Assembly (NCBI GenBank): GCA_951828385.1
Contig: OX639973.1
Coordinates: 2,407,200 to 2,471,199, forward strand
Length of the DNA stretch: 64,000 nucleotides
DNA from: an uncultured Poribacteria bacterium
Lineage (GTDB): Bacteria; Poribacteria; WGA-4E; WGA-3G
Reading direction: 5' to 3'
Both the position numbers and the translations under genes were made by a program. Positions 1-64,000 of the stretch are shown here, piece after piece. The notes beneath the pieces were generated by a model. It did not search any database. It saw only the letters and a program-made list of their open reading frames with translations, and had not been told where the DNA came from. Positions within the stretch are counted from its first letter, which is position 1, and every line of letters starts with the position of its first letter.

Positions 1-135
1 GCTCGTAGTAGTGCGATTCTGCGGCGTACTTGCCCAAATGCGATCTGCATTATCGCACGTCCTAAAGCGCAATAAATTGCGCCACTACGAACCATCTATC
101 GGTTTAGATGTGACAGATTACTATGCATACTACTT
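1..135. repeat. Diverged partial copy of the palindromic repeat family seen at 9433-9813 (cgtagtag ... ctactacgaacc arms). The ORF-track start at 11 is probably an artefact of reading through it.
   Basis: gctcgtagtag...gcgccactacgaaccatc resembles gttcgtagtag...cgcactactacgaacctac of the 127-bp unit. The ORF-track peptide HYEP is shared with ORF 9751. Confidence 0.35.
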
Positions 136-136
136 T

Positions 137-1351
137 ATGATACTTAAGATCGCGTTTCGTAATATCTTCCGTCAAAAGCGGCGGACAATTCTAACGGCAC
201 TCGCGATGATTGTCGGTTTCGCGCTCTTATCGCTAACCATTGGTTTGTCCGATGGTGCCTACGGGAACATTATCGCGATGTTCACCCGAAACCGTATTGG
301 ACATATTCAGGTGCATCGCGATGGGTATCTCGATAAACCCTCGCTCTACAAAACAATCGACAACGCTCCTGCTGTGGGTGAGACGATTCAGCGTATTGTA
401 GGCGTTGAAGCGTGGACCCCGCGTGTCTACGGGGCAGGACTCGGCTCGGTTGGTGAAAAGAGTACGGCTGTACAAATCATCGGGGTTGATGTGGTCCGTG
501 AAACCGCAGCAACCCGTTTTGACCAAAAAGTCGTTGAAGGCAGCACACTCACAGAAACACCCTCACATGAGGCGGTTATTGGGAAAGGTTTAGCGAAAAT
601 TGTGTCCGCAACGGTTGACAGTGAAATTGTAATCGTTTCACAGGGTGCTGATGGTTCGATTGCGAATGACGTGTATAAAATCGTCGGTATCGCAGAAAGC
701 GGTGACGACATAACCGACCGCGTAGCGTGTTATCTGCACATTGAAGACGCTCAAGAATTGCTTGTGCTTGAAGGACGCGTCCATGAGATTGTTGTGATTG
801 TCTCAAACATCAACCGGGTCGATAAAATCACGAGCGCAATCGAAACGCAACTCAATGATTCAACGCTTGATGTAGCACCGTGGCAGGTGGTTGCCAAATC
901 CTTTTATCGCGCGATGCGTACCGACCAACAAGGAGACGCAATTTCCCGTTTGGTAATTATGCTGATTGTCGCTATCGGTGTCCTTAATACCGTGTTGATG
1001 TCGGTGTTAGAGCGGACGCGTGAGTACGGTGTGCTAAAGGCAGTGGGGACAAAACCGGGGCAAATCTTCTGGCTCGTCGTTTGCGAAGTCGTCATCATAG
1101 CGTTGGGGAGCGTCTGTATCGGCGCGCTCCTTGGCGTTTTGGTCAATTATCTGCTATCCATATACGGCATCACGTACCCCGAAGAAATTACCTACGGCGG
1201 TATGAAACTCAAGACGTTGTACGCTGTGGTCAACATCCGATGTCTAGTTATCCCCGCTATCACGGTTATGCTATCAGCGGCGACTGTCAGTCTGTTTCCT
1301 GCGATAAAAGCCGCCCGTATTATGCCTGCACAGGCGATGCGGACACATTGA
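137..1351 (+). CDS. ABC transporter permease, FtsX/MacB-LolE-like (start moved to MILKIAFRNIF)
   Basis: N-terminus MILKIAFRNIFRQKRRT parallels the second permease (MWLILVKLAWRNIFRNKRRT). There are four C-terminal TM helices and a large periplasmic loop. The gene sits in an operon with an ABC ATPase. Confidence 0.75.
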   Translation: MILKIAFRNIFRQKRRTILTALAMIVGFALLSLTIGLSDGAYGNIIAMFTRNRIGHIQVHRDGYLDKPSLYKTIDNAPAVGETIQRIVGVEAWTPRVYGAGLGSVGEKSTAVQIIGVDVVRETAATRFDQKVVEGSTLTETPSHEAVIGKGLAKIVSATVDSEIVIVSQGADGSIANDVYKIVGIAESGDDITDRVACYLHIEDAQELLVLEGRVHEIVVIVSNINRVDKITSAIETQLNDSTLDVAPWQVVAKSFYRAMRTDQQGDAISRLVIMLIVAIGVLNTVLMSVLERTREYGVLKAVGTKPGQIFWLVVCEVVIIALGSVCIGALLGVLVNYLLSIYGITYPEEITYGGMKLKTLYAVVNIRCLVIPAITVMLSAATVSLFPAIKAARIMPAQAMRTH

Positions 1352-1356
1352 TATGG

Positions 1357-1515
1357 TTGTCAGTTGTCAGTTCGGTTTTTCTGCGAAAAACCTTTCAGTT
1401 GTCAGTTAACATTCTGTGGCAGTAACAAGGTTTGGACCCGCCACAAGACATCCGTTAACCGAACACTGAAGACCGAAAACCATTCCTCTGATAACTGATA
1501 ACCGATAACTGATAA
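1357..1515. repeat. Heptameric GTTRTCA tandem arrays: GTTGTCA x2 at 1357, TCAGTTGTCAGTT at 1395, and CTGATAA x4 (inverse orientation) at 1488
   Basis: Direct 7-bp periodicity is visible in the spacer between the two permease genes. Confidence 0.5.
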
Positions 1516-1526
1516 CTATTCAAACT

Positions 1527-2756
1527 ATGTGGTTGATTTTAGTAAAACTTGCATGGCGAAATATCTTTCGGAATAAACGGCGAACACTCATCGCCGCAAC
1601 AGCGATCGGCATCGGTCTGGCTGCGCTGATTTTTGTTGATGCGTTAATGATCGGGATGACAGACAATATGGTGCGGACTGCTACTGCCTCCTTCCTCGGC
1701 GACGCGCAGATTCATCGGGCAGGGTTTCGAGACGTACAAGAGGTCTCATTGACGATTCAGGCACTTGACGAAGTAACGAACGGGCTCGCTCAGGAAGGGA
1801 TTGTCGAACATTTCACCGAAAGAGTGCTTGCGCCAGGTATGATTACGTCTCCAGCGAACGTCAGTGCAATTGCCCTTGTCGGGGTTCATCCGCCTACAGA
1901 AAAATTTCTGTCCCAAATTGATGATGCGATAACGGAAGGTGTCTATTTTGAAGGCGATAGCAGCCGCGAGATCGTTATCGGTGCGAAACTTGCAGAAATC
2001 TTGGAAATTGGACTTGGGGACCGAGTGGTCGTGACAGTAGCGCAAGCCGAAACCGGAGACCTCTCTCAAGAGATGTTCAGGATTTCCGGTATCTATTATT
2101 TTGCTGGCGAAGAGATGAACGCCGGCATGGCTTTTGTGCGGATTGAAAAAGCGCGAGAGATGCTCGGTATCGGGAACGCAGCACATGAAATCGCCATTAA
2201 ATTTACTTCTCTTGCCTACTCACAAGATCCAGCACTGCCGTTTTGGGAGACGTATTCCGAACACGGCAACGAAGCTTTAAGTTGGACAGAACTGATGTCG
2301 CAATTAACAGCGATATTAGAAATGACGAAGTACAGCAAATATATTATGGCGGTTATCCTATTTTTTCTGGTTGCCTTTGGGATTATCAACACGCTTTTTA
2401 TGTCGTTGTACGAGCGGATGTTTGAGTTTGGTGTGCTACGTGCTGTCGGGACGCGTCCTTTTGGTATGGCGCGCGTCATCTTGTTTGAGGCGGGTGCCTT
2501 AGCAATGGTGAGCATTGGACTCGGCGCGATACTCGGCTTTGTTTTGACAGCAGTTTTTGCGCATGTTGGCATTGACTATACCGGCATCGAAATGACGGGG
2601 GTGACGATACAGGAATTCATCCGCCCCATCATGACGGTTGAACAGTTCATTATTTATCCGGTGTGGCTCTTTATTTTCACGCTCATTGCTGGACTCTATC
2701 CTGCACGCCACGCAGCCAAGATTTCTCCAGCAACCGCAATGCGACGGAGTTTCTAA
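1527..2756 (+). CDS. ABC transporter permease, FtsX-like (MacB/LolC family)
   Basis: Family-typical RNIFRNKRRT N-terminus, an about 220-aa periplasmic domain and a 3-TM C-terminal FtsX domain. Its stop overlaps the ATPase start. Confidence 0.8.
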   Translation: MWLILVKLAWRNIFRNKRRTLIAATAIGIGLAALIFVDALMIGMTDNMVRTATASFLGDAQIHRAGFRDVQEVSLTIQALDEVTNGLAQEGIVEHFTERVLAPGMITSPANVSAIALVGVHPPTEKFLSQIDDAITEGVYFEGDSSREIVIGAKLAEILEIGLGDRVVVTVAQAETGDLSQEMFRISGIYYFAGEEMNAGMAFVRIEKAREMLGIGNAAHEIAIKFTSLAYSQDPALPFWETYSEHGNEALSWTELMSQLTAILEMTKYSKYIMAVILFFLVAFGIINTLFMSLYERMFEFGVLRAVGTRPFGMARVILFEAGALAMVSIGLGAILGFVLTAVFAHVGIDYTGIEMTGVTIQEFIRPIMTVEQFIIYPVWLFIFTLIAGLYPARHAAKISPATAMRRSF

Positions 2757-2757
2757 G

Positions 2758-3459
2758 ATGGAACAGACTGAGAAAACGGATGTCATTATCACAGAAGGTG
2801 TAACAAGGGTTTATGCAGCGGATGGGGTTCCTGTCAACGCGCTGAATGGGATCGATTTAACCATCCAATCGGGAGAATTTACTGCGCTCGTGGGTCCCTC
2901 TGGTTCCGGTAAAACAACTTTTCTCAATATTATTTCTGGCTTGGACGCGCCCACAGACGGAAAAGTGTGGTTGGCTGGCAAAGTGCTTTCAGAGATGAGT
3001 GGCAACGAACTCTCTGACTTTCGACGCGATAATATCGGGTTCATTTTTCAGGCTTATAACCTAATTCCGGTGTTGACAGTCGAGGAAAACGTTGAATACA
3101 TCATGCTCTTAGCAGGTGTCCCTAAGGCGGAACGACACGAACGGGTTATTGCAATGCTCCAAGCTGTCGGGTTAAAAGGGGTCGCTGACCGTACACCGAC
3201 GCAGCTTTCAGGTGGACAGCAGCAGCGTGTCGCTATTGCGCGTGCGATGGTCTCTGAACCGCAGATTATCCTCGCCGATGAACCGACCGCGAACCTCGAC
3301 TCGAAAACGGGTGCTGATCTGCTTGAGATGATGCGCCGCCTCAACACGGGAACCGGCATGACGTTCATCTTCTCAACACACGATCCGATGGTGATGGAGG
3401 GTGCGACGCGTCTGATTACACTTCGCGATGGACGGGTAGATACTGATGAAACGAAGTAA
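2758..3459 (+). CDS. ABC transporter ATP-binding protein (LolD/MacB-type)
   Basis: Walker A GPSGSGKTT, signature LSGGQQQRVAIARA, Walker B ILADEPTANLD and the H-loop STHD. The start is ATG at 2758, 2 nt after the permease stop. Confidence 0.85.
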   Translation: MEQTEKTDVIITEGVTRVYAADGVPVNALNGIDLTIQSGEFTALVGPSGSGKTTFLNIISGLDAPTDGKVWLAGKVLSEMSGNELSDFRRDNIGFIFQAYNLIPVLTVEENVEYIMLLAGVPKAERHERVIAMLQAVGLKGVADRTPTQLSGGQQQRVAIARAMVSEPQIILADEPTANLDSKTGADLLEMMRRLNTGTGMTFIFSTHDPMVMEGATRLITLRDGRVDTDETK

Positions 3460-3460
3460 T

Positions 3461-3517
3461 AGTTGTCAGTTATCAGTTTTAATAGTTTTCAGTTTTCGGT
3501 TATCAGTTGCCAGTTAA
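3461..3517. repeat. Heptameric array of seven units: GTTGTCA GTTATCA GTTTTAA.. GTTTTCA GTTTTCG GTTATCA GTTGCCA
   Basis: The 7-bp period is visible immediately after the ATPase stop. It is followed by the direct repeat tctgatgagaata x2 overlapping the next start codon. Confidence 0.5.
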
Positions 3518-3548
3518 GAGAGATAAAAATTTCTGATGAGAATATCTG

Positions 3549-4769
3549 ATGAGAATAATCCTGGTACTTGTCATCTATTTAATGACAACACCGCTTGTAG
3601 GGACGGCCGATGCTGAGTTTCAAGCCGGTGGTTACTACAAAAACTTTTCTACTGTATTCAACTCACCGCTCCCAGACGCATCTATGGCGGGGATCGTCGT
3701 CAACCGGTTACGCCTGAATCTCTCCCACACACCAACCGACACACTTTCGTTTGCTCTCGCCTATGATTTTACGCCGCGCGTTCAAGACCCTTTACTCTTT
3801 TCCGAATCTCCGTTTGCTGTCGGTGTCGCTTCATCTCGTTACCGGGTTGTAGATTTTGACGCACGGATCTATCCGAGTACGGATGAAGCAACGGGCAGTG
3901 TCGGCGTCTATCACAACCTTGATCGTGCTGCTGTTCAGTTCAGTACCGATTTTGCAGACTTCTCTATCGGTAGGGACGCGATTGCTTGGGGCAGTGCTCG
4001 GATCATAAATCCAACCGATATTATTGCGCCATATACTTACGATCAGTTGGACACGGAAGACCGCGTTGGCGTAGATGCAGTTCGTGTCCGTATTCCGGTC
4101 GGTGTGATGGGTGAGGTGGATACCGGATACATCTTTGGCAACAACTTCGATTTTGATAAAAGTGCTATCTTTCTCCGAACACAATTGAACGCCGCAGAGA
4201 CAGATTTTTCAATTTTACTGTTGGAATTTCAGAGGGATCTGCTTATCGGTTTCGATGTGGCTCGCGGCATTGGCGGCGCAGGGTTCTGGTTAGAAACGGC
4301 TTATGTCTTTGTTGAACCGTTTGATGATGAACCCGACACATCAGATAATTATCTGCGAACCTCTGTCGGTTTGGACTATAGCTTCGGTGGAGAGACGTAC
4401 GCCTTTATTGAATATCATTTCAATAGCGCGGGTGCGACGAAACCGGAAAATTATCTTACTAACTTAGAGCAATCGGCGTATACCCGTGGCGGTGTTTATC
4501 TGCTGGGTCGGCACTATCTCGCCCCCGGATTTACTCGTCAACTGACACCGTTGGTTAGCTTCAGCGGACAGATGCTGTTTAACCTATCCGACCCGTCAAC
4601 TTGGGTTGCACCGCAAGTTGCCTATAACATCGCCGAGGATATTCACCTCTCTGTCGGCGGTTTCGTCAGCATCGGCAAGCGACCTAAAAATGGCGAATCC
4701 TCCGAATTTCAATCGGAATTTGGCAGTTATCCAAATCTTTTCTTTTCCTCGTTTCGCGTCTATTTCTGA
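3549..4769 (+). CDS. Putative outer-membrane beta-barrel protein (secreted)
   Basis: N-terminal signal peptide, alternating amphipathic beta-strand-like segments, and a C-terminal ...FRVYF ending in Phe as in OMPs. It is co-directional with the ABC exporter genes. Confidence 0.4.
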   Translation: MRIILVLVIYLMTTPLVGTADAEFQAGGYYKNFSTVFNSPLPDASMAGIVVNRLRLNLSHTPTDTLSFALAYDFTPRVQDPLLFSESPFAVGVASSRYRVVDFDARIYPSTDEATGSVGVYHNLDRAAVQFSTDFADFSIGRDAIAWGSARIINPTDIIAPYTYDQLDTEDRVGVDAVRVRIPVGVMGEVDTGYIFGNNFDFDKSAIFLRTQLNAAETDFSILLLEFQRDLLIGFDVARGIGGAGFWLETAYVFVEPFDDEPDTSDNYLRTSVGLDYSFGGETYAFIEYHFNSAGATKPENYLTNLEQSAYTRGGVYLLGRHYLAPGFTRQLTPLVSFSGQMLFNLSDPSTWVAPQVAYNIAEDIHLSVGGFVSIGKRPKNGESSEFQSEFGSYPNLFFSSFRVYF

Positions 4770-4895
4770 GTTTTGTATCGCATACGACTGAAGAGAAGGA
4801 GAAAATTCAACGATGTCAAAAAGTCACTCGGAAAATTTAATCGATTTCACAACCCTATGAGGTATGGAAAATTATCTTTCCCGTAAACACACCGT

Positions 4896-4906
4896 GTGAT
4901 ATAATG
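4896..4906 (+). promoter_or_regulatory. Extended -10 element tgtgaTATAAT upstream of the 4943 gene
   Basis: TGnTATAAT consensus about 40 nt upstream of the ATG. The same tgtgatataat(a)gcc string occurs at the 21380 promoter. Confidence 0.35.
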
Positions 4907-4942
4907 CCTACGGTTAGAATTATCCTACGATGGAGATGAGAT

Positions 4943-5779
4943 ATGAACAAAAAACGGATGTTTTTCATAAGTATACTTGGCATTGTGCTTCTGTGTGTCG
5001 GAATCTTCTATTGGCATACGCAACGCCAAGCCAACTACGCAAAAACTCGTGAACTTTTTGCACCTATTTATGAATATTCGGGAAGACTCACACCCGAAGA
5101 ACAAAAACGTTTTTCTGAATTCACCGATTCAATTATGAATGTTGAACCTTCTGTCGCTAAAAAATACATCTTACCCAAGCGAGAGATGCTTCAGTTAGAA
5201 GCACACAGCATGACGTTACAACGGAACAATCCTGAACTAATGTTCATGAACAGTCTACCTTTCCCGACGGATACCGATGTCGAGCCATATAAACGGTACT
5301 TCAGTATCCTTGCACTGATTGCGAAAACCAAGCTTGCGGATTTACCTACGGATAGTAGGAAGTCGATAATCTCACACCTTGATACACTCGGAAAACGACT
5401 GGCGAAAAACAGCGTTGAGGTTTATATTCAAGAAATCAAAGATACCCCTTTTCGTCCGAGGCAAAAACTCCCGACGATGCGCTTCGGCGTTGCGTCTGCA
5501 CCCGGAGAAATCGCAAGAGGGATATTAGAAGCAGATGGACTGGTATTGCCGGAAGATGCTAAACGCGGAGTTATCCAAATCACTGATCTTTATGGAAACA
5601 CGTACGAGGTTGATCTGGATGATCCTGCTGATACAGGTATAACAGAGGATACAACCGAATTGTATGCGAAGATTGACCGGATTTTTGAGCAGCTTACCGA
5701 TGCGGAGTTCCAAAGACTTTCGGATCTCAACAAAGCAGACCGTTCGGCAGAAATCGAAAAGTTGTTCCTATTAGAATAA
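4943..5779 (+). CDS. Hypothetical membrane-anchored protein
   Basis: The ORF has an N-terminal TM helix (FFISILGIVLLCVGIFYW). I do not recognise any family. Confidence 0.4.
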   Translation: MNKKRMFFISILGIVLLCVGIFYWHTQRQANYAKTRELFAPIYEYSGRLTPEEQKRFSEFTDSIMNVEPSVAKKYILPKREMLQLEAHSMTLQRNNPELMFMNSLPFPTDTDVEPYKRYFSILALIAKTKLADLPTDSRKSIISHLDTLGKRLAKNSVEVYIQEIKDTPFRPRQKLPTMRFGVASAPGEIARGILEADGLVLPEDAKRGVIQITDLYGNTYEVDLDDPADTGITEDTTELYAKIDRIFEQLTDAEFQRLSDLNKADRSAEIEKLFLLE

Positions 5780-6226
5780 CCCAAGTTGCCATTTGTAAAT
5801 CCATAGAATTTCCTACTTAAATCAGATTTAAGTTGCGTTAGAAATTGAATTTGAGTATAATTTGCCATGCTATGACATAATAACAAATAAAACATACTTT
5901 TATTCATTATGTCCTAATACAACCCAAGTTGCTACGGACAAGACTTTAGACCAGCTGACCTCGTATTTCACTGAAAAATGTCAATTAGCCAAGCATTTTG
6001 TAGCGTAAATTTTTAGTTTGCGGCATTTTCAAACACAATCTAACAGGTGATGCTACAAGGTGGCAACTTGCGTTATTTTAACAAAGAGTGATTGCAGTAG
6101 CTGACAGTTCAGAGAATCTTCCATCTTATTTTCGAGTATAAGTGTTTGGTAAAATTTTTGGATTTTTGAATTGTGCTGTCTATTAAAATTACCAATCACA
6201 ACACAAGCCGAGAGGAGTTTTAGTCT

Positions 6227-7855
6227 ATGAGAAAACTATTTGTTTATTCCGTAATTGTTTTTACGATGATTGTTTATACGTCACATGCCGATATGACCTC
6301 GGATCTACAAGCCTATCCGAGTAGTGAATATCTCGTCGGTGTGTCAGAAGGACCAGGAGCTGTCGAATCCCTTATGAATCAGGCAGAAGATCAGTTATCC
6401 AAGAAGATCTTCGACAAGATTAGATATGTTATTAACGAAAACGAAAACGATTGGCTTGCCTACAATCGTGTCCGTGAACACTACAGCACAGTGATCCAGA
6501 GTTCCATAAAATCTAAACTCAAAGGGATTCGGGAATATTATCCCTCCACGGCACCGGATGCCTATGTTATTGTCTACGTTAAGCGTGATATGCTCCAGCA
6601 GATTTATACCGACGAAGCTGCGGATTTACGCCAAGAGATTAACGACCTTCTTCATAAAGCACAGGTCATAGAAAACGCTGGCGATTTATCAGATGCAGCC
6701 AAGATATATCTGAGCACGTACCGATTGTATGAAGCGTTAAAAGAAGCAGAGCTCATTCAATTGGGCGCAGCGTACATAACACCACCTAAGGCATTTTCTA
6801 AATTGTCGGACGCAGCAGGTGGCGTTGCCAAAGCGGATTTGATGATGTCGCATAAAGAAGTCGTTACGAAAGTAGAAAAAATCGCGCCTCAAACGATAAT
6901 TAATATCAACGATGTTGCGCGTGTCACTGCCTATCAATTCCAGCAGCAAAGCAGCGACTGGGGAACTAAGGTGAAGGCGGAGGAACTTACCTACGACAGT
7001 TTCAATGTTGTGAGTCCTTCTTCAACGCCTTTTTTGGAGGCACTTACAAGTGAGTTGAAGTGGCATCGCTCGCTTCCGATGCGAGGGTTCCAACCACTTC
7101 GAGAGGTACATAAGGCTGAATCTCAAGACGATCATTTGCAATTCTTCGGTGGATATTGGGCAGACGGCGACAAAATTACACTACGCACCACGCTACGCGA
7201 TATCGCAACGGGCGAATTTAAGGCGGCGGCTGTTGTACGATTTAGTGAGAGTCAACGCCGAGACAAGGACATCGCGCTAAAACCCGGAAATCTTGAGCAA
7301 TTCGATCAAGATTGGAAACTTTTTAATCCACTTGAAGAGACACTCAGTCTTGAAGAGGTGCAGCCGGTAGAGGAGGAATCACAAACTACAGAGGTTTCGC
7401 CCGCAGAAGTTCCGGCTGAAGAATCCATCGTCAATCCGAAAGTTTTTGTCAACGACGGATTAACTGTTGAAATCGCGACGGATAGGGGTACAGGACCGGT
7501 GGTTTATTCCGAAGGCGAAACAATGACAGTCTTCGCACGTGCGGACCAAGAGGTTTATATCCGTTTAATCTATATCCTTGCGGATGGAAAGCGGACACTA
7601 CTGTTAGACAACCATCATATTAGTTCCGAAATGACTAACCAAAGTTTGGAGATCGGAAAATTTGTGTGTACACCGCCATTTGGCGCGGAGCAGTTGCATG
7701 TTTATGCTAAGCGCGAAGCGTTCCCGGATTTGGCACCGGGGCAAACGTATGAGGAGGGTGGGTACGTCTACCTAACGCCAACACGCGGTTTTCAACCGTT
7801 CAAACCACAGCCTGAAGGGTCTGCACATATTTCTATTACCACTCTACCAAAGTAG
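6227..7855 (+). CDS. Hypothetical secreted protein
   Basis: 542-aa ORF with an N-terminal signal peptide (VIVFTMIVYTSHA). A reasonable RBS, gagaggag, lies upstream. Confidence 0.4.
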   Translation: MRKLFVYSVIVFTMIVYTSHADMTSDLQAYPSSEYLVGVSEGPGAVESLMNQAEDQLSKKIFDKIRYVINENENDWLAYNRVREHYSTVIQSSIKSKLKGIREYYPSTAPDAYVIVYVKRDMLQQIYTDEAADLRQEINDLLHKAQVIENAGDLSDAAKIYLSTYRLYEALKEAELIQLGAAYITPPKAFSKLSDAAGGVAKADLMMSHKEVVTKVEKIAPQTIININDVARVTAYQFQQQSSDWGTKVKAEELTYDSFNVVSPSSTPFLEALTSELKWHRSLPMRGFQPLREVHKAESQDDHLQFFGGYWADGDKITLRTTLRDIATGEFKAAAVVRFSESQRRDKDIALKPGNLEQFDQDWKLFNPLEETLSLEEVQPVEEESQTTEVSPAEVPAEESIVNPKVFVNDGLTVEIATDRGTGPVVYSEGETMTVFARADQEVYIRLIYILADGKRTLLLDNHHISSEMTNQSLEIGKFVCTPPFGAEQLHVYAKREAFPDLAPGQTYEEGGYVYLTPTRGFQPFKPQPEGSAHISITTLPK

Positions 7856-7941
7856 GGCTTACATCTATAAAAGTAAAGTTCCTTATGATATGGGGACGCT
7901 TTGCCATATCCCTTGGCACGCTTCAAAGCTCTGAAAGTAGA

Positions 7942-9453
7942 ATGTTTATGGTCTCTACAAGAAAAATATCTTTATTTTTATTTTTTAGTTTCCTTTGTTT
8001 TGTGATCGTATCCATCGCCTCTACCGAGTTATTTTCGCAACGCGGTATGAGTGTTACTATCCGCACAGAGAACGGGGAGGAGTTTGCTCTCTATAAGGAT
8101 TCTTATGCGCTTATTATTGGAAATGGCGCATATCCAGTGAAAAACGGTTGGAATCCGCTTCCGGGTGCAGTAGAAGATGTCAAAGAAGTCGCAGAAGTCC
8201 TTGAACACCATGGGTTCAATGTGACGCTGAAAATAGATGTAACGAAGACTGAGTTTAATCAAGTATTTTCGGAGTTTATCTATGAATTTGGTAAAAATAA
8301 GGATAATAGACTTCTGTTTTATTATGCAGGGCATGGTTACACGACAAAAGCAGCAACAGGTGAGGACCTTGGCTACCTTGTGATGCTTGATACGCCGAGT
8401 CCTGAGAATGCTGCAGCATTTGACCTCTATAGTGTCGATATGGTCAAGTTCGTATCGGATTCTAAGAAGATTCACGCCAAGCATGTTCTTTTTATGTTTG
8501 ATAGCTGCTTCTCAGGCACAGTGCTAAACCTGAGAAATCGAGTTACTCCCTCCCATATTACGGATCGGATTAAGAATCCTGTGCGCCAGTTCATCACAGC
8601 CGGTCGTGCGGATGAACCCGTGCCAGATAGGAGCGAATTTAAGAAAGCATTTTTGAATATCCTTGAAGGGCGCGTTGAAGAACCGACACCAGATGGTTAC
8701 CTGACAGGTGTTGAGTTGGGAGATTACCTCTATCGAACAGTCCCAAAGTTCTCTCAAGGACAACACCCGCAACATGGAAAGATTCACGATCAGCAATTGA
8801 ACACTGGTGATTTTGTGTTTGTGCTTTCTCAGAACAATAGTGAGGATAATGGCGTTGAGTTAGATACGATAGCGATGTTAAACATAACCAGTAACCCGAG
8901 TGGCGCAATGGTTTATGCTGATGGCATCCTAATCGGGATAACACCGTTAGATAGTTACGAGATTGACACAGGTCCTCGTCTTGAGAAACAGGTAAATATA
9001 GGTTTAGAACTTTCAGGCTACAAGAGCCGTGTTAAAAAAATAACGTTAAAAGGTGGTCAACAGTTCCCGTGGAACGTGCCTTTAGAGAAAATGACGAGCA
9101 AGCCTGCTGAATCCATAACTGATGTTCAGAGGGATGAAGAAACTGCAACGTATCTCTCGCTGGTGTCTGATAATCCACATATTCTTGTACCGATAAACGA
9201 TATGAGGGAATGGAGTGGGTGGAATGGTTGGTTCTGGGAAAAAGTGAAAGGTGAACAACCTACTGAACGGCCTTCTATTTTTTCAGGCAATTATGCGGAT
9301 AGATTTGACCATTGGATGTACTCACATGCCGAAAGCCATATCGTCTATGATATAAGCGGTGGTGAATACTCTCAATTTGATGGGAATTTAATTACACCCA
9401 GCTCATGTATAGAAACCATTGAACTCATATTTCTAGTAGTGCTTCAATGTTGA
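7942..9453 (+). CDS. Caspase-domain (peptidase C14) protein. This is the 5' part of a caspase–NPCBM-like–FGE-sulfatase gene truncated by a stop inside the 127-bp tandem repeat.
   Basis: Signal peptide, then caspase His/Cys dyad motifs YYAGHGY and FMFDSCFSG. It is 90% identical to paralogs at 11043 and 14675 over the caspase region. The C-terminal HIVYDISGGEYSQFDGNLI matches the N-half of an NPCBM-like module. The stop TGA at 9451 lies in repeat copy 1. Confidence 0.6.
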   Translation: MFMVSTRKISLFLFFSFLCFVIVSIASTELFSQRGMSVTIRTENGEEFALYKDSYALIIGNGAYPVKNGWNPLPGAVEDVKEVAEVLEHHGFNVTLKIDVTKTEFNQVFSEFIYEFGKNKDNRLLFYYAGHGYTTKAATGEDLGYLVMLDTPSPENAAAFDLYSVDMVKFVSDSKKIHAKHVLFMFDSCFSGTVLNLRNRVTPSHITDRIKNPVRQFITAGRADEPVPDRSEFKKAFLNILEGRVEEPTPDGYLTGVELGDYLYRTVPKFSQGQHPQHGKIHDQQLNTGDFVFVLSQNNSEDNGVELDTIAMLNITSNPSGAMVYADGILIGITPLDSYEIDTGPRLEKQVNIGLELSGYKSRVKKITLKGGQQFPWNVPLEKMTSKPAESITDVQRDEETATYLSLVSDNPHILVPINDMREWSGWNGWFWEKVKGEQPTERPSIFSGNYADRFDHWMYSHAESHIVYDISGGEYSQFDGNLITPSSCIETIELIFLVVLQC

Positions 9454-9813
9454 GTTTATAGGTAATCCTGTTCGTAGTAGGGCAATTCATTGCCCGTTGC
9501 TGACGTGCGATAAATCGCACTACTACGAACCTACCCTCAGATTCAAAGTTGAAAGACTACTAGTAGTGCTTCAATGTTGAGTTTATAGGTAATCCTGTTC
9601 GTAGTAGGGCAATTCATTGCCCGTTGCTGACGTGCGATAAATCGCACTACTACGAACCTACCCTCAGATTCAAAGTTGAAAGACTACTAGTAGTGCTTCA
9701 ATGTTGAGTTTATAGGTAATCCTGTTCGTAGTAGGGCAATTCATTGCCCGTTGCTGACGTGCGATAAATCGCACTACTACGAACCTACCCTCAGATTCAA
9801 AGTTGAAAGACTA
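9433..9813. repeat. Tandem repeat of 3 x 127 bp with nested palindromes (gttcgtagtag/ctactacgaac arms; gggcaattcattgccc; tgcgataaatcgca)
   Basis: Units start at 9433, 9560 and 9687 and are identical by eye. The total of 381 bp equals 127 codons. The repeat lies between the two halves of the split gene. Confidence 0.9.
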
Positions 9814-10899
9814 CTAGTGGATAACAAAGTTGTCTATAACTCAGGTCGGGTTAGGGTTTTTGAACCTATGCGTGTTGCATTCAACATACCTGCTGACGCC
9901 AAAACTCTGACGATCCGCGTAACAGATGGCGGCGATGGGGGCAGATGCGATCACTGGATACTTGGAGACGCACGTCTACTGGAAACTCGGCAACCTATCT
10001 CCGCTAAACCAAAACCGGATGTCCCACAGACAACCATTGAAAATGACATCACCATAAACCAGGAAGCGCGATCGCCCTCGCCAAATATGCCACAAACGGT
10101 TGTTGGAAAGGATGGGGCGGAAATGGTGTTAATTCCGGCAGGCGACTTCCAGATGGGGAGCGGGGCCGGTCGCCTTTACAATGCCGCGACAATTCCTGTC
10201 CATACTGTCTATATTGATGCATTTTACATTGACAAATACGAGGTGACCGTTGGGCGATACAACCAATTTGTCCGTGCCACTGGACATCGTCCGTTGCCGG
10301 ATTGGATGTCTAAATATTCTCCAACAGACCAGCATCCGGTTGTCGGTGTAACTTGGGACGACACAATAGCATACGCGAAATGGGCAGGCAAACGACTTCC
10401 AACAGAAGCGGAATGGGAAAAAGCGGCAAGGGGTGGTTTGATAGGAAGAGACCACCCGTGGGGTAATGCTCCGCTGGACGGTACACAGTGCAATTTTGCC
10501 GACAAAAGTCTGTGGGAAGTTTGGAACGAAGAACGGAATGATGAAGATAATGATGCGGATAAAAGTATTAATGATGGTTACGCGTACACCGCCCCGATTG
10601 GCAGTTACCCACCGAACGGATATGGTTTATACGATATGGCAGGGAATGTGGCAGAATGGTGCTTTGATGCGTATGATGAAAATTTTTACGCCAATTCTCC
10701 TCGGCGGAACCCAGTTGCAGATATACTTATACGAGATGGTGAAAATAACATAGTCGCTATTAACAAATTGCGCGTTGTGCGAGGCGGTTCCTGGTACCAT
10801 TGGCCGGTGGCAGTGTGGATTGCCTGTCGTACCCCGAATTCGCCTACGCTGCGTCACAGAAACGGCGGTTTTCGCTGTGTGAAGTCGGTAACGCCCTGA
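9751..10899 (+). CDS. 3' fragment of the split gene: NPCBM-like C-half plus an FGE-sulfatase (formylglycine-generating-enzyme-like) domain. It may be translated from an internal ATG.
   Basis: Same reading frame as 7885..9453. VVYNSGRVRVFEP...VTDGGDGGRCDHWILGDARLLE matches the C-half of the NPCBM-like domain of ORF 16736. The FGE motif is YAKWAGKRLPTEAEWEKAARGG...YGLYDMAGNVAEWC...RGGSW. Confidence 0.5.
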   Translation: MLTCDKSHYYEPTLRFKVERLLVDNKVVYNSGRVRVFEPMRVAFNIPADAKTLTIRVTDGGDGGRCDHWILGDARLLETRQPISAKPKPDVPQTTIENDITINQEARSPSPNMPQTVVGKDGAEMVLIPAGDFQMGSGAGRLYNAATIPVHTVYIDAFYIDKYEVTVGRYNQFVRATGHRPLPDWMSKYSPTDQHPVVGVTWDDTIAYAKWAGKRLPTEAEWEKAARGGLIGRDHPWGNAPLDGTQCNFADKSLWEVWNEERNDEDNDADKSINDGYAYTAPIGSYPPNGYGLYDMAGNVAEWCFDAYDENFYANSPRRNPVADILIRDGENNIVAINKLRVVRGGSWYHWPVAVWIACRTPNSPTLRHRNGGFRCVKSVTP

Positions 10900-11042
10900 A
10901 TCTTTGGACCTTTGTCTGTCGCGTCTGATGCCCAAACAAACTGGAAACTAATGCATTTTTAGGATTGGTAAATCTTTAGCCCTCGTTAGTCGCGAGTTCC
11001 TTTCAACTAAAGCCTATAAGCGCAAATTGCATATAGTACCTT

Positions 11043-13175
11043 ATGAAAAAAATACCTTTATTTTTATTTTTTTATATTCTTTGCGGTGTAACCATGCTAA
11101 TTGTTGCAACCGAGCTGTTCTCGCAACGCGGTATGAGCGTTACTGTTCTCACAAAGAACGGGGAGGAATTTAACCTCTATAAAGATTCATACGCTTTGGT
11201 TATTGGAAATGGAGCATACCCCGTAAAGAACGGTTGGAATCCGCTCCCCGGTGCGATAAAGGATGTCAAAGAAGTCGCAGAAGTTCTTGAAAACCAAGGA
11301 TTTAATGTCACCCTGAAAATAGATGTGACAAAAGCTGAGTTTAACAAAGCGTTTTCGGAGTTCATCCATAAATCGGGGAAAGATAAAGATAACCGACTCC
11401 TGTTTTACTACGCGGGTCACGGTTACACGACGAAGGCGGCAACAGGTGAGGATCTCGGCTACCTCGTTATGCTCGATACACCGAGTCCTGAGAACACTGT
11501 CGAGTTTGATCTCTATAGTGTGGATATGGTCAAATTTGTGTCGGATTCCAAGAAGATTCATGCCAAACATGTCCTATTTATGTTCGATAGCTGCTTCTCA
11601 GGGACAGTGTTGAACCTGAGAAATCGTGTTACGCCCTCCCATATTACGGATCGGATTAAGAATCCTGTGCGCCAGTTCATCACAGCCGGTCGTGCGGATG
11701 AACCCGTGCCGGATAGGAGTGAGTTCAAGAAGGCGTTTTTGAACATCCTTGAAGGGCGCGTTGAAGAACCGACACCAGATGGTTACCTGACAGGTGTTGA
11801 GTTAGGAGATTACCTCTACCGAACGGTCCCAAAGTTCTCACGAGGACAACACCCACAACATGGGAAAATCCACGACCAGCAGCTCAATACAGGTGATTTT
11901 GTGTTTGTGCTTCCTCAAAACGATCAGAGCGGTAGTGAGGATACCGGTATTGAGTTGAACACGATAGCAACGTTGGACATAACCAGCACACCGAGTGGCG
12001 CAACGGTCTATGTTGATAGTATCGCAATCGGCATAACCCCCATTAAAGACTATCAAATTGATACCGGTATCCGTCTTGAAAAGCAGGTGAATGTCGGGTT
12101 GGAACTTTCAGGCTATAAGAGTCGTGTTAAGAAAATGACACTGAAAGGTGGTCAAGAGTTCCCTTGGGACGTATCTTTAGAAAAAATGGCCACACAACCC
12201 CTATTGCCGAAACCAAAGTCCGATATACAGGAAACAATAGTTGAGAAAGATGTTGATGTCAATGAGACGGAACCGGAGGAAATGACAAAAGAACCGGTGT
12301 CGCCAAAACAAAAGCCAAGTGTGCCAGAGATAATAGTTGAAGAAGATGTCAGCATCAATAAAAGAGAGCGTCTACCATCTACAGATTTGCCGCAGAGGAT
12401 TGTAGGCAAAGACGGTGCTGAAATGGTATTGATCCCGGCTGGGGACTTCCAGATGGGAAGCAACCATACTGGCGATTCTAATGAAAAGCCTGTGCATACG
12501 GTTTACGTTGATGCATTCTATATGGACATTCACGAAGTGACAGTTGGACAATATTATCAATTTACTGTTGCCACTGGACATCCCGCACCATCATACTCGC
12601 TTTCTCCATTTTCTCCGACAGATCGACATCCAATGGTCTATGTGAGTTGGCACGACGCGATGGCATACGCGAAATGGGCGGGTAAACGTCTACCGACAGA
12701 AGCAGAGTGGGAGAAAGCCGCACGCGGTGGCTATATTGGTCAGAAATATCCGTGGGGTAATGGTCCACCGGATGGGACCCAGTGTAATTTTGCGGATAAA
12801 AGCGGGGCGAACTCAGGCAGGTGGGAAAATTGGGATAAGAGTGCTGATGATGGTTACGTGTACACTGCTCCCGTCGGCAGTTATCCACCGAACGGATATG
12901 GTTTGTATGATATGGCAGGTAATGTATGGGAGTGGTGCTTTGATGCCTACGATGCGAATTTCTATGCAAGTTCTCCACCTCGGAATCCGATTGCAGGCAT
13001 CATTGTAACAAATATGACCGATAATTCAATAACTGTGAATGAATCTCGTGTGTTACGAGGCGGTTCTTGGACTCCTCATCCTCAAAATGTGCGTTCTGCA
13101 CACCGATGGTCATACGGAGCACATTCAGTGAGCTTCTCTGTTGGTTTCCGTTGTGTGAAACCAGTAACGCCTTGA
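11043..13175 (+). CDS. Caspase (C14) – FGE-sulfatase fusion protein, secreted (intact paralog)
   Basis: Signal peptide, caspase motifs AGHGY and DSCFSG, a Pro/Glu/Lys-rich linker, and a C-terminal FGE-sulfatase domain (RLPTEAEWEKAARGG, GNVWEWC, RGGSW). Confidence 0.8.
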   Translation: MKKIPLFLFFYILCGVTMLIVATELFSQRGMSVTVLTKNGEEFNLYKDSYALVIGNGAYPVKNGWNPLPGAIKDVKEVAEVLENQGFNVTLKIDVTKAEFNKAFSEFIHKSGKDKDNRLLFYYAGHGYTTKAATGEDLGYLVMLDTPSPENTVEFDLYSVDMVKFVSDSKKIHAKHVLFMFDSCFSGTVLNLRNRVTPSHITDRIKNPVRQFITAGRADEPVPDRSEFKKAFLNILEGRVEEPTPDGYLTGVELGDYLYRTVPKFSRGQHPQHGKIHDQQLNTGDFVFVLPQNDQSGSEDTGIELNTIATLDITSTPSGATVYVDSIAIGITPIKDYQIDTGIRLEKQVNVGLELSGYKSRVKKMTLKGGQEFPWDVSLEKMATQPLLPKPKSDIQETIVEKDVDVNETEPEEMTKEPVSPKQKPSVPEIIVEEDVSINKRERLPSTDLPQRIVGKDGAEMVLIPAGDFQMGSNHTGDSNEKPVHTVYVDAFYMDIHEVTVGQYYQFTVATGHPAPSYSLSPFSPTDRHPMVYVSWHDAMAYAKWAGKRLPTEAEWEKAARGGYIGQKYPWGNGPPDGTQCNFADKSGANSGRWENWDKSADDGYVYTAPVGSYPPNGYGLYDMAGNVWEWCFDAYDANFYASSPPRNPIAGIIVTNMTDNSITVNESRVLRGGSWTPHPQNVRSAHRWSYGAHSVSFSVGFRCVKPVTP

Positions 13176-13341
13176 ACTTTTTTACCTTTGTCTGATCCGC
13201 CTGATGCTCAAACAATTTGGAAACTGATGCATTTTCAGGATTGGTGAATCTTTAGTCTTCGTAGGTCGCGAGTTCCTTTCAACTAAAGCCTATAAGCACA
13301 AACTGCGTATAATATCCAATGAAAAAAATACCTTTACTGAT

Positions 13342-14676
13342 ATTTCTCAAAAGTTATTGTAAAGCAATGATTATCAGGGTTCTTTTGGTATTATTGTATG
13401 AAAATGCGTTATGAAGTCCGTAAGCGTCTGTCTTTCTCCAGTGAGTTGAAGTTGTATTTGATGAAAAGTGCGTCGTTCTGAGATGCTCATTTGTAGCAAC
13501 ATCAGATAACTCATCACTTTTATACCGAGGCTCACATACGCCCCTTGTCTGCTTTCGAGGCTCATGGCAGAGACGTGGAGGTTCGATTTGAAGTGCCGCC
13601 AAAACTGTTCAATACCGTGGTGTTGAGACCAAATCCTGAGAGCCTCAGAGGTGCGTAGGGGTTTTCCAAAGACTAAAAGGGTTCGTATCTTGCCTCTATC
13701 TCGGAAAAATAGGACGACACATTCCCCGAAAGTTGGACTTTCTGCTTTGAGGCGACAGGCGGGTTTATCACAGCCCCATTGATCCGCAGCCAGCGCCACG
13801 CGTCTTTTATGAACCGAAAGTTTCGCCTTTGTATCAGCGATAGTCATGACGTAGTTATTTTTTCCGTGAATCAATATAGAGGTAAACCCCAACTCCGATA
13901 AAGCCTCAACAAGTTTACGGCTCCCATACCATGAATCGAAGGTGATTGGATATTTTCTGATGTCTATGCCGTGGGTATCAAAGAACGCTAAGACTTCTTG
14001 GATCATGGTGATAACGAGAGTAGGTTTATCTGTGTTGCCGCGTCCTTGTTTACTGACGAGACGCATATCTAAGGGGATCACGCGATCTCCGCATTTCAGT
14101 GTGATGCCTAAGAGGTTCTGACACCAGATAGGCGTATTGTGTTTTTTCGAGTAGTAGTTTGAACAGTAAGATAACGTCTCGCCTTCACGCGGGAGATTGC
14201 TATCATCAATACTGACGGTGATACACCGCCGCGATTGTGTTGAAGCACTCTTACTTTCAGTGTCTTTGATGAAATCAACTGCCATCGCACATCCGAGCCG
14301 GAGATTCAAACATTTCGAGTGATAAAGGCTCAGGTTTCCAAGACTGCGATAAAGACGTGCTTTGGGAAGTTTCAAAGCATCGGCGACTTGATTCGGATTG
14401 TAAAGTCCAAAAAGATGGCAAACACAGAGCAGAAGTAGCGTCTCAACGATTTGCTGCCGCATCCGCTGAAAGTAAGAAGAAAGAAGGTCTTGAAAAAAGA
14501 TTGTAGATTTGATAAGGTGATCCTGCATGAGATGGCCTCCTAAAGGTTGTAGTTATCTCTTAGGATGCCATCTCATGCGCTAAAAATCAAGAAACTTTTT
14601 CAAAACCATCGCATTTTCACTTGGCTACACCTGCGATCTCTTGATTATTATTACCTCCTTGATAGATTTGAGAAAT
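13342..14676 (-). mobile_element. IS element of about 1.3 kb (IS701/IS4-like) inserted into codons 7-8 of the third caspase–FGE paralog
   Basis: The ends atttctcaaa... and ...tttgagaaat are imperfect inverted repeats. Upstream, 13176-13341 duplicates the promoter region and ATGAAAAAAATACC start of paralog 2. The flanks read through in frame (…ctg at|g cca gct…). Confidence 0.6.
13374..14528 (-). CDS. DDE transposase (IS701/IS4 superfamily-like)
   Basis: VSIDDSNLPREGE (DDT-like first Asp), FDSWYGS (second Asp), a downstream ...SLESRQG...K signature, and a length of 384 aa. Confidence 0.55.
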   Translation of the reverse strand: MQDHLIKSTIFFQDLLSSYFQRMRQQIVETLLLLCVCHLFGLYNPNQVADALKLPKARLYRSLGNLSLYHSKCLNLRLGCAMAVDFIKDTESKSASTQSRRCITVSIDDSNLPREGETLSYCSNYYSKKHNTPIWCQNLLGITLKCGDRVIPLDMRLVSKQGRGNTDKPTLVITMIQEVLAFFDTHGIDIRKYPITFDSWYGSRKLVEALSELGFTSILIHGKNNYVMTIADTKAKLSVHKRRVALAADQWGCDKPACRLKAESPTFGECVVLFFRDRGKIRTLLVFGKPLRTSEALRIWSQHHGIEQFWRHFKSNLHVSAMSLESRQGAYVSLGIKVMSYLMLLQMSISERRTFHQIQLQLTGERQTLTDFITHFHTIIPKEP

Positions 14677-16711
14677 GCCAGCTTTATTTCTATTTTTTTG
14701 TATTCTTTGCGGTGTAACCATGCTTATTGCTGCAACCGATTTGTTTTCGCAACGCGGTATGAGTGTTACCGTCCAGACCGAGAGTGGAGAAGAGTTCGGT
14801 CTCTATAAAGACTCCCATGCGCTGATTATTGGAAATGGTGCATATCCCGTGGAGAACGGTTGGAATCCGCTTCCGGGTGCAGTGAAAGATGTTAAAGAAG
14901 TTGCAGAGATCCTTGAACGCCACGGATTCAAAGTAACCCTGAAAATAGATGTGACAAAGACTGAGTTCAATGAGGCATTTTCAGAATTTATCTACGATTT
15001 TGGTAAAGATCCGGACAACCGACTTCTATTTTACTACGCGGGTCACGGTTACACGACGAAGGCGGCAACAGGTGAGGATCTCGGCTACCTCGTCATGCTT
15101 GATACGCCAAGTCCTGAGAACGCCGCCAAGTTTGATCTGTATAGTGTGGATATGGTCAAGTTTGTATCCGACTCCAAGAAGATCCACGCCAAGCATGTGC
15201 TATTTATGTTTGATAGCTGCTTTTCTGGAACGGTGCTCAATCTTAGGAATCGGGTTACACCATCCCACATTACAGATCGAATCAAAAATCCGGTGCGTCA
15301 GTTCATCACAGCAGGTCGTGCCGATGAACCTGTGCCGGATAGGAGTGAGTTCAAGAAGGCGTTTTTGAACATCCTTGAAGGGCGCGTTGAAGAACCGACA
15401 CCAGATGGTTATTTGACAGGTGTCGAGTTAGGGGATTACCTCTACCGAACGGTGCCGAAGTTCTCACGAGGACAACACCCGCAACATGGAAAAATCCACG
15501 ACCAGCAGCTAAACACCGGTGATTTTGTGTTCGTACTTTCTCAAAACGATCAGAATGGTAGCGAGGATAACGGTATTGAGTTGAACACGATAGCGACGTT
15601 GGACATAACCAGCACACCGGCGGGCGCGAAAGTCTACGTTGACGGCAACTGGATTGGTACGACTCCGTTGCGCAGTTATCAATTTGATACGGGTATTCGT
15701 CTTGAAAAACAGGTGAATGTCGGCTTAGAGCTTTCGGGTTACAAAAGTCGTGTTAAGAGAATAACGCTAAAAGGCGGTCAACAGGTCCCGTGGGATGTGC
15801 ATTTAGAAAAGATAGAAAGAAAGCCGATACAACCGAAGCCGAGCGTGCCAGAAACACCTCCTGAGAAAGGTCCGAGTATCAGTGAAGAAAAACTGTTGAT
15901 TTCCCGGAATACGCTACAGACAATAGTTGGAAATGACGGTGCTGAGATGGTACTGATTCCAGCCGGCGAATTTGAGATGGGGCACAATGGTACGGCAATA
16001 ACAAAACCTGTGCACACTGTCTACGTTGATGCATTTTACATCGATAAATACGAGGTCACTGTTAGGCAATACAATCAATTCGTTCGTGCCACTGGACATC
16101 CTCCCTTACCGGATTCAGTATCTAAGTATTCTCCAACAGATCAACACCCCGTTGTCCTTGTGACTTGGGATGATGCGATGGCATACGCGAAGTGGACAGG
16201 AAAAAGACTTCCGACAGAGGCGGAATGGGAGAAAGCGGCGCGCGGTGGTTTAGCAGGAAAACGGCATGCCTGGGGCGATGCTGCGCTGGATGGAACACAG
16301 TGTAACTTTGCAGATAAGAGTTTGAACGAAGTGTGGGAGAAAGAAAGAAAACCAGAAGATAATTGGGCGGATAAAAGTATTGATGATGGTTACACACACG
16401 CTGCTCCTGTCGGTAGTTATCCACCGAATGGATATGGTTTATACGATATGGGGGGGAATGTGGCAGAATGGTGCTTTGATGCGTATGATGAAAATTTTTA
16501 TGCCAATTCTCCGCGTCGCAACCCAATAGCAGATATACTTATAAGAGATGGTGAAAATAATATAGTCGCTATTAATAAATTGCGCGTTTTGCGAGGTGGT
16601 TCTTGGTACTATTCGCAAGGGACAGTGTGGATCGCCAGTCGCCTTGGGATTGATCCCAAAAACGCGGCGAGCAGCCAAGGTTTTCGTTGTGCGAAATCGG
16701 TAGATCCTTAA
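14675..16711 (+). CDS. Caspase (C14) – FGE-sulfatase fusion protein. The N-terminus was rebuilt by the IS insertion, with the ATG lying at the IS junction.
   Basis: MPALFLFFCILCGVTMLIAA retains a hydrophobic leader. Caspase and FGE motifs are as in the paralogs. Confidence 0.7.
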   Translation: MPALFLFFCILCGVTMLIAATDLFSQRGMSVTVQTESGEEFGLYKDSHALIIGNGAYPVENGWNPLPGAVKDVKEVAEILERHGFKVTLKIDVTKTEFNEAFSEFIYDFGKDPDNRLLFYYAGHGYTTKAATGEDLGYLVMLDTPSPENAAKFDLYSVDMVKFVSDSKKIHAKHVLFMFDSCFSGTVLNLRNRVTPSHITDRIKNPVRQFITAGRADEPVPDRSEFKKAFLNILEGRVEEPTPDGYLTGVELGDYLYRTVPKFSRGQHPQHGKIHDQQLNTGDFVFVLSQNDQNGSEDNGIELNTIATLDITSTPAGAKVYVDGNWIGTTPLRSYQFDTGIRLEKQVNVGLELSGYKSRVKRITLKGGQQVPWDVHLEKIERKPIQPKPSVPETPPEKGPSISEEKLLISRNTLQTIVGNDGAEMVLIPAGEFEMGHNGTAITKPVHTVYVDAFYIDKYEVTVRQYNQFVRATGHPPLPDSVSKYSPTDQHPVVLVTWDDAMAYAKWTGKRLPTEAEWEKAARGGLAGKRHAWGDAALDGTQCNFADKSLNEVWEKERKPEDNWADKSIDDGYTHAAPVGSYPPNGYGLYDMGGNVAEWCFDAYDENFYANSPRRNPIADILIRDGENNIVAINKLRVLRGGSWYYSQGTVWIASRLGIDPKNAASSQGFRCAKSVDP

Positions 16712-16735
16712 ATCGTTATTTCTTATTTTCAACCT

Positions 16736-18898
16736 ATGAAACACATTATCATTTTACTTGCCTTAACGCTCCTTGCCTTGAATGCTTATAGTGCCAAAGA
16801 GGACTGTCATAACCTTGCCGGAGCGGGACCACAACCGATCCGAAAAGTCGCCAATGAAAACCTTGGCACTATCAACGACTATGAAACTGTTGTCAAAGAG
16901 GATACACGCGATGGTGTGACCTATCTATCCTTTATCGGTGGTAGCCAGCCCAAACCGAACGCCTGCGGACTCAATCCGAAAAACGCCAGACTCAACTGGA
17001 CAGGTTGGGGCGGTCCTATTGATACCGATAACGCCAGTATCGGTCAAGGTGTTGGGTTTCGTAACGAAATCGTTATTGGTGGTATCTATTTTGAGCGCGG
17101 ACTCGGTACGCATGCGAACGCCAAGATCATCTATAACCTCACTGGCGGCGATTATGTTAAATTTGAAGGGTATATCGGCATGTCAGACGAGACGGATCCA
17201 GATGCTTGTGGTAATGCTGGAAGTTCGATTTTTACTTTTAAGGTTGATGATAAGACAGTTTTTGAATCCGGAACCATCCAGGGCGCGGTTAACGGACTGA
17301 ATGTCCCACCAGTGAGAGTTTCTTTTGATATTCCCCCCAATGCGAAAGAGCTCGAAATCATCATCAATACTACAGAGGACGGAGCCTGTGCTGATCATGC
17401 AACGGTTGCTGATGCTAAACTCCTTGATGCTGATGCTGCAGCCACCACTACAACCCCTGAGACACCGATGACCGTCACGACAAGTAAACGGCTGGTGCGT
17501 GTCATCTATTTCGTGCCACTTAACCAGGCGCGGCAATGGAATTTTGAGGATACGCTTGATATACAACTGAAAGAGGTGCAGCAGATCTACGCTGAGCAGT
17601 TAGAAGAACACGGTTACGGCAGAAAAACTTTTGAAATCGAAACGGACAGCGACGGTAAGGTTGTAGTGCATTTTATCTCTGGTAGACAAAGTGACAAATA
17701 CTATCACACTGACACAATCCGCAAAGTTACTGATGAAATCAAGGCGCGCTTTAATGTTGAGCGCGATGTTTATCTCGTTGCTATTGAAAGCAGTGCAGAA
17801 CTGATTGAAGGAAGCTGCGGTGTCGCGTATTTAGATGGTGGCCCCGCGCTTGTCATATCGGCTGGTGATTGTGTCTCTAGTGATTACGGTGTCCCGTTGA
17901 TTGCGCATGAGCTCGGGCACGCCTTTAACTTAGAACACGATTTCCAGGACGATAGTTATTTTATGTCCTACGGGAGTAGTCGCCGAAAGTTTTCGGCATG
18001 CTCCGCAGCTGCGTTGAGCGTCAGCCCGTTCTTGAATCAAGAAGATCCTTATATCGCGACTGGTAATGGACAGTCTACAATGGAATTGGTTTCAGAACCG
18101 GTCTATCCGGAAAATGGCAGCAGTCATACGCTCCAGTTCAAAGTGGGTGACGCAGAGGGTATTCACATTGTTCACTTTCTTGTACCGCATCGCACTATAG
18201 ATCCGATGACCTCCAGCACAGGGGCAACGGTCTACGATTGCAAGAAACTCAACGATGTTAAAAGCGCGACCGTCTCATTTGAATTGCCGGAATACTTTAT
18301 GACTTTCCGTACCAATAAGGTCCATATCCGCATGTTTGATGTCCAGGGCAGCAGTATCGCGAAGGAGTGGACACTTACTGCTGACAATATAGAACCTATC
18401 ATTGTTGAGAACCACACGGATGTCAATAGCGATGGTGTGGTCAATCTCGTCGATCTTGTGATTGTCGCGTCGCGGTACGGTGAACGTATCACAGGCGATC
18501 CGAACCCGAATCCCGATGTCAATCGCGACGGCATTGTGGACATCAACGACCTTATTCTTATCACAAACGAGATGCCTGTCGGTGTTGCACCTACACAACT
18601 CCCAATCGCTACACAACTTTTTCATAACTACCCCAACCCGTTCAACCCTGAGACGTGGATACCGTATATACTCTCGTACTCCGCCGATGTCTCTATTGAG
18701 ATCCATGCAACCGATGGCAACCTCGTTAGACGCTTGGCAATCGGACAGCAACCGGCAGGCCTCTACGTAAACAAAGCGAATGCCGCCTATTGGGATGGCA
18801 GAAACGCCTTTGGTGAACCTATCGCAAGCGGTCTCTATTTCTATACGCTCATTGCTGGTGATTATGCAGCAACCCGCAAAATGATCATCCGAAGATGA
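16736..18898 (+). CDS. Secreted multidomain zinc metalloprotease: NPCBM-like domain, metzincin-like HELGHAFNLEHD site, dockerin type-I repeat pair, and a T9SS-like C-terminal sorting domain
   Basis: Signal peptide. NPCBM-like segment GTHANAKIIYNLTGGDYVKF...EDGACADHATVADAKLL. HEXXHXXXXXH with downstream Asp. DVNSDGVVNLVDLV...DVNRDGIVDINDLIL. C-terminal NYPNPFNPETWIPY...LYFYTLIAGDYAATRKMIIRR. Confidence 0.6.
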   Translation: MKHIIILLALTLLALNAYSAKEDCHNLAGAGPQPIRKVANENLGTINDYETVVKEDTRDGVTYLSFIGGSQPKPNACGLNPKNARLNWTGWGGPIDTDNASIGQGVGFRNEIVIGGIYFERGLGTHANAKIIYNLTGGDYVKFEGYIGMSDETDPDACGNAGSSIFTFKVDDKTVFESGTIQGAVNGLNVPPVRVSFDIPPNAKELEIIINTTEDGACADHATVADAKLLDADAAATTTTPETPMTVTTSKRLVRVIYFVPLNQARQWNFEDTLDIQLKEVQQIYAEQLEEHGYGRKTFEIETDSDGKVVVHFISGRQSDKYYHTDTIRKVTDEIKARFNVERDVYLVAIESSAELIEGSCGVAYLDGGPALVISAGDCVSSDYGVPLIAHELGHAFNLEHDFQDDSYFMSYGSSRRKFSACSAAALSVSPFLNQEDPYIATGNGQSTMELVSEPVYPENGSSHTLQFKVGDAEGIHIVHFLVPHRTIDPMTSSTGATVYDCKKLNDVKSATVSFELPEYFMTFRTNKVHIRMFDVQGSSIAKEWTLTADNIEPIIVENHTDVNSDGVVNLVDLVIVASRYGERITGDPNPNPDVNRDGIVDINDLILITNEMPVGVAPTQLPIATQLFHNYPNPFNPETWIPYILSYSADVSIEIHATDGNLVRRLAIGQQPAGLYVNKANAAYWDGRNAFGEPIASGLYFYTLIAGDYAATRKMIIRR

Positions 18899-19173
18899 AA
18901 AGTTCACACATCATCTGTAGACTGGAGGGTTGAGATCACCTCTTTTGGTTTTACCAAATAGTGGATTTGGGCAGATACGTTCTCATATCCTGCAGTCCAT
19001 TGAAATGTCTACGTATTTTTTATTCCACTATAAAATGCCCCTATGCTAAACTGATACAGTAGTTTGGACAATTCATGTCGCATTTCAGTTGCGTTCTCAA
19101 AGGTTGAAAGGGTTTTCTTTGGTGTTTCATCTGCCACAGAACTCGCTGAAAAATAACGGTAACTGCGAATTTG

Positions 19174-19242
19174 CCACAGGAGACCAACGGTTTCCTATGC
19201 TACAAAAGAACCACAGGCTAACGGTCTCCTATGCTACAAAAA
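19174..19242 (+). promoter_or_regulatory. Tandem direct repeat (2 x about 31-35 bp) CCACAGG..CAACGGTYTCCTATGCTACAAAAR upstream of glgB. It is flanked by TAAACTGATACA at 19047 and 19256.
   Basis: Both copies are visible. The core CCTATGCTACAAAAG is also present, as its reverse complement, inside the MITE at 44404 and in the MITE at 61697. Confidence 0.4.
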
Positions 19243-19272
19243 ACTGTCCAAACTTTAGTAAACTGATACATT

Positions 19273-21348
19273 ATGGGGAATCGACATTTGGCAGGAAACA
19301 CGGCTGACGGCACCGCCCTCATCAGAACTGATCCGTTGCTGAAACCTTACACTGCCCAACTGCGCGAGCGGTTTGCGCACTATCAACGTTTCAAAGCAGA
19401 GATTGAGAAAACGGGTGGTGTATTAGGCAAGATTAGCCAAGGACACCAATATTTCGGTTTCAACCGTGGCGAACACGAAGGCGAAACCGGGGTCTGGTAC
19501 CGCGAATGGGCACCCGGTGCGGAGCGGCTTGCGCTCATCGGCGATTTTAACGACTGGTCGCGCGATGCGAACCCGATGTCCGTTGATGATTGGGGTGTGT
19601 GGCACATCTTTTTGCCTGACAGCGAATATGCTGATCGGTTCACACACGGCAGCCGCGTCAAGGTGCATGTTGTCAGTAGGGACGAGGTGACCTCGCCCCT
19701 ACGTGGACTTGATCGGATTCCGGCATATATCCAGCGCGTCGTTCAGGAAGGCGATGCTGATTTCGCAGGTCAGTATTGGGCACCACAGCATCCGTATCAG
19801 TGGCAGCACCGTGCACCCGATTTTGACATCAACGCTGAAGGATTGCGGATTTACGAAGCGCATGTCGGCATGGCGCAAGAAGCAGAGAAGGTCGGAACAT
19901 TTGTTGAGTTTACGCAAAACATCTTGCCCCGAATTGTGGATTTAGGCTATAACGCTGTGCAGCTAATGGCGGTGATGGAGCATCCGTATTATGCGAGTTT
20001 CGGGTATCACGTGAGCAACTTTTTCGCTGTCTCAAGCCGTTTCGGAACACCGGAGGAGCTCAAGGAGCTCATTGATACGGCGCACAGTATGGGGTTGCTG
20101 GTTATCATGGATCTGGTGCATAGCCATGCGGTTAAAAATCTCAACGAAGGGTTGAGCCGTTTTGATGGCACGGAACATCAGTATTTCCACGCCGGGGCGA
20201 AAGGTGAACACGTCGCATGGGATTCGCTATGCTTCGATTATAGCAAATACGAGGTACAACGTTTTCTACTGAGCAATATTCGCTACTGGTTAGAAACCTA
20301 TCGGTTTGACGGATTCAGATTTGATGGTGTCACGAGTATGCTCTATAGCGATCACGGGTTAGAACGAGAGTTCACGGGCTATGCCGATTACTTTGACACC
20401 GATGTTGAACTGGACGCTATCGCCTACCTGATGTTGGCGAATGCGGTTGTTCATGCTGTCAACCCGGCTGCTATTTCGATTGCTGAAGACATGAGCGGTA
20501 TGCCCGGCCTTGCACGTCCTACCGAAGAAGGTGGACTCGGCTTCGATTATCGGCTTGCAATGGGGATCCCAGATTATTGGATTCGGTTGTTGAAGGAGAA
20601 ACAGGACGAAGCGTGGCAGATCGGCGAGATTTACGGTATGCTACGCGACCGCCGTGCAGGTGAAAAACACATCGCTTACGTCGAAAGCCACGACCAGTCG
20701 ATCGTCGGCGATAAGACGCTTGCTATGCAACTCATGGACACTGAACTCTACACGAACATGAGTGTTTCCACGACGAGCCATCTGATTTCTCGCGGCGTTG
20801 CGCTCCATAAACTCATCCGACTCCTGACGTTTAGTTTAGGTGGCGAGGGGTATCTGAACTTTATAGGAAATGAGTTCGGACACCCTGAATGGGTTGATTT
20901 TCCACGCGCAGGAAACAATAACTCCTACAAGTATGCGCGCAGGCAGTGGCACCTCGTTGAAGATGACACCCTCCGTTACAAACATCTCAACACTTTTGAC
21001 CGCGCGATGCAGCACCTCGATGCAACCTACCATCTGCTTGCTGATGCGGATATTCAACTTTTATGTATTCATGAGGAAGCGAAACAGATCGTTTATGCGC
21101 GGGGTGGACTCGTCTTTGCTTTCAACTTTCATCCGACTGAATCTGTTACGGATTGGCGTATCCCTGTGCCTGAGAAGACGGATTACCGACGCGTTCTCAA
21201 TACCGATGATACGGCATTCGGAGGCTACGGTGCTGTAGAGGGTGTCCATTATCCGTGGCAAGATGTTGCGATAGAGGGGCAGGCGCAATCGATTCAACTC
21301 TATGTCCCTGCCCGAAGTGCGCAGGTGTTAGTATCTGGTCATAAATAG
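19273..21348 (+). CDS. glgB: 1,4-alpha-glucan branching enzyme, GH13 (eukaryote-type GH13_8-like)
   Basis: GH13 catalytic regions FRFDGVTSMLY, GNEFGHPEW, ESHDQS and DLVHSHA. The length of about 690 aa is typical of eukaryote-like branching enzymes. Confidence 0.75.
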   Translation: MGNRHLAGNTADGTALIRTDPLLKPYTAQLRERFAHYQRFKAEIEKTGGVLGKISQGHQYFGFNRGEHEGETGVWYREWAPGAERLALIGDFNDWSRDANPMSVDDWGVWHIFLPDSEYADRFTHGSRVKVHVVSRDEVTSPLRGLDRIPAYIQRVVQEGDADFAGQYWAPQHPYQWQHRAPDFDINAEGLRIYEAHVGMAQEAEKVGTFVEFTQNILPRIVDLGYNAVQLMAVMEHPYYASFGYHVSNFFAVSSRFGTPEELKELIDTAHSMGLLVIMDLVHSHAVKNLNEGLSRFDGTEHQYFHAGAKGEHVAWDSLCFDYSKYEVQRFLLSNIRYWLETYRFDGFRFDGVTSMLYSDHGLEREFTGYADYFDTDVELDAIAYLMLANAVVHAVNPAAISIAEDMSGMPGLARPTEEGGLGFDYRLAMGIPDYWIRLLKEKQDEAWQIGEIYGMLRDRRAGEKHIAYVESHDQSIVGDKTLAMQLMDTELYTNMSVSTTSHLISRGVALHKLIRLLTFSLGGEGYLNFIGNEFGHPEWVDFPRAGNNNSYKYARRQWHLVEDDTLRYKHLNTFDRAMQHLDATYHLLADADIQLLCIHEEAKQIVYARGGLVFAFNFHPTESVTDWRIPVPEKTDYRRVLNTDDTAFGGYGAVEGVHYPWQDVAIEGQAQSIQLYVPARSAQVLVSGHK

Positions 21349-21356
21349 TATTTGTT

Positions 21357-21385
21357 TTGACAATTAGATCTTTATGTGATATAAT
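21357..21385 (+). promoter_or_regulatory. Perfect sigma70-type promoter TTGACA-17-TATAAT (with TG extended -10)
   Basis: ttgaca attagatctttatgtga tataat, 19 nt upstream of the 21404 ATG. Confidence 0.6.
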
Positions 21386-21403
21386 AGCCATAAGTTATAG
21401 ACA

Positions 21404-21880
21404 ATGCAAAAACGCATCTACATTGAAACAACAATTCCAAGTTCTTACTATACGTTGCGAACCGATGAAGAATCACTTATTAGACAGAAATTGACTCGGC
21501 AATGGTGGGATGAATATGCTAATCTTTTTACCCTGACTTCAAGTACTGCTGTGATTGATGAACTTGTGGAAGGCAGCAGGCAAGTAACATTAGATCGGCT
21601 TGCTTTACTTGATAGTGTTGAGATGTTTAATCCTACAGTTGAGAGTGTACAAATCTCGCAGATTTACATTGAAAAATTGATAATGCCGCAAAAACCAGGA
21701 GGTGACGCGCTTCACTTAGCGATTGCATCGTTTCATCAAATAGATGTAATTCTTACATGGAATTGTATGCACCTTGCTAATCCTAATAAATTTGATTTTA
21801 TCGCTCGGATCAACACGGAATTGGGTTTAACAACTCCAGAATTAAAAACACCGCTTGATTATTTAGGAGGGATTACATAA
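21404..21880 (+). CDS. Hypothetical protein, possibly PIN-like nuclease fold (candidate toxin)
   Basis: Weak VapC-like pattern: IYIETT at the N-terminus, DALHLAIA in the middle, and ILTWNCMHLAN near the C-terminus. It overlaps the next ORF by 1 nt. Confidence 0.3.
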   Translation: MQKRIYIETTIPSSYYTLRTDEESLIRQKLTRQWWDEYANLFTLTSSTAVIDELVEGSRQVTLDRLALLDSVEMFNPTVESVQISQIYIEKLIMPQKPGGDALHLAIASFHQIDVILTWNCMHLANPNKFDFIARINTELGLTTPELKTPLDYLGGIT

Positions 21881-21881
21881 A

Positions 21882-22118
21882 ATGGTAAAGCGAGAGGATC
21901 TATTAAGACCAGAAATGAATGAAGTCGTTAAGGAAGTTCGCGAAATGCGGATGAAAATTTCAGAAAAATGCGGACACGATCTTAATCGTTTATTTGCATA
22001 CTACCAAAAAGTAGGTGAGGAAATGCGGAAGTCCGGTAAGTATAAGTTCGTCAATCCGGAACCGCCTGCTGAGAAACCCGCGCCCACAGAATCGCCTCGT
22101 GGTGAAACTGCAGATTAA
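21882..22118 (+). CDS. Hypothetical small charged protein, translationally coupled to the 21404 ORF
   Basis: 78-aa ORF starting 2 nt after the upstream stop. Confidence 0.25.
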   Translation: MVKREDLLRPEMNEVVKEVREMRMKISEKCGHDLNRLFAYYQKVGEEMRKSGKYKFVNPEPPAEKPAPTESPRGETAD

Positions 22119-22339
22119 GATGTTGTATTACCTTTGCCCGAATACGTGCCGTATGGACGGTGTTTTCCTCCTCGGAAAACTAGGGCCAGCCAACCGTGAC
22201 CTCTATCGCTACGGTATGTCTATGTTGGGTTGCTGGAGCCAGACACTCCAGCTTTTTTTATACGTGCATTTCGTGATAGGCGCGCTGCTGACACGGTTTG
22301 TAGCCGCGTGTCTTGAGCGCGCCAAACCGAAACTTTCTA

Positions 22340-23224
22340 TCACGTCGTATTATTATCCAATGAATACTCACGGTTTCCACCGGGCCCGCCACCGATTGCC
22401 CATGTACCACGGAACAACGATTGCCGCTTCGGTGGCATCGTTTCGATGACTTCATGGCTCAGGTTCAACCGATGCCACTGCGCCCAAATGGAGTTATAGC
22501 AATTGAAAACCGCGCATCGGGGGTTTGAAGGATTCGTCCAATCATTCGCGGCATGCACAAGGCTTTCAGTGAAAATGACAACAGAACCCGGTGGGCAGCT
22601 ATAGTCGTCCATCATCTCGCGCATGCTCCCCTCCCAAGGCGATTCGCCGATATTCGGTCGATACTTGTCGGGACCGCCGTAGTTGAAATGCGCTTTATGG
22701 GACCCACTGAGGAAAGAAGTAGCACCTTGTCCTGCCTTCACCTCTTCAAGTTCCCAAACGACGCGCGTCAACCCCGCGAAGATCTTTCCACCAGCCACCT
22801 GATACCGCATCGCATTTGCCTGTTGTGGTGGACGCACGACGTGTGGTAGCCCGTTATCGCCGCGTTCGGATATGCTCCAACCGGGGGGACGAACCGTCGT
22901 GAAAGACCCTTCACATCGGAATCCGTAGCAGTCGTCGCGCACAAAAGGATCCTCGGACAGAATCTCATTCAGAACGCCGACAATTGCTGGATGGTCGAGC
23001 AGACTCTGTAGGGCACCTTGATAACTCTGTCTCGCACCTGCATACACTTCCGCTTTCATCTCTTCGATTTCTGAGTCCGATAATATTGATGGCAATAAAA
23101 TCCAACCGCGGAGATCGAAGAAGAATTTCTGCTCCGGTGTCATCGGAATCGTTGCATCATTTGATGTTTCTTTTGCCATTGAAATCTCCTTCATAGTTAT
23201 TAACAAGCTCTCTATGAACCACAA
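22340..23224 (-). CDS. Phytanoyl-CoA dioxygenase (PhyH)-like Fe(II)/2OG oxygenase family protein
   Basis: N-terminal L..EQKFFFDLRGWILLPS and C-terminal SGSHKAHF resemble the PhyH family. It is about 75% identical to its tandem neighbour. Confidence 0.5.
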   Translation of the reverse strand: MWFIESLLITMKEISMAKETSNDATIPMTPEQKFFFDLRGWILLPSILSDSEIEEMKAEVYAGARQSYQGALQSLLDHPAIVGVLNEILSEDPFVRDDCYGFRCEGSFTTVRPPGWSISERGDNGLPHVVRPPQQANAMRYQVAGGKIFAGLTRVVWELEEVKAGQGATSFLSGSHKAHFNYGGPDKYRPNIGESPWEGSMREMMDDYSCPPGSVVIFTESLVHAANDWTNPSNPRCAVFNCYNSIWAQWHRLNLSHEVIETMPPKRQSLFRGTWAIGGGPGGNREYSLDNNTT

Positions 23225-23299
23225 CTGTTATAAATCGGGGTTACAAACCCCTCCTACAAGAACGCTCACACATAGGTGGCAACTTAATTGCTCTCAGAA

Positions 23300-24169
23300 C
23301 TATGTGGTGTTATTATCCAATGAATACTGGCGGTTCCCGCCGGGACCACCACCAATTGCCCATGTTCCACGGAATAAAGATTGGCGTTTCGGCGGCATCT
23401 TTTCTATAACCTCATGACTTAGATTCAACCGAAACCATTGCGCCCATATCGAGTTGTAACAATTAAACACAGCACAACGCGGATTGTCAGGGTTCGTCCA
23501 GTTGTTGGTAGCATGTACAACGCTTTCAGTGAAAATAAGCAGCGACCCAGGCGGACAACTATAGTCCTCCATCATATCCTTTATCTTATTCTCCCAACGG
23601 GATTCACTAATATTCGGACGGTACGGGTCGGGTCCACCATAGTTGAAATGCGCCTTATGAGACCCACTCAAAAAAGTAGTACCTCCCTGTCCAGCTTTCA
23701 CCTCTTCAAGTTCCCAAATCACACGTGTGAGTCCTGCGAATATCTTTCCACCGGCGACCTGATACCGCACTGCATTTGCTTTTTGTGGAGGCCGTACGAC
23801 ATGCGGCACCGCAGTACCACTATCAGAAGCAGTGCTCCAGCCGGGTTTCCTGACGGTCGTAACCGAATTCTCACATCGAAAGCCGTAGCAATCGTCAAAA
23901 ATAAAGCGTTCATCAGCAAGGATTTCGTTGAGAATACCGACAAGAGCAGGATGATCCAGTAAATTCTGGAGTGCGCCTTGATAACTATGTCTGGCACCTG
24001 CATAGACTTCCGCTTTCATCTCTTCGATTTCCGACGCTGATAATACCGATGGCAATAAAATCCAACCCCGTAAGTCGAAGAAAAACTTCTGTTCAGGGGT
24101 CATCAATTTCTCTCCCGGAGACAACGGCATTGGATCATTAGAATCACGGACCTCTTTCATAACAATCAA
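23300..24169 (-). CDS. Phytanoyl-CoA dioxygenase (PhyH)-like protein, tandem paralog
   Basis: Near-colinear with 22340..23224, with the same motifs. Confidence 0.5.
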   Translation of the reverse strand: MIVMKEVRDSNDPMPLSPGEKLMTPEQKFFFDLRGWILLPSVLSASEIEEMKAEVYAGARHSYQGALQNLLDHPALVGILNEILADERFIFDDCYGFRCENSVTTVRKPGWSTASDSGTAVPHVVRPPQKANAVRYQVAGGKIFAGLTRVIWELEEVKAGQGGTTFLSGSHKAHFNYGGPDPYRPNISESRWENKIKDMMEDYSCPPGSLLIFTESVVHATNNWTNPDNPRCAVFNCYNSIWAQWFRLNLSHEVIEKMPPKRQSLFRGTWAIGGGPGGNRQYSLDNNTT

Positions 24170-24197
24170 ATCCTTTTATCGGTAAACTGTCCAAATA

Positions 24198-26042
24198 TTA
24201 CAATGCCTGTTTCAATCCAGGCAAGAAATAATCCTTAACGACAACCTCCCAGCTCATCCGGGAGGCGATGTCGTAGCCTTCTCGCAGCATATCCTCTACG
24301 TCACGGGGTTTACGCGGCAAACGTCCTAAGAGTTTCGCAGCGATGTCCCGACTATTTTCCATTTCAATGGCGTTCCGTTCTGCTAAGCCGATATGCAGCA
24401 CATCGTCTAACGACTTCGGTGGAATCTGTAGCTGCGTATAGTCGGCAACGACAACATTCGGGACTTCGCGGTTGTCGGTGGCACGTTGAATGAAACCGCA
24501 ACATCCACACACATTGCTAACGACGCAAATTGCGCCGAAACTCAACGGCTCCACTTGGGCGATCCCGAAGGGTTCATAAATAGACTGCCCAAATTCCGCA
24601 TCACTCCCCTTGCGGATGTCCATAAATTCCATCTCTACCGGCATCCGTTTTCCGCAAGTGGCTTGGCTCCAGCCAAACTGATTGACAAAAATCACTTTGA
24701 TCGCCTTAGATTGTAGGTTGAAAGCGGAGACACCGTTGTTCAATTCGATTTCTGCGCCGACCAAATCCGGATAACCGATTTTATGATACATGGGCCAGCC
24801 GTATGCTTCCTCCATTTCGAGAATACTTTTGTTCGTTCGCCCGGTCGCAATTTCTGTGGAGAGGATGAACAGCACAGCGGTTTTATCGTTAGAAGCGAGC
24901 AAGGCATCAAGATGCATGAGTACCTGTAAATCGCGCCACAAGCCTTTGCTTTTAACGAGCCGCGTTACGTGTGTGAAAACGTAATCGGGGCGATAATCTA
25001 ACAGCGTTTTCGCATATTTTTGGAGCAGTGCCTTTGATGTCAATTTTTCCTGCAGGCTCACCTCAAACGCAGGGATGCCGTTGTAAACAAGGTTAATCGG
25101 AAAGTCCTCAAACGGTTTTGCTAAGAATCGGAGTTCGTCTACGACGAGATCGCCAACGGCGAAGATGGTATCACAAAGGTGTGCTTTATCAATCAAGGCG
25201 TGCTTGAAGTACCAGAACGGATCGTCGAAAACATCGCGGATGGATTGCCCTTGCGCTTTTGCCTGATCTAAGGCGTTGTAAAAACGGACATCGTGTCCCG
25301 GGTGTCCTTCAACAATAGGACGGACCGTTGCTACTTCGTGCGCGTAGAAGACCGTACGCATATTCTGCGCCCCACCTACACCACCGTTGTTTTTCCGTTC
25401 AATAAGCACCTTGAGCGCAAGGGGCATGCCCATGAATTCGTGCGAGATGATAAACACAGGGGTCGTTGTCTCTTTACCGATCATTGCCTGCAGCGCAGCA
25501 TAAGCGGGTTCGGCGAGACGTACATATTCCTCGAATTCCCATTCGCTCTCATAACGACTGGATTCGATTTGGAAGTGTTCATAGAGTTGCCATTTGAATT
25601 GTCCAGTCAGTGCTTCGTTGCTGCTGGATACGTTCACCAAGACGACATCCGTGAGGATTGTAACTTTCTGATTTTTGTCCTCAAATTGCCGTTGTCCATA
25701 GACGAGTTCTACATGATAGGTCTGTTCAATCTCGCTGAGCGCCTTTGCGTGGGGTGTATCTGTTATCCCACTGCTCGCGTGGTAGAGGAGGGTATCTAAT
25801 CCCTCTAAATCGGCACCCGAAAAGAGGGGACCGACGAGAAAGGTGCGCTCAATCGCTTCATTGTAGCTGCGGGTTGTCAATAACCCTTCCAAAACTGCAC
25901 CGATGCCCCCCATTTTTTGGATGGCTTCGTGTGTGACGTGAACAACAATACTCAAATTTTTACCTCGTTTAGCGTTTTTTATATAGGCCTGCAAGTAAAG
26001 TCGTAAAAGAATAAAAAATAATAAAGACGGTTCAGTAATCAT
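24198..26042 (-). CDS. Glycogen synthase-like glycosyltransferase (GT3/eukaryote-archaeal type). The N-terminal start is uncertain.
   Basis: HEAIQKMGGIGAVL (like GT3 EVANKVGGIYTVL), FYAHEVAT, and YEPFGIAQVEPLSFGAICVVSNVCG (like YEPWGYTP..C..GVPSITTN). It is adjacent to the glgB, glgP and glgC genes. Confidence 0.6.
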   Translation of the reverse strand: MITEPSLLFFILLRLYLQAYIKNAKRGKNLSIVVHVTHEAIQKMGGIGAVLEGLLTTRSYNEAIERTFLVGPLFSGADLEGLDTLLYHASSGITDTPHAKALSEIEQTYHVELVYGQRQFEDKNQKVTILTDVVLVNVSSSNEALTGQFKWQLYEHFQIESSRYESEWEFEEYVRLAEPAYAALQAMIGKETTTPVFIISHEFMGMPLALKVLIERKNNGGVGGAQNMRTVFYAHEVATVRPIVEGHPGHDVRFYNALDQAKAQGQSIRDVFDDPFWYFKHALIDKAHLCDTIFAVGDLVVDELRFLAKPFEDFPINLVYNGIPAFEVSLQEKLTSKALLQKYAKTLLDYRPDYVFTHVTRLVKSKGLWRDLQVLMHLDALLASNDKTAVLFILSTEIATGRTNKSILEMEEAYGWPMYHKIGYPDLVGAEIELNNGVSAFNLQSKAIKVIFVNQFGWSQATCGKRMPVEMEFMDIRKGSDAEFGQSIYEPFGIAQVEPLSFGAICVVSNVCGCCGFIQRATDNREVPNVVVADYTQLQIPPKSLDDVLHIGLAERNAIEMENSRDIAAKLLGRLPRKPRDVEDMLREGYDIASRMSWEVVVKDYFLPGLKQAL

Positions 26043-26109
26043 ATATCCGTTGCGAAATTATAACACAATATTGAAATAGATGTCAAATTCGTGTCAGCGT
26101 CTATTACCC

Positions 26110-26138
26110 TTGACAACCTTACCGAAAGTAACTATAAT
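26110..26138 (+). promoter_or_regulatory. Perfect TTGACA-17-TATAAT promoter
   Basis: ttgaca accttaccgaaagtaac tataat, upstream of the 26247 ORF / glgP. Confidence 0.55.
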
Positions 26139-26246
26139 ATATCTTGAAACCTTGTGCGACATCTTTTGATTTTGTATAAGAAATTTTCGGCGTAAACTGC
26201 GCAAGGCATCGGTTAAAATGTATTCAAAAAACCCCTCAATTTTTAT

Positions 26247-26489
26247 ATGCTTTTGGAGGTAGCAATGTTAGAGAATATTGGAAGCGTAGCGGGTGCTATA
26301 TGGCACTACCTTGAAATTAACAACGAAGCCAGCGTTACAAAATTGACACGCGAACTCGGCGAGACCGAACGCACCGTTCTCATGGCGATCGGTTGGCTTG
26401 CCCGTGAAGGCAAATTAGATTTCGAGAAACGGAAACAGGGCACCTACATCACACTCAAAACACAACAACCAGACGCAGCAGCGGCATAG
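26247..26489 (+). CDS. Small putative winged-helix DNA-binding protein
   Basis: 80-aa ORF: ...TKLTRELGETERTVLMAIGWLAREGKL..., with HTH-like spacing. It lies 26 nt upstream of glgP. Confidence 0.35.
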   Translation: MLLEVAMLENIGSVAGAIWHYLEINNEASVTKLTRELGETERTVLMAIGWLAREGKLDFEKRKQGTYITLKTQQPDAAAA

Positions 26490-26515
26490 ATCTTGGAAGG
26501 AGAATGGAATTATAA

Positions 26516-29113
26516 ATGAAGCCACTTCGCCAACTAACAGTGGTGCCTACCTTACCCGCGAATCTTGAACCTCTGCGTGAACTTGCTTTAAACCTGTGGT
26601 GGACCTGGGACCGTGAAGCCTTGGATCTGTTTCATCATCTCGATGCGGAATTATGGGAAAAAACCTATCATAACCCTGTCGCGATGCTCGGTCAGATCTC
26701 ACAAGAACGGTTGGATGCGACTTCAAAAAACAGCGTGTTCCTTGCACGGCTTGAGGTCATCCACAAGAAGTTTAGAGAATACCATAAAACCCCTGCATGG
26801 TTTGAGACAAATTACAAAGATGGGACGCTCAGCAACTTAACAATCGCCTACTTTTCAATGGAGTACGGGTTGACAGAATGCATGCCACTCTACTCTGGTG
26901 GTTTAGGGGTCTTAGCAGGCGATCATCTAAAATCGACGAGTTACTTAGGACTCCCTTTCGTCGCAGTTGGACTGCTCTATCAACACGGCTACTTCCGCCA
27001 GACGCTTACGGCAGATGGCTGGCAGATGGCAGATTACCCAACCAATGACTTTTACAATATGCCGATTCAGCCTGTGAAACTTGCTGATGGGTCCCCACTT
27101 TTAGTGGAAGTCGAATATCCAGAAGGTCCAGCGATCGCCAAAGTTTGGTGTGCGCGAGTCGGCCGTGTCCCTCTATATCTGTTGGATACAAATATCCCCG
27201 AAAATCAGAACGAGGAATTACGGAGCATCACTGATTATCTATACGGTGGTGATGAACGTCTCCGCATCAAACAGGAGATTTTGCTCGGCATTGGTGGCTA
27301 CCGTGCCTTAACAGCCCTCGGTATCCAACCGACTGTCTGCCACATGAATGAGGGGCACGCTGCGTTCCTCGCAATTGAGCGTATCCGGCAGATGATGTCG
27401 CAGACAGGGGTACGTTTTGAAGAAGCCTGTGAGGCGACAAAAGCAGGCAATATCTTCACGACGCATACGCCTGTTCCGGCTGGTATCGACTGGTTTCCAC
27501 CCGATTTAGTCAATCACTACTTCAGTGGTTATTACGGCGAACTCGGTATCTCTACGGAAACCTTTCTCGGTCTCGGTAGAGCCAATCCATCGAATACGCA
27601 CAGTGAATTTAGTCCTGCACTCCTCGCACTCCGGCTCTCCGCGATGTGTAACGGCGTGAGCCAACTGCACGGAGAGGTTGCCCGCGAGATGTGGAAAGAC
27701 CTCTGGCCCGGTACGCCTGTACATGAAGTGCCTATTAGTGCCATTACAAACGGAATTCACACCCGTTCTTGGGTCTCTGGTGATATGCAGAGTCTTTTTG
27801 ACAGGTACCTCGGTCCCCGCTGGATTGTGGAACTCACGAATCAAGCGGTCTGGACACAAATCTCACAGATACCAGACCCCGAACTGTGGCGAACGCACGA
27901 ACGAAGGCGTGAGCGTCTGATTACGTTCGCGCGTCAACGGCAGGAACAGAAGCAGGCACTCGGGGGTAGCATTTCCAAGCGTCCGCAAGAGAGTGACACG
28001 ATGGCAACGAAAATTCTCAATTCAGCGGCGTTGACCATTGGCTTTGCGCGCCGGTTTGCGACCTATAAACGCGCGACCTTGCTGTTCCACGATGTTGACC
28101 GACTTGATAAGATTCTCAATCACCCGGAACGTCCGGTTCAACTCATTTTTGCGGGGAAAGCACACCCGCATGACTATGAGGGGAAGTTGCTTATCCAGCG
28201 GATCGCTCGGATCGCTGCAGAACCGCGGTTTTATCACAAAATCGTCTTCATTGAGAACTACGATATTTGTGTCGGACGGTATCTCGTTGAAGGTGTTGAT
28301 GTATGGCTTAACAACCCGTTACGCCCGAATGAAGCGAGCGGTACGAGCGGTATGAAAGCTGCTGCCAACGGAGTCCTGAATCTCAGCATCGCAGATGGCT
28401 GGTGGGCTGAAGCGAATCATTTGGGCGGTGGGTGGACGATTGACACGGGCCCCGTGCCAGAGGATTCCAAATCCACCAACAAAGCGCACGCCAATGCTAT
28501 TTACGATCTCCTTGAAAACGAGATTGTGCCGCTCTTTTACCAGCGTAGCCCGGTTGATGATGTGCCTCACGAATGGGTTGCCCGGATGAAGACTGCGATG
28601 CAGAATCTTGCCCCACTTTTCAATACGAAACGGATGGTGTCGGCGTACGCAGAACAATTATATTTTCCAGCGCATCGGCGTTGGCAAGAACTCAATGCCT
28701 CTGAGGCGAAACGCAGTATTGCCTTCGCGCGCTGGAAAACCCACATCCGAGACCACTGGCGGGACCTTCGCGTTGAGGAAAAGCATACCAATGCGAAAAC
28801 CGCTGCTGCACAAAACGCTGAGCTTGGGGTGGGTGAGTCCACGACGGTGCAAGCCGTCGTCCGAACCGACGTGTTGTTTCCGCACGAACTCGCTGTTCAA
28901 ATCTACCACGGTGTATTAGATGAAGCAGGCGAAATTCATAATGGGACTGTGAGTCCAATGCTGTATAAGGACGACCTCGGGAGCGGCACCTATCTTTTTG
29001 AAGGGATGCTGACCTTGAAACAGACAGGCTTGCACGGCTATACTGTGCGCGCCTTGCCCAACCATGAGGATCTGCAATCGCCGCACGAACTTGGGCTTAT
29101 AACATGGGCTTAA
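26516..29113 (+). CDS. glgP: Alpha-glucan phosphorylase (GT35, maltodextrin/glycogen phosphorylase type)
   Basis: N-terminal LWWTWD...FSMEYGL...SGGLGVLAGDHLKS and a lysine-PLP region ...GTSGMKAAANG.... Length 865 aa. Confidence 0.8.
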   Translation: MKPLRQLTVVPTLPANLEPLRELALNLWWTWDREALDLFHHLDAELWEKTYHNPVAMLGQISQERLDATSKNSVFLARLEVIHKKFREYHKTPAWFETNYKDGTLSNLTIAYFSMEYGLTECMPLYSGGLGVLAGDHLKSTSYLGLPFVAVGLLYQHGYFRQTLTADGWQMADYPTNDFYNMPIQPVKLADGSPLLVEVEYPEGPAIAKVWCARVGRVPLYLLDTNIPENQNEELRSITDYLYGGDERLRIKQEILLGIGGYRALTALGIQPTVCHMNEGHAAFLAIERIRQMMSQTGVRFEEACEATKAGNIFTTHTPVPAGIDWFPPDLVNHYFSGYYGELGISTETFLGLGRANPSNTHSEFSPALLALRLSAMCNGVSQLHGEVAREMWKDLWPGTPVHEVPISAITNGIHTRSWVSGDMQSLFDRYLGPRWIVELTNQAVWTQISQIPDPELWRTHERRRERLITFARQRQEQKQALGGSISKRPQESDTMATKILNSAALTIGFARRFATYKRATLLFHDVDRLDKILNHPERPVQLIFAGKAHPHDYEGKLLIQRIARIAAEPRFYHKIVFIENYDICVGRYLVEGVDVWLNNPLRPNEASGTSGMKAAANGVLNLSIADGWWAEANHLGGGWTIDTGPVPEDSKSTNKAHANAIYDLLENEIVPLFYQRSPVDDVPHEWVARMKTAMQNLAPLFNTKRMVSAYAEQLYFPAHRRWQELNASEAKRSIAFARWKTHIRDHWRDLRVEEKHTNAKTAAAQNAELGVGESTTVQAVVRTDVLFPHELAVQIYHGVLDEAGEIHNGTVSPMLYKDDLGSGTYLFEGMLTLKQTGLHGYTVRALPNHEDLQSPHELGLITWA

Positions 29114-29148
29114 CGGTATACCTCCGGTCTCTTGGGCGGGGGGTTTGC

Positions 29149-30583
29149 GGGTGTGTAAAGTTTTTGGTAGCGTTTTTTAGAAATGAGTTGAAGTTTGTAA
29201 AGAAAAATGGTATCTTCTCCAAAAGCTAGTTCCAAAAGTCTATCCTAAGGAGAAGATACCATGTCTAACATTGTAGCAGAAATCAAGGAAGAAATGGAAG
29301 TTATTTTTCAAGAACTCAGTGATATCGAGGCCGTTGGGGTCTCAACAGTAGAAGCGCGTGTGTCTGCGGCTGCTGGTTCTTGGGCGCAAAGGTTATCCGA
29401 GGCAGTTCTATCAGAAGCAGCGAGTTCTGAGGCAGCATCGCCTCTGAGTGTTCCGTGTCCATCTTGTCAAGGGCATAGCCATCGGTATCGGTTCAGAGCG
29501 CGCAACTTTACGACGGCTTGTGGTGTTGTGCGTGTGTCGAGATGGGCGTATAAATGCCGGTGCGGTCATATTCATGTGCCATGGGAGGCCCGTCAAGACC
29601 TGAGGGGTCAGTATACACGGCGCGTATCGGCAACGATGATGCGTTTAGCTGCACAACTGAACTATCGTGCGGCAGCTTCAGAGTTGAAACATCACGGGAT
29701 TCAGGTCAGCCACACGACGCTGCATCAGAAAGTGCTGGCGTGGTCAGAAGGTGAAGAAGTCTCTACCTATGCAGATGAAGAACCGCTTGATACAGGCTCT
29801 CGGTGGTATGTTTCTTGTGATGGTTGCCACACCAACTCGCCGGCGGGTTGGAAAGAAGTCAAAGTCGGGAGCGTTTCTAAAGATTATCCGTATACGCATG
29901 CTACATCTGTGCTAAAAGTCCGCCCCGGGAGCCCGAGATATGTCGCCTCTGTGACCCCTGCGGCAGATTTTGGTAAACACCTGTCTGATTTAGCGACACA
30001 GACCGGCATTTATCAAGACGAAAAAACGATGGACACCGAAGAAGTCGTCGTCATAGGGGATGGGGCGGCGTGGATATGGAACTTGGCGGATGAACACTTT
30101 CCGGGTGCCACCGAAATCGTTGACTATATGCATGCCAAGAGGCATTTATATGATGTTGCTAAGCAAGCCCTCGGAGAAGATGCCCGGGATACCGTCGAAA
30201 CTTGGGTCAATGCGACCGAGACACCTCTTTACAATGGAGAGACTGCCCAAGTCATCGCACGTATACGAGATTTGGAAACACAAAACCCAACGATAGGAGA
30301 TGTCCTCGAAAGAGAAGTCGGCTATTTTCAAAAACATTCTGATCGCATGCAATATGAGACGTTCAACGAAAAGGGGTATCAGATCGGCAGTGGGGTCATT
30401 GAGTCGGCTTGTAAGCATGTTGTCGCTGAACGCTGTAAACAAGCAGGCATGCGATGGAGCAAACCCGGCATCAATGCGATACTCTTTTGGAGATGTTTGC
30501 TAAAGAATGATACTTGGGATACTTATTGGGACACACAAGAAAAGCAGGCTGCCTAAATGTGCTGCCAAAAACTTTACACACCC
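29149..30583 (+). mobile_element. ISKra4-like (ISNCY group) insertion sequence, 1435 bp, with 23-bp terminal inverted repeats and a 9-bp target duplication GGGGTTTGC
   Basis: Left end gggtgtgtaaagtttttggtagc; right end gctgccaaaaactttacacaccc (reverse complements of each other). ggggtttgc is at 29140-29148 and 30584-30592. Confidence 0.8.
29261..30556 (+). CDS. ISKra4-family transposase
   Basis: N-terminal CxxC...CxC zinc finger, DGAAWIW and DYMHAKRH, and the C-terminal signature SGVIESACKHVVAERCKQAGMRWS. Confidence 0.7.
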   Translation: MSNIVAEIKEEMEVIFQELSDIEAVGVSTVEARVSAAAGSWAQRLSEAVLSEAASSEAASPLSVPCPSCQGHSHRYRFRARNFTTACGVVRVSRWAYKCRCGHIHVPWEARQDLRGQYTRRVSATMMRLAAQLNYRAAASELKHHGIQVSHTTLHQKVLAWSEGEEVSTYADEEPLDTGSRWYVSCDGCHTNSPAGWKEVKVGSVSKDYPYTHATSVLKVRPGSPRYVASVTPAADFGKHLSDLATQTGIYQDEKTMDTEEVVVIGDGAAWIWNLADEHFPGATEIVDYMHAKRHLYDVAKQALGEDARDTVETWVNATETPLYNGETAQVIARIRDLETQNPTIGDVLEREVGYFQKHSDRMQYETFNEKGYQIGSGVIESACKHVVAERCKQAGMRWSKPGINAILFWRCLLKNDTWDTYWDTQEKQAA

Positions 30584-30747
30584 GGGGTTTGCTTTTGCGT
30601 TGCGAAAAACTGTTTTTAAACGTATAATAGGAGTACGCAGCTTGAAACGAAGTGGAAAGCGGATATACGGAAAGGAACGGGAAACCCCTTGAAGAAACAC
30701 CCAAGCAAAAACACCGACTTGACCGAACCGCAAGGGACAATTAAAAA

Positions 30748-31335
30748 ATGGACAGAAAAGCAGCAATTGCCCGTGAAACAGCGGAGACCCGCATCCGGCT
30801 CAGCCTTGACCTCGACGGAACAGGGGCATCCACTATTAACACCGGTGTCGGTTTCTTGGATCACATGTTAGAACTCTTTGCCAAACACGGGTTCTTTGAC
30901 CTTGAGATTGAGGCGAAGGGCGATTTACATGTAGATGCGCATCATACGACGGAGGATGTCGGTATCTGCCTTGGGCAAGCCCTCCAAAAAGCAGTACTCG
31001 ACAAAGCAGGAATGCAACGGTTCGGCAGTTTCACTGTTCCGATGTATGAATCGCTCGCCAAAGTCGATTTAGATGTCTGCGGACGGCCTTACCTCCACTT
31101 TGAGACACCGCTGAGTTACGGGAAAGTCGGTGATTTTGATATTGAACTTGCCGAAGAATTTTTTCACGGATTTGTGAACCATAGTGGTACAACCTTGCAC
31201 ATCAATGTCCCCTACGGCACGAATCAACACCATATCATTGAAGCCATCTTTAAGGCAGTTGCGAAAGCGTTGCATATTTCCACACGTCTTGATGAAAATA
31301 TCACCGGTGTTCTGTCCACTAAAGGGAGTTTGTAG
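30748..31335 (+). CDS. hisB: Imidazoleglycerol-phosphate dehydratase
   Basis: GVGFLDHMLELFAKHG...HVDAHHTTEDVGI...HHIIEAIFKA motifs. Length 195 aa. Confidence 0.85.
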   Translation: MDRKAAIARETAETRIRLSLDLDGTGASTINTGVGFLDHMLELFAKHGFFDLEIEAKGDLHVDAHHTTEDVGICLGQALQKAVLDKAGMQRFGSFTVPMYESLAKVDLDVCGRPYLHFETPLSYGKVGDFDIELAEEFFHGFVNHSGTTLHINVPYGTNQHHIIEAIFKAVAKALHISTRLDENITGVLSTKGSL

Positions 31336-31343
31336 AGCGGAAT

Positions 31344-31376
31344 AGTTTTCAGTTTTCAGTTAACCGATAGTTAAAT
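31344..31376. repeat. Heptad array GTTTTCA GTTTTCA GTTAACC.. between hisB and glgC
   Basis: Same GTTNYCA periodic family as at 1357, 3461 and 49940. Confidence 0.45.
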
Positions 31377-31389
31377 TCGGAGAGTTTTT

Positions 31390-32682
31390 ATGAGTAATGG
31401 GAACGTTATTGCAGTTATTCTTGGAGGCGGCCGTGGCGCACGCTTATTTCCATTGACACGGGATCGCGCGAAACCGAGTGTCCCGATTGCTGGTAAATTT
31501 CGACTGGTGGACATACCGATTAGCAATTGCCTACATTCAGGATTAGAGAAAATCTATGTCTTAACCCAGTTCAACTCCGTCTCCTTGAATCGACATATTG
31601 CCCAGACGTACCGCTTTGATACGTACCGCCGCGGGTTCGTCCAAATCCTCGCAGCGCAACAGACGCTGATGGGCGAAGAGTGGTATCAAGGAACAGCGGA
31701 TGCCATCAAACACAATGAACCGTATATCCTGAATCCACGGTTCAAAGACGACTATGTCCTGATTCTTGCGGGTGACCACCTCTATCGGATGGATTACCGA
31801 AAAATGCTGCAGGTCCACACCGAATCCAACGCGGCTATCACTGTGTCTGTTATTCCTGTTAAGAAAGAAGACACCAGTGGACTCGGTATTCTCCAAGCAG
31901 ATGCGAACGGACGTATCGTCGATTTCGTTGAAAAACCGCAAACGGAGGAAGAACTCCAGCGGCTCCGCGTTGAATCTGAGGTTTTCACCTCGCGGGGCAT
32001 TGAACCGCACGGAAGGGAATACATCGCCTCAATGGGGATCTATATCTTCAATCGAGAAGTCTTGCAAGAGGTGCTGCAAGATGATTCAAACGTAGACTTC
32101 GGTAAAGATATTATTCCGAAGAGCATTCAGTCGCGTACGGTTTCAGCCTACTTTTTTGACGGCTATTGGGAGGATATTGGTACGATCCGCTCTTTCTATT
32201 CGGCAAATATCGCCCTCACTGATACCGCGCCGGCGTTCAATTTCTACGATGAGCAGGCCCCGATCTATACCAACCGGCGGCACCTGCCAAGCACCAAAGT
32301 CAATAGCAGTAGTGTTCGTTCTTCAATTCTCGCTGAAGGTTCTATCATTGATGACTCCGAACTTGATAGAACGATTGTTGGTATCCGAAGTATTATCTCC
32401 GGTGGCAGTCGCGTTTACCAGTCTGTACTCATGGGGGCAGACTACTATGAATCGGATGCATCGCGAGTGGAGAGCGAACAGTCAGGCCTCCCCAAAGTCG
32501 GTATCGGTCGAAATTGCTTGATTCAGAATGCAATCATTGACAAAAATGCGCGTATCGGTGATAATTCAGTACTGGTGAACCGAGATGGCATTGATAATTA
32601 CGATGGCGAAAACTACTGCATTCGGGACGGCATTGTTATTGTGCCAAAGGATGCGACAATACTTCCCGAAACCGTCGTTTAA
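31390..32682 (+). CDS. glgC: Glucose-1-phosphate adenylyltransferase
   Basis: AVILGGGRGARLFPLT..KPSVPIAGKFRLVDIPISNC, plus a left-handed beta-helix C-terminus. Confidence 0.85.
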   Translation: MSNGNVIAVILGGGRGARLFPLTRDRAKPSVPIAGKFRLVDIPISNCLHSGLEKIYVLTQFNSVSLNRHIAQTYRFDTYRRGFVQILAAQQTLMGEEWYQGTADAIKHNEPYILNPRFKDDYVLILAGDHLYRMDYRKMLQVHTESNAAITVSVIPVKKEDTSGLGILQADANGRIVDFVEKPQTEEELQRLRVESEVFTSRGIEPHGREYIASMGIYIFNREVLQEVLQDDSNVDFGKDIIPKSIQSRTVSAYFFDGYWEDIGTIRSFYSANIALTDTAPAFNFYDEQAPIYTNRRHLPSTKVNSSSVRSSILAEGSIIDDSELDRTIVGIRSIISGGSRVYQSVLMGADYYESDASRVESEQSGLPKVGIGRNCLIQNAIIDKNARIGDNSVLVNRDGIDNYDGENYCIRDGIVIVPKDATILPETVV

Positions 32683-32733
32683 CCTATAGCCTTGGATTTT
32701 AGAATCAAGGTTGTTTAGTAAGGAGAAATTCTG

Positions 32734-33510
32734 ATGCGTAGCGTACTAACATTTTTAGTCCTGAGTATTTTCGCGTTAACATATTTCGTGGCGATGCCTG
32801 TCGTGGCGTTAGATACAGACGGTCTCGTCGGTGCATGGCTGTTGGATGAAGGGAAAGGAGAATCCGTTACGGATTCCTCCGATAACGGACTGGATGGAAA
32901 AATCGCGAAGGGTAAACCGAAGTGGGTTGATGGCAAATTTGGGGGTGCGATGGAATTCGGTGGACAAGATATGGTGACAGTCGATGATGATAACGCACTT
33001 GATTTAGAGGAATTCACAATCGCTGCATGGGTGAATATCCCGAAAGTCTCAGGCGCGTGGCAAATTATCGCCTCTAAAGAGCACCGCGGCCCGACCGGTA
33101 GAAACTACGGACTCTTCGGTCATATTAATAGTGGTGTTGTCCACTACTCTTTCACAACAAACGCAGGCTGGAAATCCTTTGATGCCAAAACCGTTGTGAC
33201 GGATGGGGATTGGCATCACGTCGCAGGCACTTATGACGGTTCCGACTTCAAACTCTATCTTGATGGAGCTGTTGACGCACAAGTCGCACCGGGGACGAAA
33301 CCGGATAACCACGATAATTTTCTGTTTATTGGTGGGTGTGACATCGGTAACTACTGGATGACTGGCAGTATTGATGAGGTCGTTCTCTATGATAGAGCCC
33401 TCAGCGAGAAAGAACTCAACGAACTCATAGAAGATGGGATGTCTGTTGCATTAGACGTACAACCCGGTGGGAAACTGGTGACGACTTGGAGTCGAATTAA
33501 GGCTCAATAA
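32734..33510 (+). CDS. Secreted LamG / concanavalin-A-like lectin domain protein
   Basis: Signal peptide, then LamG-like LDGK..KWVDGKFGGAMEFGG...FTIAAWVN...WHHVAGTYDGSDFKLYLDG. Confidence 0.55.
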   Translation: MRSVLTFLVLSIFALTYFVAMPVVALDTDGLVGAWLLDEGKGESVTDSSDNGLDGKIAKGKPKWVDGKFGGAMEFGGQDMVTVDDDNALDLEEFTIAAWVNIPKVSGAWQIIASKEHRGPTGRNYGLFGHINSGVVHYSFTTNAGWKSFDAKTVVTDGDWHHVAGTYDGSDFKLYLDGAVDAQVAPGTKPDNHDNFLFIGGCDIGNYWMTGSIDEVVLYDRALSEKELNELIEDGMSVALDVQPGGKLVTTWSRIKAQ

Positions 33511-33550
33511 TCTCTAAGACAGGTATATCTCATACGCGCGTTTACAGAGC

Positions 33551-33856
33551 GTGTTTCAAGGAAGGCTAACTTTCAACATGTCTGAATTAAGACAGAAACT
33601 TCTGGTCCTACATTTACACACACCTGACCTGAATAGTAGCGTTGTCGCCTGGGCGATGTATGATGGTACGGGTGAAAAACGTCACACGACAGGCGACAGC
33701 GAGACACCACCCTATAACTCGGTTATGGAAGCGATGCGAGATGGTTGGCGGGTGATTCAGTTTCCACAACAATTCCCTGCCTACCCCGGCATGGAATATC
33801 ATACCTCATATCTCAGGTTTGAATATATACTTGAGAAATTGGAGGAGATCCAATGA
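33551..33856 (+). CDS. Hypothetical small protein (4-nt ATGA overlap with the next gene)
   Basis: 101-aa ORF, translationally coupled to 33853. Confidence 0.3.
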   Translation: MFQGRLTFNMSELRQKLLVLHLHTPDLNSSVVAWAMYDGTGEKRHTTGDSETPPYNSVMEAMRDGWRVIQFPQQFPAYPGMEYHTSYLRFEYILEKLEEIQ

Positions 33857-34671
33857 TTGACAAAAAGTATTTGCTCACGACAGAACAGATGGCGAACTTC
33901 GTCGCGGACGGTTACCTCCGCTTCGATAATTTAATCCCTGATGAATTGAATAAAGCTGCACATGCAGAGATGGAAGCAGGTGTGGGTGTCCGCGGGGGCG
34001 GCGGCACGGTTTTAAATGATGTCTGGGACGATGCTTCTGCTGTTGGAAAAGTTTTCGGGATGCCGGAAGTTCAAGGTATCATTCAGAGTTTAGTTGGTGA
34101 GGCTCCGCTTTACGATCACCACGCCGTTCACATCGTCCGCCCCCAAAACGATATCGGTCAGATTTGGCATGCCGATGCGATCATCGATCTGCGGATGCAC
34201 TTTGACATCCAATTCTTCTATTTCTCGCACGATACACCGCGCGAAATGGGTGGGACGATGATTCTGCCGGGGAGCCACTATCGCCGTGTCTGTGAAACGG
34301 ACATCGCGCGGTACCAGAACTTTCTCAGCCAGTTGCCGATCGCTTGTGAGGCAGGCACGCTTTTTGTGGTGCATCACGGGATGTGGCATTGTGCGCAACC
34401 GAATTTAACAGATCAGACGCGCTACATGTTCAAACTCCGCCTCAATCCGACGGTACGTCAATGCCAACTCTGGAACACAGATGATATTGACACTGCACCT
34501 ATCCACGGCATCTTAGGTCGGAATCACAGATGGTATGGGAACGATGTCCGGCTTGAAATCGTCAACCGGATTAAGCAGTGGCGTTTCCTTATCGGTGACG
34601 AATCGTTTGATATTGGCTACTGGATGTCTCGGCTTGAGAACATGCCAGAGAACGCTCAGGAAGCAGCATAG
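33853..34671 (+). CDS. Phytanoyl-CoA dioxygenase family protein
   Basis: IWHADAIID (HxD), LPGSHYRR and HHGMWHCAQPN, in the PhyH-type arrangement. Confidence 0.65.
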   Translation: MIDKKYLLTTEQMANFVADGYLRFDNLIPDELNKAAHAEMEAGVGVRGGGGTVLNDVWDDASAVGKVFGMPEVQGIIQSLVGEAPLYDHHAVHIVRPQNDIGQIWHADAIIDLRMHFDIQFFYFSHDTPREMGGTMILPGSHYRRVCETDIARYQNFLSQLPIACEAGTLFVVHHGMWHCAQPNLTDQTRYMFKLRLNPTVRQCQLWNTDDIDTAPIHGILGRNHRWYGNDVRLEIVNRIKQWRFLIGDESFDIGYWMSRLENMPENAQEAA

Positions 34672-34685
34672 TTATTTCAACAAGA

Positions 34686-34711
34686 AAGGCGCGGTTTCTA
34701 ACCGCGCCTTG
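34686..34711. terminator. Bidirectional intrinsic terminator hairpin between convergent genes
   Basis: aaggcgcggtt tcta aaccgcgcctt: an 11-bp GC-rich stem with a 4-nt loop, and a T-rich run on the minus-strand side. Confidence 0.55.
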
Positions 34712-34749
34712 AAATCAATTGAAATGTACTTCTTGAGGTCATCGCAACG

Positions 34750-35592
34750 CTATCTATCGCGCCCCCGTCCTCTTCTGTTACCAGATCGTCTCCGGAATTG
34801 TTCTATCATTTCTCGCCGCTCTTCGCTTGAGGCACTCTTCATTTTCTCCATCATCTCCTGCCTCATTTTTTCAGCACGCTCTTTCTGCTCTGTCAGCCTG
34901 CGTTTTTCGGCGGCCGCCTGATTGCCTCGATTTTGTCCAGCGTTGTTATTACTCGCCTTTTCGGACTCACCCCCGCCACGATTTTCACCCCTATCGCCAC
35001 CGCGTTCTCGTCTAGCCGTGAGGGGTTGGAACCCTCGGGTTTTGAGTTTTATTGTCTCTCCGGCTTTATCCAAGGTTACCTGTTCGGATTGGATGTCCGT
35101 GACTGTGATATCGCCAAGTTTTGTCCCGATGGTGACAAAGTGATAGCGATTAGATCTGTTTTCCAGCAGTGTCGCTTGTGATATTCCCTCGTTTGGATCA
35201 ACAACTTTAGTACCAACCAAACCATAGGAAGGTTCGTTGTTTGGCGGTGTCCACCCTAACGGTCGAAAAAGATTGTGGTCAATGATGGTTTTGTAAAACG
35301 CTGCGTTCTCTCCGAAGTCAACCCTCTCCCCACGGTTTTGGCGACCCCAAGATCTGTTATTACGTTGTGGTTCGGGTTGTTCTTTTGCTTTAGCCATCGC
35401 CTGCAATTTAGCAGCATTTGATTCTTTCATCTCTTTCATTTTAGCGGCGTTCATCTCCGGCTTTGTACCGATGAACTCTGATTTTGTTTTCTCCTGCGCG
35501 TAGAGCAGTACCCCAAAACTGAGAAGTAGACATACGACACAGCCGACTCCCAGTTTTGCGATGACACTTCCCCTTTTATTCGCAATTTTCAT
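34750..35592 (-). CDS. Hypothetical secreted/anchored protein with a low-complexity Arg/Glu-rich C-terminus
   Basis: N-terminal hydrophobic segment. The C-terminus reads RREMIEQFRRRSGNRRGRGRDR. Confidence 0.35.
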   Translation of the reverse strand: MKIANKRGSVIAKLGVGCVVCLLLSFGVLLYAQEKTKSEFIGTKPEMNAAKMKEMKESNAAKLQAMAKAKEQPEPQRNNRSWGRQNRGERVDFGENAAFYKTIIDHNLFRPLGWTPPNNEPSYGLVGTKVVDPNEGISQATLLENRSNRYHFVTIGTKLGDITVTDIQSEQVTLDKAGETIKLKTRGFQPLTARRERGGDRGENRGGGESEKASNNNAGQNRGNQAAAEKRRLTEQKERAEKMRQEMMEKMKSASSEERREMIEQFRRRSGNRRGRGRDR

Positions 35593-35769
35593 TACTTTCC
35601 TCCGGTGTTGTCTATTTCCAAGCGCGTTTTTTAATACTCCAATTCATAGTGTTCGCATTCAGGAAGATCGTATAGACACCTCTTTGCAACTTAAGACAGG
35701 TTCTGTTGAGAAAAGGTTCTCTTTAATTTTACTGTGAATTTCGCCAAATGTCAAATCAAATGACTTCAG

Positions 35770-35805
35770 ACCACAACGGGCAATGAATTGCCCGACTACG
35801 AACAG
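35770..35805. repeat. Solo fragment of the palindromic repeat family (gggcaatgaattgccc + gactacgaac)
   Basis: Matches the core hairpin and right arm of the 127-bp unit at 9433-9813. Confidence 0.45.
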
Positions 35806-35930
35806 GACCACTCTTAATTTCAATATGGACGAAGCACTATGTATATTTAGACGCAAAAGTTGTTTATGCGTTTATTTTTTTCGTAACCAGAGTCGCTCAA
35901 CCAAGTCTCCGCCTGTCATTGTAAAAAGCG

Positions 35931-35959
35931 TTGACTTTGAAGAAAAAATAGGGTAAACT
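35931..35959 (+). promoter_or_regulatory. Candidate promoter TTGACT-17-TAAACT
   Basis: Hexamer spacing of 17 bp, about 40 nt upstream of the 35999 ATG. Confidence 0.3.
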
Positions 35960-35998
35960 TTATAGAAATAGAACTTTCTCATAAAAGGAACACTCGAT

Positions 35999-36553
35999 AT
36001 GAAGTGCTATAATCCGAATCAAAAATACATCGCATTTGTGTGTAGTTGCGTCCTCATTTTCGTTTTAACGAGTCAGCATGCGGCTGCGGCGCGCCGGTCT
36101 CGCGTGCTCTCAATTGGACTCTTCGCCTCTGGCATGAGTCTCCAACTTGGTGCCACGCTTCTCAAATCCTCCGCCCAAGAGCGTTACGATGCCTATCTTA
36201 ACGCAGCAATCCAAGCGGACATTCAAACACACAAAGACGCTTTCCTTGTCAGGCGGAATGCTGGTAAGATCATGTCGGGTGTCGGTCTCGGATGTGTAGG
36301 TCTCGCCGTGCTTTTCTCAATCTATAACCAACTTGACACACCTTCGGAGTCGTCTGAACTTGCGGAAGGCGATGTCTTTTCTGGGTACCGCTCGCAAGCT
36401 CTGCGAACACATCTACGCGCTCAGAAAATTGATTTTACAAATTACGAATTTGGAAACACAGGTCTGCTATCTCCGCGTTCCGCGTTCCAATTACTGCCGC
36501 ACTACGATTTCCAAAACCAACAGGCAAGTTTGAGGCTTCTACACTATTTTTAA
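35999..36553 (+). CDS. Hypothetical membrane protein
   Basis: Two or three hydrophobic helices. No family recognised. Confidence 0.35.
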   Translation: MKCYNPNQKYIAFVCSCVLIFVLTSQHAAAARRSRVLSIGLFASGMSLQLGATLLKSSAQERYDAYLNAAIQADIQTHKDAFLVRRNAGKIMSGVGLGCVGLAVLFSIYNQLDTPSESSELAEGDVFSGYRSQALRTHLRAQKIDFTNYEFGNTGLLSPRSAFQLLPHYDFQNQQASLRLLHYF

Positions 36554-36652
36554 CGATTAGTTTCCGTCCGATTTTCCCGACGCGAAAATAGAGTTTTGGG
36601 TTGGTTTGAAGGACGTTGATTGTAATTGCGTTGTTTTTAAGGAGCAAATATT

Positions 36653-37765
36653 ATGCGTCTATTCTACACCTTATTCAACCGTAAGGTTAGTATACTAAGT
36701 TTCCTTATATGCCTTGCTTTAGTTTTTCTATATACCTGCACAAGTAGCGAGGATTTTGCGAATCCGCTTGACCCAGAAAATCTGCGTACCTCCGGTGCCC
36801 CGGATGGACTCACGCTCTATGCCGGTGATAAACAGGTTCGGGTCACATGGAACGATATTGGACAGGAGGGTATCAAGGCCTACCGGATCTATAGACGCTC
36901 TACAGGTGGAACAGATACGGCGTTTGCGTTGGCCGGCTCCGTTGATGCGCCTGCAAACGAATTTATTGATACCCAAAATCTCGAAAACGACCGGCTTGAT
37001 ACCTCTGGACAGCTCCTTGCCTATGAATATCGCATTACCTATGTTGATGTCAACGGCGTGGAAACACCGGATCCGACGCATCCGCCACTTGAGAGTGATG
37101 AACCGCGTCGTATTTGGAAAACAGCGTTAGCTACACCGAGTGTCCCGCCACCGGTACCCGTTGTAACCGTCGGGGATCCGACCGATCTCATCGTTAAACT
37201 CTTTTGGGAAGGTTATGAACTTTCTGATGATTTTTCTGTCTTCCGCATCTATGCCGCGCTTGACAATGAAGATGGGAAATCGTTACAGTTTAAAGTGATT
37301 GCGGAACCGAAACGAGACCAGTTCTTCTATTTCGACCACGATTTTGAGGTAGATGGCACTCGGAAAGTCTATCGCATCGCTGCGGTAGATATATTCGGCG
37401 CGGAGGCATTCGCCACTATCAACGCAGCGACACCCAATGTCCCGCCTGCGCCACCGCAGAACGTTCGTGTCCGTTACTTACCCCGCTCCCTATTTAACAC
37501 GAAATACGATGCAGTCATTTCATGGAGCCCAAATACCGAACCTGACCTCGCTGGGTACCAACTCTATACCAGAGACGCAGCCGGCAATTTACTCTTGCGT
37601 CCCGCGCCCGGAAAAAAGGATCGCACGTGGACAATACCCGGCGAAGACCCGATTCTCGTCGGACAGTCGCTCGAATTTAAGCGATACTACATAACAGCTT
37701 TTGACAATACACCCGGCCCCGATGGACAACGCGACGAAAGTGCTATGGTAGAAGCAAAACCCTAA
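36653..37765 (+). CDS. Hypothetical lipoprotein with fibronectin-III-like repeats
   Basis: Signal/lipobox-like FLYTC, and the repeated pattern ...VRVTWND...Y.YRI / ...ISWSPN...YQLY. Confidence 0.4.
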   Translation: MRLFYTLFNRKVSILSFLICLALVFLYTCTSSEDFANPLDPENLRTSGAPDGLTLYAGDKQVRVTWNDIGQEGIKAYRIYRRSTGGTDTAFALAGSVDAPANEFIDTQNLENDRLDTSGQLLAYEYRITYVDVNGVETPDPTHPPLESDEPRRIWKTALATPSVPPPVPVVTVGDPTDLIVKLFWEGYELSDDFSVFRIYAALDNEDGKSLQFKVIAEPKRDQFFYFDHDFEVDGTRKVYRIAAVDIFGAEAFATINAATPNVPPAPPQNVRVRYLPRSLFNTKYDAVISWSPNTEPDLAGYQLYTRDAAGNLLLRPAPGKKDRTWTIPGEDPILVGQSLEFKRYYITAFDNTPGPDGQRDESAMVEAKP

Positions 37766-37796
37766 AATTAGTCTCTACGCCTAAAGGAATAAGTCT

Positions 37797-38768
37797 ATGC
37801 CCGCTAAAAACAGACAATTCAGTACACAATGCTTTATTTTCATTATTTGTACGCTACTCCTTGGTCCCGCGTTGCCGATCGCAGCGCAGTTACCAGCCGT
37901 TCCACATCTCAGCACCATTCAGACCGCAGAACCGGTCGGTAAAGGTGGTTCCAGCACCTCGTTTGGGCTCCTTCAATACTCAAAAGTTGATCTGCTACCC
38001 GATCAACGCCAAAAAGTAAATATTGGCGGATTTGAGGAACTGCATCGCGTGTCGCTGCAAATAGAGACCTTCCTCATACCGGTCAGATTCAATTACGGCT
38101 TAACCGACGCACTTGATTTGGTGCTGGGCGGCACCTTTTCAACCGGTGGTGTCCGAAAAACCGTTCACGATTTCTATAATGTTGCTGAAGAGTCCGACGT
38201 TGATCCAACCACCGATCGCCGCGTTTATGACCAACCGCTATTTGACGGTGTCATCGGACTCAAATATAACATTAAACCCGATCGGAATGATGGCTTTCCG
38301 AGCATCTCTATCGGTGGTGACGCACAGTTCGGTTACACCGCCGATGATCGGCTCAATACGGATAACGAATTCCTCGATTATAGCCCTGCCGATGGGTTTC
38401 CGTTTTTCGGAATCAATACCTATATGGTCGGTACTCAAAGATTCGGGAGCCTTTTTAAACTCCACGCCGGTGTTGGCGTTTTTCTAACATCAAAGTTACT
38501 TAAAACGACAGACTTTTTTGCCCTCAATTGGCAGGTGGGTGGTGAAGTTGCTATCGCGGATAACATGTGGTTGCTGGCGGATTTTTCGCGTGAACTTCCG
38601 TATGCGGGTACAAACGTAACGAACTTCATTGGTCTGGCTTTCCGTTATGAAGTCTCGAATACATTGGCATTCCAACTCGGATTTAACAGTCAACCGGGAT
38701 TCCAGTTTAACTTGACCTTCGGTGGCGAGAAGGCACAAGCACTTGATGGCGAGAATTTGCTGTTTTAG
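37797..38768 (+). CDS. Putative outer-membrane beta-barrel protein
   Basis: Signal peptide, alternating beta-strand pattern, and a C-terminal aromatic residue (...ENLLF). Confidence 0.4.
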   Translation: MPAKNRQFSTQCFIFIICTLLLGPALPIAAQLPAVPHLSTIQTAEPVGKGGSSTSFGLLQYSKVDLLPDQRQKVNIGGFEELHRVSLQIETFLIPVRFNYGLTDALDLVLGGTFSTGGVRKTVHDFYNVAEESDVDPTTDRRVYDQPLFDGVIGLKYNIKPDRNDGFPSISIGGDAQFGYTADDRLNTDNEFLDYSPADGFPFFGINTYMVGTQRFGSLFKLHAGVGVFLTSKLLKTTDFFALNWQVGGEVAIADNMWLLADFSRELPYAGTNVTNFIGLAFRYEVSNTLAFQLGFNSQPGFQFNLTFGGEKAQALDGENLLF

Positions 38769-38807
38769 CGAGAAAAATTGCAAGAATTATCAAGGAAAAA
38801 TAAAAAG

Positions 38808-39257
38808 ATGCGAGCAGTTGTTCAGCGCGTTAAAGCTGCCAGTGTTACAGTAGACGGTGAACCCGTTTCCGAAATTGGGGCAGGCGTGCTTATCTTCCTC
38901 GGCGTTGCGCATGACGATACCACAACGGAACTGGAATATATCGCCAATAAAGTCGCTAATCTGCGTATCTTCGAGGACGAAGACGGTAAAATGAATCGTT
39001 CACTTCTCGAAACAGGAGGGGCTGCCCTTGTCGTCTCGCAATTCACGCTCTACGGTGATTGCCGCAAAGGACGACGACCAAGCTTTATTAATGCCGCCCG
39101 TCCGGAAGTCGCAAACACGCTTTATGAACAGTTCATCACCGTCCTAAAACAGCAGAATATCCCAACGCAGGGTGGCACCTTTCAGGCAATGATGGATGTG
39201 CAACTCATTAACGACGGTCCCGTCACCATTTTACTGGATAGCGATAAACAATTTTGA
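38808..39257 (+). CDS. dtd: D-aminoacyl-tRNA deacylase
   Basis: MRAVVQRV... start, SQFTLYGD motif, length about 150 aa. Confidence 0.8.
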
Positions 39258-39330
39258 ATCGGCATAGGTTTATCAATCAATTCTTCCTTAAAAGCACTCC
39301 AGCGGAGTGCCATGTCTATAGGAGAAGATT

Positions 39331-40296
39331 ATGGCTCGGAAGATGCGTCTCGGTTTAGGTCAATTCAGTGAACTCAGTGAAGAACGGTTGAAGTTTATCA
39401 AACAACTCGGTGTTGAAGATGTCTTGCTCAACACGGCACAACTTCCCGGCACAGCGCGGTGGGAATTTGAGGACATCTTGCAACTTCGGAAAGAGGTAGA
39501 ATCGGTTGGACTGCGGTTAGCAGCACTTGAGAACGTGCCTGTCTCGTTTTATGACAAAGCCATGCTCGGCCTGCCCGGTCGCGATGAACAGATTGAGAAT
39601 ATGGCGACGACCATTCGCAATATCGGTAAAGCCGGCGTTGAGATTTTCGGATACCACTGGATGCCGAGTGGGGTCTGGCGAACTTCTCGAACCACACCCG
39701 GTAGAGGCGGTGCAGAAGTTACGAGTTTTGATATGGAAGAAGTTAAAGACGCACCCCTATCGCACGGACGTGTTTTCACTGAAGCCGAAATGTGGAAGAA
39801 TTACGAGTATTACATGAACGCGATCCTACCTGTCGCAGAAGAAGCAGGCGTTAAACTCGCGCTCCACCCGGATGATCCGCCTGTTGAATCTCTTGCAGGC
39901 GTACCGCGTCTGTTCCGCAATTTTGAAGGTTTTAAGCGCGGGATGGAGATCGCCGACAGTCCGATACACGGACTTGATTTCTGCGTCGGTTCCTGGTCGG
40001 AGATGGGACCGGGTGTCACGGATGCGATCCGCTACTTCGGGGAGCGCGACAAGATTTTCTATGTCCATTTCCGTGATGTGGAAGGACACGTCCCAAAATT
40101 TGCTGAATCTTTTGTTGACACCGGCAATTGCGATATGTTTGATGTCATGCGCACGCTGAAAGAGGTCGGCTTTACAGGCTTCATGATTACCGACCATGTG
40201 CCTCACATCGTAGATGATACAGGTTGGGGGCATCGGGGCCGCGCGTATGCGATCGGATACATGACAGCGTTCCTCGAAATCTTGACAGCAACGTAG
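39331..40296 (+). CDS. uxuA: Mannonate dehydratase-like (xylose isomerase-like TIM barrel)
   Basis: KLALHPDDPP motif and YVHFRDV, as in UxuA. The overlapping minus-strand ORF 39826..40707 is rejected. Confidence 0.55.
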   Translation: MARKMRLGLGQFSELSEERLKFIKQLGVEDVLLNTAQLPGTARWEFEDILQLRKEVESVGLRLAALENVPVSFYDKAMLGLPGRDEQIENMATTIRNIGKAGVEIFGYHWMPSGVWRTSRTTPGRGGAEVTSFDMEEVKDAPLSHGRVFTEAEMWKNYEYYMNAILPVAEEAGVKLALHPDDPPVESLAGVPRLFRNFEGFKRGMEIADSPIHGLDFCVGSWSEMGPGVTDAIRYFGERDKIFYVHFRDVEGHVPKFAESFVDTGNCDMFDVMRTLKEVGFTGFMITDHVPHIVDDTGWGHRGRAYAIGYMTAFLEILTAT

Positions 40297-40428
40297 ACTT
40301 GGATAGGTAAGCATCTGATAGCCATAGATCAGTGCAAGCTCACGACTGTCAATCACCTCATTTGGAAATATCAGTTTGGTGTTGTCACCAAACGTAAGTA
40401 CGTAACGTCTCACTATCACTGTCTTTTC

Positions 40429-40839
40429 TTGTGCAAAAACGATAAGAAACGAAAGTTTTACCCGTATCGTCGATTTGATAAGGATGCAAAGACTGAAAGC
40501 GGAGGGTCGGCACACTACAAAGACAAAGAGGATGTCTGGGAAATTAAGAGAGAATATTGGCAAGGCGCAATCAAAACGCCGACGAAATTGCCTGCTGAAC
40601 TCATTGATAAAATCCTTGATTATTCCAGTGAAAAAGGCGATGTCGTTTTGGACCCATTTTTGGGTTCTGGGCAAGTTGCTGTCGTCAGTAAAATGAAGGG
40701 ACGGCATTACATAGGCTTTGAGATTGTGCCAGCGTACTATGAATTCGCACTTGATCGGCTTAAGTCGGGGAAATACTTAATTAAAACAAATAGACACAAC
40801 GAGGTGACCTCATGTTTAACAGACCCCAACCATCGGTGA
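40429..40839 (+). pseudogene. C-terminal fragment of an N4/N6 DNA methyltransferase (motif I only)
   Basis: TPTKLPAELIDKIL...GDVVLDPFLGSGQV...IGFEI..YYEFALDRL matches the hPTqKP...VLDPFxGSG...GIE C-terminal half. The DPPY half is absent. The stop lies in a duplicated gene fragment. Confidence 0.55.
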
Positions 40840-40885
40840 ATATCTGCTCAGAAAATTAGAGAACTACGACATTGGACATGACTCG
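40789..40885 (+). other. Duplicated and decayed copy of the 5' end of the ThDP-decarboxylase gene (41753-41850)
   Basis: acacaacgaggtgacctcatgtttaacagacccc(c)aaccatcgg is identical apart from a 1-nt indel, then about 75% identity for roughly 50 bp. Confidence 0.7.
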
Positions 40886-40908
40886 AACTGGAATGCCGTT
40901 TAAATTTT

Positions 40909-41712
40909 ATGAAGGTGAACAAAATGATTCAAGTTGTTCCCCTAAGATACGACACTGTTTTTAAGAAAGCGTTCAGCCAACCGGAGATTTTCTGCCAATT
41001 TGCTGAAGATGTCTTAGGTATCAAATTCCATACCGATGAGGTACATCGCGGCTACAAATTCCTTGAACCCATTGGACAGGTTGATATTGAATACGATCTG
41101 TTTGCTGAGGATCCGGAATCTCGTATTGTGGTTGAGATACAACACGTCAAAGAAGGCCACTTCTACGATCGTTTCCTATATTATCATCTCATCAACCTCG
41201 TCGAACAAGTGAAAAACAGCAAGGCGTATCAGTTCGATCAGACGGTTTACACAATTGTTGTCCTCACAAGTCCTTACAGCGAGAACGAAATAGACTTTAG
41301 TGTTGCCATCACGGATTTCAATCCCGTCAACGAATTTAACCGCAAAGTCAATGTCTATCCGCATCAACTCGTGTTTGTGGTCCCGCGTATGGTCAACGAT
41401 AAGACTCCGTCTGGCATCAAAGCATGGTTGGAACTCGTGTTGGATTCCCTGGATGGTGAGATAGACGAGAGCCGCTATCGTTCACCAATTTTCGAGAGGG
41501 TGATTGATGCGGTTAAACTCGATAACATCTCGCCGGCGGAGCGCAGAGTCCTCAAAGATGAAGAGTCTTGGGAAGATACCCTCATAGATGTGAGACAGAA
41601 GGAAAAGGAAGATATTGCACGCGCACTGATTCGCGAAGGCATAAGCACCGAAGTTATTACACGAACAACGGGCCTCACAGAAGCAGAAATCGAAAAACTG
41701 AGGCAATCATAA
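40909..41712 (+). CDS. Rpn-family PD-(D/E)XK recombination-promoting nuclease / putative transposase (Transposase_31-like)
   Basis: N-terminal YDTVFKKAF, then D..F.(n)VVEIQ and other family-typical blocks. Length 267 aa. Confidence 0.55.
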   Translation: MKVNKMIQVVPLRYDTVFKKAFSQPEIFCQFAEDVLGIKFHTDEVHRGYKFLEPIGQVDIEYDLFAEDPESRIVVEIQHVKEGHFYDRFLYYHLINLVEQVKNSKAYQFDQTVYTIVVLTSPYSENEIDFSVAITDFNPVNEFNRKVNVYPHQLVFVVPRMVNDKTPSGIKAWLELVLDSLDGEIDESRYRSPIFERVIDAVKLDNISPAERRVLKDEESWEDTLIDVRQKEKEDIARALIREGISTEVITRTTGLTEAEIEKLRQS

Positions 41713-41785
41713 ACGCCGAGGCGTGTTAATAACGGTGCAATACCATGAAATGCTAAAAAACAGATATACACAACGAGGTGACCTC

Positions 41786-43426
41786 ATGTTTAACAGACCC
41801 CCAACCATCGGCGAATACTTAATCAGAAAACTCGAAAGTTACGATATTGAACACATCTTCGGTATCCCCGGCGACTATGTGCTGCGGTTCTACGACCTCA
41901 TAGAGAAAAGTTCAATTCGGCATATCGGTATGACCCGTGAGGACGCAGCAGGATATGCCGCTGATGCTTATGCACGCACAAAAGGCATGGGCGCAGTCTG
42001 TGTCACCTATTGTGTCGGTGGATTATCAGTAGTGAATGCTGTTGCGGGTGCTTACGCTGAGAAATCACCTGTCGTCGTCATTAGCGGTGCACCGGGAATC
42101 AGAGAACGCGGGAAAGATGCGCTCCTACACCATAAAGTCAGGGATTTCCATACACAACAACATATCTATGACGAGATTACCGTCGCGACTGCACTGCTGG
42201 ATGAACCGTTTACGGCTTTCAACGAAATCGATCGAGTGCTTGATGCGGTGTATCGCTATAAACGTCCCGGCTACTTAGAACTCCCGCGCGATATGGTGGA
42301 TGTCCGCGGCACGCTCTACCAACGTCCCTCAACGGGTGGACACCTTAGTGATCCGGACACATTAGGTGCCGCTGTTGCGGATGCCATTGATTTCATTAAT
42401 CAGAGTAAAAAACCGGTGGTGCTCGCAGGTGTAGAGGTACACAGATTTGGCTATCAAAACAAATTGATCCGCTTTGTAGAAGAGAAACGTATTCCTGTGG
42501 TAGCAACGCTCCTCGGAAAATCGGTGATGCCGGAATCACATCCGCTTTACTTGGGTATCTATGAAGGTGCGATGGGGCGGGAAGAAGTTAGACAATTTGT
42601 TGAAGATTCGGATTGTGTTATCATCCTCGGTGCTTTCATGACAGACGTGAATCTTGGGATTTACACTGCAAACCTGGACCGGGCGCGCTCGATCTATGCC
42701 ACGTCGGAAAAAATCACAGTTCGCTATCATTCCTACGAAGAGGTGATGTTTGATGATTTTATTGACGGCATCAATTCGCCGAAACTCCGAAAGCGGCGGA
42801 AACCGAATTTGGAATGGGCACACCGAGATGCCAAGCCGTTTGTCGTCGAGTCTGACGCACCTTTAACGGTTCGTCGGTTGTTCCGACACCTCAACGAATT
42901 TATCAGCGATGGGATGGTAGTTATTGCGGATGTCGGCGATAGCCTCTTCGGTGCTGTGGAATTGCGAATGTCTCAAAACACCGATTTTATCAGTCCTGCC
43001 TACTATACCTCAATGGGGTTTGCGGTACCGGCATCGATTGGTGCACAACTCAGCATGCCAAATACACGTCCGCTTGTTATCGTCGGCGATGGTGCTTTCC
43101 AGATGACTGGCACCGAACTCTCAACAACCGTGCGCTACGGGCTTAATCCGATTATCCTGCTTTTGAACAACCACGGATATGGTACGGAACGGCATCTTCT
43201 TGAAGGTCCGTTTAACGATATCGGGTGTTGGAACTATAGCAGCATACCCGCACTCTTTACCACAGGTCGCGGCATCCATGTCCGAACGGAAGGTGAGTTT
43301 GAAGCCGCCATCAAAACTGCACTCGCTGAGACACAACACTTCACACTGATTGAGGCGGAGCTCGAAAAGTTGGATACGTCGCCTGCACTTGCCCGGTTAG
43401 CGGAACGGATGTCCGGCACAGTTTGA
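41786..43426 (+). CDS. Thiamine-diphosphate-dependent 2-keto acid decarboxylase (indolepyruvate/phenylpyruvate decarboxylase family)
   Basis: N-terminal TIGEYLIRKLESYDIEHIFGIPGDY and the ThDP-binding GDG...NN motif (IVGDGAFQMTGTELSTTVRYGLNPIILLLNNHGYGTE). Confidence 0.7.
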   Translation: MFNRPPTIGEYLIRKLESYDIEHIFGIPGDYVLRFYDLIEKSSIRHIGMTREDAAGYAADAYARTKGMGAVCVTYCVGGLSVVNAVAGAYAEKSPVVVISGAPGIRERGKDALLHHKVRDFHTQQHIYDEITVATALLDEPFTAFNEIDRVLDAVYRYKRPGYLELPRDMVDVRGTLYQRPSTGGHLSDPDTLGAAVADAIDFINQSKKPVVLAGVEVHRFGYQNKLIRFVEEKRIPVVATLLGKSVMPESHPLYLGIYEGAMGREEVRQFVEDSDCVIILGAFMTDVNLGIYTANLDRARSIYATSEKITVRYHSYEEVMFDDFIDGINSPKLRKRRKPNLEWAHRDAKPFVVESDAPLTVRRLFRHLNEFISDGMVVIADVGDSLFGAVELRMSQNTDFISPAYYTSMGFAVPASIGAQLSMPNTRPLVIVGDGAFQMTGTELSTTVRYGLNPIILLLNNHGYGTERHLLEGPFNDIGCWNYSSIPALFTTGRGIHVRTEGEFEAAIKTALAETQHFTLIEAELEKLDTSPALARLAERMSGTV

Positions 43427-43504
43427 AATTAATAGTAGTAGGCACGCGCCATGTGCCGTAACAGAGGCGTAGGCACGCGCCGTGTCCGTGTGCCGTATAC
43501 ACCT

Positions 43505-44308
43505 CTACAGCGCAGCGATTTTCTCACGTAAGAAGTTCGTACAAAAAGGCACTTGCGCTTCCGACAGTCCGTGCAGCACGACTGCGCCATCATAGCCGTT
43601 CTCTTTTAGCAAACCGAGATATTGATCGTAGTCCAGCAACCCCGTCCCCGCGGCGAGGTGTCCCGCCTGACCGTCCGTGTCCAAATCTTTGGCGTGTGCA
43701 AGCGCGATGTCGCCGCCGAGTAGCGCGAACGCCTCATCAAGGATTTCACGCATCTTTGGCAGCTCACCTTTGTGGAAGATATTCGCCCCGTCCATACACA
43801 CCTTCAGGTAAGGGGATTGCATCTCGTCCAGCAAACGACGTGCTTTCTCGGCAGAATCAATCACGTTTGCCACTTCAGGTTCAAGCGCAAGCGTTACGTC
43901 GTACTCCTCAGCTACTGCTAACGCCTGTTTCATAGATTCGACGAGGTCGCGCCATGCTTCTGGTGTGTTGTTATCAGGATGCGCGCGCCACATGCTCTGC
44001 GGGTCACGAGAGCCGGTGCAGAGCGTAATAACCGATGTGCCGAGTGGCGCGCATTTCTCTGCGACAGCACGCAACATCCGCAGCCCGGCGTGGCGTTTCT
44101 CAACATCTGGATCAATCATGTTATAAGTGCCTGAGAGTGCGGAGATCGTAATCTGTCGAGCGTCCATCTCTTCGCGGATCTCGGCAACCGACGGTCCCGA
44201 TGCCGGCACATGATATTGTAGATGATGGACACCGTGTTCTACAACGGCATCAAGATTCTCGGCGAGTGTTTCTCGGCGAATCGTTCCTTCCATGAGTCCA
44301 ACGTGCAT
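43505..44308 (-). CDS. Sugar phosphate isomerase/epimerase (xylose isomerase-like TIM barrel)
   Basis: AP-endonuclease-2/TIM-barrel pattern (…HLQYHV…, LEPE, HAKD…). Confidence 0.55.
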   Translation of the reverse strand: MHVGLMEGTIRRETLAENLDAVVEHGVHHLQYHVPASGPSVAEIREEMDARQITISALSGTYNMIDPDVEKRHAGLRMLRAVAEKCAPLGTSVITLCTGSRDPQSMWRAHPDNNTPEAWRDLVESMKQALAVAEEYDVTLALEPEVANVIDSAEKARRLLDEMQSPYLKVCMDGANIFHKGELPKMREILDEAFALLGGDIALAHAKDLDTDGQAGHLAAGTGLLDYDQYLGLLKENGYDGAVVLHGLSEAQVPFCTNFLREKIAAL

Positions 44309-44403
44309 TATATTCTCCTATAATCCCGCGATTTTTCACCCGAAGTCAACAGAACAATACTATAGGTTTTGTCCATTCGTAAACATACACAAGATTTAAA
44401 TCA

Positions 44404-44527
44404 ATAGGACTTACGCAGCGTGCTCTTTTGTAGCATAGGCTGTTAGCCTGTGCCCTGAGAACGTCTCGGTCTCTTCAGAGTTTACTCGCTAACGGAGCGT
44501 CATATCGTCAAAAATGCGTAAGTCCTA
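44404..44527. mobile_element. MITE-like element, 124 bp, with terminal inverted repeats TAGGACTTACGCA
   Basis: ataggacttacgca at 44404 and tgcgtaagtccta at 44514. A second, 124-bp, roughly 70%-similar copy lies in inverted orientation at 61610-61733. Confidence 0.7.
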
Positions 44528-44669
44528 ATTAAGTTTCAATCTCGCACTCGAGATTCATTTCATTTCAACCGTTCAATCAACGCTTTCAGTTCATCAGGCG
44601 TTCCAGTAAAACTGGGGAAACTTATATCGGGGACGCTCACACCACAGATGACTTTCAGAGCGTCACCGT

Positions 44670-45881
44670 TTATTTAGGTAGGTTTACCGGAATCGGGTGC
44701 CATGCCCCACCTGTTACGGCTGCGAGGTATTTATGCTTAGGTTCATCAATACCCAGCACATTGGCATACACTTTATTTTTTCGACAGAGATTGATTGCAT
44801 CATCTACAGTAAACCCGTGTAGACTCGTGAACGGTTCATCTGTAACGAGGATAAGGTGTTTGATAGCATTGCTGCGGAACCGCAGCTTCATCACAGTTTC
44901 ATTGACGGCATCTAATGCGTGTTCATCACCACCCAATTGAATCCCATAGAGTGCGGCTTTGTACTTTGATAAATCCTGCGTCAGCTGGAAGACATGGATA
45001 CGATTCTGATTCTTTTCATTTATTGAGAAATGCGTCAGACCGAGTTGATAGTCAATCTCCGATGCTTTGTAGGCATCAACCATCTCTCCAAGATGTTCTG
45101 CGACGGCGTTGATATTATCGCCCATACTCCCAGAGGCATCTACGACGAAAACGACATCCACGGGGGCTCCGTCACCTTCGCCACTGCTGTCAATAATATC
45201 TTCTGTCAGTTCCTTGATGATGCTTGAAAAAGTAGACTGCTCTGCACCGGTTCCAAAGATTCCCTGCCCCTGCCCCGCACCAATCTCAGCGACACCATCG
45301 CCGATATCCTGTCCTGCGCCTGTCTCTTTCGTCCATTTCCTGGTCCCCGCACCGGCACCTTTGCGAGGATTTTTGATGCGCGGTCCCTGGCGTCCTATAT
45401 AACGGTTTTCAACATCAGCAGCCGCCGTTGATTGCCTTACAGACACTACAGAATCCGGTGCCGTCGGTAAATCGGCATCTGTGGATAATGCAATCGGGAC
45501 ATCCACATCTATTTTTGCCGCCGGGGGCTGTTGAATATCAACCGCTGTAGGTGCTCTGGGGAGCATTCTCGCAATCGCCAATGATGCTTCAGGCTTCATG
45601 ATATCCACCGGCTTTTCTACAGGTAGTTTCTTTTGTATCGGCACCTCTACCTTTTTGATGGGCGTTTGGATCTCTATGACTTTCTGCTTGACGATCTCCT
45701 GCGGCGGTAACGCTTCAATCAACTCTACATGGATTTTATCTTCTACTTCCTGCGTTTTAGGTTTGAGAAAAAAGATAGAAAACCCGATCATCATGATGAT
45801 ATGGACGATCGCAGAAATTCGCAACGCATAGGTACGATATTGTTGACGAAACGCTTTTTGAAGCACTCTACTATTCATCAT
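44670..45881 (-). CDS. von Willebrand factor A domain membrane protein
   Basis: N-terminal TM helix, a Pro-rich linker, and a vWA MIDAS-like DVVFVVDASGSMG. Confidence 0.6.
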   Translation of the reverse strand: MMNSRVLQKAFRQQYRTYALRISAIVHIIMMIGFSIFFLKPKTQEVEDKIHVELIEALPPQEIVKQKVIEIQTPIKKVEVPIQKKLPVEKPVDIMKPEASLAIARMLPRAPTAVDIQQPPAAKIDVDVPIALSTDADLPTAPDSVVSVRQSTAAADVENRYIGRQGPRIKNPRKGAGAGTRKWTKETGAGQDIGDGVAEIGAGQGQGIFGTGAEQSTFSSIIKELTEDIIDSSGEGDGAPVDVVFVVDASGSMGDNINAVAEHLGEMVDAYKASEIDYQLGLTHFSINEKNQNRIHVFQLTQDLSKYKAALYGIQLGGDEHALDAVNETVMKLRFRSNAIKHLILVTDEPFTSLHGFTVDDAINLCRKNKVYANVLGIDEPKHKYLAAVTGGAWHPIPVNLPK

Positions 45882-45893
45882 AGAAACGCTCCC

Positions 45894-47039
45894 TTATCTT
45901 TGTGCCTTGATAGATAAATGAACCGCTGCTGTAACCAGCGGTTTTGCTGCTTGTTTGAACACCTGTATTTCCAGCGGAACTTTTCGCGTAAGCACCTTTT
46001 TATTGGCACTTATGGGAATACGCAGCGTTTGAAAGCCTTTTTCGGGAATGTTCAGCGTTCGATCAGGGTTCTGATAATTCAATCCACCTATGCTCTTGGG
46101 CAGTAAACGGACTTTCAGACCTTTCGCTGTCCCACCCTGATTAGAAATCGTCACCTTCAGACGCACATTCTCTCCTGCATCGATGTAGCCGTTATTGTTC
46201 GCCGGATCTTCTAATGTCGTGTCAATTTGTAGCGCAGGCGGTCGCGTCTGTGGCAAAATCCCCGCAAAAACACCAGATTTGTAAGCCCAGAAAACAGACA
46301 CGATCAGAAGCGCGAACGGCAAGAGGTAACGTATCAGCTGCTTTCGCAGACGCTTCTGTTTCTCTTGGCTCTCGATAAAAGTGATCGCTTTTTTCAAATC
46401 CTGGGCAGGTTCGTATTCTGGCCTGATACGCAACACCTTCTCCGCTTGACTTCTGGCATCATTGAAGGCAAGCGTTTCCATGTAGGTCCGTGCCAGGTTG
46501 TAATGGGCAACAGCATGGTTCGGTGACGCTTTTATGACCTTCTTGAACGCAGCTTCGGCTTGCAGATATTGTTTGTTCGCCAAAAATACGATACCCCGCT
46601 CGAGTTCTTTGTCAATATCCGCCGCAGTCGCGGCATCCACTTTCAGCGGTGCTGCTGCTTTATTCTGGGGCATCGGGACAGGCACCACAGCAGATGTCAC
46701 AGTCTTTTCTTGTCCAGTCTGCGGTGCGTTGACATCCGGAGGCTCCGTCGGCGCGACAGAGACCTGCGGTGTGGACGTACCCGGAACCATCGCTTGTAGT
46801 AAGGAAAGGGTCGGCGGGTGAGTTGCATCAATCTTAAGGGCTTCTAAAGCAGCGTCTTTGGCATCTTGCAACCGATGTTCTCCAAAGTAAGCAAGCGCAA
46901 GCGCGTGGTAACCGTCAATAAAAGCAGCGTCCAATTCCACCGACTGCTTAAAATGCGTTATTGCTTCGGTATACCCCTCGGCATTTAGATAGGCGATGCC
47001 GAGTGAGTAGTGCCCATCTCTAATCTCGTTCATCTGCAA
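45894..47039 (-). CDS. TPR-repeat membrane protein (Bat-like partner of the vWA gene)
   Basis: Multiple TPR-like A..Y.LG/A.Y motifs and a central TM helix. It is 12 nt upstream of the vWA gene on the same strand. Confidence 0.5.
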   Translation of the reverse strand: MQMNEIRDGHYSLGIAYLNAEGYTEAITHFKQSVELDAAFIDGYHALALAYFGEHRLQDAKDAALEALKIDATHPPTLSLLQAMVPGTSTPQVSVAPTEPPDVNAPQTGQEKTVTSAVVPVPMPQNKAAAPLKVDAATAADIDKELERGIVFLANKQYLQAEAAFKKVIKASPNHAVAHYNLARTYMETLAFNDARSQAEKVLRIRPEYEPAQDLKKAITFIESQEKQKRLRKQLIRYLLPFALLIVSVFWAYKSGVFAGILPQTRPPALQIDTTLEDPANNNGYIDAGENVRLKVTISNQGGTAKGLKVRLLPKSIGGLNYQNPDRTLNIPEKGFQTLRIPISANKKVLTRKVPLEIQVFKQAAKPLVTAAVHLSIKAQR

Positions 47040-47378
47040 ATAACTCTCTTAATTGTCTTCTCTGATTTTTGGCTCTCACTGCCTCTGCTTTCCCCAAGCA
47101 AGCGGACGAATAGGACACCTGCAAGGAAGCAGGTGCTTGCTTTCCTATCCAGCAGATAAGACTATGATACCCCACCAGAAAAATAAAAGCAATGCCTTTT
47201 TTTCAAACTGTCGGGGCATCGGCGAGAACACTTTCATTTTACGCACAATGCGAACATTCTACAAAAAACGATTGCCTGAGAACCGTAAGGCTAATATAAT
47301 ACAAATAACTTCCAAACAAAACTTGCCCTTAGGGGGTACCCTTTAAACTGGGGGACCAAATATAGAGGAGATGTAGAA

Positions 47379-48083
47379 ATGAAAGTATATAAAGGGATAA
47401 GGCGATTCAAACACATCGTGTTCTGCGTTCCAGTGCTTCTCGCTTTCGGGTGCGGAATCGGGAATTTAGAAAACGCGCTCTCGGAGAAAGGGGATTACCA
47501 CTTTCGCAAAACGCGGTGGGGATACTCAAAAGCAATGGTGGAACTAAGCGAACAGAAACAAGGGACCCGTTTATTCCACCGAAAAGAAAATACACTTATC
47601 TACAATGAACGCATTTCGGATATGCCTGTCAAGCTCGTTTACTGCTTTGAAAAGGACAGACTCCGAGTCGCAGGCTATCTCACAGATAGACCCGTCAAAA
47701 ATGCTATGGAGATTTTCGAGCATGTTGCTAAAACGTTGGGAGAACCAATAGATATGATCGCTGGGGGCATGGTTTGGGCGGATTACCATACGCTTGTGTA
47801 TATCAACGGCTATGTATCTCATGTGACGCAAAGCCCGTCGAGGTATCAGCGTTCGCAGGGACTTCTTAAAATTCTCGATAAAACCCCCAAAGAGGAAGCA
47901 GGCAAGGTTTTACGATGGGATGGGATCTGGACATACGTCGATCAAAATTTTTTTAGACAGCTCCACGAGGTAGACTACCCTATGGATGAACTCTCAACTT
48001 ACGAAAAGCGGTTGTTTGCTATCCTGAGAAGACAACAGATGCGAACCTATATCACCCCACAAGGGCGAATCACTCTTCCATAG
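47379..48083 (+). CDS. Hypothetical lipoprotein
   Basis: Lipobox-like VLLAFGC. Confidence 0.4.
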   Translation: MKVYKGIRRFKHIVFCVPVLLAFGCGIGNLENALSEKGDYHFRKTRWGYSKAMVELSEQKQGTRLFHRKENTLIYNERISDMPVKLVYCFEKDRLRVAGYLTDRPVKNAMEIFEHVAKTLGEPIDMIAGGMVWADYHTLVYINGYVSHVTQSPSRYQRSQGLLKILDKTPKEEAGKVLRWDGIWTYVDQNFFRQLHEVDYPMDELSTYEKRLFAILRRQQMRTYITPQGRITLP

Positions 48084-48165
48084 GTCCATAGGACTGACGC
48101 AGGATCATTTAGTTTTAGATGAATTATCGGATTGTCTCAATTTTTGAATTTTCTTTTTCAGTCCC

Positions 48166-48392
48166 GGTGCGGTTCCAAACCGCCAATGCGTTGGGTTTCT
48201 CTCGGTTTTTTGTTTCATATCCGATCTATGGAGAAAGTTAGGTTTGTGTTGCTTTTCAGAGTTTTGGGGTATCCGTTCAACCCAACCTACGGGATGATAA
48301 GGTTTTTTCTTAAATTGACACCTATGGTGCGGTTCCAAACCGCGCCTACCGGGCCTGGGGGGTCCAAAATTGGGTGAAAAAACCGAGAACTA
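48166..48392. other. Structured intergenic element with two copies of the hairpin ggtgcGGTTccaaAACCgc about 160 bp apart and long-range complementarity tctcggtttttt/aaaaaaccgaga. Candidate small RNA or REP-like repeat.
   Basis: Seen at 48166-48184, 48326-48346, 48196-48209 and 48379-48391. Confidence 0.35.
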
Positions 48393-48481
48393 AATAGCCC
48401 TGAGATCGAAAGGTACTGCACTTGACCTTTTAATCTGTTTATGATAGCATATTTTCATCCAACAACGCGGAGGTTTCGTTT

Positions 48482-49906
48482 GTGATGAACCCGGAAGTGA
48501 TTATAAACAAAATATGCAACGCTATTGATCTGATGATCGAAAGCAGTAAGCGATACAAAGGGCTGTTCCCCTCTATTCTACATCCGAAAACGGGTGAGAT
48601 GCTAACGGAGAAACCGCCTAAGATTCCGGGGCAACGGAATGGTGATCGCGCGCATCTCGGTACGAACTTGATTCACGATGAACCGTTGCTCGCCACGATG
48701 AACGCGCTTGCTGAAACTGAATCGAAACCGGAATACATAGCAGCAGTGGATCGCTACTTGGCGCACTTTGCCCAGCATTGTACGCATACGGCATCTGGAT
48801 TGTTCCCTTGGGGCGAACACTCGTTTTGGCAGCTGATTGAGGAACGGGTCGGGTGTTCGCGGAATCCGGCGGGTGGTGCCGCAATTCACGATCATCTGCG
48901 TCAGGTTCCGCTGTGGCTCTGGCAGAAACTGAGGACGTTTAATCCGGCATGCGTGCAGAGTTTCGCTGATGGCTTGGATTATCACTGGACAGAGGGCGAC
49001 GGACTTGAATATATCCGTCATGCAAATATCGACACAAAAGCACATCTCGTTCGCGGTGCTCGGGCGTGTGATTTTCCACGGCATTCAGGCTTTTATATCT
49101 TGGATTTGGCGTTCGCGTATACGCAAGACCAGCGTCCTGAAATCCATCAACAGATCCAGAATTATACCGATTACTGGTGGGAAAAACGGGATGACCGTGG
49201 GCTTTTACGTATCGAAAGTCGTTCACCCAAAGAGGCGGAACGGTTTTTTGAGACGAATGCACCGACACAAACGTTCTCATTGGGGATTAGCCTGCTTGAA
49301 TCTGCAGCATTGATAACATCGCTTCTCCCCGAATTGGCAGACCAGATGCGGCGATACGGTTTGGTCTACATTGACGGATTTCTCGCGGCACCTCATAACC
49401 TCGACACGCGTGAATTTATCAGTTTATGCGAGTGTGAGACGGATCGGATTGTTGAACGTATGTCGGCATGGGGCAGTGTCTACGGTGCCGGGACTTCGTG
49501 CGGTACCGGGGTGTTATGCCTCGGCGGATGGCGGTTGACACAGAATAAGAGGTTGATGGCGTTGGCACGCGCGATTGGTGAGACCTATCTTGATGAGAAG
49601 TTTCCAGTTGACCGTGTTCAGACGGAAGGGTTTAAGATTCCGGCATCGGACACCGGTCTTACGCTTGAGTTGTTTGCAGATCTCTACGACATCACCGGTG
49701 AAGCAGTGTGGTTGGAAGGCGGCATTGAACTTGCAGAGACAGTGTTGGAAGTCTATTTCCCGGAAACACTGCCCTACGGTGCATCGGGGATAGATTGGTA
49801 TGAATCACAGATGGGAGCGGCTTATTTGATTCACGGTTTGGCACGAGTAGCACTATTATCACGGCATCGAACCTGTCCGCTCGCGCCCAATTATACAGCG
49901 CGATAG
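48482..49906 (+). CDS. Hypothetical protein (no family recognised)
   Basis: 474-aa ORF with a good coding pattern. Confidence 0.4.
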   Translation: MMNPEVIINKICNAIDLMIESSKRYKGLFPSILHPKTGEMLTEKPPKIPGQRNGDRAHLGTNLIHDEPLLATMNALAETESKPEYIAAVDRYLAHFAQHCTHTASGLFPWGEHSFWQLIEERVGCSRNPAGGAAIHDHLRQVPLWLWQKLRTFNPACVQSFADGLDYHWTEGDGLEYIRHANIDTKAHLVRGARACDFPRHSGFYILDLAFAYTQDQRPEIHQQIQNYTDYWWEKRDDRGLLRIESRSPKEAERFFETNAPTQTFSLGISLLESAALITSLLPELADQMRRYGLVYIDGFLAAPHNLDTREFISLCECETDRIVERMSAWGSVYGAGTSCGTGVLCLGGWRLTQNKRLMALARAIGETYLDEKFPVDRVQTEGFKIPASDTGLTLELFADLYDITGEAVWLEGGIELAETVLEVYFPETLPYGASGIDWYESQMGAAYLIHGLARVALLSRHRTCPLAPNYTAR

Positions 49907-49923
49907 GCGCACTGAAATGGCAA

Positions 49924-49965
49924 GGAGCACCCTCCTTTTTTATCAGTTAATAAATTTTATCAGCA
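49924..49965 (+). terminator. Weak terminator-like hairpin plus T-run, followed by TTATCAG heptad repeats
   Basis: aggag cacc ctcct ttttttt, then ttatcagtt...ttatcagc. Confidence 0.3.
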
Positions 49966-50006
49966 GAGCGCATTATGCTTCTATGAAATAACATGAAAGG
50001 AAAATC

Positions 50007-50783
50007 ATGGCAAGAGTACCGATTGGTTTAGAACTGTTTTCTGTCCGAAATGAGTTAGCGGAGGATACCCGCGGCACGATAAAAGCGGTCGCAGAGATGG
50101 GCTACGAAGGTGTTGAATTCGCCGGTCCACCCCAACATCCCGCGCAAGAGTTGAAAGGCTATCTTGACGAGTTCGGCTTGGTCTGCTGTGGTTGGCACAC
50201 ACCGTTCAACCTCGTCCAAGAAGACACCCTCGCCGAAACGATTGAGTTCAACAAGGTTCTGGAGAACCGTTATGTCATCGTCCCCGGTATACCGGGCGAA
50301 CTGCGTCAGTCGCGTGCGGATTGGCTGAAATTGGCGGATGTCTTCAATGAGATCGCTGATAAACTCGCCGCGCACGATATGGTGACGGGGTATCATAACC
50401 ACCACGTCGAGTTTACACCGCTTGATGGTGAACAACCGTGGGACACCTTCTTCGGAAATACGAATGAAGGCGTTGTGATGCAGCTGGACATGGGCAATGC
50501 GTTGTCTGGGGGTGCGGATCTCGTCGGCATTCTGGAGAGATATCCCGGACGCGCCGGCACAGTCCATCTCAAACCTTACGACGCATTAATAGGTGAGACA
50601 GACAGACACGCCGGTTTCCGTCCGATTATCGGTGAGGACAGTGTACCCTGGGATGAGATCTTCCGTATCTGCGAAACGACCGGTGGCACGGAATGGTACA
50701 TCGTCGAATATGAAAGCGATGCCTACCCGCCAATTGAGTCTGTTGAACGCTGTCTAACTGCACTCAAGGAAATGGGTAAATAG
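50007..50783 (+). CDS. Sugar phosphate isomerase/epimerase (xylose isomerase-like TIM barrel)
   Basis: IGLELFSVRNEL...GYEGVEFAG and the family pattern. Confidence 0.6.
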   Translation: MARVPIGLELFSVRNELAEDTRGTIKAVAEMGYEGVEFAGPPQHPAQELKGYLDEFGLVCCGWHTPFNLVQEDTLAETIEFNKVLENRYVIVPGIPGELRQSRADWLKLADVFNEIADKLAAHDMVTGYHNHHVEFTPLDGEQPWDTFFGNTNEGVVMQLDMGNALSGGADLVGILERYPGRAGTVHLKPYDALIGETDRHAGFRPIIGEDSVPWDEIFRICETTGGTEWYIVEYESDAYPPIESVERCLTALKEMGK

Positions 50784-50917
50784 CCGCCAGCCATCGTTGA
50801 TTTTGTAGCATAATTTGTTAGATTGTGGCTATGAGAGCGCAGACTAACAGTCTACGCTACAAAATTCCTGTGAATAATGAACCCGTTAAACAATTAGGTT
50901 CCAACCGGAGTAGACTT

Positions 50918-51676
50918 ATGAAAGCTTATTGTGCAAGCACCCTTCCATTTTCCCCTTTTCCTTTGACGGAATTTGTGAGCGAGTTATCTGAAGGCGGTGT
51001 GTCTGCCATTGAACTCGCGCAAACCCATTTTTCGGATGTGGAAGCCGAAGCTATTGAGGCACTTCGAGAAGAGACTGGACTCAATTTCAAATCCATGCTA
51101 AGCACGGTACGCGTTGACGCGCCAGATGGGCTTGAAGCGTTAATCTCGATTCTTGACACTGCCCAAAGGCTTTCCGTTCCAATCGTCAGCATCGCGAGTG
51201 GTGGCAATGAAACCGCCACCGCTCGCGAGATTGACACGATTATTGAGCATCTCAAGACAGTCACAGCAGAAGCACAGGCTCGGAATCTAACCCTTGTCCT
51301 CTATGTGCATGAAGGGAGTCTCGCCTACAACCTTGAACGCACGCAGATGATCCTTAACGCGATCCCTTCCGAAAATCTTGGCTTTTACTACAGTCCATTT
51401 CATTTTCATCGCGCTGGAGACGATCCGGTTGTCGCTTTGCGAACGTTGTCAGAACGGCTGGTTAGCGTCTATTTCAACTGTGGTGTCGATTCGCAAACAG
51501 GCAGCGAACCGTTCTGGGCACCAGAGATGGATTTTCCTGCCATTTGCCAGGAAATAGACCGTGTCGGTTACACAGAAGAAATCATGCTCATCTATTTAGG
51601 ATTGAAGGCGGAGACACCACAACCAATTATTGAAGGTGTCTTAAACGCACGTGCGAAGTTAGAGACCTACTTTTAA
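50918..51676 (+). CDS. Sugar phosphate isomerase/epimerase-like TIM barrel protein
   Basis: Same family pattern. The start was moved to MKAYCAS. Confidence 0.45.
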   Translation: MKAYCASTLPFSPFPLTEFVSELSEGGVSAIELAQTHFSDVEAEAIEALREETGLNFKSMLSTVRVDAPDGLEALISILDTAQRLSVPIVSIASGGNETATAREIDTIIEHLKTVTAEAQARNLTLVLYVHEGSLAYNLERTQMILNAIPSENLGFYYSPFHFHRAGDDPVVALRTLSERLVSVYFNCGVDSQTGSEPFWAPEMDFPAICQEIDRVGYTEEIMLIYLGLKAETPQPIIEGVLNARAKLETYF

Positions 51677-51747
51677 CACTCCCTCGTCAAATCCCCATGC
51701 TTTAGCTTGCGGGATGTAGACGGCGAAGACTCTGATAGAAAACATAG

Positions 51748-51776
51748 TTGACAATCTAATCATAATGTGGTATAAT
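51748..51776 (+). promoter_or_regulatory. Perfect TTGACA-17-TATAAT promoter driving tnpA
   Basis: ttgaca atctaatcataatgtgg tataat. Confidence 0.55.
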
Positions 51777-51809
51777 ATACTATACACTATAATAGAAAGG
51801 TCCGATATT

Positions 51810-52229
51810 ATGCCTCTCAAAATCGCTAATAAGAAACGTAATTACAAAACAAGCAACAAGACAATCTATAGTTGTCAATATCACGTGATTTGGTGTACCA
51901 AGTATCGTCGTAAAGTTTTGGATACACAGATACAAGGTCGCCTGAAACAACTCATACGAGAAAAACAGGACGCGTATGAATATCAAATCTGTGAGGTTGA
52001 AACTCAACCTGAACATGTCCATTTGCTAATAGAAATACCGCCAATACATTCTATTGATAAAATCGTTGGCAAAATCAAAGCCTATACCGCTAAAGTTTTG
52101 CGAGAAGAATATCCGTCATTGAAAAGTCGTTTACCCTCTCTGTGGACACGTTCAAAATTTGTAAGTTCTTGTGGAGGTGTAACGCTCCAAGTCATGAAGG
52201 ACTATATTGAAGGCCAAAGTGGACAATGA
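51810..52229 (+). CDS. tnpA: IS200/IS605 Y1 (HUH) transposase
   Basis: YHVIWCTKYRRKVL (HUH region), HVHLLIEIPP, and the catalytic Tyr region KIKAYTAKVLREEY. Confidence 0.85.
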   Translation: MPLKIANKKRNYKTSNKTIYSCQYHVIWCTKYRRKVLDTQIQGRLKQLIREKQDAYEYQICEVETQPEHVHLLIEIPPIHSIDKIVGKIKAYTAKVLREEYPSLKSRLPSLWTRSKFVSSCGGVTLQVMKDYIEGQSGQ

Positions 52230-53338
52230 GAAAAGCCAGCAAGTTCAAACTTCAGAATCAATCGAACATCGTCAAAATCGGCAATATGCTTGACGATATG
52301 TGGCAGATACACCTGCATATCATGCTTTTACAGCGTAGGTATTATCGCATGTTCGGTAAAAACCTGTCCGCATCTCGGATCAACACACATATTGCGAAAC
52401 TCAAGAAGCGGACAAAACCCCATTGGGCAGACTTGCCGAGTCAAGTTGTGCAAGACGTTGTTCTGCGATATGGCAAATCACAAGACGCATTTTTCCAAAA
52501 CATAGAAGACCGCAAAGCAGGTAAGACGAGACGTAAAGTGGGTAGACCGAAGATCAAACCGAGACACAAATACACCTCTATGACGTTCACACAAGCCGGC
52601 TACACACTTGAAAACAATCGTATCAAAATCAACTGTATAGATACGTGGTTCTCCTTCCACAAACACCGTGAAATCAACGGAACAATCAAGACGATCACAC
52701 TCAAACGGGACAGGTGCGGTGACTATTGGCTCTGCTTTTCGTGCGAGAATGTTGACGATTCGGAACCGAAACCCAAGACGGGTAAGAGCGCAGGGTTTGA
52801 TTACGGAAACAAAACATTCCTGACAAGCGACGAAGGCGATAAGATAGAATCTCCGCAGTTTTTCAAAGAATCCCTGAAAACGTTGCGATCCCTGAGCAAA
52901 GCCCTGAGTCGTAAAGTCAAAGGTTCTAACAACTATTATCGTGCGTGTCGTGCTTTGGCAAGGCACCACAGAAAAGTCGCCCGCCAAAGAGCAGATTGGC
53001 AATGGAAACTTGCCACCAAACTTTGCACGGAGTTTGATATACTCTGTTTTGAAACACTGAATCTTGACGGTATGAAACGCCTTTGGGGCCGCAAAGTCTC
53101 TGACCATGCCTTCTATCAGTTCATAGAGATATTGAAGCAGAAGTGTGCCAAACATGGTAAAAAACTTGAGCAAATCAGTCAATGGACTGCGACAACAAAA
53201 CCGTGCAGTGATTGTGGATACAAAAATGAAAACCTTTCTCTTTCAGATAGACAGTGGACATGTCCGGAATGTGGTTCACACCACGATAGAGACGTAAACG
53301 CTGCGATTAATATCAAACGGGCGGGCTTGGCCGCCTAA
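52226..53338 (+). CDS. tnpB: TnpB (OrfB) RNA-guided endonuclease
   Basis: RuvC-I AGFDYGNK, RuvC-II FETLNLDGMKR, zinc finger CSDCGYKN...CPECGSHHDRD, and RuvC-III DVNAAINI. Confidence 0.85.
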   Translation: MRKASKFKLQNQSNIVKIGNMLDDMWQIHLHIMLLQRRYYRMFGKNLSASRINTHIAKLKKRTKPHWADLPSQVVQDVVLRYGKSQDAFFQNIEDRKAGKTRRKVGRPKIKPRHKYTSMTFTQAGYTLENNRIKINCIDTWFSFHKHREINGTIKTITLKRDRCGDYWLCFSCENVDDSEPKPKTGKSAGFDYGNKTFLTSDEGDKIESPQFFKESLKTLRSLSKALSRKVKGSNNYYRACRALARHHRKVARQRADWQWKLATKLCTEFDILCFETLNLDGMKRLWGRKVSDHAFYQFIEILKQKCAKHGKKLEQISQWTATTKPCSDCGYKNENLSLSDRQWTCPECGSHHDRDVNAAINIKRAGLAA

Positions 53339-53339
53339 A

Positions 53340-53470
53340 GTGGAGCGATACTAAGACGGGTTTTCTCTTAGAGAAAAGCGCAGTCGCGAGGAAGCACAGG
53401 TTTCCCCTACCTTCAGGTAGTGGGTACCTATGACTTAAAGACACTTCATACCTGTGGTCTCTCAAAACTC
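53340..53470 (+). ncRNA. Candidate omega/reRNA scaffold and right end of the IS
   Basis: By analogy with IS200/IS605 TnpB systems. Nested stem-loops sit immediately 3' of tnpB. Extent not determinable here. Confidence 0.3.
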
Positions 53471-53813
53471 AACGCCAATGTGCTGTTTGTTTTTTCCAAA
53501 TTTCTTTAGCGTATTCCTATAATTACTCCCGCTTCTCAAAAACCCTTTCAAAAGTGTTCAAACGTCTTTCACGGACACTCATTGTGTGTTTTCCCTCCGC
53601 AATCGGGGTTTATCCTGCGTTCAGAACCGATACTCGCAGAACAACTTCTAAAAACCCTGATTTTTTATTTTTTTTTTTCAAATGATGTGAGTTTTCCGTC
53701 CAAAGCTTCGTCTTTAATAATAGAAGGTATGAACCGTATCGCCCTACGTAGTTTTACAAGATGCGGCATCTGATTAAACCTTTCGGCGGATACGGACACG
53801 CCCCCACTGTTTA

Positions 53814-56351
53814 TTGGAAGGACACCTTGTGGAAAAAGAAAATGATGTTCAACTGATTCAAAGAATATTATCAGGCGATGAAGCAGCGTTTGATGTCTTG
53901 GTCCAAAGGCACCAGAAGAGCGTGCACGCCTTGGCGTGGCGGAAGATCGGCGATTTCCATGATGCTGAGGAGATTACACAGGACACATTCCTTCAGGTAT
54001 ACAAAAAACTCCCGACACTCAAGGACCCTTATAAATTTGCTGGGTGGTTGTATGTCATCACAAATCGGCTTTGTCTTGATCGGATGCGGCAGAAAAACCT
54101 TACGATACAATCGTTGGAGGACACACCTGTGGAAGAAGTTGAAAAATCCTCTTATACCCATCACGTATCGGAACAACGGCATACAGAAATCACCGAGCGT
54201 CGTCGTGCTATCGTCAAAAAACTTCTCGAAAAACTCCCAGAGAGTGAACGGACAGTCATGATCCTCCATTATCTCGGCGAAATGACGGTGAAAGAAATTA
54301 GCAAGTTCCTGGGCATCTCTGCAAACGCAATTCATAACCGGCTGTATCGGGCACGAAAGCGGTTACAAGAGGAAGAATCCCTCCTTGTTGAAGAAGTTCT
54401 CGGTGGTGTGCAGATACCGGCGAGTGTCAGCCAAAACATTATGCAGCGGGTCGCTGACATAAAACTCGCGCCGCAAACAACTCCAAAACCCGTTACTCCG
54501 TGGATCGCTTTCGGTACCGTTTTCCTTCTGCTTGCATTACTCCTTGGGGCGAGCAATCAATACCTCACCCGTTTTCAGAAACCGTACAGTTTCGAGGCGA
54601 CATCTGAACCGACCATCGCCATCGTTGACGCCCCCGTCGTTCTTGAGACCGACGCGAAACCCGCACTGCGAAGTCAAGTTGGACAGGATACCGCCTTAAA
54701 TCAAAGAACTGGTGCAGGCTTACATGGATCTGAAACTGTCTCAACAACGGGGTTACCGAAGCAGCCAGAAAATATTGAGGCATGGATGCCAGATGAAAAT
54801 CTACGTCGGGCTATCAAATCTGAACTCAAACTTGGCGATATTCCGCTTGAGATAGCACATCTCCGGCAACTTGAGCGGTTACTCAGTATTGGGGACAGCA
54901 TAGAAAGTATTGTCGGCTTAGAACATGCTGTCAATCTTAAAATTCTACATCTTGCGCCCAACAAAATCTCGGATCTCACACCACTCGCGAACCTACACAA
55001 CCTTCGGATACTGAAGCTCTATCTCAACAGACTTGTAGACGTTTCACCCCTTGCGGGATTAGTAGGTTTAGAGACTTTGCATCTACAAAATAACGAGATC
55101 GTTGACATCTCACCCCTTGCCGGACTCGTCAACCTAAGGGATTTACAACTCGATGGCAATCACATCGAATATTTTTCACCGCTCGCCGGATTAACAAAAC
55201 TTCAGGTCCTTAGGATTAACGACAACAGAGCGATCGATATTTCATCTATCCGGACATCCAATTTGACAGAATTTCTGTATGATCCGACCTTTAATATCCC
55301 AGAGATTCCGAACCGTGACCGGATCATGGCTCGCCAGTATCCATCCGTTTTCGCAGCCTTGCATAACATCGTCAATTTACCGACGCTCTCATGGGACGAA
55401 AGATTAGTCTACCACGACCTGTATTTCTCTAACCCTATGTTTGGGCTTCATTGGCGGTGGACTCCTACAAGAATGAAAATCTCTGGAAATTTTCGGACAG
55501 CAAAGCAACAGCGAAATACGATGCTTAAAGAGAATCCAAATATGATTTTTCTCGTCGGGATTTATCACTATGGTACACAAGATACATTCGTTCAGCAGGC
55601 TGTTGAAGTTGCCAAATGTGGCATCTATGATGGTATCTTTTTAAATTGGTGGCAAGGCGAAAGGGTTGATGCAAAAGTTGCTATACTGCAGAAAATTCGT
55701 GAAGTGGTTAGAGATGATTTTCTCATTATCGTCAACGGGCTTCGTTCTAAAGCGCCACACTTAGCCCCCTATGTCAATGGCACATTCATGGAAACGAGAC
55801 GGGACCATCCACAGAGTTACACGCATACCGAACTTCAAGAGATTGAAAGCACTTTGCTATGGTCAGAGAAAAATCTTCGATCTCCACAGATTAATTCCTT
55901 AGAGGGTTGGGGACTCGCTGAAGAACCCTTAGATTCACCGCGTAACCAGCAATGGATGCGGGTCTTTACAACCTTGAGTTTAACGCATTCTGACGGCTAT
56001 GTTTCATACGTAACGGGGATTTCATCACTCAACCACACACATCATTATCCCATTTGGAAGGGACATTCCGACGAACACGCACAAGGAAAACTACACGATC
56101 ATACGCATCAGCACTACTGGTATGATTTCTGGGATGCGGATCTCGGCCAGCCAATAGGTGGAAAAGGACAGCGCTACCGCGATCGCGCTGGGTTATTCAT
56201 TCGGGAGTTTACCAACGGATGGGTAGTCTATAACCGCAGCGGGAAAGCACAGCGGATCCAGTTGCCGATGCAAGTCGCTGGTGTTACGAGTGGTATCACC
56301 AGCACATCACATCCTGTCCCTGATTTAGACGGTGAGATCTTCCTAAAGTAG
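53814..56351 (+). CDS. ECF sigma-70 factor fused via a single TM helix to an extracytoplasmic LRR plus TIM-barrel glycosidase-like domain
   Basis: Sigma region 2 (EEITQDTFLQVYKKL...AGWLYVITNRLCLDRMRQ). Region 4 (LPESERTVMILHYLGEMTVKEISKFLGISANAIHNRLYRARKRL). TM helix VTPWIAFGTVFLLLALLLGA. LRRs (L..L.L..N.I.D.SPLAGL). Conserved C-terminal domain shared with 56536 and 58739. Confidence 0.65.
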   Translation: MEGHLVEKENDVQLIQRILSGDEAAFDVLVQRHQKSVHALAWRKIGDFHDAEEITQDTFLQVYKKLPTLKDPYKFAGWLYVITNRLCLDRMRQKNLTIQSLEDTPVEEVEKSSYTHHVSEQRHTEITERRRAIVKKLLEKLPESERTVMILHYLGEMTVKEISKFLGISANAIHNRLYRARKRLQEEESLLVEEVLGGVQIPASVSQNIMQRVADIKLAPQTTPKPVTPWIAFGTVFLLLALLLGASNQYLTRFQKPYSFEATSEPTIAIVDAPVVLETDAKPALRSQVGQDTALNQRTGAGLHGSETVSTTGLPKQPENIEAWMPDENLRRAIKSELKLGDIPLEIAHLRQLERLLSIGDSIESIVGLEHAVNLKILHLAPNKISDLTPLANLHNLRILKLYLNRLVDVSPLAGLVGLETLHLQNNEIVDISPLAGLVNLRDLQLDGNHIEYFSPLAGLTKLQVLRINDNRAIDISSIRTSNLTEFLYDPTFNIPEIPNRDRIMARQYPSVFAALHNIVNLPTLSWDERLVYHDLYFSNPMFGLHWRWTPTRMKISGNFRTAKQQRNTMLKENPNMIFLVGIYHYGTQDTFVQQAVEVAKCGIYDGIFLNWWQGERVDAKVAILQKIREVVRDDFLIIVNGLRSKAPHLAPYVNGTFMETRRDHPQSYTHTELQEIESTLLWSEKNLRSPQINSLEGWGLAEEPLDSPRNQQWMRVFTTLSLTHSDGYVSYVTGISSLNHTHHYPIWKGHSDEHAQGKLHDHTHQHYWYDFWDADLGQPIGGKGQRYRDRAGLFIREFTNGWVVYNRSGKAQRIQLPMQVAGVTSGITSTSHPVPDLDGEIFLK

Positions 56352-56481
56352 CGACATCGCCTACAGATGCCGATAGCGATGGAACGTCAACATCTTTAAC
56401 CCCGTTGCCATCGAAAATAGTTTTTATAGTGAAGCCCGAAAATATGTGAACATTCCACGGTAGAGATCCGCACGCCCCACT

Positions 56482-56510
56482 CGTAGGGGTTGGGTTACCC
56501 AACCCCTACG
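56482..56510. other. Perfect 29-bp palindrome cgtaggggttgggt t acccaacccctacg (14-bp stem)
   Basis: It lies between the first and second LRR paralogs. No U-tract follows. Confidence 0.5.
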
Positions 56511-56535
56511 GTGCCCCGCGGATGCACAAATAATT

Positions 56536-58602
56536 ATGGGCTTTACTATAACTCCAGAGAGACAAACGAATTCCTACTACCCATATAGGAGAATACGCCT
56601 TGTGAAAATTAATAGATTCATATTTGCAATTATATTCACCGGATTGCTACTGATTGTCACACCCGGAGGCATCACACACGCCCAAGAATGGATGCCGGAT
56701 GCGATCCTCCGCCATGCCATCTCCGAGAAGTTGGGGATTGAAACACTAACGATTGCGGATATGCAACGCCTCGATCACTTTGTGGCTGATGGTAAATTCA
56801 AGGCTGATCTTAGAGAAATTCAGAGTCTTAAAGGGTTGGAACACGCCATCAATCTTAAATTCTTAGCCATCAATTTTACGAAAGTGTCGGATATAACACC
56901 GCTTGCGGGACTCGAAAATTTACGCGGCTTAGGGTTGGGTCATAATAGGATTACGGATATAACACCCCTCGCCGGTTTGATACACTTACAAGAGTTGAAC
57001 TTGCAAGATAACCAGATTTCAGATACTTCGCCGCTTAAAGGGTTGGTGAACCTCAAAGTGTTGGACTTAGCAGGAAATCAGATCGTCGATTTTACACCGA
57101 TTTATGGGCTTACCGGCATAGAAACATTACGTCTGGGTCTGACAGGATCAGGGATATCTTTAGACTCAGAAGTCTTGCAGAGGCTGAATCCGGTAGACGG
57201 GCCAGTTGTTTGTGAAATAGCAAGAGCACCTATACACTCTCGCCTTGAAAACATAACGTACCCATCAGTTTTTCAAGCCTGTGGGGATATAATCAATCTG
57301 CCAGAACTTTCGCGGGCGGAGGGGATAGCGTATCACGATCTGTTTTTCTGCCGTGAAACATTCGGGTGGACTTGGATTCCTACGTCAGGCGGAAAACTGA
57401 GATTAAGAGGAGACCTTGAGGAGGCCACGAGAGCAACAGATCAAATACGCTCTCAGAATCCAAATATGCTTTTCCTTACAAGCATAGAGTACTATGTTGC
57501 GAATCGAGACGAATATCCAGAAGATTGGCCATATTGGTTCAGAAATGGATCCGGAAATAGATTAGAAATTACGGGATGGGATCAATATGTAAAAGACTTC
57601 ACGCATCCTGCTGTGCAAGAGATGGTTATCCAACAAGCGATTGAAGTTGCAAAATGTGGGGTTTTTGACGGAATTGCCATAGATCATTGGGCGAAGGCAC
57701 TTGAAGGATATATAACCGTAGAAGAAGCCGATACCGCAAAGGATCGTATCATACAAGGGATTCGTGATGCTGTTGGTGAGGATTTCTTGATACTGGTAAC
57801 GACGACTAACACGATTGGCACGACTATTCCGAGGCATGCGGAATATATCAATGGACTTTTCATGGAAACTTATGAAGATTATGAGGGCGGTTATACCTAC
57901 GCAAAACTTTCTGAAATTGAAAGCACGCTGTTGTGGGCTGAAGAAAACCTCCGAGAGCCGCAAATCAACTGTTTGGCAGGCAGGGGCGTTAGGAGCGAAC
58001 CGCTGGATTCTCCGAGAAATCTACAATGGATGCGTCTGTGGACGACGATGAGTTTGACGCATTCAGATGGCTATGTCATGTTTACTATGGGAGGTGGCCT
58101 TGACCATCCCCCCCACGTCTTTGAATTTTTGCCGGGTCATGCGGATGCTCATGCACAGGGCATACGTCACACTCACCAAAACACGAAGTACTGGTACGAC
58201 TTCTGGGAGGCGGATCTCGGTCAACCGGTTGGTGGCGACGAAACCAAAGCGCAGCTTTATGAGGATCGCGAGGGGTTGTTTATCCGGGAGTTCACTAACG
58301 GTTGGGCGGTGTATAATCGGTCTGGTACAGCACAGGAGATAGAACTTCCGCAGGCGGTTTCCGGCTGGTCGAGCGGTGTGGAGAATCAACACCGGCATAC
58401 GTTGGCGGATTTGGACGGTGAGATTTATTTGAAGGTGCCCGTCGTGATGGCGGATGTCAATGGTGATGGCACGGTGAATGTGTTGGACCTCGTCATCGTC
58501 GCTAATGCGTTGGGGGAAGCGGCACCGGATATCAATGGCGATGGCACCGTTGATGTCTTAGATTTAGTGTTGGTCGCGAACGCCTTCAAAGACCCCCAAT
58601 AA
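56536..58602 (+). CDS. Secreted LRR plus glycosidase-like domain protein with a C-terminal dockerin type-I repeat pair
   Basis: Hydrophobic leader. LRRs. A conserved core ([14 protein letters not shown]...LTHSDGYV...[14 protein letters not shown]...[14 protein letters not shown]). [14 protein letters not shown] / [14 protein letters not shown]. Confidence 0.6.
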
Positions 58603-58738
58603 GTATGAGTCATGCGACATCATTTATCGGAAATAGTATAAGATCCACCCTAATTCCATAAAAAAGGTTCTGTTTATACAAAAGATTACGCGATTATTTA
58701 TCAAAGTTACGTTACACAAACGAATGAGGTAAAGCCCT

Positions 58739-61303
58739 ATGAAAATCAAGCCCTCTTTTTGCTACAGTTTCCACCTTCTTTTTATGTTTTTCTATCTCAG
58801 TCTTACGCCTGTGCACGCCCAAGACTGGCTCCCTGATCCAGTGTTACGGAAAACGATTCGGGAATCTCTGGGGCTACCGGCAAACACACCGCTGACAAAA
58901 GACCGTATGCAACAACTGATAAGTCTTGATGGAGTTAACAAAGGCATCACGGATCTCCGGGGTTTAGAGTTTGCGACGCACCTAAGAATCCTGCGCTTGG
59001 GAGGTAATGAGAATAACATCACAGATATCCGTCCGCTTGCCAACTTAACAAGTCTTGTAGGGCTTCATATCTGGCGTGTTCGGCGACACGACACGCATCG
59101 GGCACCCCTCGACATCCGTCCGCTTGCCAATCTCGTCAACTTAGAGGTGCTCTCTCTGGAACGACAGGGACTTTCGGATATAAGCGTGCTTGCGAACCTA
59201 ACAAAGCTTCATAAGTTAGCACTGACGCACAACAACATCGTCGACTTTAGCCCGTTAGCAGGATTGACACATCTGCGGACGTTGTGGATAAAAAACAACT
59301 GGGGGACGGATTTGAGTCCACTTGAAGGGTTGAATATTACAGATTTCCGCTATGACGAAGTGTGTGATTTCACACCGGAAGGGGAGTCCGTCACTGCGCG
59401 TGTTGAGAACAGAACATTTCCGTCGATAGTCGCGCTGTTTCCGAAAGGGTCAATAGAGGAGATGACCCGGTATGATTTCTATTATGGCACCCATTTCGGG
59501 TTGTGGTGGAAGCGAACGGAAACCGAGCCGACACACGGCTTAGCGATTCGATTTTCAGGGGATATTGTGCAAGCCAGAGAGCACCGCCAACAGATGCTCC
59601 AACAGAATCCAAATATGTTGTTTTTTCTCGGGGTAGCTTTGCATAACCACAACCCTCCCGTTGCGGCAACGGCTTTTCCAGCAGATTCCGATTTTTGGCT
59701 GCGAGATCGTCAAGGGAATATCATCCAGAATGCGAATGATGCGTGGATGTTCAATATTTTGAACCCAGCGTTACAGAATATGCTGATTGAACGAATTGTA
59801 GGCTTTGCAAAGTGCGGTATTTTTGATGGTGTCCTGTTAGATGAAATGGGAAACTATGGTATTGGCGGATCAGGTCACGCGTTTTACCCGGCAATAACAG
59901 ATGTGCCCTTAACGAAGGAAGCGATTATTGAGGCGCACATCCGAATTCTAAGCGAGGTCCGCGCCCGCGTTCCTGAGGACTTTTTGATCGTCGTCAATGC
60001 TACGAGACACAAAATTCCACTCGTTGCGGCATACATCAATGGTAATGTGATGGAACCGGGTTCGGATTATTCATACAGAGGACTTGCCGAGATTGAAAGC
60101 ACTTTACTTTGGTCTGAGGAACATTTCCGAGAACCGCAGCTGAATTGGGCACAAGGGTTTCTTATCACCTCGGAACCCCCGGAGAGTCCTGGGAACCGTC
60201 AACGAATGCGGCTCTTTACAACGATGGGACTCACACACTCCGATGGCTACATAAACGTCCACTATCATTCACAGAGTTGGCAGCGGTGGGGAGATGTCGC
60301 TGCAAATCACTGGTATGACTTCTATGATGCCGACCTCGGCACGCCGATCGGCGAAACAGCGCAACGCTGCGACGACTGCGAAGGTCTCTTCGTGCGTGAG
60401 TTCACCAACGGGTGGGCGGTCTACAACCGGAGCGGCAAAGCACAGACGATCCAATTGCCCGTCAAAGCCACGGGTGTCGCAAGTGGTATCACAAACACCC
60501 AACATATCGTCCCCGATTTAGATGGTGAGATATATCTGAAACAGGCACCCAGTGTGAATAGCGTTGGCATTGTCACCGTGCTTGCGGTTGCGACCGGGGC
60601 GCCGCAGGAACCCGAATCCGCATGGATGCCGGATGCCGCCTTGCGAGCGGTAGTTCGCGAAGAAATGGGGCTTCCAACACATATCGCTTTGGAAAAATCC
60701 CGTATGCCACAGTTAATCCATGTTGACGGAAACAACAAAGGCATCACAGACCTGACGGGTTTGGAGTTTGCGACGAACCTAAGAAACTTGCACGTGGGGG
60801 GTCATAAGAATCAGATAACCGACCTTCGCCCGCTTGCGAACTTGACGAGCCTCGCGCATCTCTATATCTGGCGGATACCGCCAAACACGCGTCTTGTCGC
60901 ACTTGACATCCGTCCGCTCGCCAATCTTATCAACTTAGAGGCACTCTCACTGGCGGGAAACGGGATTACCGATATAACCCTACTGGCGGGCATGAAGAAG
61001 CTCGGCAAACTCATCCTTACAGATAACCGGATTGAAGACTTTAGTCCGCTGGCTAAACTGATAAGTTTACGAACGTTGAGGATTCGGAACAACCCCGGCA
61101 CAGATTTCAGCCCACTTGCCGCTTTACCCCTTATCGATTTTCGCCTTGATGCCGATGTCAACGCCGATGGATTTGTGAATGTGCTCGACCTTGTTACCGT
61201 CGTCAACGCATTTGGCGAAACTGACCCCGATCTCAATGGCGATGGCGTTGTCAATATTCAGGATTTGGTCATTGTGGCGAACGCCTTCAGAGACCTCCAA
61301 TAA
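58739..61303 (+). CDS. Secreted LRR – glycosidase-like – second LRR module – dockerin protein (internal LRR duplication)
   Basis: Signal peptide. The LRR block near residues 30-200 is re-used at about 630-800 (WMPDAALRAVVREEMGLP...). Dockerin pair DVNADGFVNVLDLV / DLNGDGVVNIQDLV. Confidence 0.6.
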   Translation: MKIKPSFCYSFHLLFMFFYLSLTPVHAQDWLPDPVLRKTIRESLGLPANTPLTKDRMQQLISLDGVNKGITDLRGLEFATHLRILRLGGNENNITDIRPLANLTSLVGLHIWRVRRHDTHRAPLDIRPLANLVNLEVLSLERQGLSDISVLANLTKLHKLALTHNNIVDFSPLAGLTHLRTLWIKNNWGTDLSPLEGLNITDFRYDEVCDFTPEGESVTARVENRTFPSIVALFPKGSIEEMTRYDFYYGTHFGLWWKRTETEPTHGLAIRFSGDIVQAREHRQQMLQQNPNMLFFLGVALHNHNPPVAATAFPADSDFWLRDRQGNIIQNANDAWMFNILNPALQNMLIERIVGFAKCGIFDGVLLDEMGNYGIGGSGHAFYPAITDVPLTKEAIIEAHIRILSEVRARVPEDFLIVVNATRHKIPLVAAYINGNVMEPGSDYSYRGLAEIESTLLWSEEHFREPQLNWAQGFLITSEPPESPGNRQRMRLFTTMGLTHSDGYINVHYHSQSWQRWGDVAANHWYDFYDADLGTPIGETAQRCDDCEGLFVREFTNGWAVYNRSGKAQTIQLPVKATGVASGITNTQHIVPDLDGEIYLKQAPSVNSVGIVTVLAVATGAPQEPESAWMPDAALRAVVREEMGLPTHIALEKSRMPQLIHVDGNNKGITDLTGLEFATNLRNLHVGGHKNQITDLRPLANLTSLAHLYIWRIPPNTRLVALDIRPLANLINLEALSLAGNGITDITLLAGMKKLGKLILTDNRIEDFSPLAKLISLRTLRIRNNPGTDFSPLAALPLIDFRLDADVNADGFVNVLDLVTVVNAFGETDPDLNGDGVVNIQDLVIVANAFRDLQ

Positions 61304-61609
61304 TCTGAGACAGATAAGTAGATTGTTCAGGCGTTTCCGTACACCGTAGGGGTAATATTGCCTCACAGTAAGAATAGAAACAGCGTATTTAAGCAACTGC
61401 ACCCGGTATGAAGTTTAAGAAAATATTCGGGTAATTCTATAAAGAACAGTTCTCAATCAAGACGGTTCTATTATCCAGCAAATCCTTGAACCCTGTAAAT
61501 CCTGATTCAGACAATGGATACCTACATTACCCGATTAAATTCTTAATCTTCATTAGGGGTGCTATTGCTTCGCAGTGAGAATGCATAGGTAGCAACTTAT
61601 GTTACTTCT

Positions 61610-61733
61610 ATAGGACTTACGCAATTTTGACTGCAGCCCGTTCTGTTAGATGAGAATTTTCGGAAAACACAGCGTTCTGGTGGCACAAACTGGGAAGTTT
61701 GTGCTACAAAAGAGCAGCATGCGTAAGTCCTAT
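61610..61733. mobile_element. Second copy of the 124-bp MITE-like element (inverted relative to the 44404 copy)
   Basis: ataggacttacgca ... tgcgtaagtcctat. The internal tgctacaaaagagc matches the reverse complement of copy 1. Confidence 0.7.
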
Positions 61734-61767
61734 TCTAATCGAACTCACCTTAAAATTACATAAACAC

Positions 61768-62916
61768 TTACTGACTTGCTTTCACAACAGTGTGTTGCTG
61801 CGGTTGCCCCTCAACAATTTTCAACACGCGGATACCGGCAGCAGGTTTGACAGGATGACGGTTCCCATCAAAGCCGGAAATAGCTGTTGCCCCTTGGTAG
61901 TCAGTAATAGCAGCAATTGCATCCCGAATCATAACTGGGTCTGTTGATTCCGCCTTTTCAATCGCTATTGCCAACAACCTCATGGCATCGTAACCTAACG
62001 GCGCAATACCAATAGACTGATTTTTAAACATTGTTCCATAAGCATCAGTAAAATCCGCAGCAAGTTCATCCGAGATACTACAATAGTAGGAATTTTCGAG
62101 AGGGGTGTTATCCTCTAAAACGTCTAACATCAAGGAATCATCCCAACCATCGCTGCCGATAAAGGTGGACTGAATGCCCATCTCCCGTGCCTGCTTCACT
62201 ATGAGCGGGTTCTCTGGCGGAAAACTTGCGAGAAGCAGCACATCCGGGTTTGCATCTTTGATGATCCCAAGTTGCCCATGAAACATTGTATCGCCTTGTT
62301 CATAGATTTGATTGGCAACAATGCGACCGCCAAGTTCCTTGAAATTCGCATCAAACGCGTTAACGAAACCTTTAGAGTAGACATCCCCGTTCTGCCAAAT
62401 CATCGCTGCAGTTTTCTTTCCGAGGTCGTTCACCACAAAACCTGCCATCACTTTTGCTTGCAAGGCATTTGAATTCGCCACGAGAAAGAGAAAATCTCTC
62501 GGATCATTCCCCGTATTCGTCACGTCGGCACCTGTTGCCCCCACAATGACAGGGATATTGATGACGGGTCCAACTTTAACAGCACTACTTGAAAACATCG
62601 GCCCTAATATAGCGACAACATTTTCCTTTTGAACTAATTCTGTTGCAGAATCAGCAATGCTTCCTGTTTCTACTTTATAGATAAGCTCTACCTGCCTCCC
62701 AAGAACACCGCCTGCCTTGTTGATTTCGGCTAAGGCGAGTTTTGCACCGTCGCCAAAAGTAGCGTAATTTAGCAACGGATGCATCAAACCCACTTTAAGC
62801 ATAGGCATCGGTTCTTCAGCTATTCCGACATCTTCCGCTCTCTCCTGCGCAGAAAGGTAAGCAACTGAGAGGACGAGTAATATGCATAGTGTTAACCTAA
62901 AAATTTTCGGGTTCAT
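61768..62916 (-). CDS. ABC transporter substrate-binding protein, branched-chain amino acid (Liv) type
   Basis: Signal peptide plus periplasmic-binding-protein type I pattern (…LGPMFSS…, …ILLASFPPENPL…). Confidence 0.65.
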   Translation of the reverse strand: MNPKIFRLTLCILLVLSVAYLSAQERAEDVGIAEEPMPMLKVGLMHPLLNYATFGDGAKLALAEINKAGGVLGRQVELIYKVETGSIADSATELVQKENVVAILGPMFSSSAVKVGPVINIPVIVGATGADVTNTGNDPRDFLFLVANSNALQAKVMAGFVVNDLGKKTAAMIWQNGDVYSKGFVNAFDANFKELGGRIVANQIYEQGDTMFHGQLGIIKDANPDVLLLASFPPENPLIVKQAREMGIQSTFIGSDGWDDSLMLDVLEDNTPLENSYYCSISDELAADFTDAYGTMFKNQSIGIAPLGYDAMRLLAIAIEKAESTDPVMIRDAIAAITDYQGATAISGFDGNRHPVKPAAGIRVLKIVEGQPQQHTVVKASQ

Positions 62917-63277
62917 AAAATACTCCTATGTTTTTAGACCAACGCACCGAGGATGAATTGTCCAAAGTTTAATAATATGTGAAAATTATACTAAATTTTG
63001 TTATTTTAATCAATATTAAGAATTCGACCCTCACAGAAAAATGGCTAAAAAATTCAGATAATTTTCATTTTTTTTCAGATTATGCACGTTTTCAACACCC
63101 AAATTACGTCTTTAGAAATCAAGCGATAAAATAATCGTTTTGTTTAACGATTTCGTTCAAGGTTTTGAAGACTTAACATTTGGCGGTAATTAAAGAGGTC
63201 AACGGATTAATACACCACTTTGATACCATACTATGTGTTTTGTCTCAGTCGTATACATAACAAAGGTTATTGTAAAT

Positions 63278-63535
63278 ATGTCTATGAAAACAAACGCACT
63301 TACCACTAAGCTATTCAAACTCCTAATGGGGGTCGGGGTCCTTATATTTTTCGTTACGTGTGTGCTTAGATTTGCTTCCGGACCTGTCGAAGCTGTTAGT
63401 GCAGGTTTAGTTGTGGTCGGCATATTGGTCCTCATGATTATGGAGTCCAAGATCGGTATGATTGTCGTAGGATCGCTGACGGCAGGTAGCGCATCATTCC
63501 TGATCGGACACATGGTCGGAAGACTTTTAGGATGA
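63278..63535 (+). CDS. Small hydrophobic membrane protein
   Basis: Three predicted TM segments. Its stop overlaps the next start (ATGA). Confidence 0.3.
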   Translation: MSMKTNALTTKLFKLLMGVGVLIFFVTCVLRFASGPVEAVSAGLVVVGILVLMIMESKIGMIVVGSLTAGSASFLIGHMVGRLLG

Positions 63536-63702
63536 AGAAAACACTGATAAAAACCCTCATTATCGTCTCTATACTCGGATTTATTGCTGGATACCTCACA
63601 GCTGCCCTGCCCTGCAATCATTGTGAAATTGTGGTTTTGAAGGTAGGAACCCACAAAATATTGGGTGAACATTACTGGTATTGCCCAAAAAACGATCATT
63701 AG
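63532..63702 (+). CDS. Unlisted 56-aa small membrane protein with CxxC...C...H
   Basis: MKKTLIKTLIIVSILGFIAGYLTAALPCNHCEIVVLKVGTHKILGEHYWYCPKNDH. A 4-nt ATGA overlap with the upstream ORF suggests coupling. It is below the ORF-track length cutoff. Confidence 0.3.
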   Translation: MKKTLIKTLIIVSILGFIAGYLTAALPCNHCEIVVLKVGTHKILGEHYWYCPKNDH

Positions 63703-64000
63703 CGAATAGTATACTTATAGGGTGCTATGTCTGTGAAAACCATAGGTGTCAATTTAGGGATTTTGGACGGTGTTTTAGCATAGACGATATAAACATGCCA
63801 CCCTTACAGGGTTGAGTATTTCTTTGAAACGTTCTTCTATAAACATTGTGAAGAAATCCGCAGAAATCCGCAGAAACGCCCTATCAAATACCCCTATAAA
63901 AACCCCAAGCAAATAAACCTTACAGGACTGAAGAGGGGTTTGAAGGAAACCTCAAGGGTTCCGCGGCGTATCTGGTTCGGTTGGGAAACCGTGAAGAAAT

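Follow-up and report, generated by a model that had tools for sequence, protein, structure and literature searches.

Heptamer arrays of the TAACTGA type at gene boundaries in Candidatus Poribacteria

Heptamer arrays in the window

Short tandem arrays with a period of 7 nt occur in three intergenic spacers of the window, the whole stretch of 64,000 nucleotides of Poribacteria DNA that was analysed (Table 1). The unit reads GTTNTCA on one strand and TGANAAC on the other. The first locus fills the entire 175-nt spacer (1352-1526) between the MacB/FtsX-type permease genes at 11-1351 and 1527-2756. The stop codon of the upstream gene is followed by 4 nt, (GTTGTCA)2.4, a mini-hairpin, TTT, GTTNTCA units, a central stem-loop, degenerate inverted heptads, (TGATAAC)4, 10 nt and the ATG of the second gene. 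The region 1357-1515 had been described as one strictly periodic array; it is a composite of arrays, a mini-hairpin, a unique centre and inverted heptads. No further copies of the central segments of this spacer were found in the window. The mini-hairpin at 1374-1392 is a one-unit inverted heptad pair of 8 bp with 3 GC pairs, and it fits the terminator pattern loosely.

The predicted RNA fold of the 1352-1526 spacer reaches -53 kcal/mol (z = -5.4). In it the arrays pair over 16 bp and so enclose the whole spacer, with the outer left array (1356-1372) as the 5' side of this closing helix. The antisense strand of this element folds slightly better than the sense strand. The original prediction stated that the arrays are not hairpins. 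This holds for single arrays, which are predicted to be unstructured (0 kcal/mol), but it is wrong for the first locus because the fold pairs its two inverted arrays. The right array (1489-1516) stops 10 nt short of the ATG at 1527. No Shine-Dalgarno (SD) motif, taken as an SD-like tetramer, lies between this array and the ATG; 19 of the 34 genes in the window have one. The start at 1527 is confirmed by ATGTGGTTG, which is conserved in the orthologues.

Table 1. Features of the array loci, with positions in the window
Feature	Position	Strand	Evidence
TGA stop ending the first MacB/FtsX-type ABC permease gene (11-1351)	1349-1351	+	ORF list; Pfam MacB_PCD and FtsX; sequence
Outer left array, GTTGTCA x2.4, beginning 4 nt past the stop	1356-1372	+	Tandem Repeats Finder (TRF), 100% match; pattern scans
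Mini-hairpin GGTTTTTC-TGC-GAAAAACC inside the array, then TTT	1374-1392	+	Terminator-like pattern match
Inner left array, cctTTCA GTTGTCA GTTAACA	1391-1411	+	Pattern scans; pairs with 1452-1475 in the fold
Central stem-loop TGTGGCAG...CCGCCACA	1415-1445	+	Occurs once in the window; forms the innermost fold helix
Degenerate inverted heptads, minus strand GGTTTTC GGTCTTC AGTGTTC	1460-1480	-	14/18 match; sequence
Right array, plus strand TGATAAC TGATAAC CGATAAC TGATAAC ('forward' TAACTGA)	1489-1516	-	TRF, 4.3 copies, 91% match; scans
Second permease gene, also MacB/FtsX-type, with the TAACTGA array adjoining its start	1527-2756	+	Pfam; homologues named ABC transporter permease [Candidatus Poribacteria bacterium]
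ABC ATPase gene; stop TAA, then TAG, directly followed by the second array	2758-3459	+	Pfam ABC_tran; start from sequence; orthologues of 233-234 aa
Second array, about 7.7 units of GTTNTCA, mixed variants	3457-3519	+	TRF, periods 7 and 23
Third array, hisB-glgC spacer: GGAAT AGTTTTC AGTTTTC AGTTAAC CGATAGTTAA	31339-31376	+	TRF; scans
No array; AT-rich stretch past terminator-like hairpin AAGGAG-cacc-CTCCTTTTTT (about 49921-49940)	49940-49965	+	Sequence; fold

The second array begins at the stop codon of the ATPase gene itself (TAA TAG TTGTCA...). Seven strict units had been proposed for 3461-3517. The period of 7 is real and extends over about 7.7 units, but the match is only 68% and the array includes a 23-nt tandem duplication (3457-3501), which is found in the window only and corresponds to a gap in the orthologues. 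The third array lies between hisB (30748-31335) and glgC (31390-32682), and glgC keeps a normal SD motif, GGAGAG, downstream of it. The fourth base of the unit varies freely inside the window arrays, being G, A or T. Outside 1489-1516 the arrays use GTTGTCA, GTTATCA and GTTTTCA, which are one-base variants of the reverse complement. The genes that adjoin the arrays are functionally unrelated, an ABC transporter in one case and hisB-glgC in the other.

Four strict 7-bp loci had been claimed, and Tandem Repeats Finder and pattern scans recover genuine period-7 GTTNTCA / TGANAAC arrays at three of them (1357-1515, 3461-3517 and 31344-31376). The region 49940-49965 was rejected as an array. It holds two TTATCAG copies that are 17 nt apart and out of phase, it fails even a threshold of 14 of the 18 specified bases, and it is the T-tail region just after the terminator-like hairpin AAGGAGcaccCTCCTTTTTT. 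At the three genuine loci Tandem Repeats Finder reports period 7 for all arrays. A search of the window for (GTTNTCA)x3 with up to 3 mismatches gave 9 matches against 0.05 expected from dinucleotide-preserving shuffles. At 15 of the 18 specified bases, 6 merged arrays were found against 0.03 expected under a second-order Markov model. The pattern matches put the second array at 3462-3519 and the third at 31345-31365.

The predicted placement was borne out. Plus-strand stop codons end at 1351, 3459 and 31335, the arrays set in 2-8 nt downstream of each, and each genuine array precedes the next plus-strand gene. All window arrays lie in spacers and are non-coding, again as predicted. A covariance-model search of the window against Rfam at gathering score matched no family; a lone sub-threshold match within 1300-3600 is a spurious miRNA (E = 0.21). 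The arrays lack the features of an intrinsic terminator, namely a GC-rich stem of 5-14 bp, a loop of 3-8 nt and a U-tract. Terminator-like patterns within 1-5000 are not above chance, with 4 found and 5.3 expected.

Turnover in Poribacteria and distribution in other genomes

Homologues of the GlgC (31390-32682) and permease (1527-2756) of the window with 95-98% identity carry the NCBI name Candidatus Poribacteria. A look-up of the exact permease protein of the window gave no record, and orthologous loci were fetched from complete or long Poribacteria contigs reached via the homologues. The inter-permease spacer of L126 (97% protein identity) equals that of the window minus exactly one unit of the right arm. 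The spacer of L127 (95%) has one left unit less, one unit more after the mini-hairpin, and point changes. In L128 and L129 (88-89%) and L130 (83%) the spacer opens with other heptads, CAGCAAT and GGCTNTC, and in L130 it closes with inverted CCGATAG units. The length of the arrays thus varies among strains in 7-nt steps, since the orthologue alignments show single-unit differences. A comparison of array length between strains had been suggested as a check, and variation in length was found.

The junction behind the ATPase gene holds an array in all five orthologous loci, with 2.6-7.7 units. In the relative with 83% identity (L130/L131) this array is GTTCTCA x4. The hisB-glgC spacer contains a diverged array in L001 and a 184-nt version with inverted arms in L005; in L003 and L004 it is only 2 nt long (TAG-TA-ATG) and the array is absent. 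No arrays were found in about 460 kb around permease relatives with at most 65% identity (JGI metagenomes). The arrays are clade-specific. Inside one clade they have come and gone, and their units have been replaced.

A survey of 233 kb of Poribacteria DNA gave 15 arrays at 8 independent sites, every one of them in a spacer; spacers account for 13.6% of the bases. Of the 15, 4 were placed inside the downstream ORF by a crude caller and were reassigned via orthologue alignment. The spacer fold has a z of -5.4 in the window, -4.4 in L127, -4.2 for an element in L087 and -2.2 (weak support) in L130. Conservation of the structure across all orthologues was considered and rejected, with z = +1.0 in L128 and z = -1.1 in L005.

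The mini-hairpin module recurs inside arrays at unrelated Poribacteria loci (L087 at 586, 3773 and 3826; L129 at 16372). The recurring module reads (C)GGTTTT(T)CTGCGA(A)AAACC followed by TTTCAGTT, and its 19-nt form is GGTTTTTCTGCGAAAAACC. A 21-nt module, GTTTGCCTCGCAGTGAGAGTT, is identical at two different loci in two genomes. Several Poribacteria arrays also have a GGAATAGTT left edge in common. Since identical modules recur at unrelated loci, short modules appear to have been copied between arrays. This copying is most simply explained by ectopic recombination of the repetitive arms, although mobility of the modules may also play a part.

Among other organisms, an exact (GTTNTCA)x3 scan of one genome per GTDB species gave at least 120 matches. 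The matches listed come from Cyanobacteria, Acidobacteriota, Planctomycetota, Bacteroidota, Candidatus Thiomargarita, Parabeggiatoa, Latescibacterota, Calditrichia and Anaerolineae, and include two further Poribacteria. Among the IMG/VR matches listed, GTTNTCA arrays are also found in phage-like contigs. One of these, IMGVR_UViG_3300033075_001258, carries several arrays and has 63-65% GC, and simple ORF calling is too noisy there. Six of the seven unit positions are conserved and one is free (GTT-N-TCA) among the matches listed. The favoured fourth base among the matches listed depends on the group: Cyanobacteria prefer A, Acidobacteriota C, Planctomycetota T or G, and Poribacteria A or G.

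The polarity and pairing of the arrays were scored on about 240 other genomic and viral loci among the matches listed. These loci were chosen for at least three perfect units, and their gene context comes from a crude longest-ORF caller. Among the genome loci in the matches listed, arrays within 15 nt of a gene end read as GTTNTCA when followed from the boundary into the spacer in 39 of 47 cases (8 read the opposite way), and those within 15 nt of a gene start do so in 36 of 36. Arrays beyond 15 nt of a coding boundary have no polarity bias in this set. The viral contigs among the matches listed replicate the polarity, with 73 against 13 at gene ends and 26 against 3 at starts. Pairs up to 300 nt apart are convergent (GTTNTCA...loop...TGANAAC) in 19 cases and divergent in 1 among the genome loci listed, and convergent pairs outnumber the others 32 to 2 among the viral matches listed. 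A typical pair among the matches listed has about 4 units per arm and a unique loop of 20-30 nt, and fills the spacer from stop to ATG. About one third of the boundary arrays among the matches listed have a partner in the same spacer.

Part of the polarity at gene starts reflects a bias, as ORFs on the TGANAAC strand are forced to open past the array. We argue that the start-side rule is real despite this bias of the ORF caller. The start at 1527 is confirmed by homology, and ATG is in excess, being the start codon in 35 of the 41 array-abutted starts among the matches listed. An SD-like tetramer precedes 4 of these 41 starts against 29% of control starts.

Two further proposals were dropped. 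A model of polar growth, with arrays extending towards the gene boundary and trailing a degenerate tail, is not supported, as the in-phase decay tails are nearly symmetric on the two sides. An argument from G-U wobble for structure at the RNA level was abandoned when the folding energies of sense and antisense RNA were compared for 20 convergent pairs between co-directional genes, where a split of 12 to 8 gave no consistent asymmetry. Since the paired elements have no consistent advantage in folding on the sense strand, a role at the RNA level is not favoured over one at the DNA level.

Relationship to published repeat families

The arrays had been suggested to be a novel class of intergenic repeat. 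Instead, it is well supported that they are members of the known TAACTGA heptamer family (unit TGANAAC, reverse complement GTTNTCA), because TGATAAC is a rotation of TAACTGA. Direct repeats of TAACTGA have been described from marine Beggiatoaceae, Thiocystis, 15 Cyanobacteria and 5 Bacteroidetes (MacGregor 2015, PMC4679880). The sets have 2-6 units, are often 'split' by related heptamers and are almost exclusively intergenic (PMC4679880). Most of them are 'forward' and lie a few nucleotides from SD-less start codons, while some are reverse and directly follow stop codons; 7-nt indels distinguish Cyanothece strains (PMC4679880). A single TAACTGA array has no predicted structure (PMC4679880, Table 3). 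The forward strand has stops in all three frames and the reverse strand has none, and translational regulation via S1, Csp or CsrA-like binders was proposed (PMC4679880).

The Poribacteria arrays share with these repeats the same unit, short split sets, intergenic location, both orientations and 7-nt indels. Two or more tandem copies in a split set are found at 1489-1516. The intergenic location applies to the window arrays and to the 15 of 15 in 233 kb, and the 7-nt indels appear in the inter-permease and post-ATPase alignments. The forward orientation near an SD-less start is also found, but at only one of the three window loci (1527). The other two fall in the class of reverse repeats after a stop codon, which is also listed in PMC4679880. 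The host, Candidatus Poribacteria, is outside the Beggiatoaceae, Cyanobacteria and Bacteroidetes. Because the list of hosts is a matter of distribution and not a structural criterion, the window represents a new host and not a non-member.

Several features differ from the published description (PMC4679880). Apart from the host, the GTTNTCA core occurs here also in Acidobacteriota, Planctomycetota, further phyla and viral contigs among the matches listed. The fourth base is free within a Poribacteria array, and two of the three window arrays are stop-proximal. The first locus is a convergent pair with nested mini-hairpins, whereas PMC4679880 reported a single inverted repeat.

Convergent pairs are also known from the GGGAATC / GGGGA(C/T)T heptamers of Xanthomonas and Nostoc (Rehm et al. 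2015, PMC4692102). These arrays have a mode of four units and are mostly arranged in convergent pairs, with some 70-75 such pairs among about 185 arrays, and no regulatory role was found for them (PMC4692102). The first locus of the window likewise has convergent arms, 1356-1411 (+) facing 1460-1516 (-). Further similarities are the intergenic location, the number of about 4 units and the variable length and sequence among close relatives. GGGAATC arrays are found near the end of the upstream ORF on the coding strand, or before starts on the non-coding strand, which is the same polarity (PMC4692102). However, the GGGAATC unit is unrelated and G-rich and forms G-quadruplexes (PMC4692102), whereas the Poribacteria unit is AU-rich and unstructured. 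In addition, GGGAATC units have no stop codons on either strand (PMC4692102), unlike TGANAAC. The rules of polarity and convergence are therefore not new in kind, because they match those published for GGGAATC (PMC4692102), but they were not previously stated for the TAACTGA family. A Nostoc preprint describes other heptamer repeats beside start codons, with modest effects in reporters.

The REP/BIME/REPIN elements of Proteobacteria also form extragenic convergent hairpin pairs near stops in operons and vary among strains (PMC3116915). However, REPs are imperfect palindromes of 20-40 nt with near-identical copies and are linked to RAYT (PMC3116915), whereas the elements described here have arms of tandem 7-mers and unique loops. 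Assignment to REP/REPIN was rejected on the lack of such copies: loops and centres are unique, and only the 19-nt mini-hairpin recurs. No RAYT was identified among the scanned flanking genes. The STRR of cyanobacteria, which Mazel and colleagues are said to have described in 1990, are reportedly tandem heptanucleotide repeats dispersed in non-coding DNA, likewise the case here. Their units, reportedly CCCCAGT, TTGGTCA and CAACAGT, differ from those of the window, and they are said to be defined for heterocystous cyanobacteria. The SDR of Nostoc, attributed to Elhai and colleagues in 2008, are reportedly hairpin-like modules of very small size, found within other repeats at numerous loci. The GGTTTTTCTGCGAAAAACC and GTTTGCCTCGCAGTGAGAGTT modules behave alike, although sequence and phylum differ.

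Origin and possible function of the arrays

The reading that we hold somewhat more probable than its negation is that these are TAACTGA-family arrays resized by slippage, the start-proximal ones of which act as leaders for SD-independent or coupled translation. The parts of this reading differ in strength. Slippage dynamics are well supported by the alignments; the translational role is offered as a hypothesis from sequence features, and a role of the 1489-1516 array in Shine-Dalgarno-independent or coupled translation is plausible. Replication slippage is credited as the standard explanation of heptamer repeats (Mrazek 2007, as cited), and here it would generate and resize the arrays, while recombination would copy short modules between them. 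The sense strand past stops reads GTTNTCA, with no stop codon in any frame, and the sense strand before starts reads TGANAAC, with stops in all three frames. The (UGAUAAC)n stretch, an unstructured AU-rich tract just upstream of an SD-less AUG, would act as a leader. Such a leader would terminate incoming ribosomes in every frame and might support Shine-Dalgarno-independent initiation. When paired with the stop-proximal arm, it could make initiation at the downstream cistron dependent on translation of the upstream one.

Some observations do not agree with this model. The window arrays at 3457-3519 and 31339-31376 are stop-proximal and glgC has its own SD, which is a misfit with a role as initiation leader. 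The predicted spacer fold is not conserved in L128 and L005, which counts against a simple translational model. Stop-codon content was also considered as a general cause of the polarity and rejected, because GGGAATC, which is stop-free on both strands, has the same polarity.

The arrays could instead be neutral or selfish simple-sequence repeats that originate through polymerase slippage, drift in number and sequence and persist only where they are harmless, with the hairpins and SD-less starts as by-products. We regard this as rather unlikely. It is in accord with the 7-nt indels and the complete loss of one array, with the replacement of units at a fixed site (from GTTGTCA/GTTATCA to GTTCTCA to CAGCAAT-type), with the unrelated functions of the adjoining genes (ABC transporter, hisB-glgC) and with the structure not being kept in all orthologues. 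GGGAATC repeats are also without regulatory effect in the literature (PMC4692102). However, polarity at ORF boundaries and a convergence of about 20:1, in two datasets among the matches listed, need a directional force. The post-ATPase array persists in every relative down to 83% protein identity, and the share of boundary arrays with a partner in the same spacer, about one third among the matches listed, is far above a plausible base rate. It appears very unlikely that the arrays act on the mRNA between cistrons, in its processing, its stability or its termination, with the long imperfect stem as an RNase III site, an attenuator or a 3' stabiliser of the upstream cistron. REP elements and the intercistronic hairpins of phage T7 offer a comparison for a role in processing or stability. 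Stems of about 16-28 bp do fill co-directional spacers, the mini-hairpin at 1374-1392 fits the terminator-like pattern, and many elements are A-rich on the left and T-rich on the right. But the stems are AU-rich with periodic mismatches and loops of 20-190 nt, unlike intrinsic terminators, and terminator-like matches in 1-5000 stay at the chance level (4 against 5.3 expected). Single arrays are without structure, and folding energy has no strand asymmetry.

HutP reads UAG triplets at 7-nt spacing, and in a similar way the arrays might be iterated sites for a dedicated DNA- or RNA-binding protein, a multimer that would read TCAGTT / AACTGA at 7-nt spacing. A binding protein was suggested in the original prediction and also by MacGregor. 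The conservation of six of the seven positions (GTT-N-TCA), the same core in several phyla and viral contigs among the matches listed, and the contact of arrays with sites of translation start and stop are all compatible with such a reader. We judge it distinctly unlikely from these sequences, since no candidate protein was identified and the fourth base or the whole unit depends on the lineage (A in Cyanobacteria, C in Acidobacteriota, other units in L128-L130). Since a different heptamer in Xanthomonas has the same architecture, a reader of one specific sequence is also an improbable common cause. That the convergent pairs are REPIN- or MITE-like mobile hairpins spread by a transposase, for example of the Y1/RAYT or the TA-targeting IS630 type, seems highly improbable. 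The fixed orientation of the outer ends (19:1 and 32:2 among the matches listed) would be expected of terminal inverted repeats, TA...TA flanks and a common GGAATAGTT left edge mark several Poribacteria elements, identical small modules are found at unrelated loci, and TnpB/IS605 genes occur in neighbouring orthologous DNA. Against this, each locus examined has its own loop between the arms, and a whole element is thus never found in a second copy. The flanking TA is also expected from a degenerate next unit (TCA|GTT, AAC|TGA), no clear target-site duplication is seen, no transposase is linked to the arrays, and single arrays follow the same polarity rule. A classification as MITEs was not favoured either: the internal sequence is not conserved, and no convincing target-site duplication was seen.

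Unrelated heptamers are alike in architecture: each arm has about 4 units, pairs are convergent, and the arrays directly adjoin ORF boundaries in a fixed polarity. One common mechanism may lie behind this in the TAACTGA-type and GGGAATC-type repeats, either an array-building enzyme or mobile system at gene junctions, or a selected device that joins the upstream stop to an SD-less start and couples translation; we consider this unlikely. In many bacteria no other long simple-sequence repeats are as over-represented as those with a 7-nt unit, and to our knowledge no heptanucleotide repeat has an established function.

Poribacteria are a new host, with a somewhat richer architecture, for a known repeat family. 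This extends the TAACTGA family to an uncultivated and partly sponge-associated phylum. The matches listed suggest that this core unit, together with the rules of polarity and convergence, extends to viral contigs and several further phyla. Should the arrays replace the SD motif or couple the translation of genes on either side of a spacer, they would matter for the annotation of gene starts as well; downstream ORFs are extended through the stop-free GTTNTCA orientation both by a crude caller and in the stored gene calls of related loci.

Heptamers in the clade and in a viral contig

Heptad arrays are also found in the IMG/VR viral contig IMGVR_UViG_3300033075_001258, which is 41.6 kb long with 63-65% GC. 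At least six AT-rich GTTTTCA arrays are distributed over four pieces of this contig (L211, L225, L227 and L238), and two of them, at L227 111-138 and 391-418, form a convergent pair.

The same Poribacteria clade carries further heptamer families, with TCAGCAA, GGCTNTC/CCGATAG and TTTTGAA-like units. Some of these occupy the junction where the window has GTTGTCA, and the GGCTNTC/CCGATAG units are inverted in L130, one of the relatives' loci orthologous to the ABC permease region. An identical 21-nt module, GTTTGCCTCGCAGTGAGAGTT, sits inside heptad arrays in two genomes, at loci that are unrelated to each other (L128 12067-12087 and L129 16397-16417).

Array margins and gene calls

The original prediction included a fourth array at window 49940-49965. 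This stretch is instead the T-tail of a terminator-like hairpin, together with the AT-rich DNA beyond it. The hairpin (AAGGAG-cacc-CTCCTT, then TTTTTT; about 49921-49940) lies roughly 15 nt past the stop codon of ORF 48482-49906.

Two small tandem duplications adjoin the second array, which follows the stop codon of the ABC ATPase gene. One, at window 3457-3501, doubles a 23-nt segment that takes in the stop codon (TAATAGTTGTCAGTTATCAGTTT x2); four orthologues in the alignment lack this duplication. The other, at 3528-3557, is a 13-nt duplication (CTGATGAGAATAT x2.3), by which the start-codon region of ORF 3549-4769 is doubled.

In the public contigs of L128 (12043-13329) and L129 (12106-13371), the stored gene calls run the downstream ORF through the GTTNTCA array, a stretch free of stop codons in every frame. 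The genes thus called seem to overlap and gain N-terminal extensions of about 15-25 residues. This is likely an annotation artefact, and a systematic one wherever GTTNTCA arrays follow a stop codon.

Other repeats and mobile elements

Close relatives carry inserted genes for TnpB (OrfB_IS605/Cas12f-like) and IS1595 transposase, at differing places in their otherwise syntenic glgC neighbourhoods. The window itself contains an inverted repeat with 45-nt arms (61391-61435 and 61526-61570; 80% complementarity, 90-nt gap) and a 19-nt hairpin of 95% complementarity (14525-14543 and 14560-14578). The latter adjoins the start of minus-strand ORF 13374-14528, ahead of plus-strand ORF 14675-16711.

Sites of other heptamer families, transposase genes and partial 127-bp copies (L126-L130, loci orthologous to the ABC permease region; L001-L005, hisB-glgC neighbourhoods; all from Poribacteria relatives)
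Feature	Locus	Position
Other heptamer	L127	11225-11245
Other heptamer	L128	9852-9869
Other heptamer	L128	19487-19527
Other heptamer	L129	9859-9872
Other heptamer	L130	3845-3875
Other heptamer	L130	3950-3975
TnpB/IS1595 transposase	L001	5159-6043
TnpB/IS1595 transposase	L003	19360-19704
TnpB/IS1595 transposase	L004	19036-20154
TnpB/IS1595 transposase	L005	4509-5705
Partial 127-bp copy	Window	35774-35807
Partial 127-bp copy	L126	18698-18796
Partial 127-bp copy	L127	14270-14332

At window 9433-9813, between ORFs 7885-9453 and 9751-10899, a 127-bp unit is repeated in tandem, with three copies that match perfectly (100%). Its predicted folding energy is -46.5 kcal/mol, and it contains twin inner hairpins, GGGCAATTCATTGCCC and GTGCGATAAATCGCAC, with GTAGTAG/CTACTAC on the flanks. 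Partial related copies occur elsewhere in the window and in relatives, and the unit looks like a separate dispersed family of palindromic (REP/MITE-like) repeats.

What the first reader, a model, noticed from the sequence alone, without database searches (positions are those of the whole stretch)
7885..16711. Tandem triplicated caspase(C14)–FGE-sulfatase secreted protein family with duplicated promoter blocks
Three consecutive genes share a signal peptide, a caspase domain (AGHGY / DSCFSG dyad), a linker and an FGE-sulfatase/SUMF1-type domain. Paralog 1 is split; paralogs 2 and 3 differ mainly in the linker. The roughly 140-bp upstream block is duplicated with the genes (10900-11042 and 13176-13318). 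Only paralog 1 has an NPCBM-like module between the caspase and FGE domains. Caspase–FGE fusions are known from cyanobacterial orthocaspases. A secreted tandem array that is being actively remodelled by a repeat and an IS is unusual, and suggests a diversifying extracellular protease/binding family.
Basis: partly seen in the sequence, partly recalled or inferred. Interest (0 to 1): 0.6.

Follow-up and report, generated by a model that had tools for sequence, protein, structure and literature searches.

The report
Exported caspase–lectin-fold protease gene array
A sponge-symbiont (Poribacteria) genome carries three old tandem copies of an exported caspase-like protease fused to a non-enzymatic binding domain of the FGE fold (FGE = formylglycine-generating enzyme); the architecture is known and widespread but uncharacterised, and here two of the three copies are broken by mobile elements.

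Summary
Three + strand paralogs each encode a signal peptide, a Peptidase_C14 domain, a PEGA domain, a linker and an FGE-sulfatase domain. The His/Cys motifs YYAGHGY and FDSCFSG are intact in all three. Only paralog 1 carries an NPCBM module.

- Paralog 1 is split by three identical tandem copies of a 122-bp MITE-like element plus a 5-bp CTAGT junction. Removing 381 bp restores the ORF.
- Paralog 3 is cut after codon 6 by a 1,345-bp IS701-like element. The "second promoter block" is paralog 3's own displaced upstream region and start codon.
- Only paralog 2 is intact.
- Paralogs 2 and 3 differ throughout the C-terminal half (FGE domain 63% identical), not mainly in the linker.

The copies are old (dS 0.8–2) and under purifying selection (ω 0.03–0.2). 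The array, with an upstream secreted DUF4384 protein, is syntenic across sponge-associated Poribacteria. Modules have been shuffled between copies.

The FGE domain lacks the catalytic Cys pair. A 24-residue loop at that position is the family's variability hot spot, with no DGR template nearby.

Most likely these are exported orthocaspases, each targeted by a different lectin-fold binding domain. The architecture has been known since 2012. Verdict: new member of a known kind, modest interest.

The parts
6227..7855 (+). Upstream partner gene: a secreted 542-aa protein with a C-terminal DUF4384 domain.
   Evidence: The Pfam DUF4384 hit is below the family cutoff (E 2.5e-5, 24.7 vs 27 bits). The gene sits directly upstream of the array in 7 related loci at 75-94% identity. 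Homologs at 33-41% identity also lie beside Peptidase_C14 genes. DUF4384 is fused to orthocaspases elsewhere (PMC7475262, PMC6426788).
7942..9437 (+). Paralog 1, 5' part. Contains the signal peptide (MFMVSTRKISLFLFF...), the C14 domain (about 8104-8544; His motif 8320-8340, Cys motif 8497-8517), PEGA (8878-9090) and the N-terminal half of NPCBM (from about 9265).
   Evidence: The start codon was chosen by comparison with orthologs. The mechanical ORF starts at 7885.
9433..9818 (+). Three identical tandem copies of a 127-bp unit: a 122-bp MITE-like element with terminal inverted repeats, plus a shared 5-bp CTAGT. The insertion lies in the NPCBM coding region of paralog 1.
   Evidence: TRF reports period 127, 3.0 copies, 100% matches. 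The units are identical. The RNA fold is -55 kcal/mol, z = -8. The empty site ATA TTT CTA GTG GAT is present in ortholog L003_g1. A single copy sits in an intergenic region of an unrelated contig, L077. No Rfam family matches.
9819..10899 (+). Paralog 1, 3' part. Contains the C-terminal half of NPCBM (to about 9978), a linker and the FGE-sulfatase domain (10117-10884).
10900..11042 (+).
   Evidence: It is 83% identical to 13176-13318. It is conserved in L005, L001, L003 and L007. No sigma-70-like site lies in it.
11043..13175 (+). Paralog 2, the only intact copy (710 aa).
- Signal peptide: residues 1-22.
- C14 domain: 11190-11627 (His126 at 11418-11420, Cys184 at 11592-11594).
- PEGA: 11970-12185.
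- Disordered linker: 12201-12383.
- FGE-like domain: 12417-13160.
- Variable loop: 13071-13142.
13176..13336 (+). Native upstream spacer of paralog 3 (13176-13318) plus its original first six codons, ATGAAAAAAATACCTTTA (13319-13336). Both are now separated from the gene by the IS.
   Evidence: The restored 5' end is 96% nt-identical to those of orthologs L003_g3 and L001_g2.
13337..14681 (-). IS701-like insertion sequence, 1,345 bp. Terminal inverted repeats CTGnnATTTCTCAAA; 5-bp target duplication CTTTA (13332-13336 and 14682-14686); transposase gene at 13374-14528.
   Evidence: DDE_Tnp_1 and DDE_5 hits. IS701 NCBIfam hits are below cutoff. It is a single copy in the window.
14687..16711 (+). 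Paralog 3 from codon 7 onward. C14 at 14816-15568, PEGA at 15596-15811, FGE-like domain at 15941-16696. The listed ORF start, the ATG at 14675, lies inside the IS end.
16736..18898 (+). Neighbouring gene, probably not part of the module: NPCBM + reprolysin-like metalloprotease + dockerin + T9SS (type IX secretion) sorting tail.
   Evidence: It is absent at this position in relatives, where glgB follows the array directly. Its NPCBM is only about 38% identical to the paralog-1-type NPCBM.

Best explanation
The locus is a conserved Poribacteria array of exported orthocaspase-type cysteine endopeptidases. Each protein has five parts:
- a Sec signal peptide;
- a caspase-fold protease with an intact His/Cys dyad, and an Asp two residues before the Cys, as in Arg/Lys-specific metacaspases;
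- a PEGA β-sandwich;
- a disordered Pro/Glu/Lys-rich tether, with an NPCBM carbohydrate-binding module in paralog 1;
- a C-terminal FGE-fold (C-type-lectin-like) domain that has lost the two catalytic cysteines, so it acts as a binding module and not as a formylglycine-generating enzyme.

The paralogs keep a nearly identical protease. They differ in the binding domain, above all in a 24-residue loop at the position of the FGE active site, which is also where the variable region of DGR (diversity-generating retroelement) target proteins lies. Each copy is therefore inferred to deliver the same protease to, or have it switched on by, a different envelope or extracellular ligand. The upstream secreted DUF4384 protein is a likely partner or substrate.

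In this genome two copies were recently disrupted: paralog 1 by a tandem triple MITE insertion, paralog 3 by an IS701-like element after codon 6. Only paralog 2 is clearly functional.

Shown: the domains, the export signal, loss of the FGE cysteines, where the variation lies, synteny, and the insertions. Inferred: ligand binding, P1 specificity, targeting, and the role of the partner.
For: - Domains: Pfam hits.
- Structure: the second AF2 model has mean pLDDT 80.6. The caspase, PEGA and FGE domains are confident and residues 387-447 are disordered.
- Fold: Foldseek matches FGE structures with target TM-score 0.72-0.75. It also matches the non-catalytic relatives PvdO, pFGE, TvpA and PorK, and MALT1 paracaspase.
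- Protease residues: His126, Asp182 and Cys184 are invariant in 89 sequences from several phyla.
- Loss of FGE chemistry: the alignment to S. coelicolor FGE puts TPHPQ-- opposite LCHDSYC. Only 1 of 88 relatives has a CxxxxC motif there.
- Where variation lies: entropy is 0.31 bits in the caspase domain, 0.76 in the FGE core and 2.33 in the loop.
- Selection on the loop: N:S in the loop versus the FGE core is 11:1 versus 26:52 (p = 2e-4) for type A, with similar results for type C. Type B (paralog 2) is conserved at 0:3.
- Selection on domains: ω is 0.03-0.05 for the caspase domain and 0.09-0.2 for PEGA and FGE.
- Export: signal-like N-termini in 75 of 85 homologs.
- Conservation: synteny and DUF4384 linkage.
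- Literature: CLec/FGS domains act as binders fused C-terminally to peptidases (PMC7159879, PMC7517822, bioRxiv 10.1101/2023.09.22.558884).
Against: - No biochemical data exist for any member of this architecture, and no ligand or substrate is known.
- The final location (periplasm or beyond the outer membrane) is not determined. There is no lipobox and no T9SS tail.
- The loop hot spot could reflect relaxed constraint, not selection for new specificities. The N:S tests rest on 24 codons, and recombination among the paralogs confounds pairwise estimates.
- Some FGE-fold proteins without the Cys pair are enzymes or enzyme partners (PvdO, EgtB), so a non-FGE catalytic role is not excluded.
- The Pfam C14 hit covers only the p20-like half of the profile in paralogs 1 and 2.
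Confidence: 0.55

Rival explanations
1. The array is an envelope-located conflict (immune-like) system. The lectin-fold domains are germline-encoded sensors for phage or competitor molecules in the periplasm or at the cell surface. Ligand binding activates the caspase, which cleaves a partner such as the DUF4384 protein to trigger a protective or suicidal response.
For: - Caspase plus FGS/CLec domains are recurrent parts of predicted bacterial conflict systems (PMC7159879; bioRxiv 10.1101/2023.09.22.558884).
- The caspase domain matches the NCBIfam 'caspase, EACC1-associated type' family (E 5e-16, below cutoff) and the PADLOC 'caspase' model.
- The variability hot spot lies at the DGR-VR-equivalent loop.
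- Modules are shuffled between tandem copies, and array composition differs between genomes.
Against: - No other defence gene is detected in the neighbours tested.
- The flanking genes are housekeeping: LolCDE-like ABC genes, glgB and glycogen genes.
- Synteny is stable across the clade, which is unlike a typical defence island.
- There is no NTPase, vWA, MoxR or EAD component of the described systems.
- Paralog 2's loop is invariant across three genomes.
Confidence: 0.2
2. These are host-directed or nutrient-acquiring secreted proteases. The lectin-fold and NPCBM modules bind sponge matrix glycans or glycoproteins, and the caspase domain cleaves the attached proteins, for feeding or for modulating the host.
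For: - The source is a sponge-associated Poribacteria lineage.
- The proteins are exported.
- Paralog 1 carries an NPCBM carbohydrate-binding module.
- The adjacent gene encodes a secreted NPCBM-metalloprotease with a T9SS tail.
Against: - The same C14–PEGA–FGE architecture is abundant in Desulfobacterota and other MAGs from phyla that are not known sponge symbionts, such as KSB3 and Fischerbacteria.
- No signal for transport across the outer membrane is recognisable.
- The metalloprotease neighbour is specific to this genome.
- No paper in the library links Poribacteria with such proteins.
Confidence: 0.15
3. The FGE-sulfatase domain is a working enzyme, either an FGE that matures the many Poribacteria sulfatases or another oxidase of the SUMF1/EgtB/PvdO family. 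The caspase domain processes its clients.
For: - The FGE-sulfatase hit is strong (E 1e-62 to 1e-67).
- It is 32-36% identical to solved FGEs.
- Source databases name relatives 'formylglycine-generating enzyme' or 'nonheme iron enzyme'.
- The idea was proposed in PMC3501461.
Against: - Both catalytic, copper-binding cysteines are missing in all three paralogs and in 87 of 88 relatives.
- The active-site loop is the least conserved part of the protein.
- NCBIfam scores are far below the equivalog cutoffs for EgtB, PvdO, SenA and GldK.
Confidence: 0.05
4. In this genome the array is decaying: hits by mobile elements show relaxed selection, and the genes no longer matter.
For: Two of the three copies are interrupted. 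The window carries other mobile elements: MITE relatives and a TnpB gene.
Against: - Both interrupted ORFs are otherwise intact, with no frameshifts or stops after the elements are removed.
- The MITE copies are identical, so the events are very recent.
- Paralog 2 is intact and 92% identical to its ortholog, with ω 0.04-0.14 across its folded domains and 0.32 in the linker.
Confidence: 0.05

Closest known systems
[quoted passage not shown] 2012, PMC3501461; Klemenčič et al. 2019, PMC6426788)
   Same: [quoted passage not shown] FGE-sulfatase was the fifth most common partner domain in the 2012 survey (33 of 671 sequences).
   Different: Here a PEGA domain and a disordered tether lie between the two domains, and one paralog type carries an NPCBM insertion. 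The genes form a syntenic tandem array with an upstream DUF4384 gene in Poribacteria. Those surveys did not report the loss of the FGE cysteines or the location of the variable loop.
DGR variable proteins with orthocaspase N-termini and CLec/FGE-fold C-termini in cyanobacteria, and their non-DGR paralogs (PMC7517822). Also TvpA of Treponema denticola (PDB 2y3c).
   Same: A peptidase sits N-terminal to a lectin-fold domain whose extreme C-terminal loop is the variable, presumed ligand-binding part. Foldseek matches TvpA (target TM-score 0.70).
   Different: No template repeat was found in the window or within ±10 kb of the orthologs. No reverse transcriptase was found among the nine window ORFs of 320-475 aa tested that were not already assigned to the array or its flanks. 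Loop types are stable across genomes. Variation comes from old paralogy, recombination and ordinary substitution.
Formylglycine-generating enzyme (human SUMF1, S. coelicolor and T. curvata FGE)
   Same: Same fold, 32-36% identity, and the conserved core motifs (RLPTEAEWE, GNVWEW, GFRC).
   Different: The catalytic Cys pair is absent, and the region between GGSW and GFRC is hypervariable. In this respect the domain resembles the non-catalytic relatives pFGE/SUMF2, PvdO and PorK/GldK.
MALT1 paracaspase (caspase-like domain followed by an Ig domain)
   Same: A caspase-fold domain directly followed by a β-sandwich. MALT1 is the best sequence and structure match for the N-terminal half among solved structures.
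   Different: The match is very distant (16-17% identity). MALT1 is a cytosolic eukaryotic signalling protein with death and Ig domains and has no lectin-fold domain.

Membership tests
Peptidase family C14 (clan CD), orthocaspase type | Significant match to the Peptidase_C14 profile | tested here: met
   PF00656 scores 66-72 bits against a cutoff of 21.4 in all three paralogs.
Peptidase family C14 (clan CD), orthocaspase type | Catalytic His–Cys dyad in the conserved motifs | tested here: met
   YYAGHGY and FDSCFSG are present in all three copies. His126 and Cys184 are invariant in 89 diverse homologs.
Peptidase family C14 (clan CD), orthocaspase type | No separate p10 domain (the criterion used in PMC6426788 to separate orthocaspases from metacaspases) | tested here: inconclusive
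   The Pfam match covers profile positions 3-143 of 233 in paralogs 1 and 2, and extends to 175 in paralog 3. The AF2 model shows one compact domain up to about residue 290. No p10-specific model was available.
Peptidase family C14 (clan CD), orthocaspase type | Peptidase activity, with cleavage after Arg/Lys | not testable with these tools
   The only support is the conserved Asp182 at position -2 from the Cys. Its role as the S1 acidic residue of metacaspases is recalled from the literature and was not tested.
Formylglycine-generating enzyme (functional FGE/SUMF1) | FGE-sulfatase profile match and FGE fold | tested here: met
   PF03781 scores 207-227 bits. Foldseek gives target TM-scores of 0.72-0.75 to FGE structures.
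Formylglycine-generating enzyme (functional FGE/SUMF1) | The two catalytic, copper-binding cysteines (the LCHDSYC motif in S. coelicolor FGE; C336/C341 in the human enzyme) | tested here: not met
   The alignment to 6muj/2q17 shows TPHPQ plus a gap at that position in paralog 2. Paralogs 1 and 3 also lack the pair. Only 1 of 88 relatives has CxxxxC there.
DGR (diversity-generating retroelement) variable protein | C-terminal lectin/FGE-fold domain with its variable region at the extreme C-terminus | tested here: met
   Entropy is 2.33 bits in residues 677-700 against 0.76 in the FGE core. TvpA is a structural match.
DGR (diversity-generating retroelement) variable protein | A cognate template repeat and a reverse transcriptase | tested here: not met
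   There is no second copy of any 3' end in the 64-kb window or in the ±10 kb loci of orthologs. No RT domain was found in nine otherwise unassigned window ORFs of 320-475 aa. A remote DGR elsewhere in the genome cannot be excluded.
Known anti-phage defence systems (PADLOC) | Match to the component models of a defined system | tested here: not met
   Only a generic 'caspase' model hit for paralog 2. None of the four neighbours tested matched anything.

The most novel reading that the evidence does not exclude
The array is a germline-encoded, recombining repertoire of lectin-fold receptors fused to a constant caspase effector and exported to the cell envelope of an animal symbiont. It would be a DGR-independent counterpart of the hypervariable CLec sensors of multicellular bacteria. 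Cassette shuffling between tandem copies and positive selection on the 24-residue loop would supply new specificities for recognising phage, competitors or host molecules outside the cytoplasm.
Probability: 0.15. Interest if true: 0.6.

Novelty: new member of a known kind. Interest (0 to 1): 0.3.

Why it matters
Caspase–FGE-sulfatase fusions are among the commonest multidomain bacterial caspase homologs, yet none has a known substrate, ligand or role.

This locus gives a clean natural comparison. The protease is nearly constant and there are at least four or five binding-loop types. The FGE cysteines are clearly lost and a secreted DUF4384 partner is conserved. Together these argue that automatic annotations such as 'formylglycine-generating enzyme' mislead for this family.

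The locus also suggests simple experiments, loop swaps and ligand screens, that could assign a function to thousands of proteins.

For sponge-symbiont biology it adds an exported protease family that varies between otherwise syntenic genomes. The disruptions by a MITE array and an IS are ordinary genome dynamics.

Tried and rejected
- First AF2 run: a shallow alignment (all sequences ≥72% identical) gave pLDDT 36 and was discarded. A second run with a diverse alignment succeeded.
- Foldseek against afdb50 was unavailable.
- Rfam on the MITE array gave only sub-threshold microRNA-like hairpin hits, so it matches no known RNA family or ribozyme.
- DGR hypothesis: no template repeat in the window or the orthologous loci, and no RT among the nine otherwise unassigned mid-sized ORFs tested. 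Loop types are stable across genomes. DGR is rejected as a local mechanism.
- Promoter claim: the sigma-70 scan is at chance level and finds no site in the duplicated block. There is only a weak conserved hairpin at 10982-10996.
- Recent gene conversion as the reason for caspase conservation: rejected for this genome, because dS between paralogs in the caspase domain is 0.8-1.3. Within-genome homogenisation does appear in other genomes, for example 94% between L001_g2 and L001_g3.
- Recent origin of the paralog-1 NPCBM from the neighbouring metalloprotease gene: rejected, since the two are only about 38% identical.
- PADLOC and NCBIfam gave no system-level or equivalog assignment.
- The IS has no other copy in the window or in the fetched loci.
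- Literature searches linking Poribacteria with caspase or formylglycine found nothing relevant.


Full report
**1. What is in the sequence**

Between 7885 and 16711 there are three + strand genes of one family, plus one − strand transposase gene. Pfam finds, in each family member:
- Peptidase_C14 (E 2e-18 to 6e-20);
- a PEGA β-sandwich (E 1e-9 to 1e-11);
- an FGE-sulfatase domain (E 9e-62 to 3e-67).

ORF 9751-10899 also carries the C-terminal half of an NPCBM module. The motifs YYAGHGY and FDSCFSG are present in all three copies.

The copies are not assembly duplicates. Their best-conserved 300 nt are only 79-81% identical, and synonymous divergence between them is 0.8-2.

**2. Why paralog 1 is split**

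Positions 9433-9818 hold three identical head-to-tail copies of a 127-bp unit.
- The unit is a 122-bp element with terminal inverted repeats (CTAGTAGTGCTTCAATG… / …CAAAGTTGAAAGACTACTAG).
- It has a strongly folding core (−55 kcal/mol, z = −8).
- Adjacent units share a 5-bp CTAGT.

Deleting 381 bp leaves a single CTAGT and restores one uninterrupted ORF (877 aa from the mechanical start, 858 aa from the likely start at 7942). That ORF has a complete NPCBM hit.

The ortholog L003_g1 has exactly the empty site, ATA TTT CTA GTG GAT. The same element occurs once, in an intergenic region, on an unrelated metagenome contig. Diverged partial relatives lie at 35774-35839 and 50-92 of the window. No Rfam family matches.

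This is a MITE-like mobile element that has recently formed a tandem triplet inside the gene. Whether the triplet is exactly as assembled cannot be checked here.

**3. Paralog 3 and the 'second promoter block'**

The sequence after paralog 2's stop codon (13176-13318) matches the spacer upstream of paralog 2 at 83%. It runs straight into ATGAAAAAAATACCTTTA (13319-13336), the same start as paralog 2.

At 13337 a 1,345-bp element begins. It has:
- inverted ends CTGnnATTTCTCAAA;
- a 5-bp CTTTA duplication on both sides;
- a DDE transposase most similar to IS701 models.

Joining 13319-13336 to 14687-16711 gives a 680-aa protein starting MKKIPLFLFFCILCG. Its 5' end is 96% nt-identical to those of orthologs.

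So the IS cut paralog 3 after codon 6 and separated it from its upstream region. The ATG at 14675 listed as the ORF start lies inside the IS end. Only paralog 2 (11043-13175) is intact.

**4. The spacer**

The 143-bp block is the array's normal intergenic spacer. It is conserved in related genomes: 87% over 139 bp in L005, and both ends are conserved in L001 and L003.

A sigma-70 scan finds no site in it and no excess of sites in the region (27 found versus 22 ± 4.6 expected). 'Promoter' therefore remains unverified.

**5. Source and conservation**

The closest genomes are all Candidatus Poribacteria MAGs, mostly from sponges.

In seven related loci the order is: secreted 542-aa DUF4384 protein, then two or three C14–PEGA–(NPCBM)–FGE genes. 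glgB follows wherever the fetched DNA extends far enough to show it (L001-L004).

The window differs from these loci in three ways: the MITE, the IS, and an extra gene (16736-18898). That gene encodes NPCBM + reprolysin-like metalloprotease + dockerin + T9SS tail, inserted before glgB.

The architecture is very common:
- 2,710 and 4,266 hits in two searches, spanning Desulfobacterota, KSB3, Bacteroidota and others;
- 11,980 cluster representatives at E ≤ 1e-30 for either domain.

Tandem pairs also occur in a Thermodesulfobacteriota MAG.

**6. How the family evolves**

Amino-acid identity between the window's paralogs:

| Region | Identity |
|---|---|
| Caspase | 91-93% |
| PEGA | 71-75% |
| Linker | 44-47% (with indels) |
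| FGE domain | 63-78% |

ω is 0.03-0.05 in the caspase domain and 0.09-0.2 in PEGA and FGE. The family is old and under purifying selection.

Nearest neighbours differ by domain. Paralog 1's FGE domain is 96% nt-identical to that of a non-NPCBM gene in L003. Paralog 2's PEGA is 98% identical to L001_g2, but its FGE domain is 89% identical to L001_g3. Modules have therefore been exchanged between copies.

Different genomes hold different combinations of at least four or five FGE types.

Across 84 close homologs, column entropy is:
- 0.31 bits in the caspase domain;
- 0.76 in the FGE core;
- 2.33 in the 24 residues between GGSW and GFRC.

In that loop, non-synonymous changes dominate for types A and C (for example N:S 11:1 versus 26:52 in the core, p = 2e-4). 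The type B loop, carried by the intact paralog 2, is unchanged across three genomes. These tests use few codons and ignore recombination, so they are indicative only.

**7. What the domains can do**

His126, Asp182 and Cys184 are invariant in 89 sequences from several phyla. The motifs are of the metacaspase/orthocaspase kind. The role of the Asp two residues before the Cys as an S1 residue for basic P1 residues is recalled from the metacaspase literature and was not tested.

The FGE-like domain aligns with solved FGEs at 32-36% identity. Opposite the catalytic LCHDSYC of S. coelicolor FGE it has TPHPQ plus a gap. Paralogs 1 and 3 also lack the Cys pair, as do 87 of 88 relatives. It therefore cannot work as an FGE.

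The missing active site is exactly the hypervariable loop. The same position is the variable region of DGR-diversified lectin-fold proteins such as TvpA, which is a structural match (PMC7159879).

The second AF2 model (mean pLDDT 80.6) shows three confident domains and a disordered tether at residues 387-447.

N-terminal signal-like segments are present in 75 of 85 homologs, many with textbook cleavage sites. There is no lipobox and no T9SS tail, so the final location beyond the inner membrane is unknown.

**8. Partner**

The 542-aa upstream protein is found only in this kind of context. Homologs at 33-41% identity still sit beside exported C14 genes with other accessory domains. DUF4384 is a known fusion partner of orthocaspases (PMC7475262, PMC6426788). 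A functional link is likely, but its nature is unknown.

**9. Interpretation**

The best-supported model is an array of exported orthocaspases. Each is tethered to a different non-catalytic lectin-fold binding domain that targets or gates the same protease.

Rivals differ mainly in the biological role:
- An envelope conflict or immune sensor. This is supported by analogy with predicted caspase–FGS conflict systems. It is weakened by the housekeeping context, stable synteny and lack of other system components.
- Host- or food-directed proteolysis. This is supported by the sponge association and the NPCBM module. It is weakened by the architecture's abundance in MAGs from phyla that are not known sponge symbionts.
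- True FGE or other enzymatic activity. This is contradicted by the missing cysteines.

A local DGR was tested for and not found.

**10. Novelty**

The C14–FGE-sulfatase fusion was described in 2012 as one of the commonest bacterial caspase architectures (PMC3501461). Orthocaspase–CLec proteins and their paralogs are discussed for cyanobacteria (PMC7517822).

What this analysis adds:
- the exact anatomy of the locus;
- the two mobile-element disruptions;
- the demonstration that the FGE domain is non-catalytic;
- the location of the variability hot spot;
- evidence of module shuffling;
- the DUF4384 linkage.

This is a new member of a known but functionally uncharacterised kind, and interest is modest.

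Noticed in passing
window 9433-9818; also 35774-35839 (−), 50-92 (−); L077 755-885: A 122-bp MITE-like element with terminal inverted repeats and a conserved three-way hairpin core (GTTCGTAGTAG-GGCAATTCATTGCCC-…-GCGATAAATCGC-ACTACTACGAAC). It forms an exact 3× tandem array that shares a CTAGT between units. This suggests repeated insertion into its own regenerated target site, or unequal exchange. It matches no Rfam family.
   Followed up: partly
window 13337-14681: The right end of the IS701-like element supplies an in-frame ATG (14675) that replaces MKKIPL with MPA at the start of paralog 3's signal peptide. A truncated-signal version could therefore still be translated if transcription reads out of the IS.
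   Followed up: partly
window 16736-18898: A 720-aa protein with NPCBM, a reprolysin-like Zn-metalloprotease (HELGH), a dockerin and a T9SS type-A sorting tail. It starts 24 bp after paralog 3 and is absent at this position in related genomes, where glgB follows the array. It looks like a lineage-specific insertion.
   Followed up: partly
L080 1-17617; L079 6412-12190: Distant homologs of the DUF4384 protein lie in larger clusters with several exported C14 proteases carrying other accessory domains (CARDB/Big_7, SH3_3, Glucodextran_B). The clusters also hold a stand-alone FGE-sulfatase protein, an LPP20-like protein and a Peptidase_M10–TPR protein. This hints at a broader, undescribed 'exported caspase + DUF4384' gene neighbourhood.
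   Followed up: no
window 52226-53338: A TnpB / IS605 OrfB-like gene (OrfB_IS605 and Cas12f1-like TNB domains). It is another mobile-element gene in the window.
   Followed up: no
window 11-4769: Two MacB/LolC-like permease genes and an ABC ATPase gene, then a 406-aa signal-peptide protein with no Pfam match that ends in Phe (possibly an outer-membrane β-barrel). These are conserved upstream of the array in L001.
   Followed up: no
alignment A4 (relatives from other phyla), tail of the FGE domain: Many non-Poribacteria relatives have tails such as GGSWYDDAGGCRSADRGRDGPGHRDYRLGFRL. These look like typical DGR variable regions, so some members of this architecture elsewhere may be true DGR targets.
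   Followed up: no

Follow-up and report, generated by a model that had tools for sequence, protein, structure and literature searches.

A 381-bp tandem array in a 64-kb stretch of DNA from an uncultured Poribacteria bacterium (the stretch as a whole is referred to as the window) is inserted in a gene that is otherwise intact, and its repeating unit is a MITE-like element, with a target-site duplication (TSD) and inverted arms, that belongs to a dispersed family and carries a RAYT-associated REP doublet at its centre. The account that we consider probable is that this REPIN-carrying element inserted once, that local amplification then raised the block formed by the element and its TSD to three copies, and that the gene was thereby left as a split pseudogene. 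The repeat falls within described classes (GTAG REP/REPIN and MITE) and is not a new class.

Direct string comparison revealed that positions 9433-9813 consist of 3 x 127 bp with units that are 100% identical, and Tandem Repeats Finder called the region 9433-9818 with a period of 127, 3.0 copies and 100% matches, in agreement with a preliminary description of the locus. The nested inverted repeats listed in that description, including an 11-bp arm pair, are all present in the unit (GTTCGTAGTAG/CTACTACGAAC, GGGCAATTCATTGCCC and GTGCGATAAATCGCAC), and a single unit is predicted to fold into a strong hairpin structure, both as RNA (-54.5 kcal/mol, z = -7.6) and as DNA (-26.2 kcal/mol, z = -6.1). 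The 127-bp period is accounted for by a 5-bp TSD, CTAGT, and a 122-bp element in which imperfect terminal inverted arms of ~30 bp enclose a 61-bp REP hairpin pair. The array and the gene that it interrupts comprise the following features, the ends of the element being those found when 11 family copies were aligned together with flanking sequence:

7885..9453, plus strand: 5' gene fragment (caspase/Peptidase_C14, PEGA, first half of NPCBM)
9433..9437: TSD copy 1, CTAGT (found again just after the array, at 9814-9818)
9438..9559, plus strand: element copy 1, 122 bp (left arm 9438-9469, REP doublet 9470-9530, right arm 9531-9559)
9470..9495, plus strand: REP monomer 1 of copy 1 (tag GTTCGTAGT, AG, 7-bp stem GGGCAAT/ATTGCCC, loop TC), recurring at 9597-9622 and 9724-9749
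9505..9530, minus strand: REP monomer 2 of copy 1 (tag GTTCGTAGT, AG, stem TGCGAT/ATCGCA, loop TT), recurring at 9632-9657 and 9759-9784
9560..9564: TSD copy 2, CTAGT, separating elements 1 and 2
9565..9686, plus strand: element copy 2, same sequence as copy 1 (REP doublet 9597-9657)
9687..9691: TSD copy 3, CTAGT
9692..9813, plus strand: element copy 3, same sequence as copy 1 (REP doublet 9724-9784)
9814..9818: TSD copy 4, CTAGT, which also forms the first host bases (codons L-V) past the array
9814..10899, plus strand: 3' gene fragment (second half of NPCBM, FGE-sulfatase domain)

A 12-bp palindrome, ACTACTAGTAGT, spans the junction of elements 1 and 2. With stop codons in all six frames the array is non-coding, and a scan of it for sigma-70 promoters and intrinsic terminators returned nothing above chance. 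Since the predicted fold has the shape of a three-way junction, we also considered a structured RNA or hammerhead-like ribozyme; this was rejected, as Rfam 15 gave no match at gathering score anywhere in the window, a permissive search returned only chance miRNA-like hairpins (18-21 bits, against gathering scores of 52-80), and the core motifs of the hammerhead were absent by eye.

The two ORFs on either side of the array, 7885..9453 and 9751..10899, share one reading frame. The upstream ORF consists of host sequence to 9432 plus the TSD, and its final six codons and stop (TGA at 9451-9453, 21 nt into copy 1) are element-derived, while the listed downstream ORF opens at a TTG (9751) inside the REP linker of copy 3. 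When the 381 bp are deleted, a single ORF of 877 aa results with the order caspase-PEGA-NPCBM-FGE, in which one Pfam NPCBM match (residues 461-571) crosses the junction at 516|517, bearing out the earlier proposal that a single NPCBM domain had been split. The uninterrupted gene was indeed found in relatives: the restored ORF aligns gaplessly over the junction (...IETIELIF|LVDNKVVYNSG...) with ~38 orthologues at 60-90% identity, the named ones being Candidatus Poribacteria, and the virtual empty site aligns with the DNA of two loci, L001 and L002, with 0 gaps and 94% and 91% identity, respectively. Each of these orthologous empty sites carries one 5-mer (TTAGT in L001, CTGAT in L002). Because excision of the 381 bp restores the gene exactly, in protein and in DNA, the array is a pure insertion that carries no host sequence with it, and the only sequence that the repeat shares with the host is the 5-bp TSD. 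The suggestion in the preliminary description that the repeat carries part of the host gene thus fails; the heptapeptide FKVERLL does arise, as was stated there, from translation of the unit's 3' end, but it replaces no NPCBM residues, since orthologues without a gap at the junction leave no room for it. Because stops in all frames cut the protein short halfway through its NPCBM domain, the gene appears to be a recent split pseudogene. Intact-looking paralogues adjoin the broken gene.

Three loci of the family lie within the window. The array copy is intragenic, in a conserved ORF, and the other two are intergenic:

1..124, minus strand: diverged family copy, a long-linker variant cut by the window edge
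35774..35838, minus strand: half copy with one arm and one REP monomer, GTTCGTAGTCGGGCAATTCATTGCCC

Both had been noted previously as diverged copies of the core, and both exist, with limits that now stand at 1-119 and 35774-35838 and with the second amounting to half a copy. In the copy at the start of the window the arm ends at 119 and the flanking 5-mer ACTAT occupies 120-124 (ATAGT on the element strand); an FtsX/MacB-type permease gene has its ATG 12 bp downstream of this copy.

When 11 copies from the window and from public contigs were aligned (family copies are 121-163 bp long), homology was found to end exactly at matching 5-nt flanks with the consensus NTAGT. Six of the flanking 5-mer pairs match at 5/5 positions and five at 4/5. 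In a permutation test that preserves target preference, the 61 total matches (52 expected) were reached in 0 of 20,000 shuffles, and the six perfect pairs compared with 1.9 expected (P = 2.5e-4). IS630-derived MITEs have TA as their TSD, whereas the TSD here is 5 bp (NTAGT); an IS630-type MITE with a TA duplication at CTAG was rejected since flank positions 1, 4 and 5 also co-vary (ATATT/ATATT, ATAGT/ATAGT), which implies a duplication of 5 bp, not 2. For the composite, co-variation of the outer flank positions likewise led us to reject an IS200/IS605-like insertion 3' of a fixed tetranucleotide without duplication.

The terminal arms form a 32-nt pair that is 72% complementary, and across the 11 copies their conservation is mainly confined to the outer ~12 nt ((T)AGTNNTTCAA/GTCA). 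A test for arm-arm co-variation, as in a selected long hairpin, found none, the arms of a given copy being no more complementary to one another than to the arms of other copies, so that the arms act like transposase-type TIRs rather than a selected hairpin. Arms without the REP core, which bear on the possible nesting of a REPIN within an older MITE, were never seen in a sample that was selected for the core and is hence biased, and no long element bounded by the arms was present in the ~1.4 Mb of fetched loci. A literature search for Poribacteria MITEs found no paper. These data support the initial view of a non-coding, palindrome-rich, MITE-like dispersed family that has expanded in tandem at this site.

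The core of the element is a GTAG-tagged REPIN/BIME unit. Its two monomers form a head-to-head heterodimer with GTAG on the outside, in which the doublet arms (9470-9497 and 9503-9530) are 28 nt long, 82% complementary and separated by a 5-nt gap; in the predicted fold an 11-bp tag stem closes both hairpins. Using a scan defined by the tag alone, we collected 270 monomers, and among the matches listed a perfect stem of at least 5 bp directly follows the tag in 76%, compared with 3% in shuffles; their loops are TT or TC. Hairpins with the GTTCGTAGT tag and TT/TC loops were found in many phyla. Each of two collection scans yielded at least 120 loci. A viral collection yielded only 15 tag-pair matches and none for the arm, and hence no sign of a phage origin, while a literature search for the 9-mers returned unrelated primers only. 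The preliminary description did not recognise the repeat as belonging to any described class, but the 61-bp core is a head-to-head GTAG REP dimer of a known kind (PMC3733652, PMC3116915).

Genes for REP-associated tyrosine transposases (RAYTs, which are Y1 HUH enzymes) are flanked within ~100 bp by these same REPs at several loci. This is the case in L174 and L220, where REPs occur on both sides of the gene, in L245, a contig of 6.5 Mb whose REP core is of the Poribacteria type, in L246 (Chloroflexi), with three tandem doublets upstream of the RAYT gene, and in L243 (Cyanothece PCC 7424), with the variant tag GTTAGTAGT; in addition, RAYT remnants adjoin REPs in L086 and L099. One RAYT clade is directly flanked by these REPs in Poribacteria-type, Chloroflexi and cyanobacterial loci. 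The best NCBIfam match is REP_Tyr_transpos, at 77.7 and 69.6 bits, slightly below the 80-bit cut-off. The RAYT gene that lies beside the syntenic loci L001 and L002 was rejected as a partner, as it belongs to another clade (29% identity) with its own REP family, GGTAGTAGGCACGCTCCGTCGTGCC. The sole transposase gene in the window is that of an IS701-like element (13337-14681), which was rejected as the autonomous partner because its termini, CTGRYATTTCTCAAA, are unrelated, and neither the window nor the ~1.4 Mb of fetched loci yielded an autonomous element whose terminal repeats match.

The core shares many features with GTAG REP/REPIN/BIME sequences and their RAYT/TnpA-REP genes (PMC3733652, PMC3116915, PMC8266576), including a stem-loop after GTAG, an inverted 'HH' heterodimer with GTAG outside and 2-nt TY loops, a dispersed family, a RAYT gene flanked by the same REPs (a REPtron, seen here at related loci), tandem reiteration of the doublet and occasional intragenic copies. 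REP dimers within longer palindromes, tandem clusters and intragenic copies have been described (PMC3733652, PMC3116915), and members of the GTAG REP class have been reported from Cyanobacteria, Chloroflexi and the PVC group. Here, however, the doublet sits inside conserved ~30-bp inverted arms as part of a composite with a 5-bp TSD, whereas the papers cited (PMC3733652, PMC3116915, PMC8266576) describe none for REPINs. Furthermore, the tag is longer, at 9 nt (GTTCGTAGT), and is conserved across phyla, the array is intragenic and disruptive rather than extragenic (intragenic exceptions are documented in PMC3733652), and the Poribacteria host lineage is not covered by the GTAG REP surveys. The nested palindrome of A. 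variabilis also has a REP doublet at the centre of a conserved longer palindrome, and there too no outer palindrome lacking the REP was found. Its arm sequences are unrelated, and the paper on it reports neither flanking duplications nor empty sites, whereas here an orthologous empty site and a TSD delimit the mobile unit.

Bacterial MITEs such as Correia/NEMIS, RUP, ERIC and Nezha (PMC3184786, PMC10969869) resemble the element in their length (100-160 bp), non-coding nature, TIRs, TSD, strong predicted hairpin, dispersal and sometimes intragenic position. The present family differs from them in its centre, a RAYT-type REP doublet, and in that no cognate insertion sequence was identified in the window and the ~1.4 Mb of loci. 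The tandem arrangement is paralleled by the REPIN clusters of P. fluorescens SBW25 (PMC3116915 Fig. S7) and the BIME-2 arrays of E. coli (PMC3337134), in which a doublet with short flanks is repeated head-to-tail, perfectly or near-perfectly, in up to 5-12 units. Those arrays lie between genes and lack a known pre-insertion sequence, whereas here the unit boundary coincides with a TSD and orthologues supply the ancestral sequence. Finally, Rickettsia palindromic elements (RPEs) and in-frame intragenic REPs (PMC3733652) likewise place a palindromic repeat inside a protein-coding gene. RPEs, like most intragenic REPs, keep the reading frame and are translated, in contrast to the array described here, which has stops in all frames and truncates the protein.

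As to the origin of the array, we propose that the composite moved as a MITE and was inserted by an enzyme that would have made a 5-bp staggered cut at NTAGT-like sites. Such cuts are typical of DDE-type transposases. After this single insertion, the block of element plus TSD would have been amplified locally from one to two to three copies, the likely route being replication slippage or unequal recombination between the 5-bp flank repeats and later between whole units, a process that the strong hairpin of the element would aid. No differences separate the three array copies, whereas identity falls to 96% for the nearest copy elsewhere and to ~80% for the other copies in the window. One family locus, L197, displays a 94-bp tandem duplication of flank, TSD and half an element, which transposition cannot produce. 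Arrays in which REPs are repeated together with flanking DNA were seen in other phyla as well and are known from the literature (PMC3733652, PMC3116915, PMC3337134).

An alternative, which we regard as unlikely though the strongest of the rivals, has the same first insertion followed by two further transpositions into the regenerated CTAGT. The target consensus NTAGT is indeed regenerated at each junction, and re-insertion there would yield a structure identical to the product of slippage. However, a genome of ~6 Mb holds thousands of NTAGT sites, so that use of the same 5-mer twice needs a strong local preference. Moreover, the three copies are identical where other family copies differ by 4-20%, there is no further full tandem among ~17 family copies, and the duplication in L197 shows a slippage-type event within the same family.

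It is less probable still that the insertion is real but that its copy number of three is an outcome of assembly. Short reads cannot count a perfect tandem repeat with a 127-bp unit, 127 is a commonly used maximum k-mer, and some relatives come from k127 MEGAHIT assemblies (L001). Against this, the period has a biological account in solo copies of 122 bp with a 5-bp TSD, and a window that is contiguous over 64 kb and holds an IS and further repeats points to an assembly of good quality. Reads spanning an element-TSD-element junction would be needed to create a de Bruijn cycle with a period of 127, which implies that at least two tandem copies exist.

We are more doubtful again about a reading of the whole 122-bp composite as a long REPIN, in which the outer arms are degenerate GTAG REPs and a RAYT (an HUH single-strand nuclease), not a DDE enzyme, mobilises the element, with amplification perhaps arising through rolling-circle-like re-initiation by the RAYT. 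The core REPs do flank RAYT genes, and the arms hold GTAG followed by a 5-bp palindrome (TTCAA..TTGAA). In addition, the arm terminus together with the TSD reads TAGTAGTGC, the same as 9 nt of REP monomer 2; the element ends and TSD thus mimic the REP tag, which makes a role for a RAYT in moving the composite possible. In this family, however, the 5-bp duplication co-varies between flanks, bare REP doublets occur across phyla without such a duplication, the arms do not co-vary to maintain a hairpin, and there is no RAYT gene in the 64-kb window. Single-strand 'peel and paste' of the IS200/IS605 type does not duplicate its target. The relationship to IS200/IS605 is described in PMC8266576, where the mechanism of REP spread is unsettled and HUH 3'-OH priming is proposed, and tandem REPIN arrays lack an explanation (PMC3337134). 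That a RAYT of this clade moves the 122-bp composite, makes the 5-bp target duplication and seeds arrays with the element-plus-TSD period is in our judgement similarly doubtful; if true, the insertion chemistry of RAYTs would be unlike IS200/IS605 'peel and paste', and the locus would provide the first sequence-level footprint of REPIN/BIME spread and array formation, which are treated as unresolved in PMC8266576 and PMC3337134.

We give virtually no credence to the idea that the repeat carries host NPCBM coding sequence or that the 381 bp are a translated or switchable insert: while 381 is divisible by 3 and the 3' end of the unit gives FKVERLL in the frame of the gene, orthologous proteins and DNA are gap-free at the junction, several stops in each frame mean that no copy number restores the reading frame, and solo copies occur in unrelated contexts.

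For annotation, the ORFs 7885..9453 and 9751..10899 represent one recently broken gene and no new domain architecture. The conserved ORF around the insertion fixes the pre-insertion sequence to the single base, and this shows that the array unit is exactly the element plus its 5-bp duplication, making the array an unusually well-defined REP/REPIN-type insertion. The 9-nt tag GTTCGTAGT is common to REPs across many phyla, and the RAYT/REP system reaches Poribacteria that are probably sponge symbionts, the closest named relatives of the genome being Candidatus Poribacteria, which live in sponges. The formation of tandem REPIN/BIME arrays and the spread of REPs have been stated as open questions (PMC3337134, PMC8266576), for which this locus, together with the matching 5-bp flanks of the family, offers a concrete footprint.

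At window positions 9433-9813, a MITE-like element with a REPIN (an inverted REP doublet) inside stands three times in tandem, forming a clean insertion in a caspase-PEGA-NPCBM-FGE gene that is otherwise intact. As the preliminary description had claimed, the flanking ORFs (7885..9453 and 9751..10899) have a common frame and the upstream one is stopped by a TGA in copy 1. This TGA lies 21 nt into the copy; the split protein ends after half of its NPCBM domain, and the FGE half is without an obvious start. Exact removal of the 381 bp yielded an 877-aa ORF with Peptidase_C14 (caspase), PEGA, NPCBM and FGE-sulfatase domains, in which one NPCBM match (residues 461-571) crosses the junction between residues 516 and 517. 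A database search returned many uninterrupted orthologues (~856 aa, 84-90% identity); several orthologues come from sponge metagenomes, and remoter ones bear the name Candidatus Poribacteria. The unit had also been thought to carry host sequence (translated as 'FKVERLL'), which the orthologues refute: 38 are gapless at the junction (...IETIELIF/LVDNKVVYNSG..., the slash marking it), and the virtual empty site, the window sequence minus 381 bp, aligns as DNA with the orthologous loci L001 and L002 at 94% and 91% identity, with 0 gaps each. Since stop codons also occur in all six frames of the array, the unit is without host coding sequence, and a 5-bp repeat is all that host and unit have in common. 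The insertion is probably recent, because the remaining gene shows no further lesions.

Three such caspase-PEGA-(NPCBM)-FGE paralogues lie in tandem at 7885-21348, followed downstream by a glycogen-branching/amylase-type gene, in the gene order of L001 and L002; an NPCBM-metallopeptidase-dockerin gene (16736..18898) is extra in the window relative to both. Mobile elements have inserted into two of the three paralogues, the third paralogue holding an IS701-like element after codon 6 (original ATG at 13319):

IS701-like insertion sequence: 13337-14681, 1345 bp; transposase 13374..14528, minus strand; termini CTGRYATTTCTCAAA
Target-site duplication (TSD) of the IS701-like element: CTTTA, 13332-13336 and 14682-14686

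An in-frame ATG at 14675, from the element's right end, is present, and the ORF now starts MPALFLFF..., against MKKTPLFLFF... in the L002 counterpart.

Tandem Repeats Finder reported period 127, 3.0 copies and 100% matches (9433-9818), and string comparison of the 127-mers bore out that the three units are identical; every nested inverted repeat named in the preliminary description was found again. CTAGT forms both edges of the array and also stands between units, the period thus comprising 5 bp plus a 122-bp element. This element consists of a 61-nt core between a left arm of 32 nt (AGTGCTTCAATGTTGAGTTTATAGGTAATCCT) and a right arm of 29 nt (CTACCCTCAGATTCAAAGTTGAAAGACTA); the two arms match imperfectly as inverted repeats, at 72% over 32 nt. 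The core reads GTTCGTAGT-AG-(GGGCAAT TC ATTGCCC)-linker-(TGCGAT AA ATCGCA)-CT-ACTACGAAC, that is, two stem-loops with GTTCGTAGTAG ahead of each on its own strand. Folding predictions give a single unit very high stability, both as RNA (-54.5 kcal/mol, z = -7.6) and as DNA (-26.2 kcal/mol, z = -6.1); an Rfam search gave no matching family for the repeat. Short reads give no copy count for a perfect 127-bp tandem, and such an assembly cycle would require at least two real copies.

Diverged copies had been proposed elsewhere in the window, and both loci held up with refined limits:

1-119, minus strand: diverged family copy, cut by the window edge
35774-35838: half copy of the family

Between them, a genome scan and a metagenome scan using the core pattern turned up solo copies that share these arms and lie in unrelated surroundings, the closest among the matches listed being L196 (96% identity across all 127 bp). 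When 11 copies were aligned, each with 12-nt flanks, similarity ended exactly at a 5-mer repeated on either side.

Table. Flanking 5-mers of the aligned copies (copy: left, right)
Window: CTAGT, CTAGT
L073: CTAGT, CTAGT
L216: CTAGT, CTAGT
L187: ATAGT, ATAGT
L197: ATAGT, ATAGT
L206: ATATT, ATATT
L196: CTAGT, CTGGT
L223: TTAGT, TTAGG
L191: CTATT, CTATA
L230: CTAGT, CTAGG
L104: CTACT, CTACG

As a null, right flanks were shuffled among 15 copies with the NTAGT target preference kept. Flank matches totalled 61 against 52 expected, a value reached in 0/20,000 shuffles, and perfect pairs numbered 6 against 1.9 (P = 2.5e-4). Since flanks match beyond this null and the orthologous empty sites hold a single 5-mer of this kind, comparison of the copies identifies the 5-mer as a TSD, and the element (121-163 bp) behaves accordingly as a MITE. 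Co-variation of 5-mer positions 1, 4 and 5 between flanks ruled out both an IS630-type 2-bp TA duplication and an IS200/IS605-type insertion without duplication. The arms are of several sequence types found in mixed pairs, are no more complementary within one copy than between copies, and are conserved only in their outer ~12 nt; they resemble terminal repeats that a protein recognises more than a long hairpin under selection. Because family loci were picked by the core motif, the lack of arms without core is uninformative.

Short tandem repeats (CTGATAA x4.3, a 23-mer x2 and a 13-mer x2.3) lie between ABC-transporter permease genes at 1488-1517, 3457-3501 and 3528-3557, and repeats of a similar kind (ATAACTGA) border the L196 copy.

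The preliminary description had not recognised a described repeat class, but the core fits the 'GTAG-tagged REP' superfamily reported from Proteobacteria, Cyanobacteria, Chloroflexi and the PVC group, including its head-to-head dimers and TY loops (PMC3733652). Scanning one genome per species with GTTCGTAGT-N35-65-ACTACGAAC gave at least 120 loci, the matches listed including Cyanobacteria, Planctomycetota, Chloroflexota, Acidobacteriota, Verrucomicrobiota, Lentisphaerota, Desulfobacterota-like MAGs, KSB1 and four Candidatus Poribacteria MAGs. Nearly everywhere the plan is alike (tag, 0-2 nt, 5-8-bp stem, 2-nt TT/TC loop, linker, mirror image), with stem sequences varying by lineage; a perfect stem of at least 5 bp directly follows the tag in 76% of 270 distinct monomers, against 3% when shuffled. 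A 9-nt tag, GTT(C/A/T)GTAGT, with TY-loop hairpins is common to doublets of many phyla (L003-L122, L243, L245, L246); the publications consulted describe GTAG as the tag, and the extended form was not found in their text. Bare doublets across phyla gave no direct-repeat signal at their borders, and their flanks are often inverted-complementary. The Poribacteria-type core itself occurs naked, within the element's arms, or within other inverted flanks. At three loci (L147 8671-8732, L205 4052-4114, L138 1303-1365) it is centred in inverted GAGGACGAGGACGA-like, acidic-repeat-like flanks, which suggests either that it inserted into palindromic targets or that its flanks were duplicated in inverted form. 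An intergenic perfect palindrome in the window (56483-56509; GTAGGGGTTGGGT(T/A)ACCCAACCCCTAC, GTAG on both strands) could be a REP of yet another type, or else a terminator.

Genes for REP-associated tyrosine transposases (RAYTs) lie within ~100 bp of these REPs at L174, L220, L245, L246 and L243. Their products show NHYH as the HUH motif and have the catalytic Tyr within (L/V)NYI(H/N)xNP; in NCBIfam they match 'REP-associated tyrosine transposase' best, slightly under cut-off. REPs stand on either side of the gene in L174 and L220; L245 is a 6.5-Mb contig with Poribacteria-type cores; L246 (Chloroflexi) has three tandem doublets upstream; and in L243 (Cyanothece/Gloeothece PCC 7424) the gene adjoins a five-unit array with the variant tag GTTAGTAGT. 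In L086 and L099, both Poribacteria loci, REPs have RAYT remnants beside them. One RAYT clade is flanked by 9-nt-tag REPs in Poribacteria-type, Chloroflexi and cyanobacterial loci. A second, unrelated one, 29% identical to it, occurs in the loci syntenic with the window, L001 (13900-14877) and L002 (18200-19250). Its own REPs are arrayed on either side, three 50-bp units of GGTAGTAGGCACGCTCCGTCGTGCC at one flank and GTAGCAGGCATACTCCGTATGCCGTCCGCC x2 at the opposite flank; the window lacks this REPtron, a RAYT flanked by its own REPs.

The array most probably arose by a single insertion followed by local amplification of the element plus its TSD. This is favoured because the three units are identical while other copies among the matches listed differ by 4-20%, because L197 holds a tandem duplication for which slippage or recombination is the sole possible origin, and because REP arrays that take in some flanking DNA are seen again in other phyla and in the literature. 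The L197 duplication (~1130-1320, minus strand) is a slippage-type product of 94 bp, comprising 31 nt of flank, the TSD, the left arm and the first REP hairpin, at which it ends. Arrays with flanking bits are known in Pseudomonas and E. coli, with no accepted mechanism (PMC3116915, PMC3337134, PMC3733652). Tandem doublet arrays were also observed in L077 (Microcoleus; 1-850, at least 11 units of 77 bp), L013 (Chloroflexota; 3700-3920, 3 units of 69 bp), L246 (1645-1930, 3 units of 100 bp) and L050 (a deltaproteobacterial MAG; 6379-7091, 5-6 units of 127 bp), the last period being a coincidence since its spacer is an unrelated hairpin. Further insertions into the regenerated CTAGT target would have produced the same structure, and we consider this route unlikely.

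As to how the element reached the gene, the sequences display insertion with a TSD, inverted arms, a dispersed family and a REP-doublet core with RAYT-flanking relatives. The composite is probably moved by an enzyme making a 5-bp staggered cut, the usual signature of DDE-type transposases, at NTAGT-like sites. No partner insertion sequence was found in the window, the IS701-like element 3.5 kb downstream having different ends. That a RAYT moves the whole 122-bp composite is a minority reading and seems improbable, even though the arm termini resemble REP (TAGTAGTGC) and how REPs spread is open in the literature (PMC8266576).

The initial interpretation thus stands as to a dispersed MITE-like element expanded in tandem, and falls as to carried host sequence and an undescribed class: the element belongs to well-described repeat classes, for which the host lineage is new. 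What it offers is an insertion resolved to the single base, of use for the question of how REP arrays arise.

Follow-up and report, generated by a model that had tools for sequence, protein, structure and literature searches.

An insertion sequence in the leader codons of a Poribacteria caspase-PEGA-FGE-sulfatase gene carries an ATG in frame with the interrupted reading frame

The interrupted paralog 3 locus

In the window, a stretch of 64,000 nucleotides from an uncultured Poribacteria bacterium, paralog 3 is interrupted by an insertion sequence (IS) of 1345 bp (Table 1). As the initial annotation had proposed, an upstream region resembling that of paralog 2 and the first codons, beginning with the ATG at 13319, are cut off from the rest of the gene; its placement of a transposase gene on the minus strand within the IS was likewise confirmed. 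The element displays the features of an insertion sequence: both terminal repeats, a target-site duplication, multiple copies together with empty sites, and a putative DDE transposase ORF, the single transposase ORF that fills the element.

Table 1. Coordinates of the features at the paralog 3 locus, given as positions in the window.
Feature	Position	Strand	Basis or remark
Native upstream (promoter) region of paralog 3	13176..13318	+	Aligns with 10850-11160, the region upstream of paralog 2
Original start remnant, ATG AAA AAA ATA CCT TTA (MKKIPL)	13319..13336	+	Orthologs begin MKK[IT]PLFLFF
Target-site duplication CTTTA, left copy	13332..13336	.	Same CTTTA also in L082
Insertion sequence	13337..14681	-	IS4/IS701 superfamily, 1345 bp; multi-copy among Poribacteria genomes; relatives with empty orthologous sites
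Transposase-distal terminal inverted repeat CTGATATTTCTCAAA	13337..13351	+	Pairing 13/15; family consensus
Transposase gene, 384 aa, DDE type	13374..14528	-	ORF and profile matches
Transposase mRNA-leader hairpin	14525..14578	-	19-nt arms, 95% complementary
Transposase-proximal terminal inverted repeat CTGGCATTTCTCAAA	14667..14681	-	Identical in L082 and L089-L092
IS-borne ATG	14675..14677	+	7-5 nt from IS tip; in frame with paralog 3
Present paralog 3 ORF, 678 aa, caspase - PEGA - FGE-sulfatase domains	14675..16711	+	ORF and domain matches
Target-site duplication CTTTA, right copy	14682..14686	.	Perfect match to left copy

The terminal inverted repeats are 15 nt long and imperfect, with 13 of the 15 positions complementary; read outward on the plus strand, the transposase-proximal repeat is TTTGAGAAATGCCAG. 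The boundaries and the CTTTA duplication are established because five near-identical copies elsewhere (95-98% identity), whose contexts are unrelated, have precisely the same terminal bases, and because, among 58 more distant copies from Poribacteria, 37 show perfect 5-bp duplications at these ends. All 58 related copies have CTG...CAG ends in common. Of 147 related loci found, 80 were retrieved, and the genomic contexts differ among the copies. The IS had previously been given as ~1335 bp, with both ends placed 5 nt too far inward: CTGAT and GCCAG, read as gene sequence, each form the terminal 5 nt of one inverted repeat, and the duplication had been overlooked. Delimitation of the repeats and the duplication, together with the search for other copies, thus moved the true ends elsewhere; with one copy of the duplication taken out, the flanks nevertheless remain in frame. 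The patterns CCTTTACTGRYATTTCTCA and TGAGAAATRYCAGCTTTATT describe the junctions of occupied sites; the left junction, CCTTTACTGRYATTTCTCAAA, gave two matches in metagenome contigs, both of them chance matches in unrelated sequence. No further copies or fragments of the IS were found within the window, and a repeat-like match at 63675 was dismissed as chance.

Deletion of the IS and one CTTTA yields MKKIPLFLFFCILCG..., which has the N-terminus of paralog 2 and the orthologs. In these genes the uninterrupted sequence reads ATGAAAAAA(A/T/C)ACCTTTATTT(T/C)TATTTTTTT, the homolog P0037 starts with MKKIPLFLFFCILCGV, and empty orthologous sites are present at L081, L083-L086 and L094. The best orthologs are 680 residues long, exactly the length of the reconstructed protein. 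This comparison establishes the pre-insertion sequence of paralog 3. The ancestral N-terminus was accordingly MKKIPLFLFFC..., as in paralog 2 and the orthologs, and not MKKIPLL-MPALFLFF as first suggested, and only six native codons (MKKIPL), instead of seven, lie to the left of the IS. The earlier join appeared to be in frame because its 15 extra nucleotides (10 from the IS and 5 from the duplication) are a multiple of three. The present ORF is composed of 7 nt of the IS, the 5-nt duplication and then the native gene from codon 7, and its 2 kb contain no disabling mutation. The ATG left behind at 13319 now starts a 31-codon ORF (13319-13414) that extends into the IS on the strand opposite to the transposase gene. 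Five nucleotides ahead of this native ATG lies a TATAAT (13308-13313), an arrangement that the orthologs keep in the form TATAAT/TATAGT/TATAAC-N5-ATG. Homologs called from an internal methionine (P0005, P0012, P0015, P0016 and P0018) were considered as carriers of the same insertion and rejected, as all have an intact MKK... start; their short calls are choices of the gene caller, made because a Shine-Dalgarno sequence is missing. A search for identical records of the paralog 2 protein, meant to reveal other assemblies of the same strain, found none.

The transposase and its family placement

The transposase barely reaches the Pfam cut-off for DDE_Tnp_1 (23.1 bits against 23) and falls just short of that for DDE_5 (26.4 against 27), and it has 317 homologs with E<=1e-100. 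Its best profile matches are IS701 models, yet the curated NCBIfam cut-offs for IS701 were missed (NF049921, 52.9 versus 250 bits; NF033540, 47.3 versus 150; NF049999, 29.1 versus 170), as was that for IS4 (NF049925, 41.4 versus 250 bits). The IS701 family is characterized in the ISfinder descriptions by a short target duplication of 4-5 bp, which the 5-bp duplication of the present IS fits. The element resembles IS701 and ISAba11-like members of the IS4 superfamily in its one transposase ORF, a length of 1.3-1.4 kb, short repeats and a 5-bp duplication; it differs from them in scores far under the curated cut-offs (52.9 versus 250 bits; DDE_5, 26.4 versus 27). Because of these low scores, the IS appears to represent a distant, uncurated lineage, with matches here in Poribacteria only. 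ISAba11, with repeats of 13 bp, has been described as a member of an emerging family that is related to IS701 (PMC7519801). A literature search on Poribacteria insertion sequences found nothing specific to them, and one on IS701/ISAba11 gave only the general description. The precise ends, repeats, duplication length and target consensus presented here belong to an uncatalogued lineage of ISs, abundant in Poribacteria, and should aid the annotation of these uncultured sponge symbionts.

In the leader of the transposase mRNA, both the ATG of the gene and its Shine-Dalgarno sequence, AGGAGG, are paired with the upstream arm of a hairpin; the predicted fold of this leader has an energy of -48.9 kcal/mol (z = -2.85). 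An Rfam scan of positions 9000-17000 gave zero family matches.

Target preference and a second occupied genome

The target consensus of the IS is AT-rich and roughly palindromic (A-N-W-W-A / YYNRR / T-W-W-N-T), centred on the duplication, and holds ~7-8 bits of information, as derived from 37 natural copies and not from transposition assays. The paralog 3 leader site, AAAAATAC CTTTA TTTCTATT, is made up of Lys-Lys and Leu/Phe codons and matches this consensus very well. A position weight matrix trained solely on the 37 other copies places the site 9th among the 62,629 positions of the window and first in the paralog 3 locus; 2nd and 4th place in the window go to the corresponding codons of paralogs 1 and 2. 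These rankings show a preference of the IS for the leader site, and the paralog 3 leader would have been struck because it is a preferred target. Codon composition can thus create a hot spot, in that the Lys-Lys of a signal peptide followed by Phe/Leu runs suits an AT-seeking IS; a paralog family would thereby be struck repeatedly at identical nucleotides.

Symmetric target hot spots are known for cut-and-paste elements such as IS10/Tn10 and IS231. The present IS shares with the symmetric consensus of IS10/Tn10, and with IS231 of the IS4 family, a near-palindromic target centred on the duplication that can be entered in either orientation; unlike theirs, its consensus is AT-rich, low in information (~7-8 bits) and known from natural copies only.

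The insertion recurs in a second Poribacteria genome (L082), where the same IS (97.8% identical) occupies the same nucleotides with CTTTA again on both sides, but points the opposite way; this too supports a hot spot. So oriented, it supplies no ATG and places a TGA in frame; the ORF is equally intact. The paralog 3 alleles diverge by dS 0.65-0.9 (0.73 between the window and L082), with a dN/dS of 0.10. This ratio was discarded as a test of constraint after insertion, since the divergence of paralog 3 predates the IS (dS 0.057).

The occupied sites in the two genomes could stem from one ancestral insertion, inherited or exchanged by recombination, with the IS later inverted in place. Position and duplication are identical in the two, the IS copies are mutual nearest relatives by a narrow lead (29 differences, with 7 sites exclusive to both), and the paralog 1 segment lying upstream, also ~97% identical between the two genomes, makes a recent regional exchange conceivable. 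We nonetheless regard a shared insertion as doubtful: the L082 copy is about as near to that of L089, at an unrelated site (30 differences), as to that of the window, and the transposase dS of 0.057 is about threefold under that of the neighbouring glgB (0.184) and far under the 0.73 of paralog 3. A dN/dS of 0.12 for the transposase is expected of actively transposing lineages and not of a fixed, drifting copy, and, independently of this, a hot spot usable in either orientation is predicted by the target model. To our knowledge, there is no standard mechanism by which one IS could be flipped between the 15-bp repeats at its ends with the duplication left in place. Far less credible is an assembly artefact, that is, a chimeric join via the repeated IS, which we consider extremely improbable. 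ISs are multi-copy and often cause mis-joins, and none of four near-identical copies in another sample (ENA sample ERZ18545484), which have no paralog neighbours, carries a target duplication (0/4); against this, the flanks in the window together make up a single gene, its halves in the right order and frame, with just one IS and its perfect 5-bp duplication between them, and an independent assembly has the same site occupied. A more far-reaching proposal is that the leader codons of the whole paralog family (AAAAAATAYCTTTATTTYTATTT) are a recurrent landing pad for the IS. The IS would then act as an orientation-dependent on/altered/off switch that diversifies secreted caspase-FGE proteins in sponge symbionts: one orientation would provide an in-frame ATG, perhaps a leaderless transcript and an altered leader, and the other would turn the gene off. 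We give this switch little credence. The N-termini of the paralogs (F[SP][QE]RG[MV] motif) were not found in the flanks of any of the 80 related IS loci.

The IS-borne ATG and the expression of paralog 3

The ATG that opens the present ORF originates from the terminal repeat of the IS. It had been thought to be recreated at the junction from A-T of the IS and G of the flank; this is incorrect because all three bases belong to the IS and are a fixed feature of the transposase-proximal repeat of the subfamily, shared by all five near-identical copies elsewhere. At this position, related subfamilies have ATGTCAG or ATATCAG. That this ATG shares the frame of paralog 3 is a coincidence of position, with a chance of 1 in 3; an in-frame TGA (14669-14671) precedes it. 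None of 26 ATG-bearing ends of relatives opens a long ORF; the longest has 85 codons.

The accompanying view that the IS lies in signal-peptide codons, and that its in-frame ATG results in a shortened hydrophobic leader (MPALFLFFCILCGVTMLIAA...), holds. The ATG at 14675 is followed by a hydrophobic stretch of 18 residues, so that the hydrophobic core is intact. The native n-region (MKKIPLFLFF...) contains two lysines, whereas the fusion (MPALFLFF...) has no charge before the core and hence lacks the positively charged n-region of Sec signal peptides. Mutagenesis of E. coli signal peptides has shown that long hydrophobic cores partly offset the loss of n-region charge. Like Sec signal peptides with a neutral n-region, the fusion keeps its h-region, along with the conserved ...ELFSQRGM segment; it differs from them in that an MKK n-region conserved across homologs has been swapped for MPA.

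Activation of genes by outward or hybrid promoters is well known for IS1, IS2, IS10 pOUT, IS256 and for ISAba1 upstream of resistance genes. A comparable putative arrangement can be discerned here: the terminal repeat contains an outward-facing hexamer resembling a -35 (TTGAGA), 8 nt away from the tip, and the adjoining AT-rich sequence can supply a -10. It deviates from the known systems in that the insertion lies inside a coding region instead of upstream of one, and the predicted transcription start is downstream of the IS-supplied ATG. The sole sigma-70-like match of 9/12 on the plus strand combines TTGAGA in the repeat with TATTTT in the flank, spaced by 17 nt, and its predicted start is near 14703. 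Several outward matches of 8/12, with predicted starts at 14654-14676, are located within the final 60 nt of the element; matches of this type occur at 0.44 per 100 nt across the window. The region contains 5 sigma-70-like matches, compared with 3.6 +/- 1.8 in shuffles. No Shine-Dalgarno sequence precedes the ATG at 14675, while most genes of the window have one (GGAG-type motifs); the native start of paralog 3 is likewise without one. On the plus strand, the stretch from paralog 2 to the IS has no terminator-like site and the IS itself has two weak ones, so that read-through transcripts could reach paralog 3.

These data bear on whether paralog 3 might still be expressed, by a weak outward promoter of the IS, as the initial annotation had proposed, by a hybrid promoter or by read-through across the IS from the native promoter or paralog 2, translated from the ATG at 14675 and exported with the leader MPALFLFFCILCGVTMLIAA. 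The in-frame ATG with an intact 678-aa ORF, the unaltered hydrophobic core, the 8/12 and 9/12 matches between 14621 and 14696 and the passage from paralog 2 to the IS without a terminator-like site would all be compatible with expression, and the native TATAAT placed 5 nt before a start without Shine-Dalgarno sequence suggests that the family may use leaderless or Shine-Dalgarno-independent initiation. The promoter-like matches do not, however, exceed the shuffle expectation, the best of them would start transcription downstream of the ATG, both n-region lysines are gone, and similar ATG-bearing IS ends are so used elsewhere in 0 of 26 cases. Moreover, the intact ORF is not evidence of rescue, because the reverse insertion in L082 lacks a start codon and leaves an ORF that is just as intact. 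We thus consider continued expression unlikely; if true, it would be a tidy natural case of an IS supplying a start codon.

The reading we prefer, with a probability of about 0.7, is a hot-spot insertion into the leader in which the ATG is coincidental and the gene, instead of being rescued by the IS, is probably silent or expressed poorly. A 1345-bp DDE-transposase element, common in Poribacteria genomes, would have inserted by a 5-bp staggered cut at codons 5-6, in the signal peptide of a predicted secreted caspase-PEGA-FGE-sulfatase protein, at a site chosen as a preferred AT-rich, near-palindromic target. The IS parts the native promoter and start codon from the paralog 3 ORF, and the ATG in its terminal repeat would have fallen in frame by chance. 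The downstream ORF is most likely still intact because the insertion is recent, and the event is most likely a commonplace disruption of a gene, slightly unusual in the in-frame ATG that the IS supplies.

Among the 8/12 matches, TTGATT-16-TAGATT (14641-14668) has its predicted start on the A of the ATG. Its layout mimics that of the native gene, with TATAAT placed 5 nt ahead of a start codon lacking a Shine-Dalgarno sequence.

Limits of the insertion sequence and the interrupted start codon region

The insertion sequence (IS) in paralog 3 spans positions 13337-14681 (1345 bp) and is flanked by a 5-bp duplication. These limits follow from the terminal inverted repeat arms (complementary at 13 of 15 positions), the CTTTA repeats outside them, and the ends and duplications shared by copies elsewhere. 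A search for relatives in one genome per species yielded 147 related loci; 80 were kept, all from Poribacteria assemblies. Both ends were recognisable as CTGNNATTTNTCA...TGANAAATNNCAG in 58 of the 80, and in 37 of these 58 copies the ends are directly bordered by a perfect 5-bp direct repeat. Five close copies (95-98% identity with the window IS), in quite different contexts, all measure 1345-1346 bp and have the same terminal bases. No second copy was found in the window. CTGAT and GCCAG, assigned to the gene in the initial annotation, are IS sequence according to the repeat arms and the other copies. Four copies from one ENA sample (ERZ18545484; L089-L092), 95-97% identical with identical ends, showed no matching 5-bp duplications, and at L089 a gene set (adh_short, 182-aa, 155-aa) is duplicated on both flanks; rearrangements mediated by the IS, or assembly joins at the strain level, may account for this pattern.

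Features of the interrupted locus and of compared loci (window positions unless a locus is named)
Feature	Position	Remark
Paralog 1, split ORFs	7885-9453 and 9751-10899
Tandem 127-nt units in paralog 1	9433-9818	three perfect copies, 381 nt in total
Paralog 1, equivalent point in L081	4272/4277 (L081)	no insert
Hexamer-ATG starts	13308-13321; 11032-11045; 7990-8003 (L081)	also upstream of the gene start in L083-L086 and L094
Stop codon of paralog 2	13175	left limit of the intervening stretch before the body of paralog 3
Region homologous to the upstream region of paralog 2		143 nt, between the paralog 2 stop and ATG 13319
Native start of paralog 3	13319	ATG, then AAA AAA ATA CCT TTA
ORF of the orphaned native start	13319-13414	31 codons (MKKIPLLIFLKSYCKAMIIRVLLVLLYENAL), reaching into the IS; any native-promoter transcript here would be antisense to the transposase gene 3' end
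CTTTA target duplication	13332-13336 and 14682-14686	outside both arms
Terminal inverted repeat arm	13337-13351	15 nt, CTGATATTTCTCAAA; repeat search
Terminal inverted repeat arm	14667-14681	15 nt, TTTGAGAAATGCCAG; repeat search
Transposase ORF	14528..13374	384 aa, minus strand
Transposase-leader hairpin	14525-14578	19 bp, minus strand
Paralog 3 alleles compared	14720-16711; 8001-10001 (L082)
NPCBM-domain gene	16736-18898	720 aa, between paralog 3 and glgB
glgB	19273-21348	adjoins the paralog cluster
Cluster features in L082	2505-3392 and 6618-7962 (L082)

That an IS splits the leader codons of paralog 3 was borne out by the DDE transposase ORF, the paralog-2-like upstream region and ATG 13319. 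Removal of the IS and one CTTTA yields ATG AAA AAA ATA CCT TTA TTT CTA TTT TTT TGT (MKKIPLFLFFC), which is colinear with the start of paralog 2 (MKKIPLFLFFY). The first 16 residues of the homologous protein P0037 are identical to the reconstruction, N-termini in the family follow M[KR]K[IT][SP]LFLFF, and the closest orthologs have exactly the reconstructed length of 680 aa; paralog 2, these homologs and the ortholog length support MKKIPLFLFFC as the pre-insertion N-terminus. The site is uninterrupted at the syntenic Poribacteria loci L081 (three paralogs, then glgB), L083-L086 and L094. The previously proposed join, MKKIPLL-MPALFLFF, is 15 nucleotides too long (10 of the IS, 5 of the duplication); as 15 is divisible by three, it seemed in frame.

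Homologs whose annotated start is an internal Met were considered as further insertions and rejected as gene-calling artefacts; gene callers often skip the native start, giving proteins of 663-668 aa. Native starts of the paralog family lack a Shine-Dalgarno motif, and a TATAAT/TATAGT/TATAAC hexamer is conserved 5 nt ahead of the ATG, an arrangement suggestive of leaderless mRNAs.

The present ATG (14675-14677) occupies bases 7-5 counted from the tip of the IS. It had been thought to arise at the junction, but all three bases are IS sequence and all five near-identical copies share the CTGGCAT end. In more distant subfamilies the corresponding bases are CTGACAT (ATGTCAG when read outward) or CTGATAT/CTGGTAT (without an ATG). 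An in-frame TGA, also within the repeat, precedes the ATG, whose frame matches that of paralog 3 by a 1-in-3 coincidence that depended on the position of the 5-bp cut. Since none of 26 ATG-bearing ends of related copies opens 100 codons (longest outward open stretch, 85), the element does not generally supply start codons.

Transposase and family assignment

The 384-aa ORF is predicted to encode a DDE transposase, matching Pfam DDE_Tnp_1 at 23.1 bits (cut-off 23) and DDE_5 at 26.4 bits (cut-off 27). Among NCBIfam models it matches those for IS701 best, with scores of 47-53 bits where the cut-offs are 150-250. IS701-type transposases are the nearest curated relatives, but because their cut-offs are missed by a wide margin we assign the element at superfamily level, as a putative uncurated, Poribacteria-restricted IS4/IS701-superfamily lineage (80 of 147 related loci kept, all Poribacteria) rather than as an IS701 member. 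Every defining feature tested was found (terminal repeats, target duplication, transposase, many copies, empty sites), and the element behaves as a classical DDE insertion sequence.

In the transposase leader, a hairpin pairs the AGGAGG Shine-Dalgarno motif and the ATG with an upstream arm (-48.9 kcal/mol, z = -2.85); its sequence is also present in the distant relatives L043 and L068. It probably restrains translation of the transposase, a role that has been described in other ISs. No Rfam families were found in 9000-17000.

Target preference and the second occupied site

The target pattern of the 37 perfect-duplication copies is roughly palindromic and AT-rich: A at -4, W at -2/-1, A at 0, Y Y N R R, then T, W, W, N, T. 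With a symmetrised weight matrix built only from those 37 sites and the window scanned with the IS removed, the actual insertion site scored 11.0, which placed it 1st in the paralog 3 locus and 9th among all 62,629 positions; in paralogs 1 and 2, the corresponding leader codons ranked 2nd and 4th in the window. By these ranks, the Lys-Lys plus Leu/Phe codons of the signal peptide are predicted to form one of the best targets available in the window. No IS adjoining a paralog was found among the 80 related loci, and a junction scan of metagenomes returned chance matches only. Symmetric target hot spots and IS ends with outward -35 boxes are well known for other elements, and no new mechanism is seen here; what is slightly unusual is a hot spot created by signal-peptide codon composition, common to the paralog family and occupied in two genomes, in both orientations.

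In the second genome (L082; ENA ERZ21861969, 6.5-Mb contig), a copy of this IS with 29 differences over 1345 nt occupies the same nucleotides of the syntenic gene that precedes glgB. It is flanked by the same CTTTA and has the opposite orientation, which is consistent with a hot spot. We favour two independent insertions, with a probability of roughly 0.65. One ancestral insertion, inverted in place later, is somewhat unlikely: seven IS sites are common to only the two same-site copies, but the L082 copy is equally close to the L089 copy at an unrelated site (30 differences), and dS between window and L082 is 0.057 for the transposase (dN/dS 0.12), well below 0.184 for glgB (dN/dS 0.134) and 0.73 for paralog 3 (dN/dS 0.10). 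By these values, the IS copies are far more recent than the divergence between the two genomes, and the transposase differences resemble those expected of lineages that transpose actively.

Identity varies along the locus (84-97%), which is clearly a mosaic. The paralog 3 alleles differ by dS 0.65-0.9 (dN/dS about 0.10), far more than the adjoining glgB (dS 0.18), and together with the mosaic this points either to allelic lineages that are old or to frequent recombination within the secreted-protein cluster.

Expression of paralog 3 and stability of the cluster

Judged from sequence, paralog 3 is most likely silenced or poorly expressed through a recent insertion, and real expression from the IS-borne ATG is quite unlikely. 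The 678-aa ORF is intact and keeps the hydrophobic core of the leader (MPALFLFFCILCGVTMLIAA), but both n-region lysines are gone. In L082 the opposite IS end faces the gene and gives TGA GAA ATA TCA G, without a start codon, and the first usable ATG comes after most of the hydrophobic core; because the ORF is equally intact there, ORF integrity is not evidence of rescue. In favour of expression, no terminator-like sites were found on the plus strand between paralog 2 and the IS, and only two weak ones lie inside it. The final 60 nt of the IS hold several outward promoter-like 8/12 matches; TTGATT-16-TAGATT (14641-14668) would begin a predicted transcript on the A of the ATG, and the TAGATT-ATG layout recalls the native gene, with its TATAAT 5 nt before an ATG lacking a Shine-Dalgarno motif. 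However, promoter-like matches are about as frequent in the region as shuffling predicts (5 versus 3.6 +/- 1.8), and those of 8/12 occur at 0.44 per 100 nt across the window. The best promoter-like match, TTGAGA (repeat)-17 nt-TATTTT (flank), would put the transcription start at about 14703, which is downstream of the ATG. Moreover, ATG 14675 lacks a Shine-Dalgarno motif, whereas most window genes, including the transposase gene, have GGAG-type motifs. As an expression test, dN/dS was set aside because the allelic divergence predates the insertion.

Paralog 1 (caspase, PEGA, NPCBM and FGE-sulfatase domains) is split by tandem 127-nt units; its orthologs, of 853-858 aa, are uninterrupted. The unit looks like a MITE- or REP-like element because of its internal inverted repeats (GTTCGTAGTAG...CACTACTACGAAC) and CTAGTAG flanks. 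With the IS in paralog 3, two of the three paralogs are thus disrupted by mobile or repeated DNA. The cluster appears structurally unstable, its gene content differing among the window, L094, L081 and L082. The L082 cluster lacks paralog 2 and has a second, unrelated IS1595-type transposase next to another paralog. The 720-aa gene of the window is absent from L081 and L082 and present in L094, there with faint Dockerin and Reprolysin hits.
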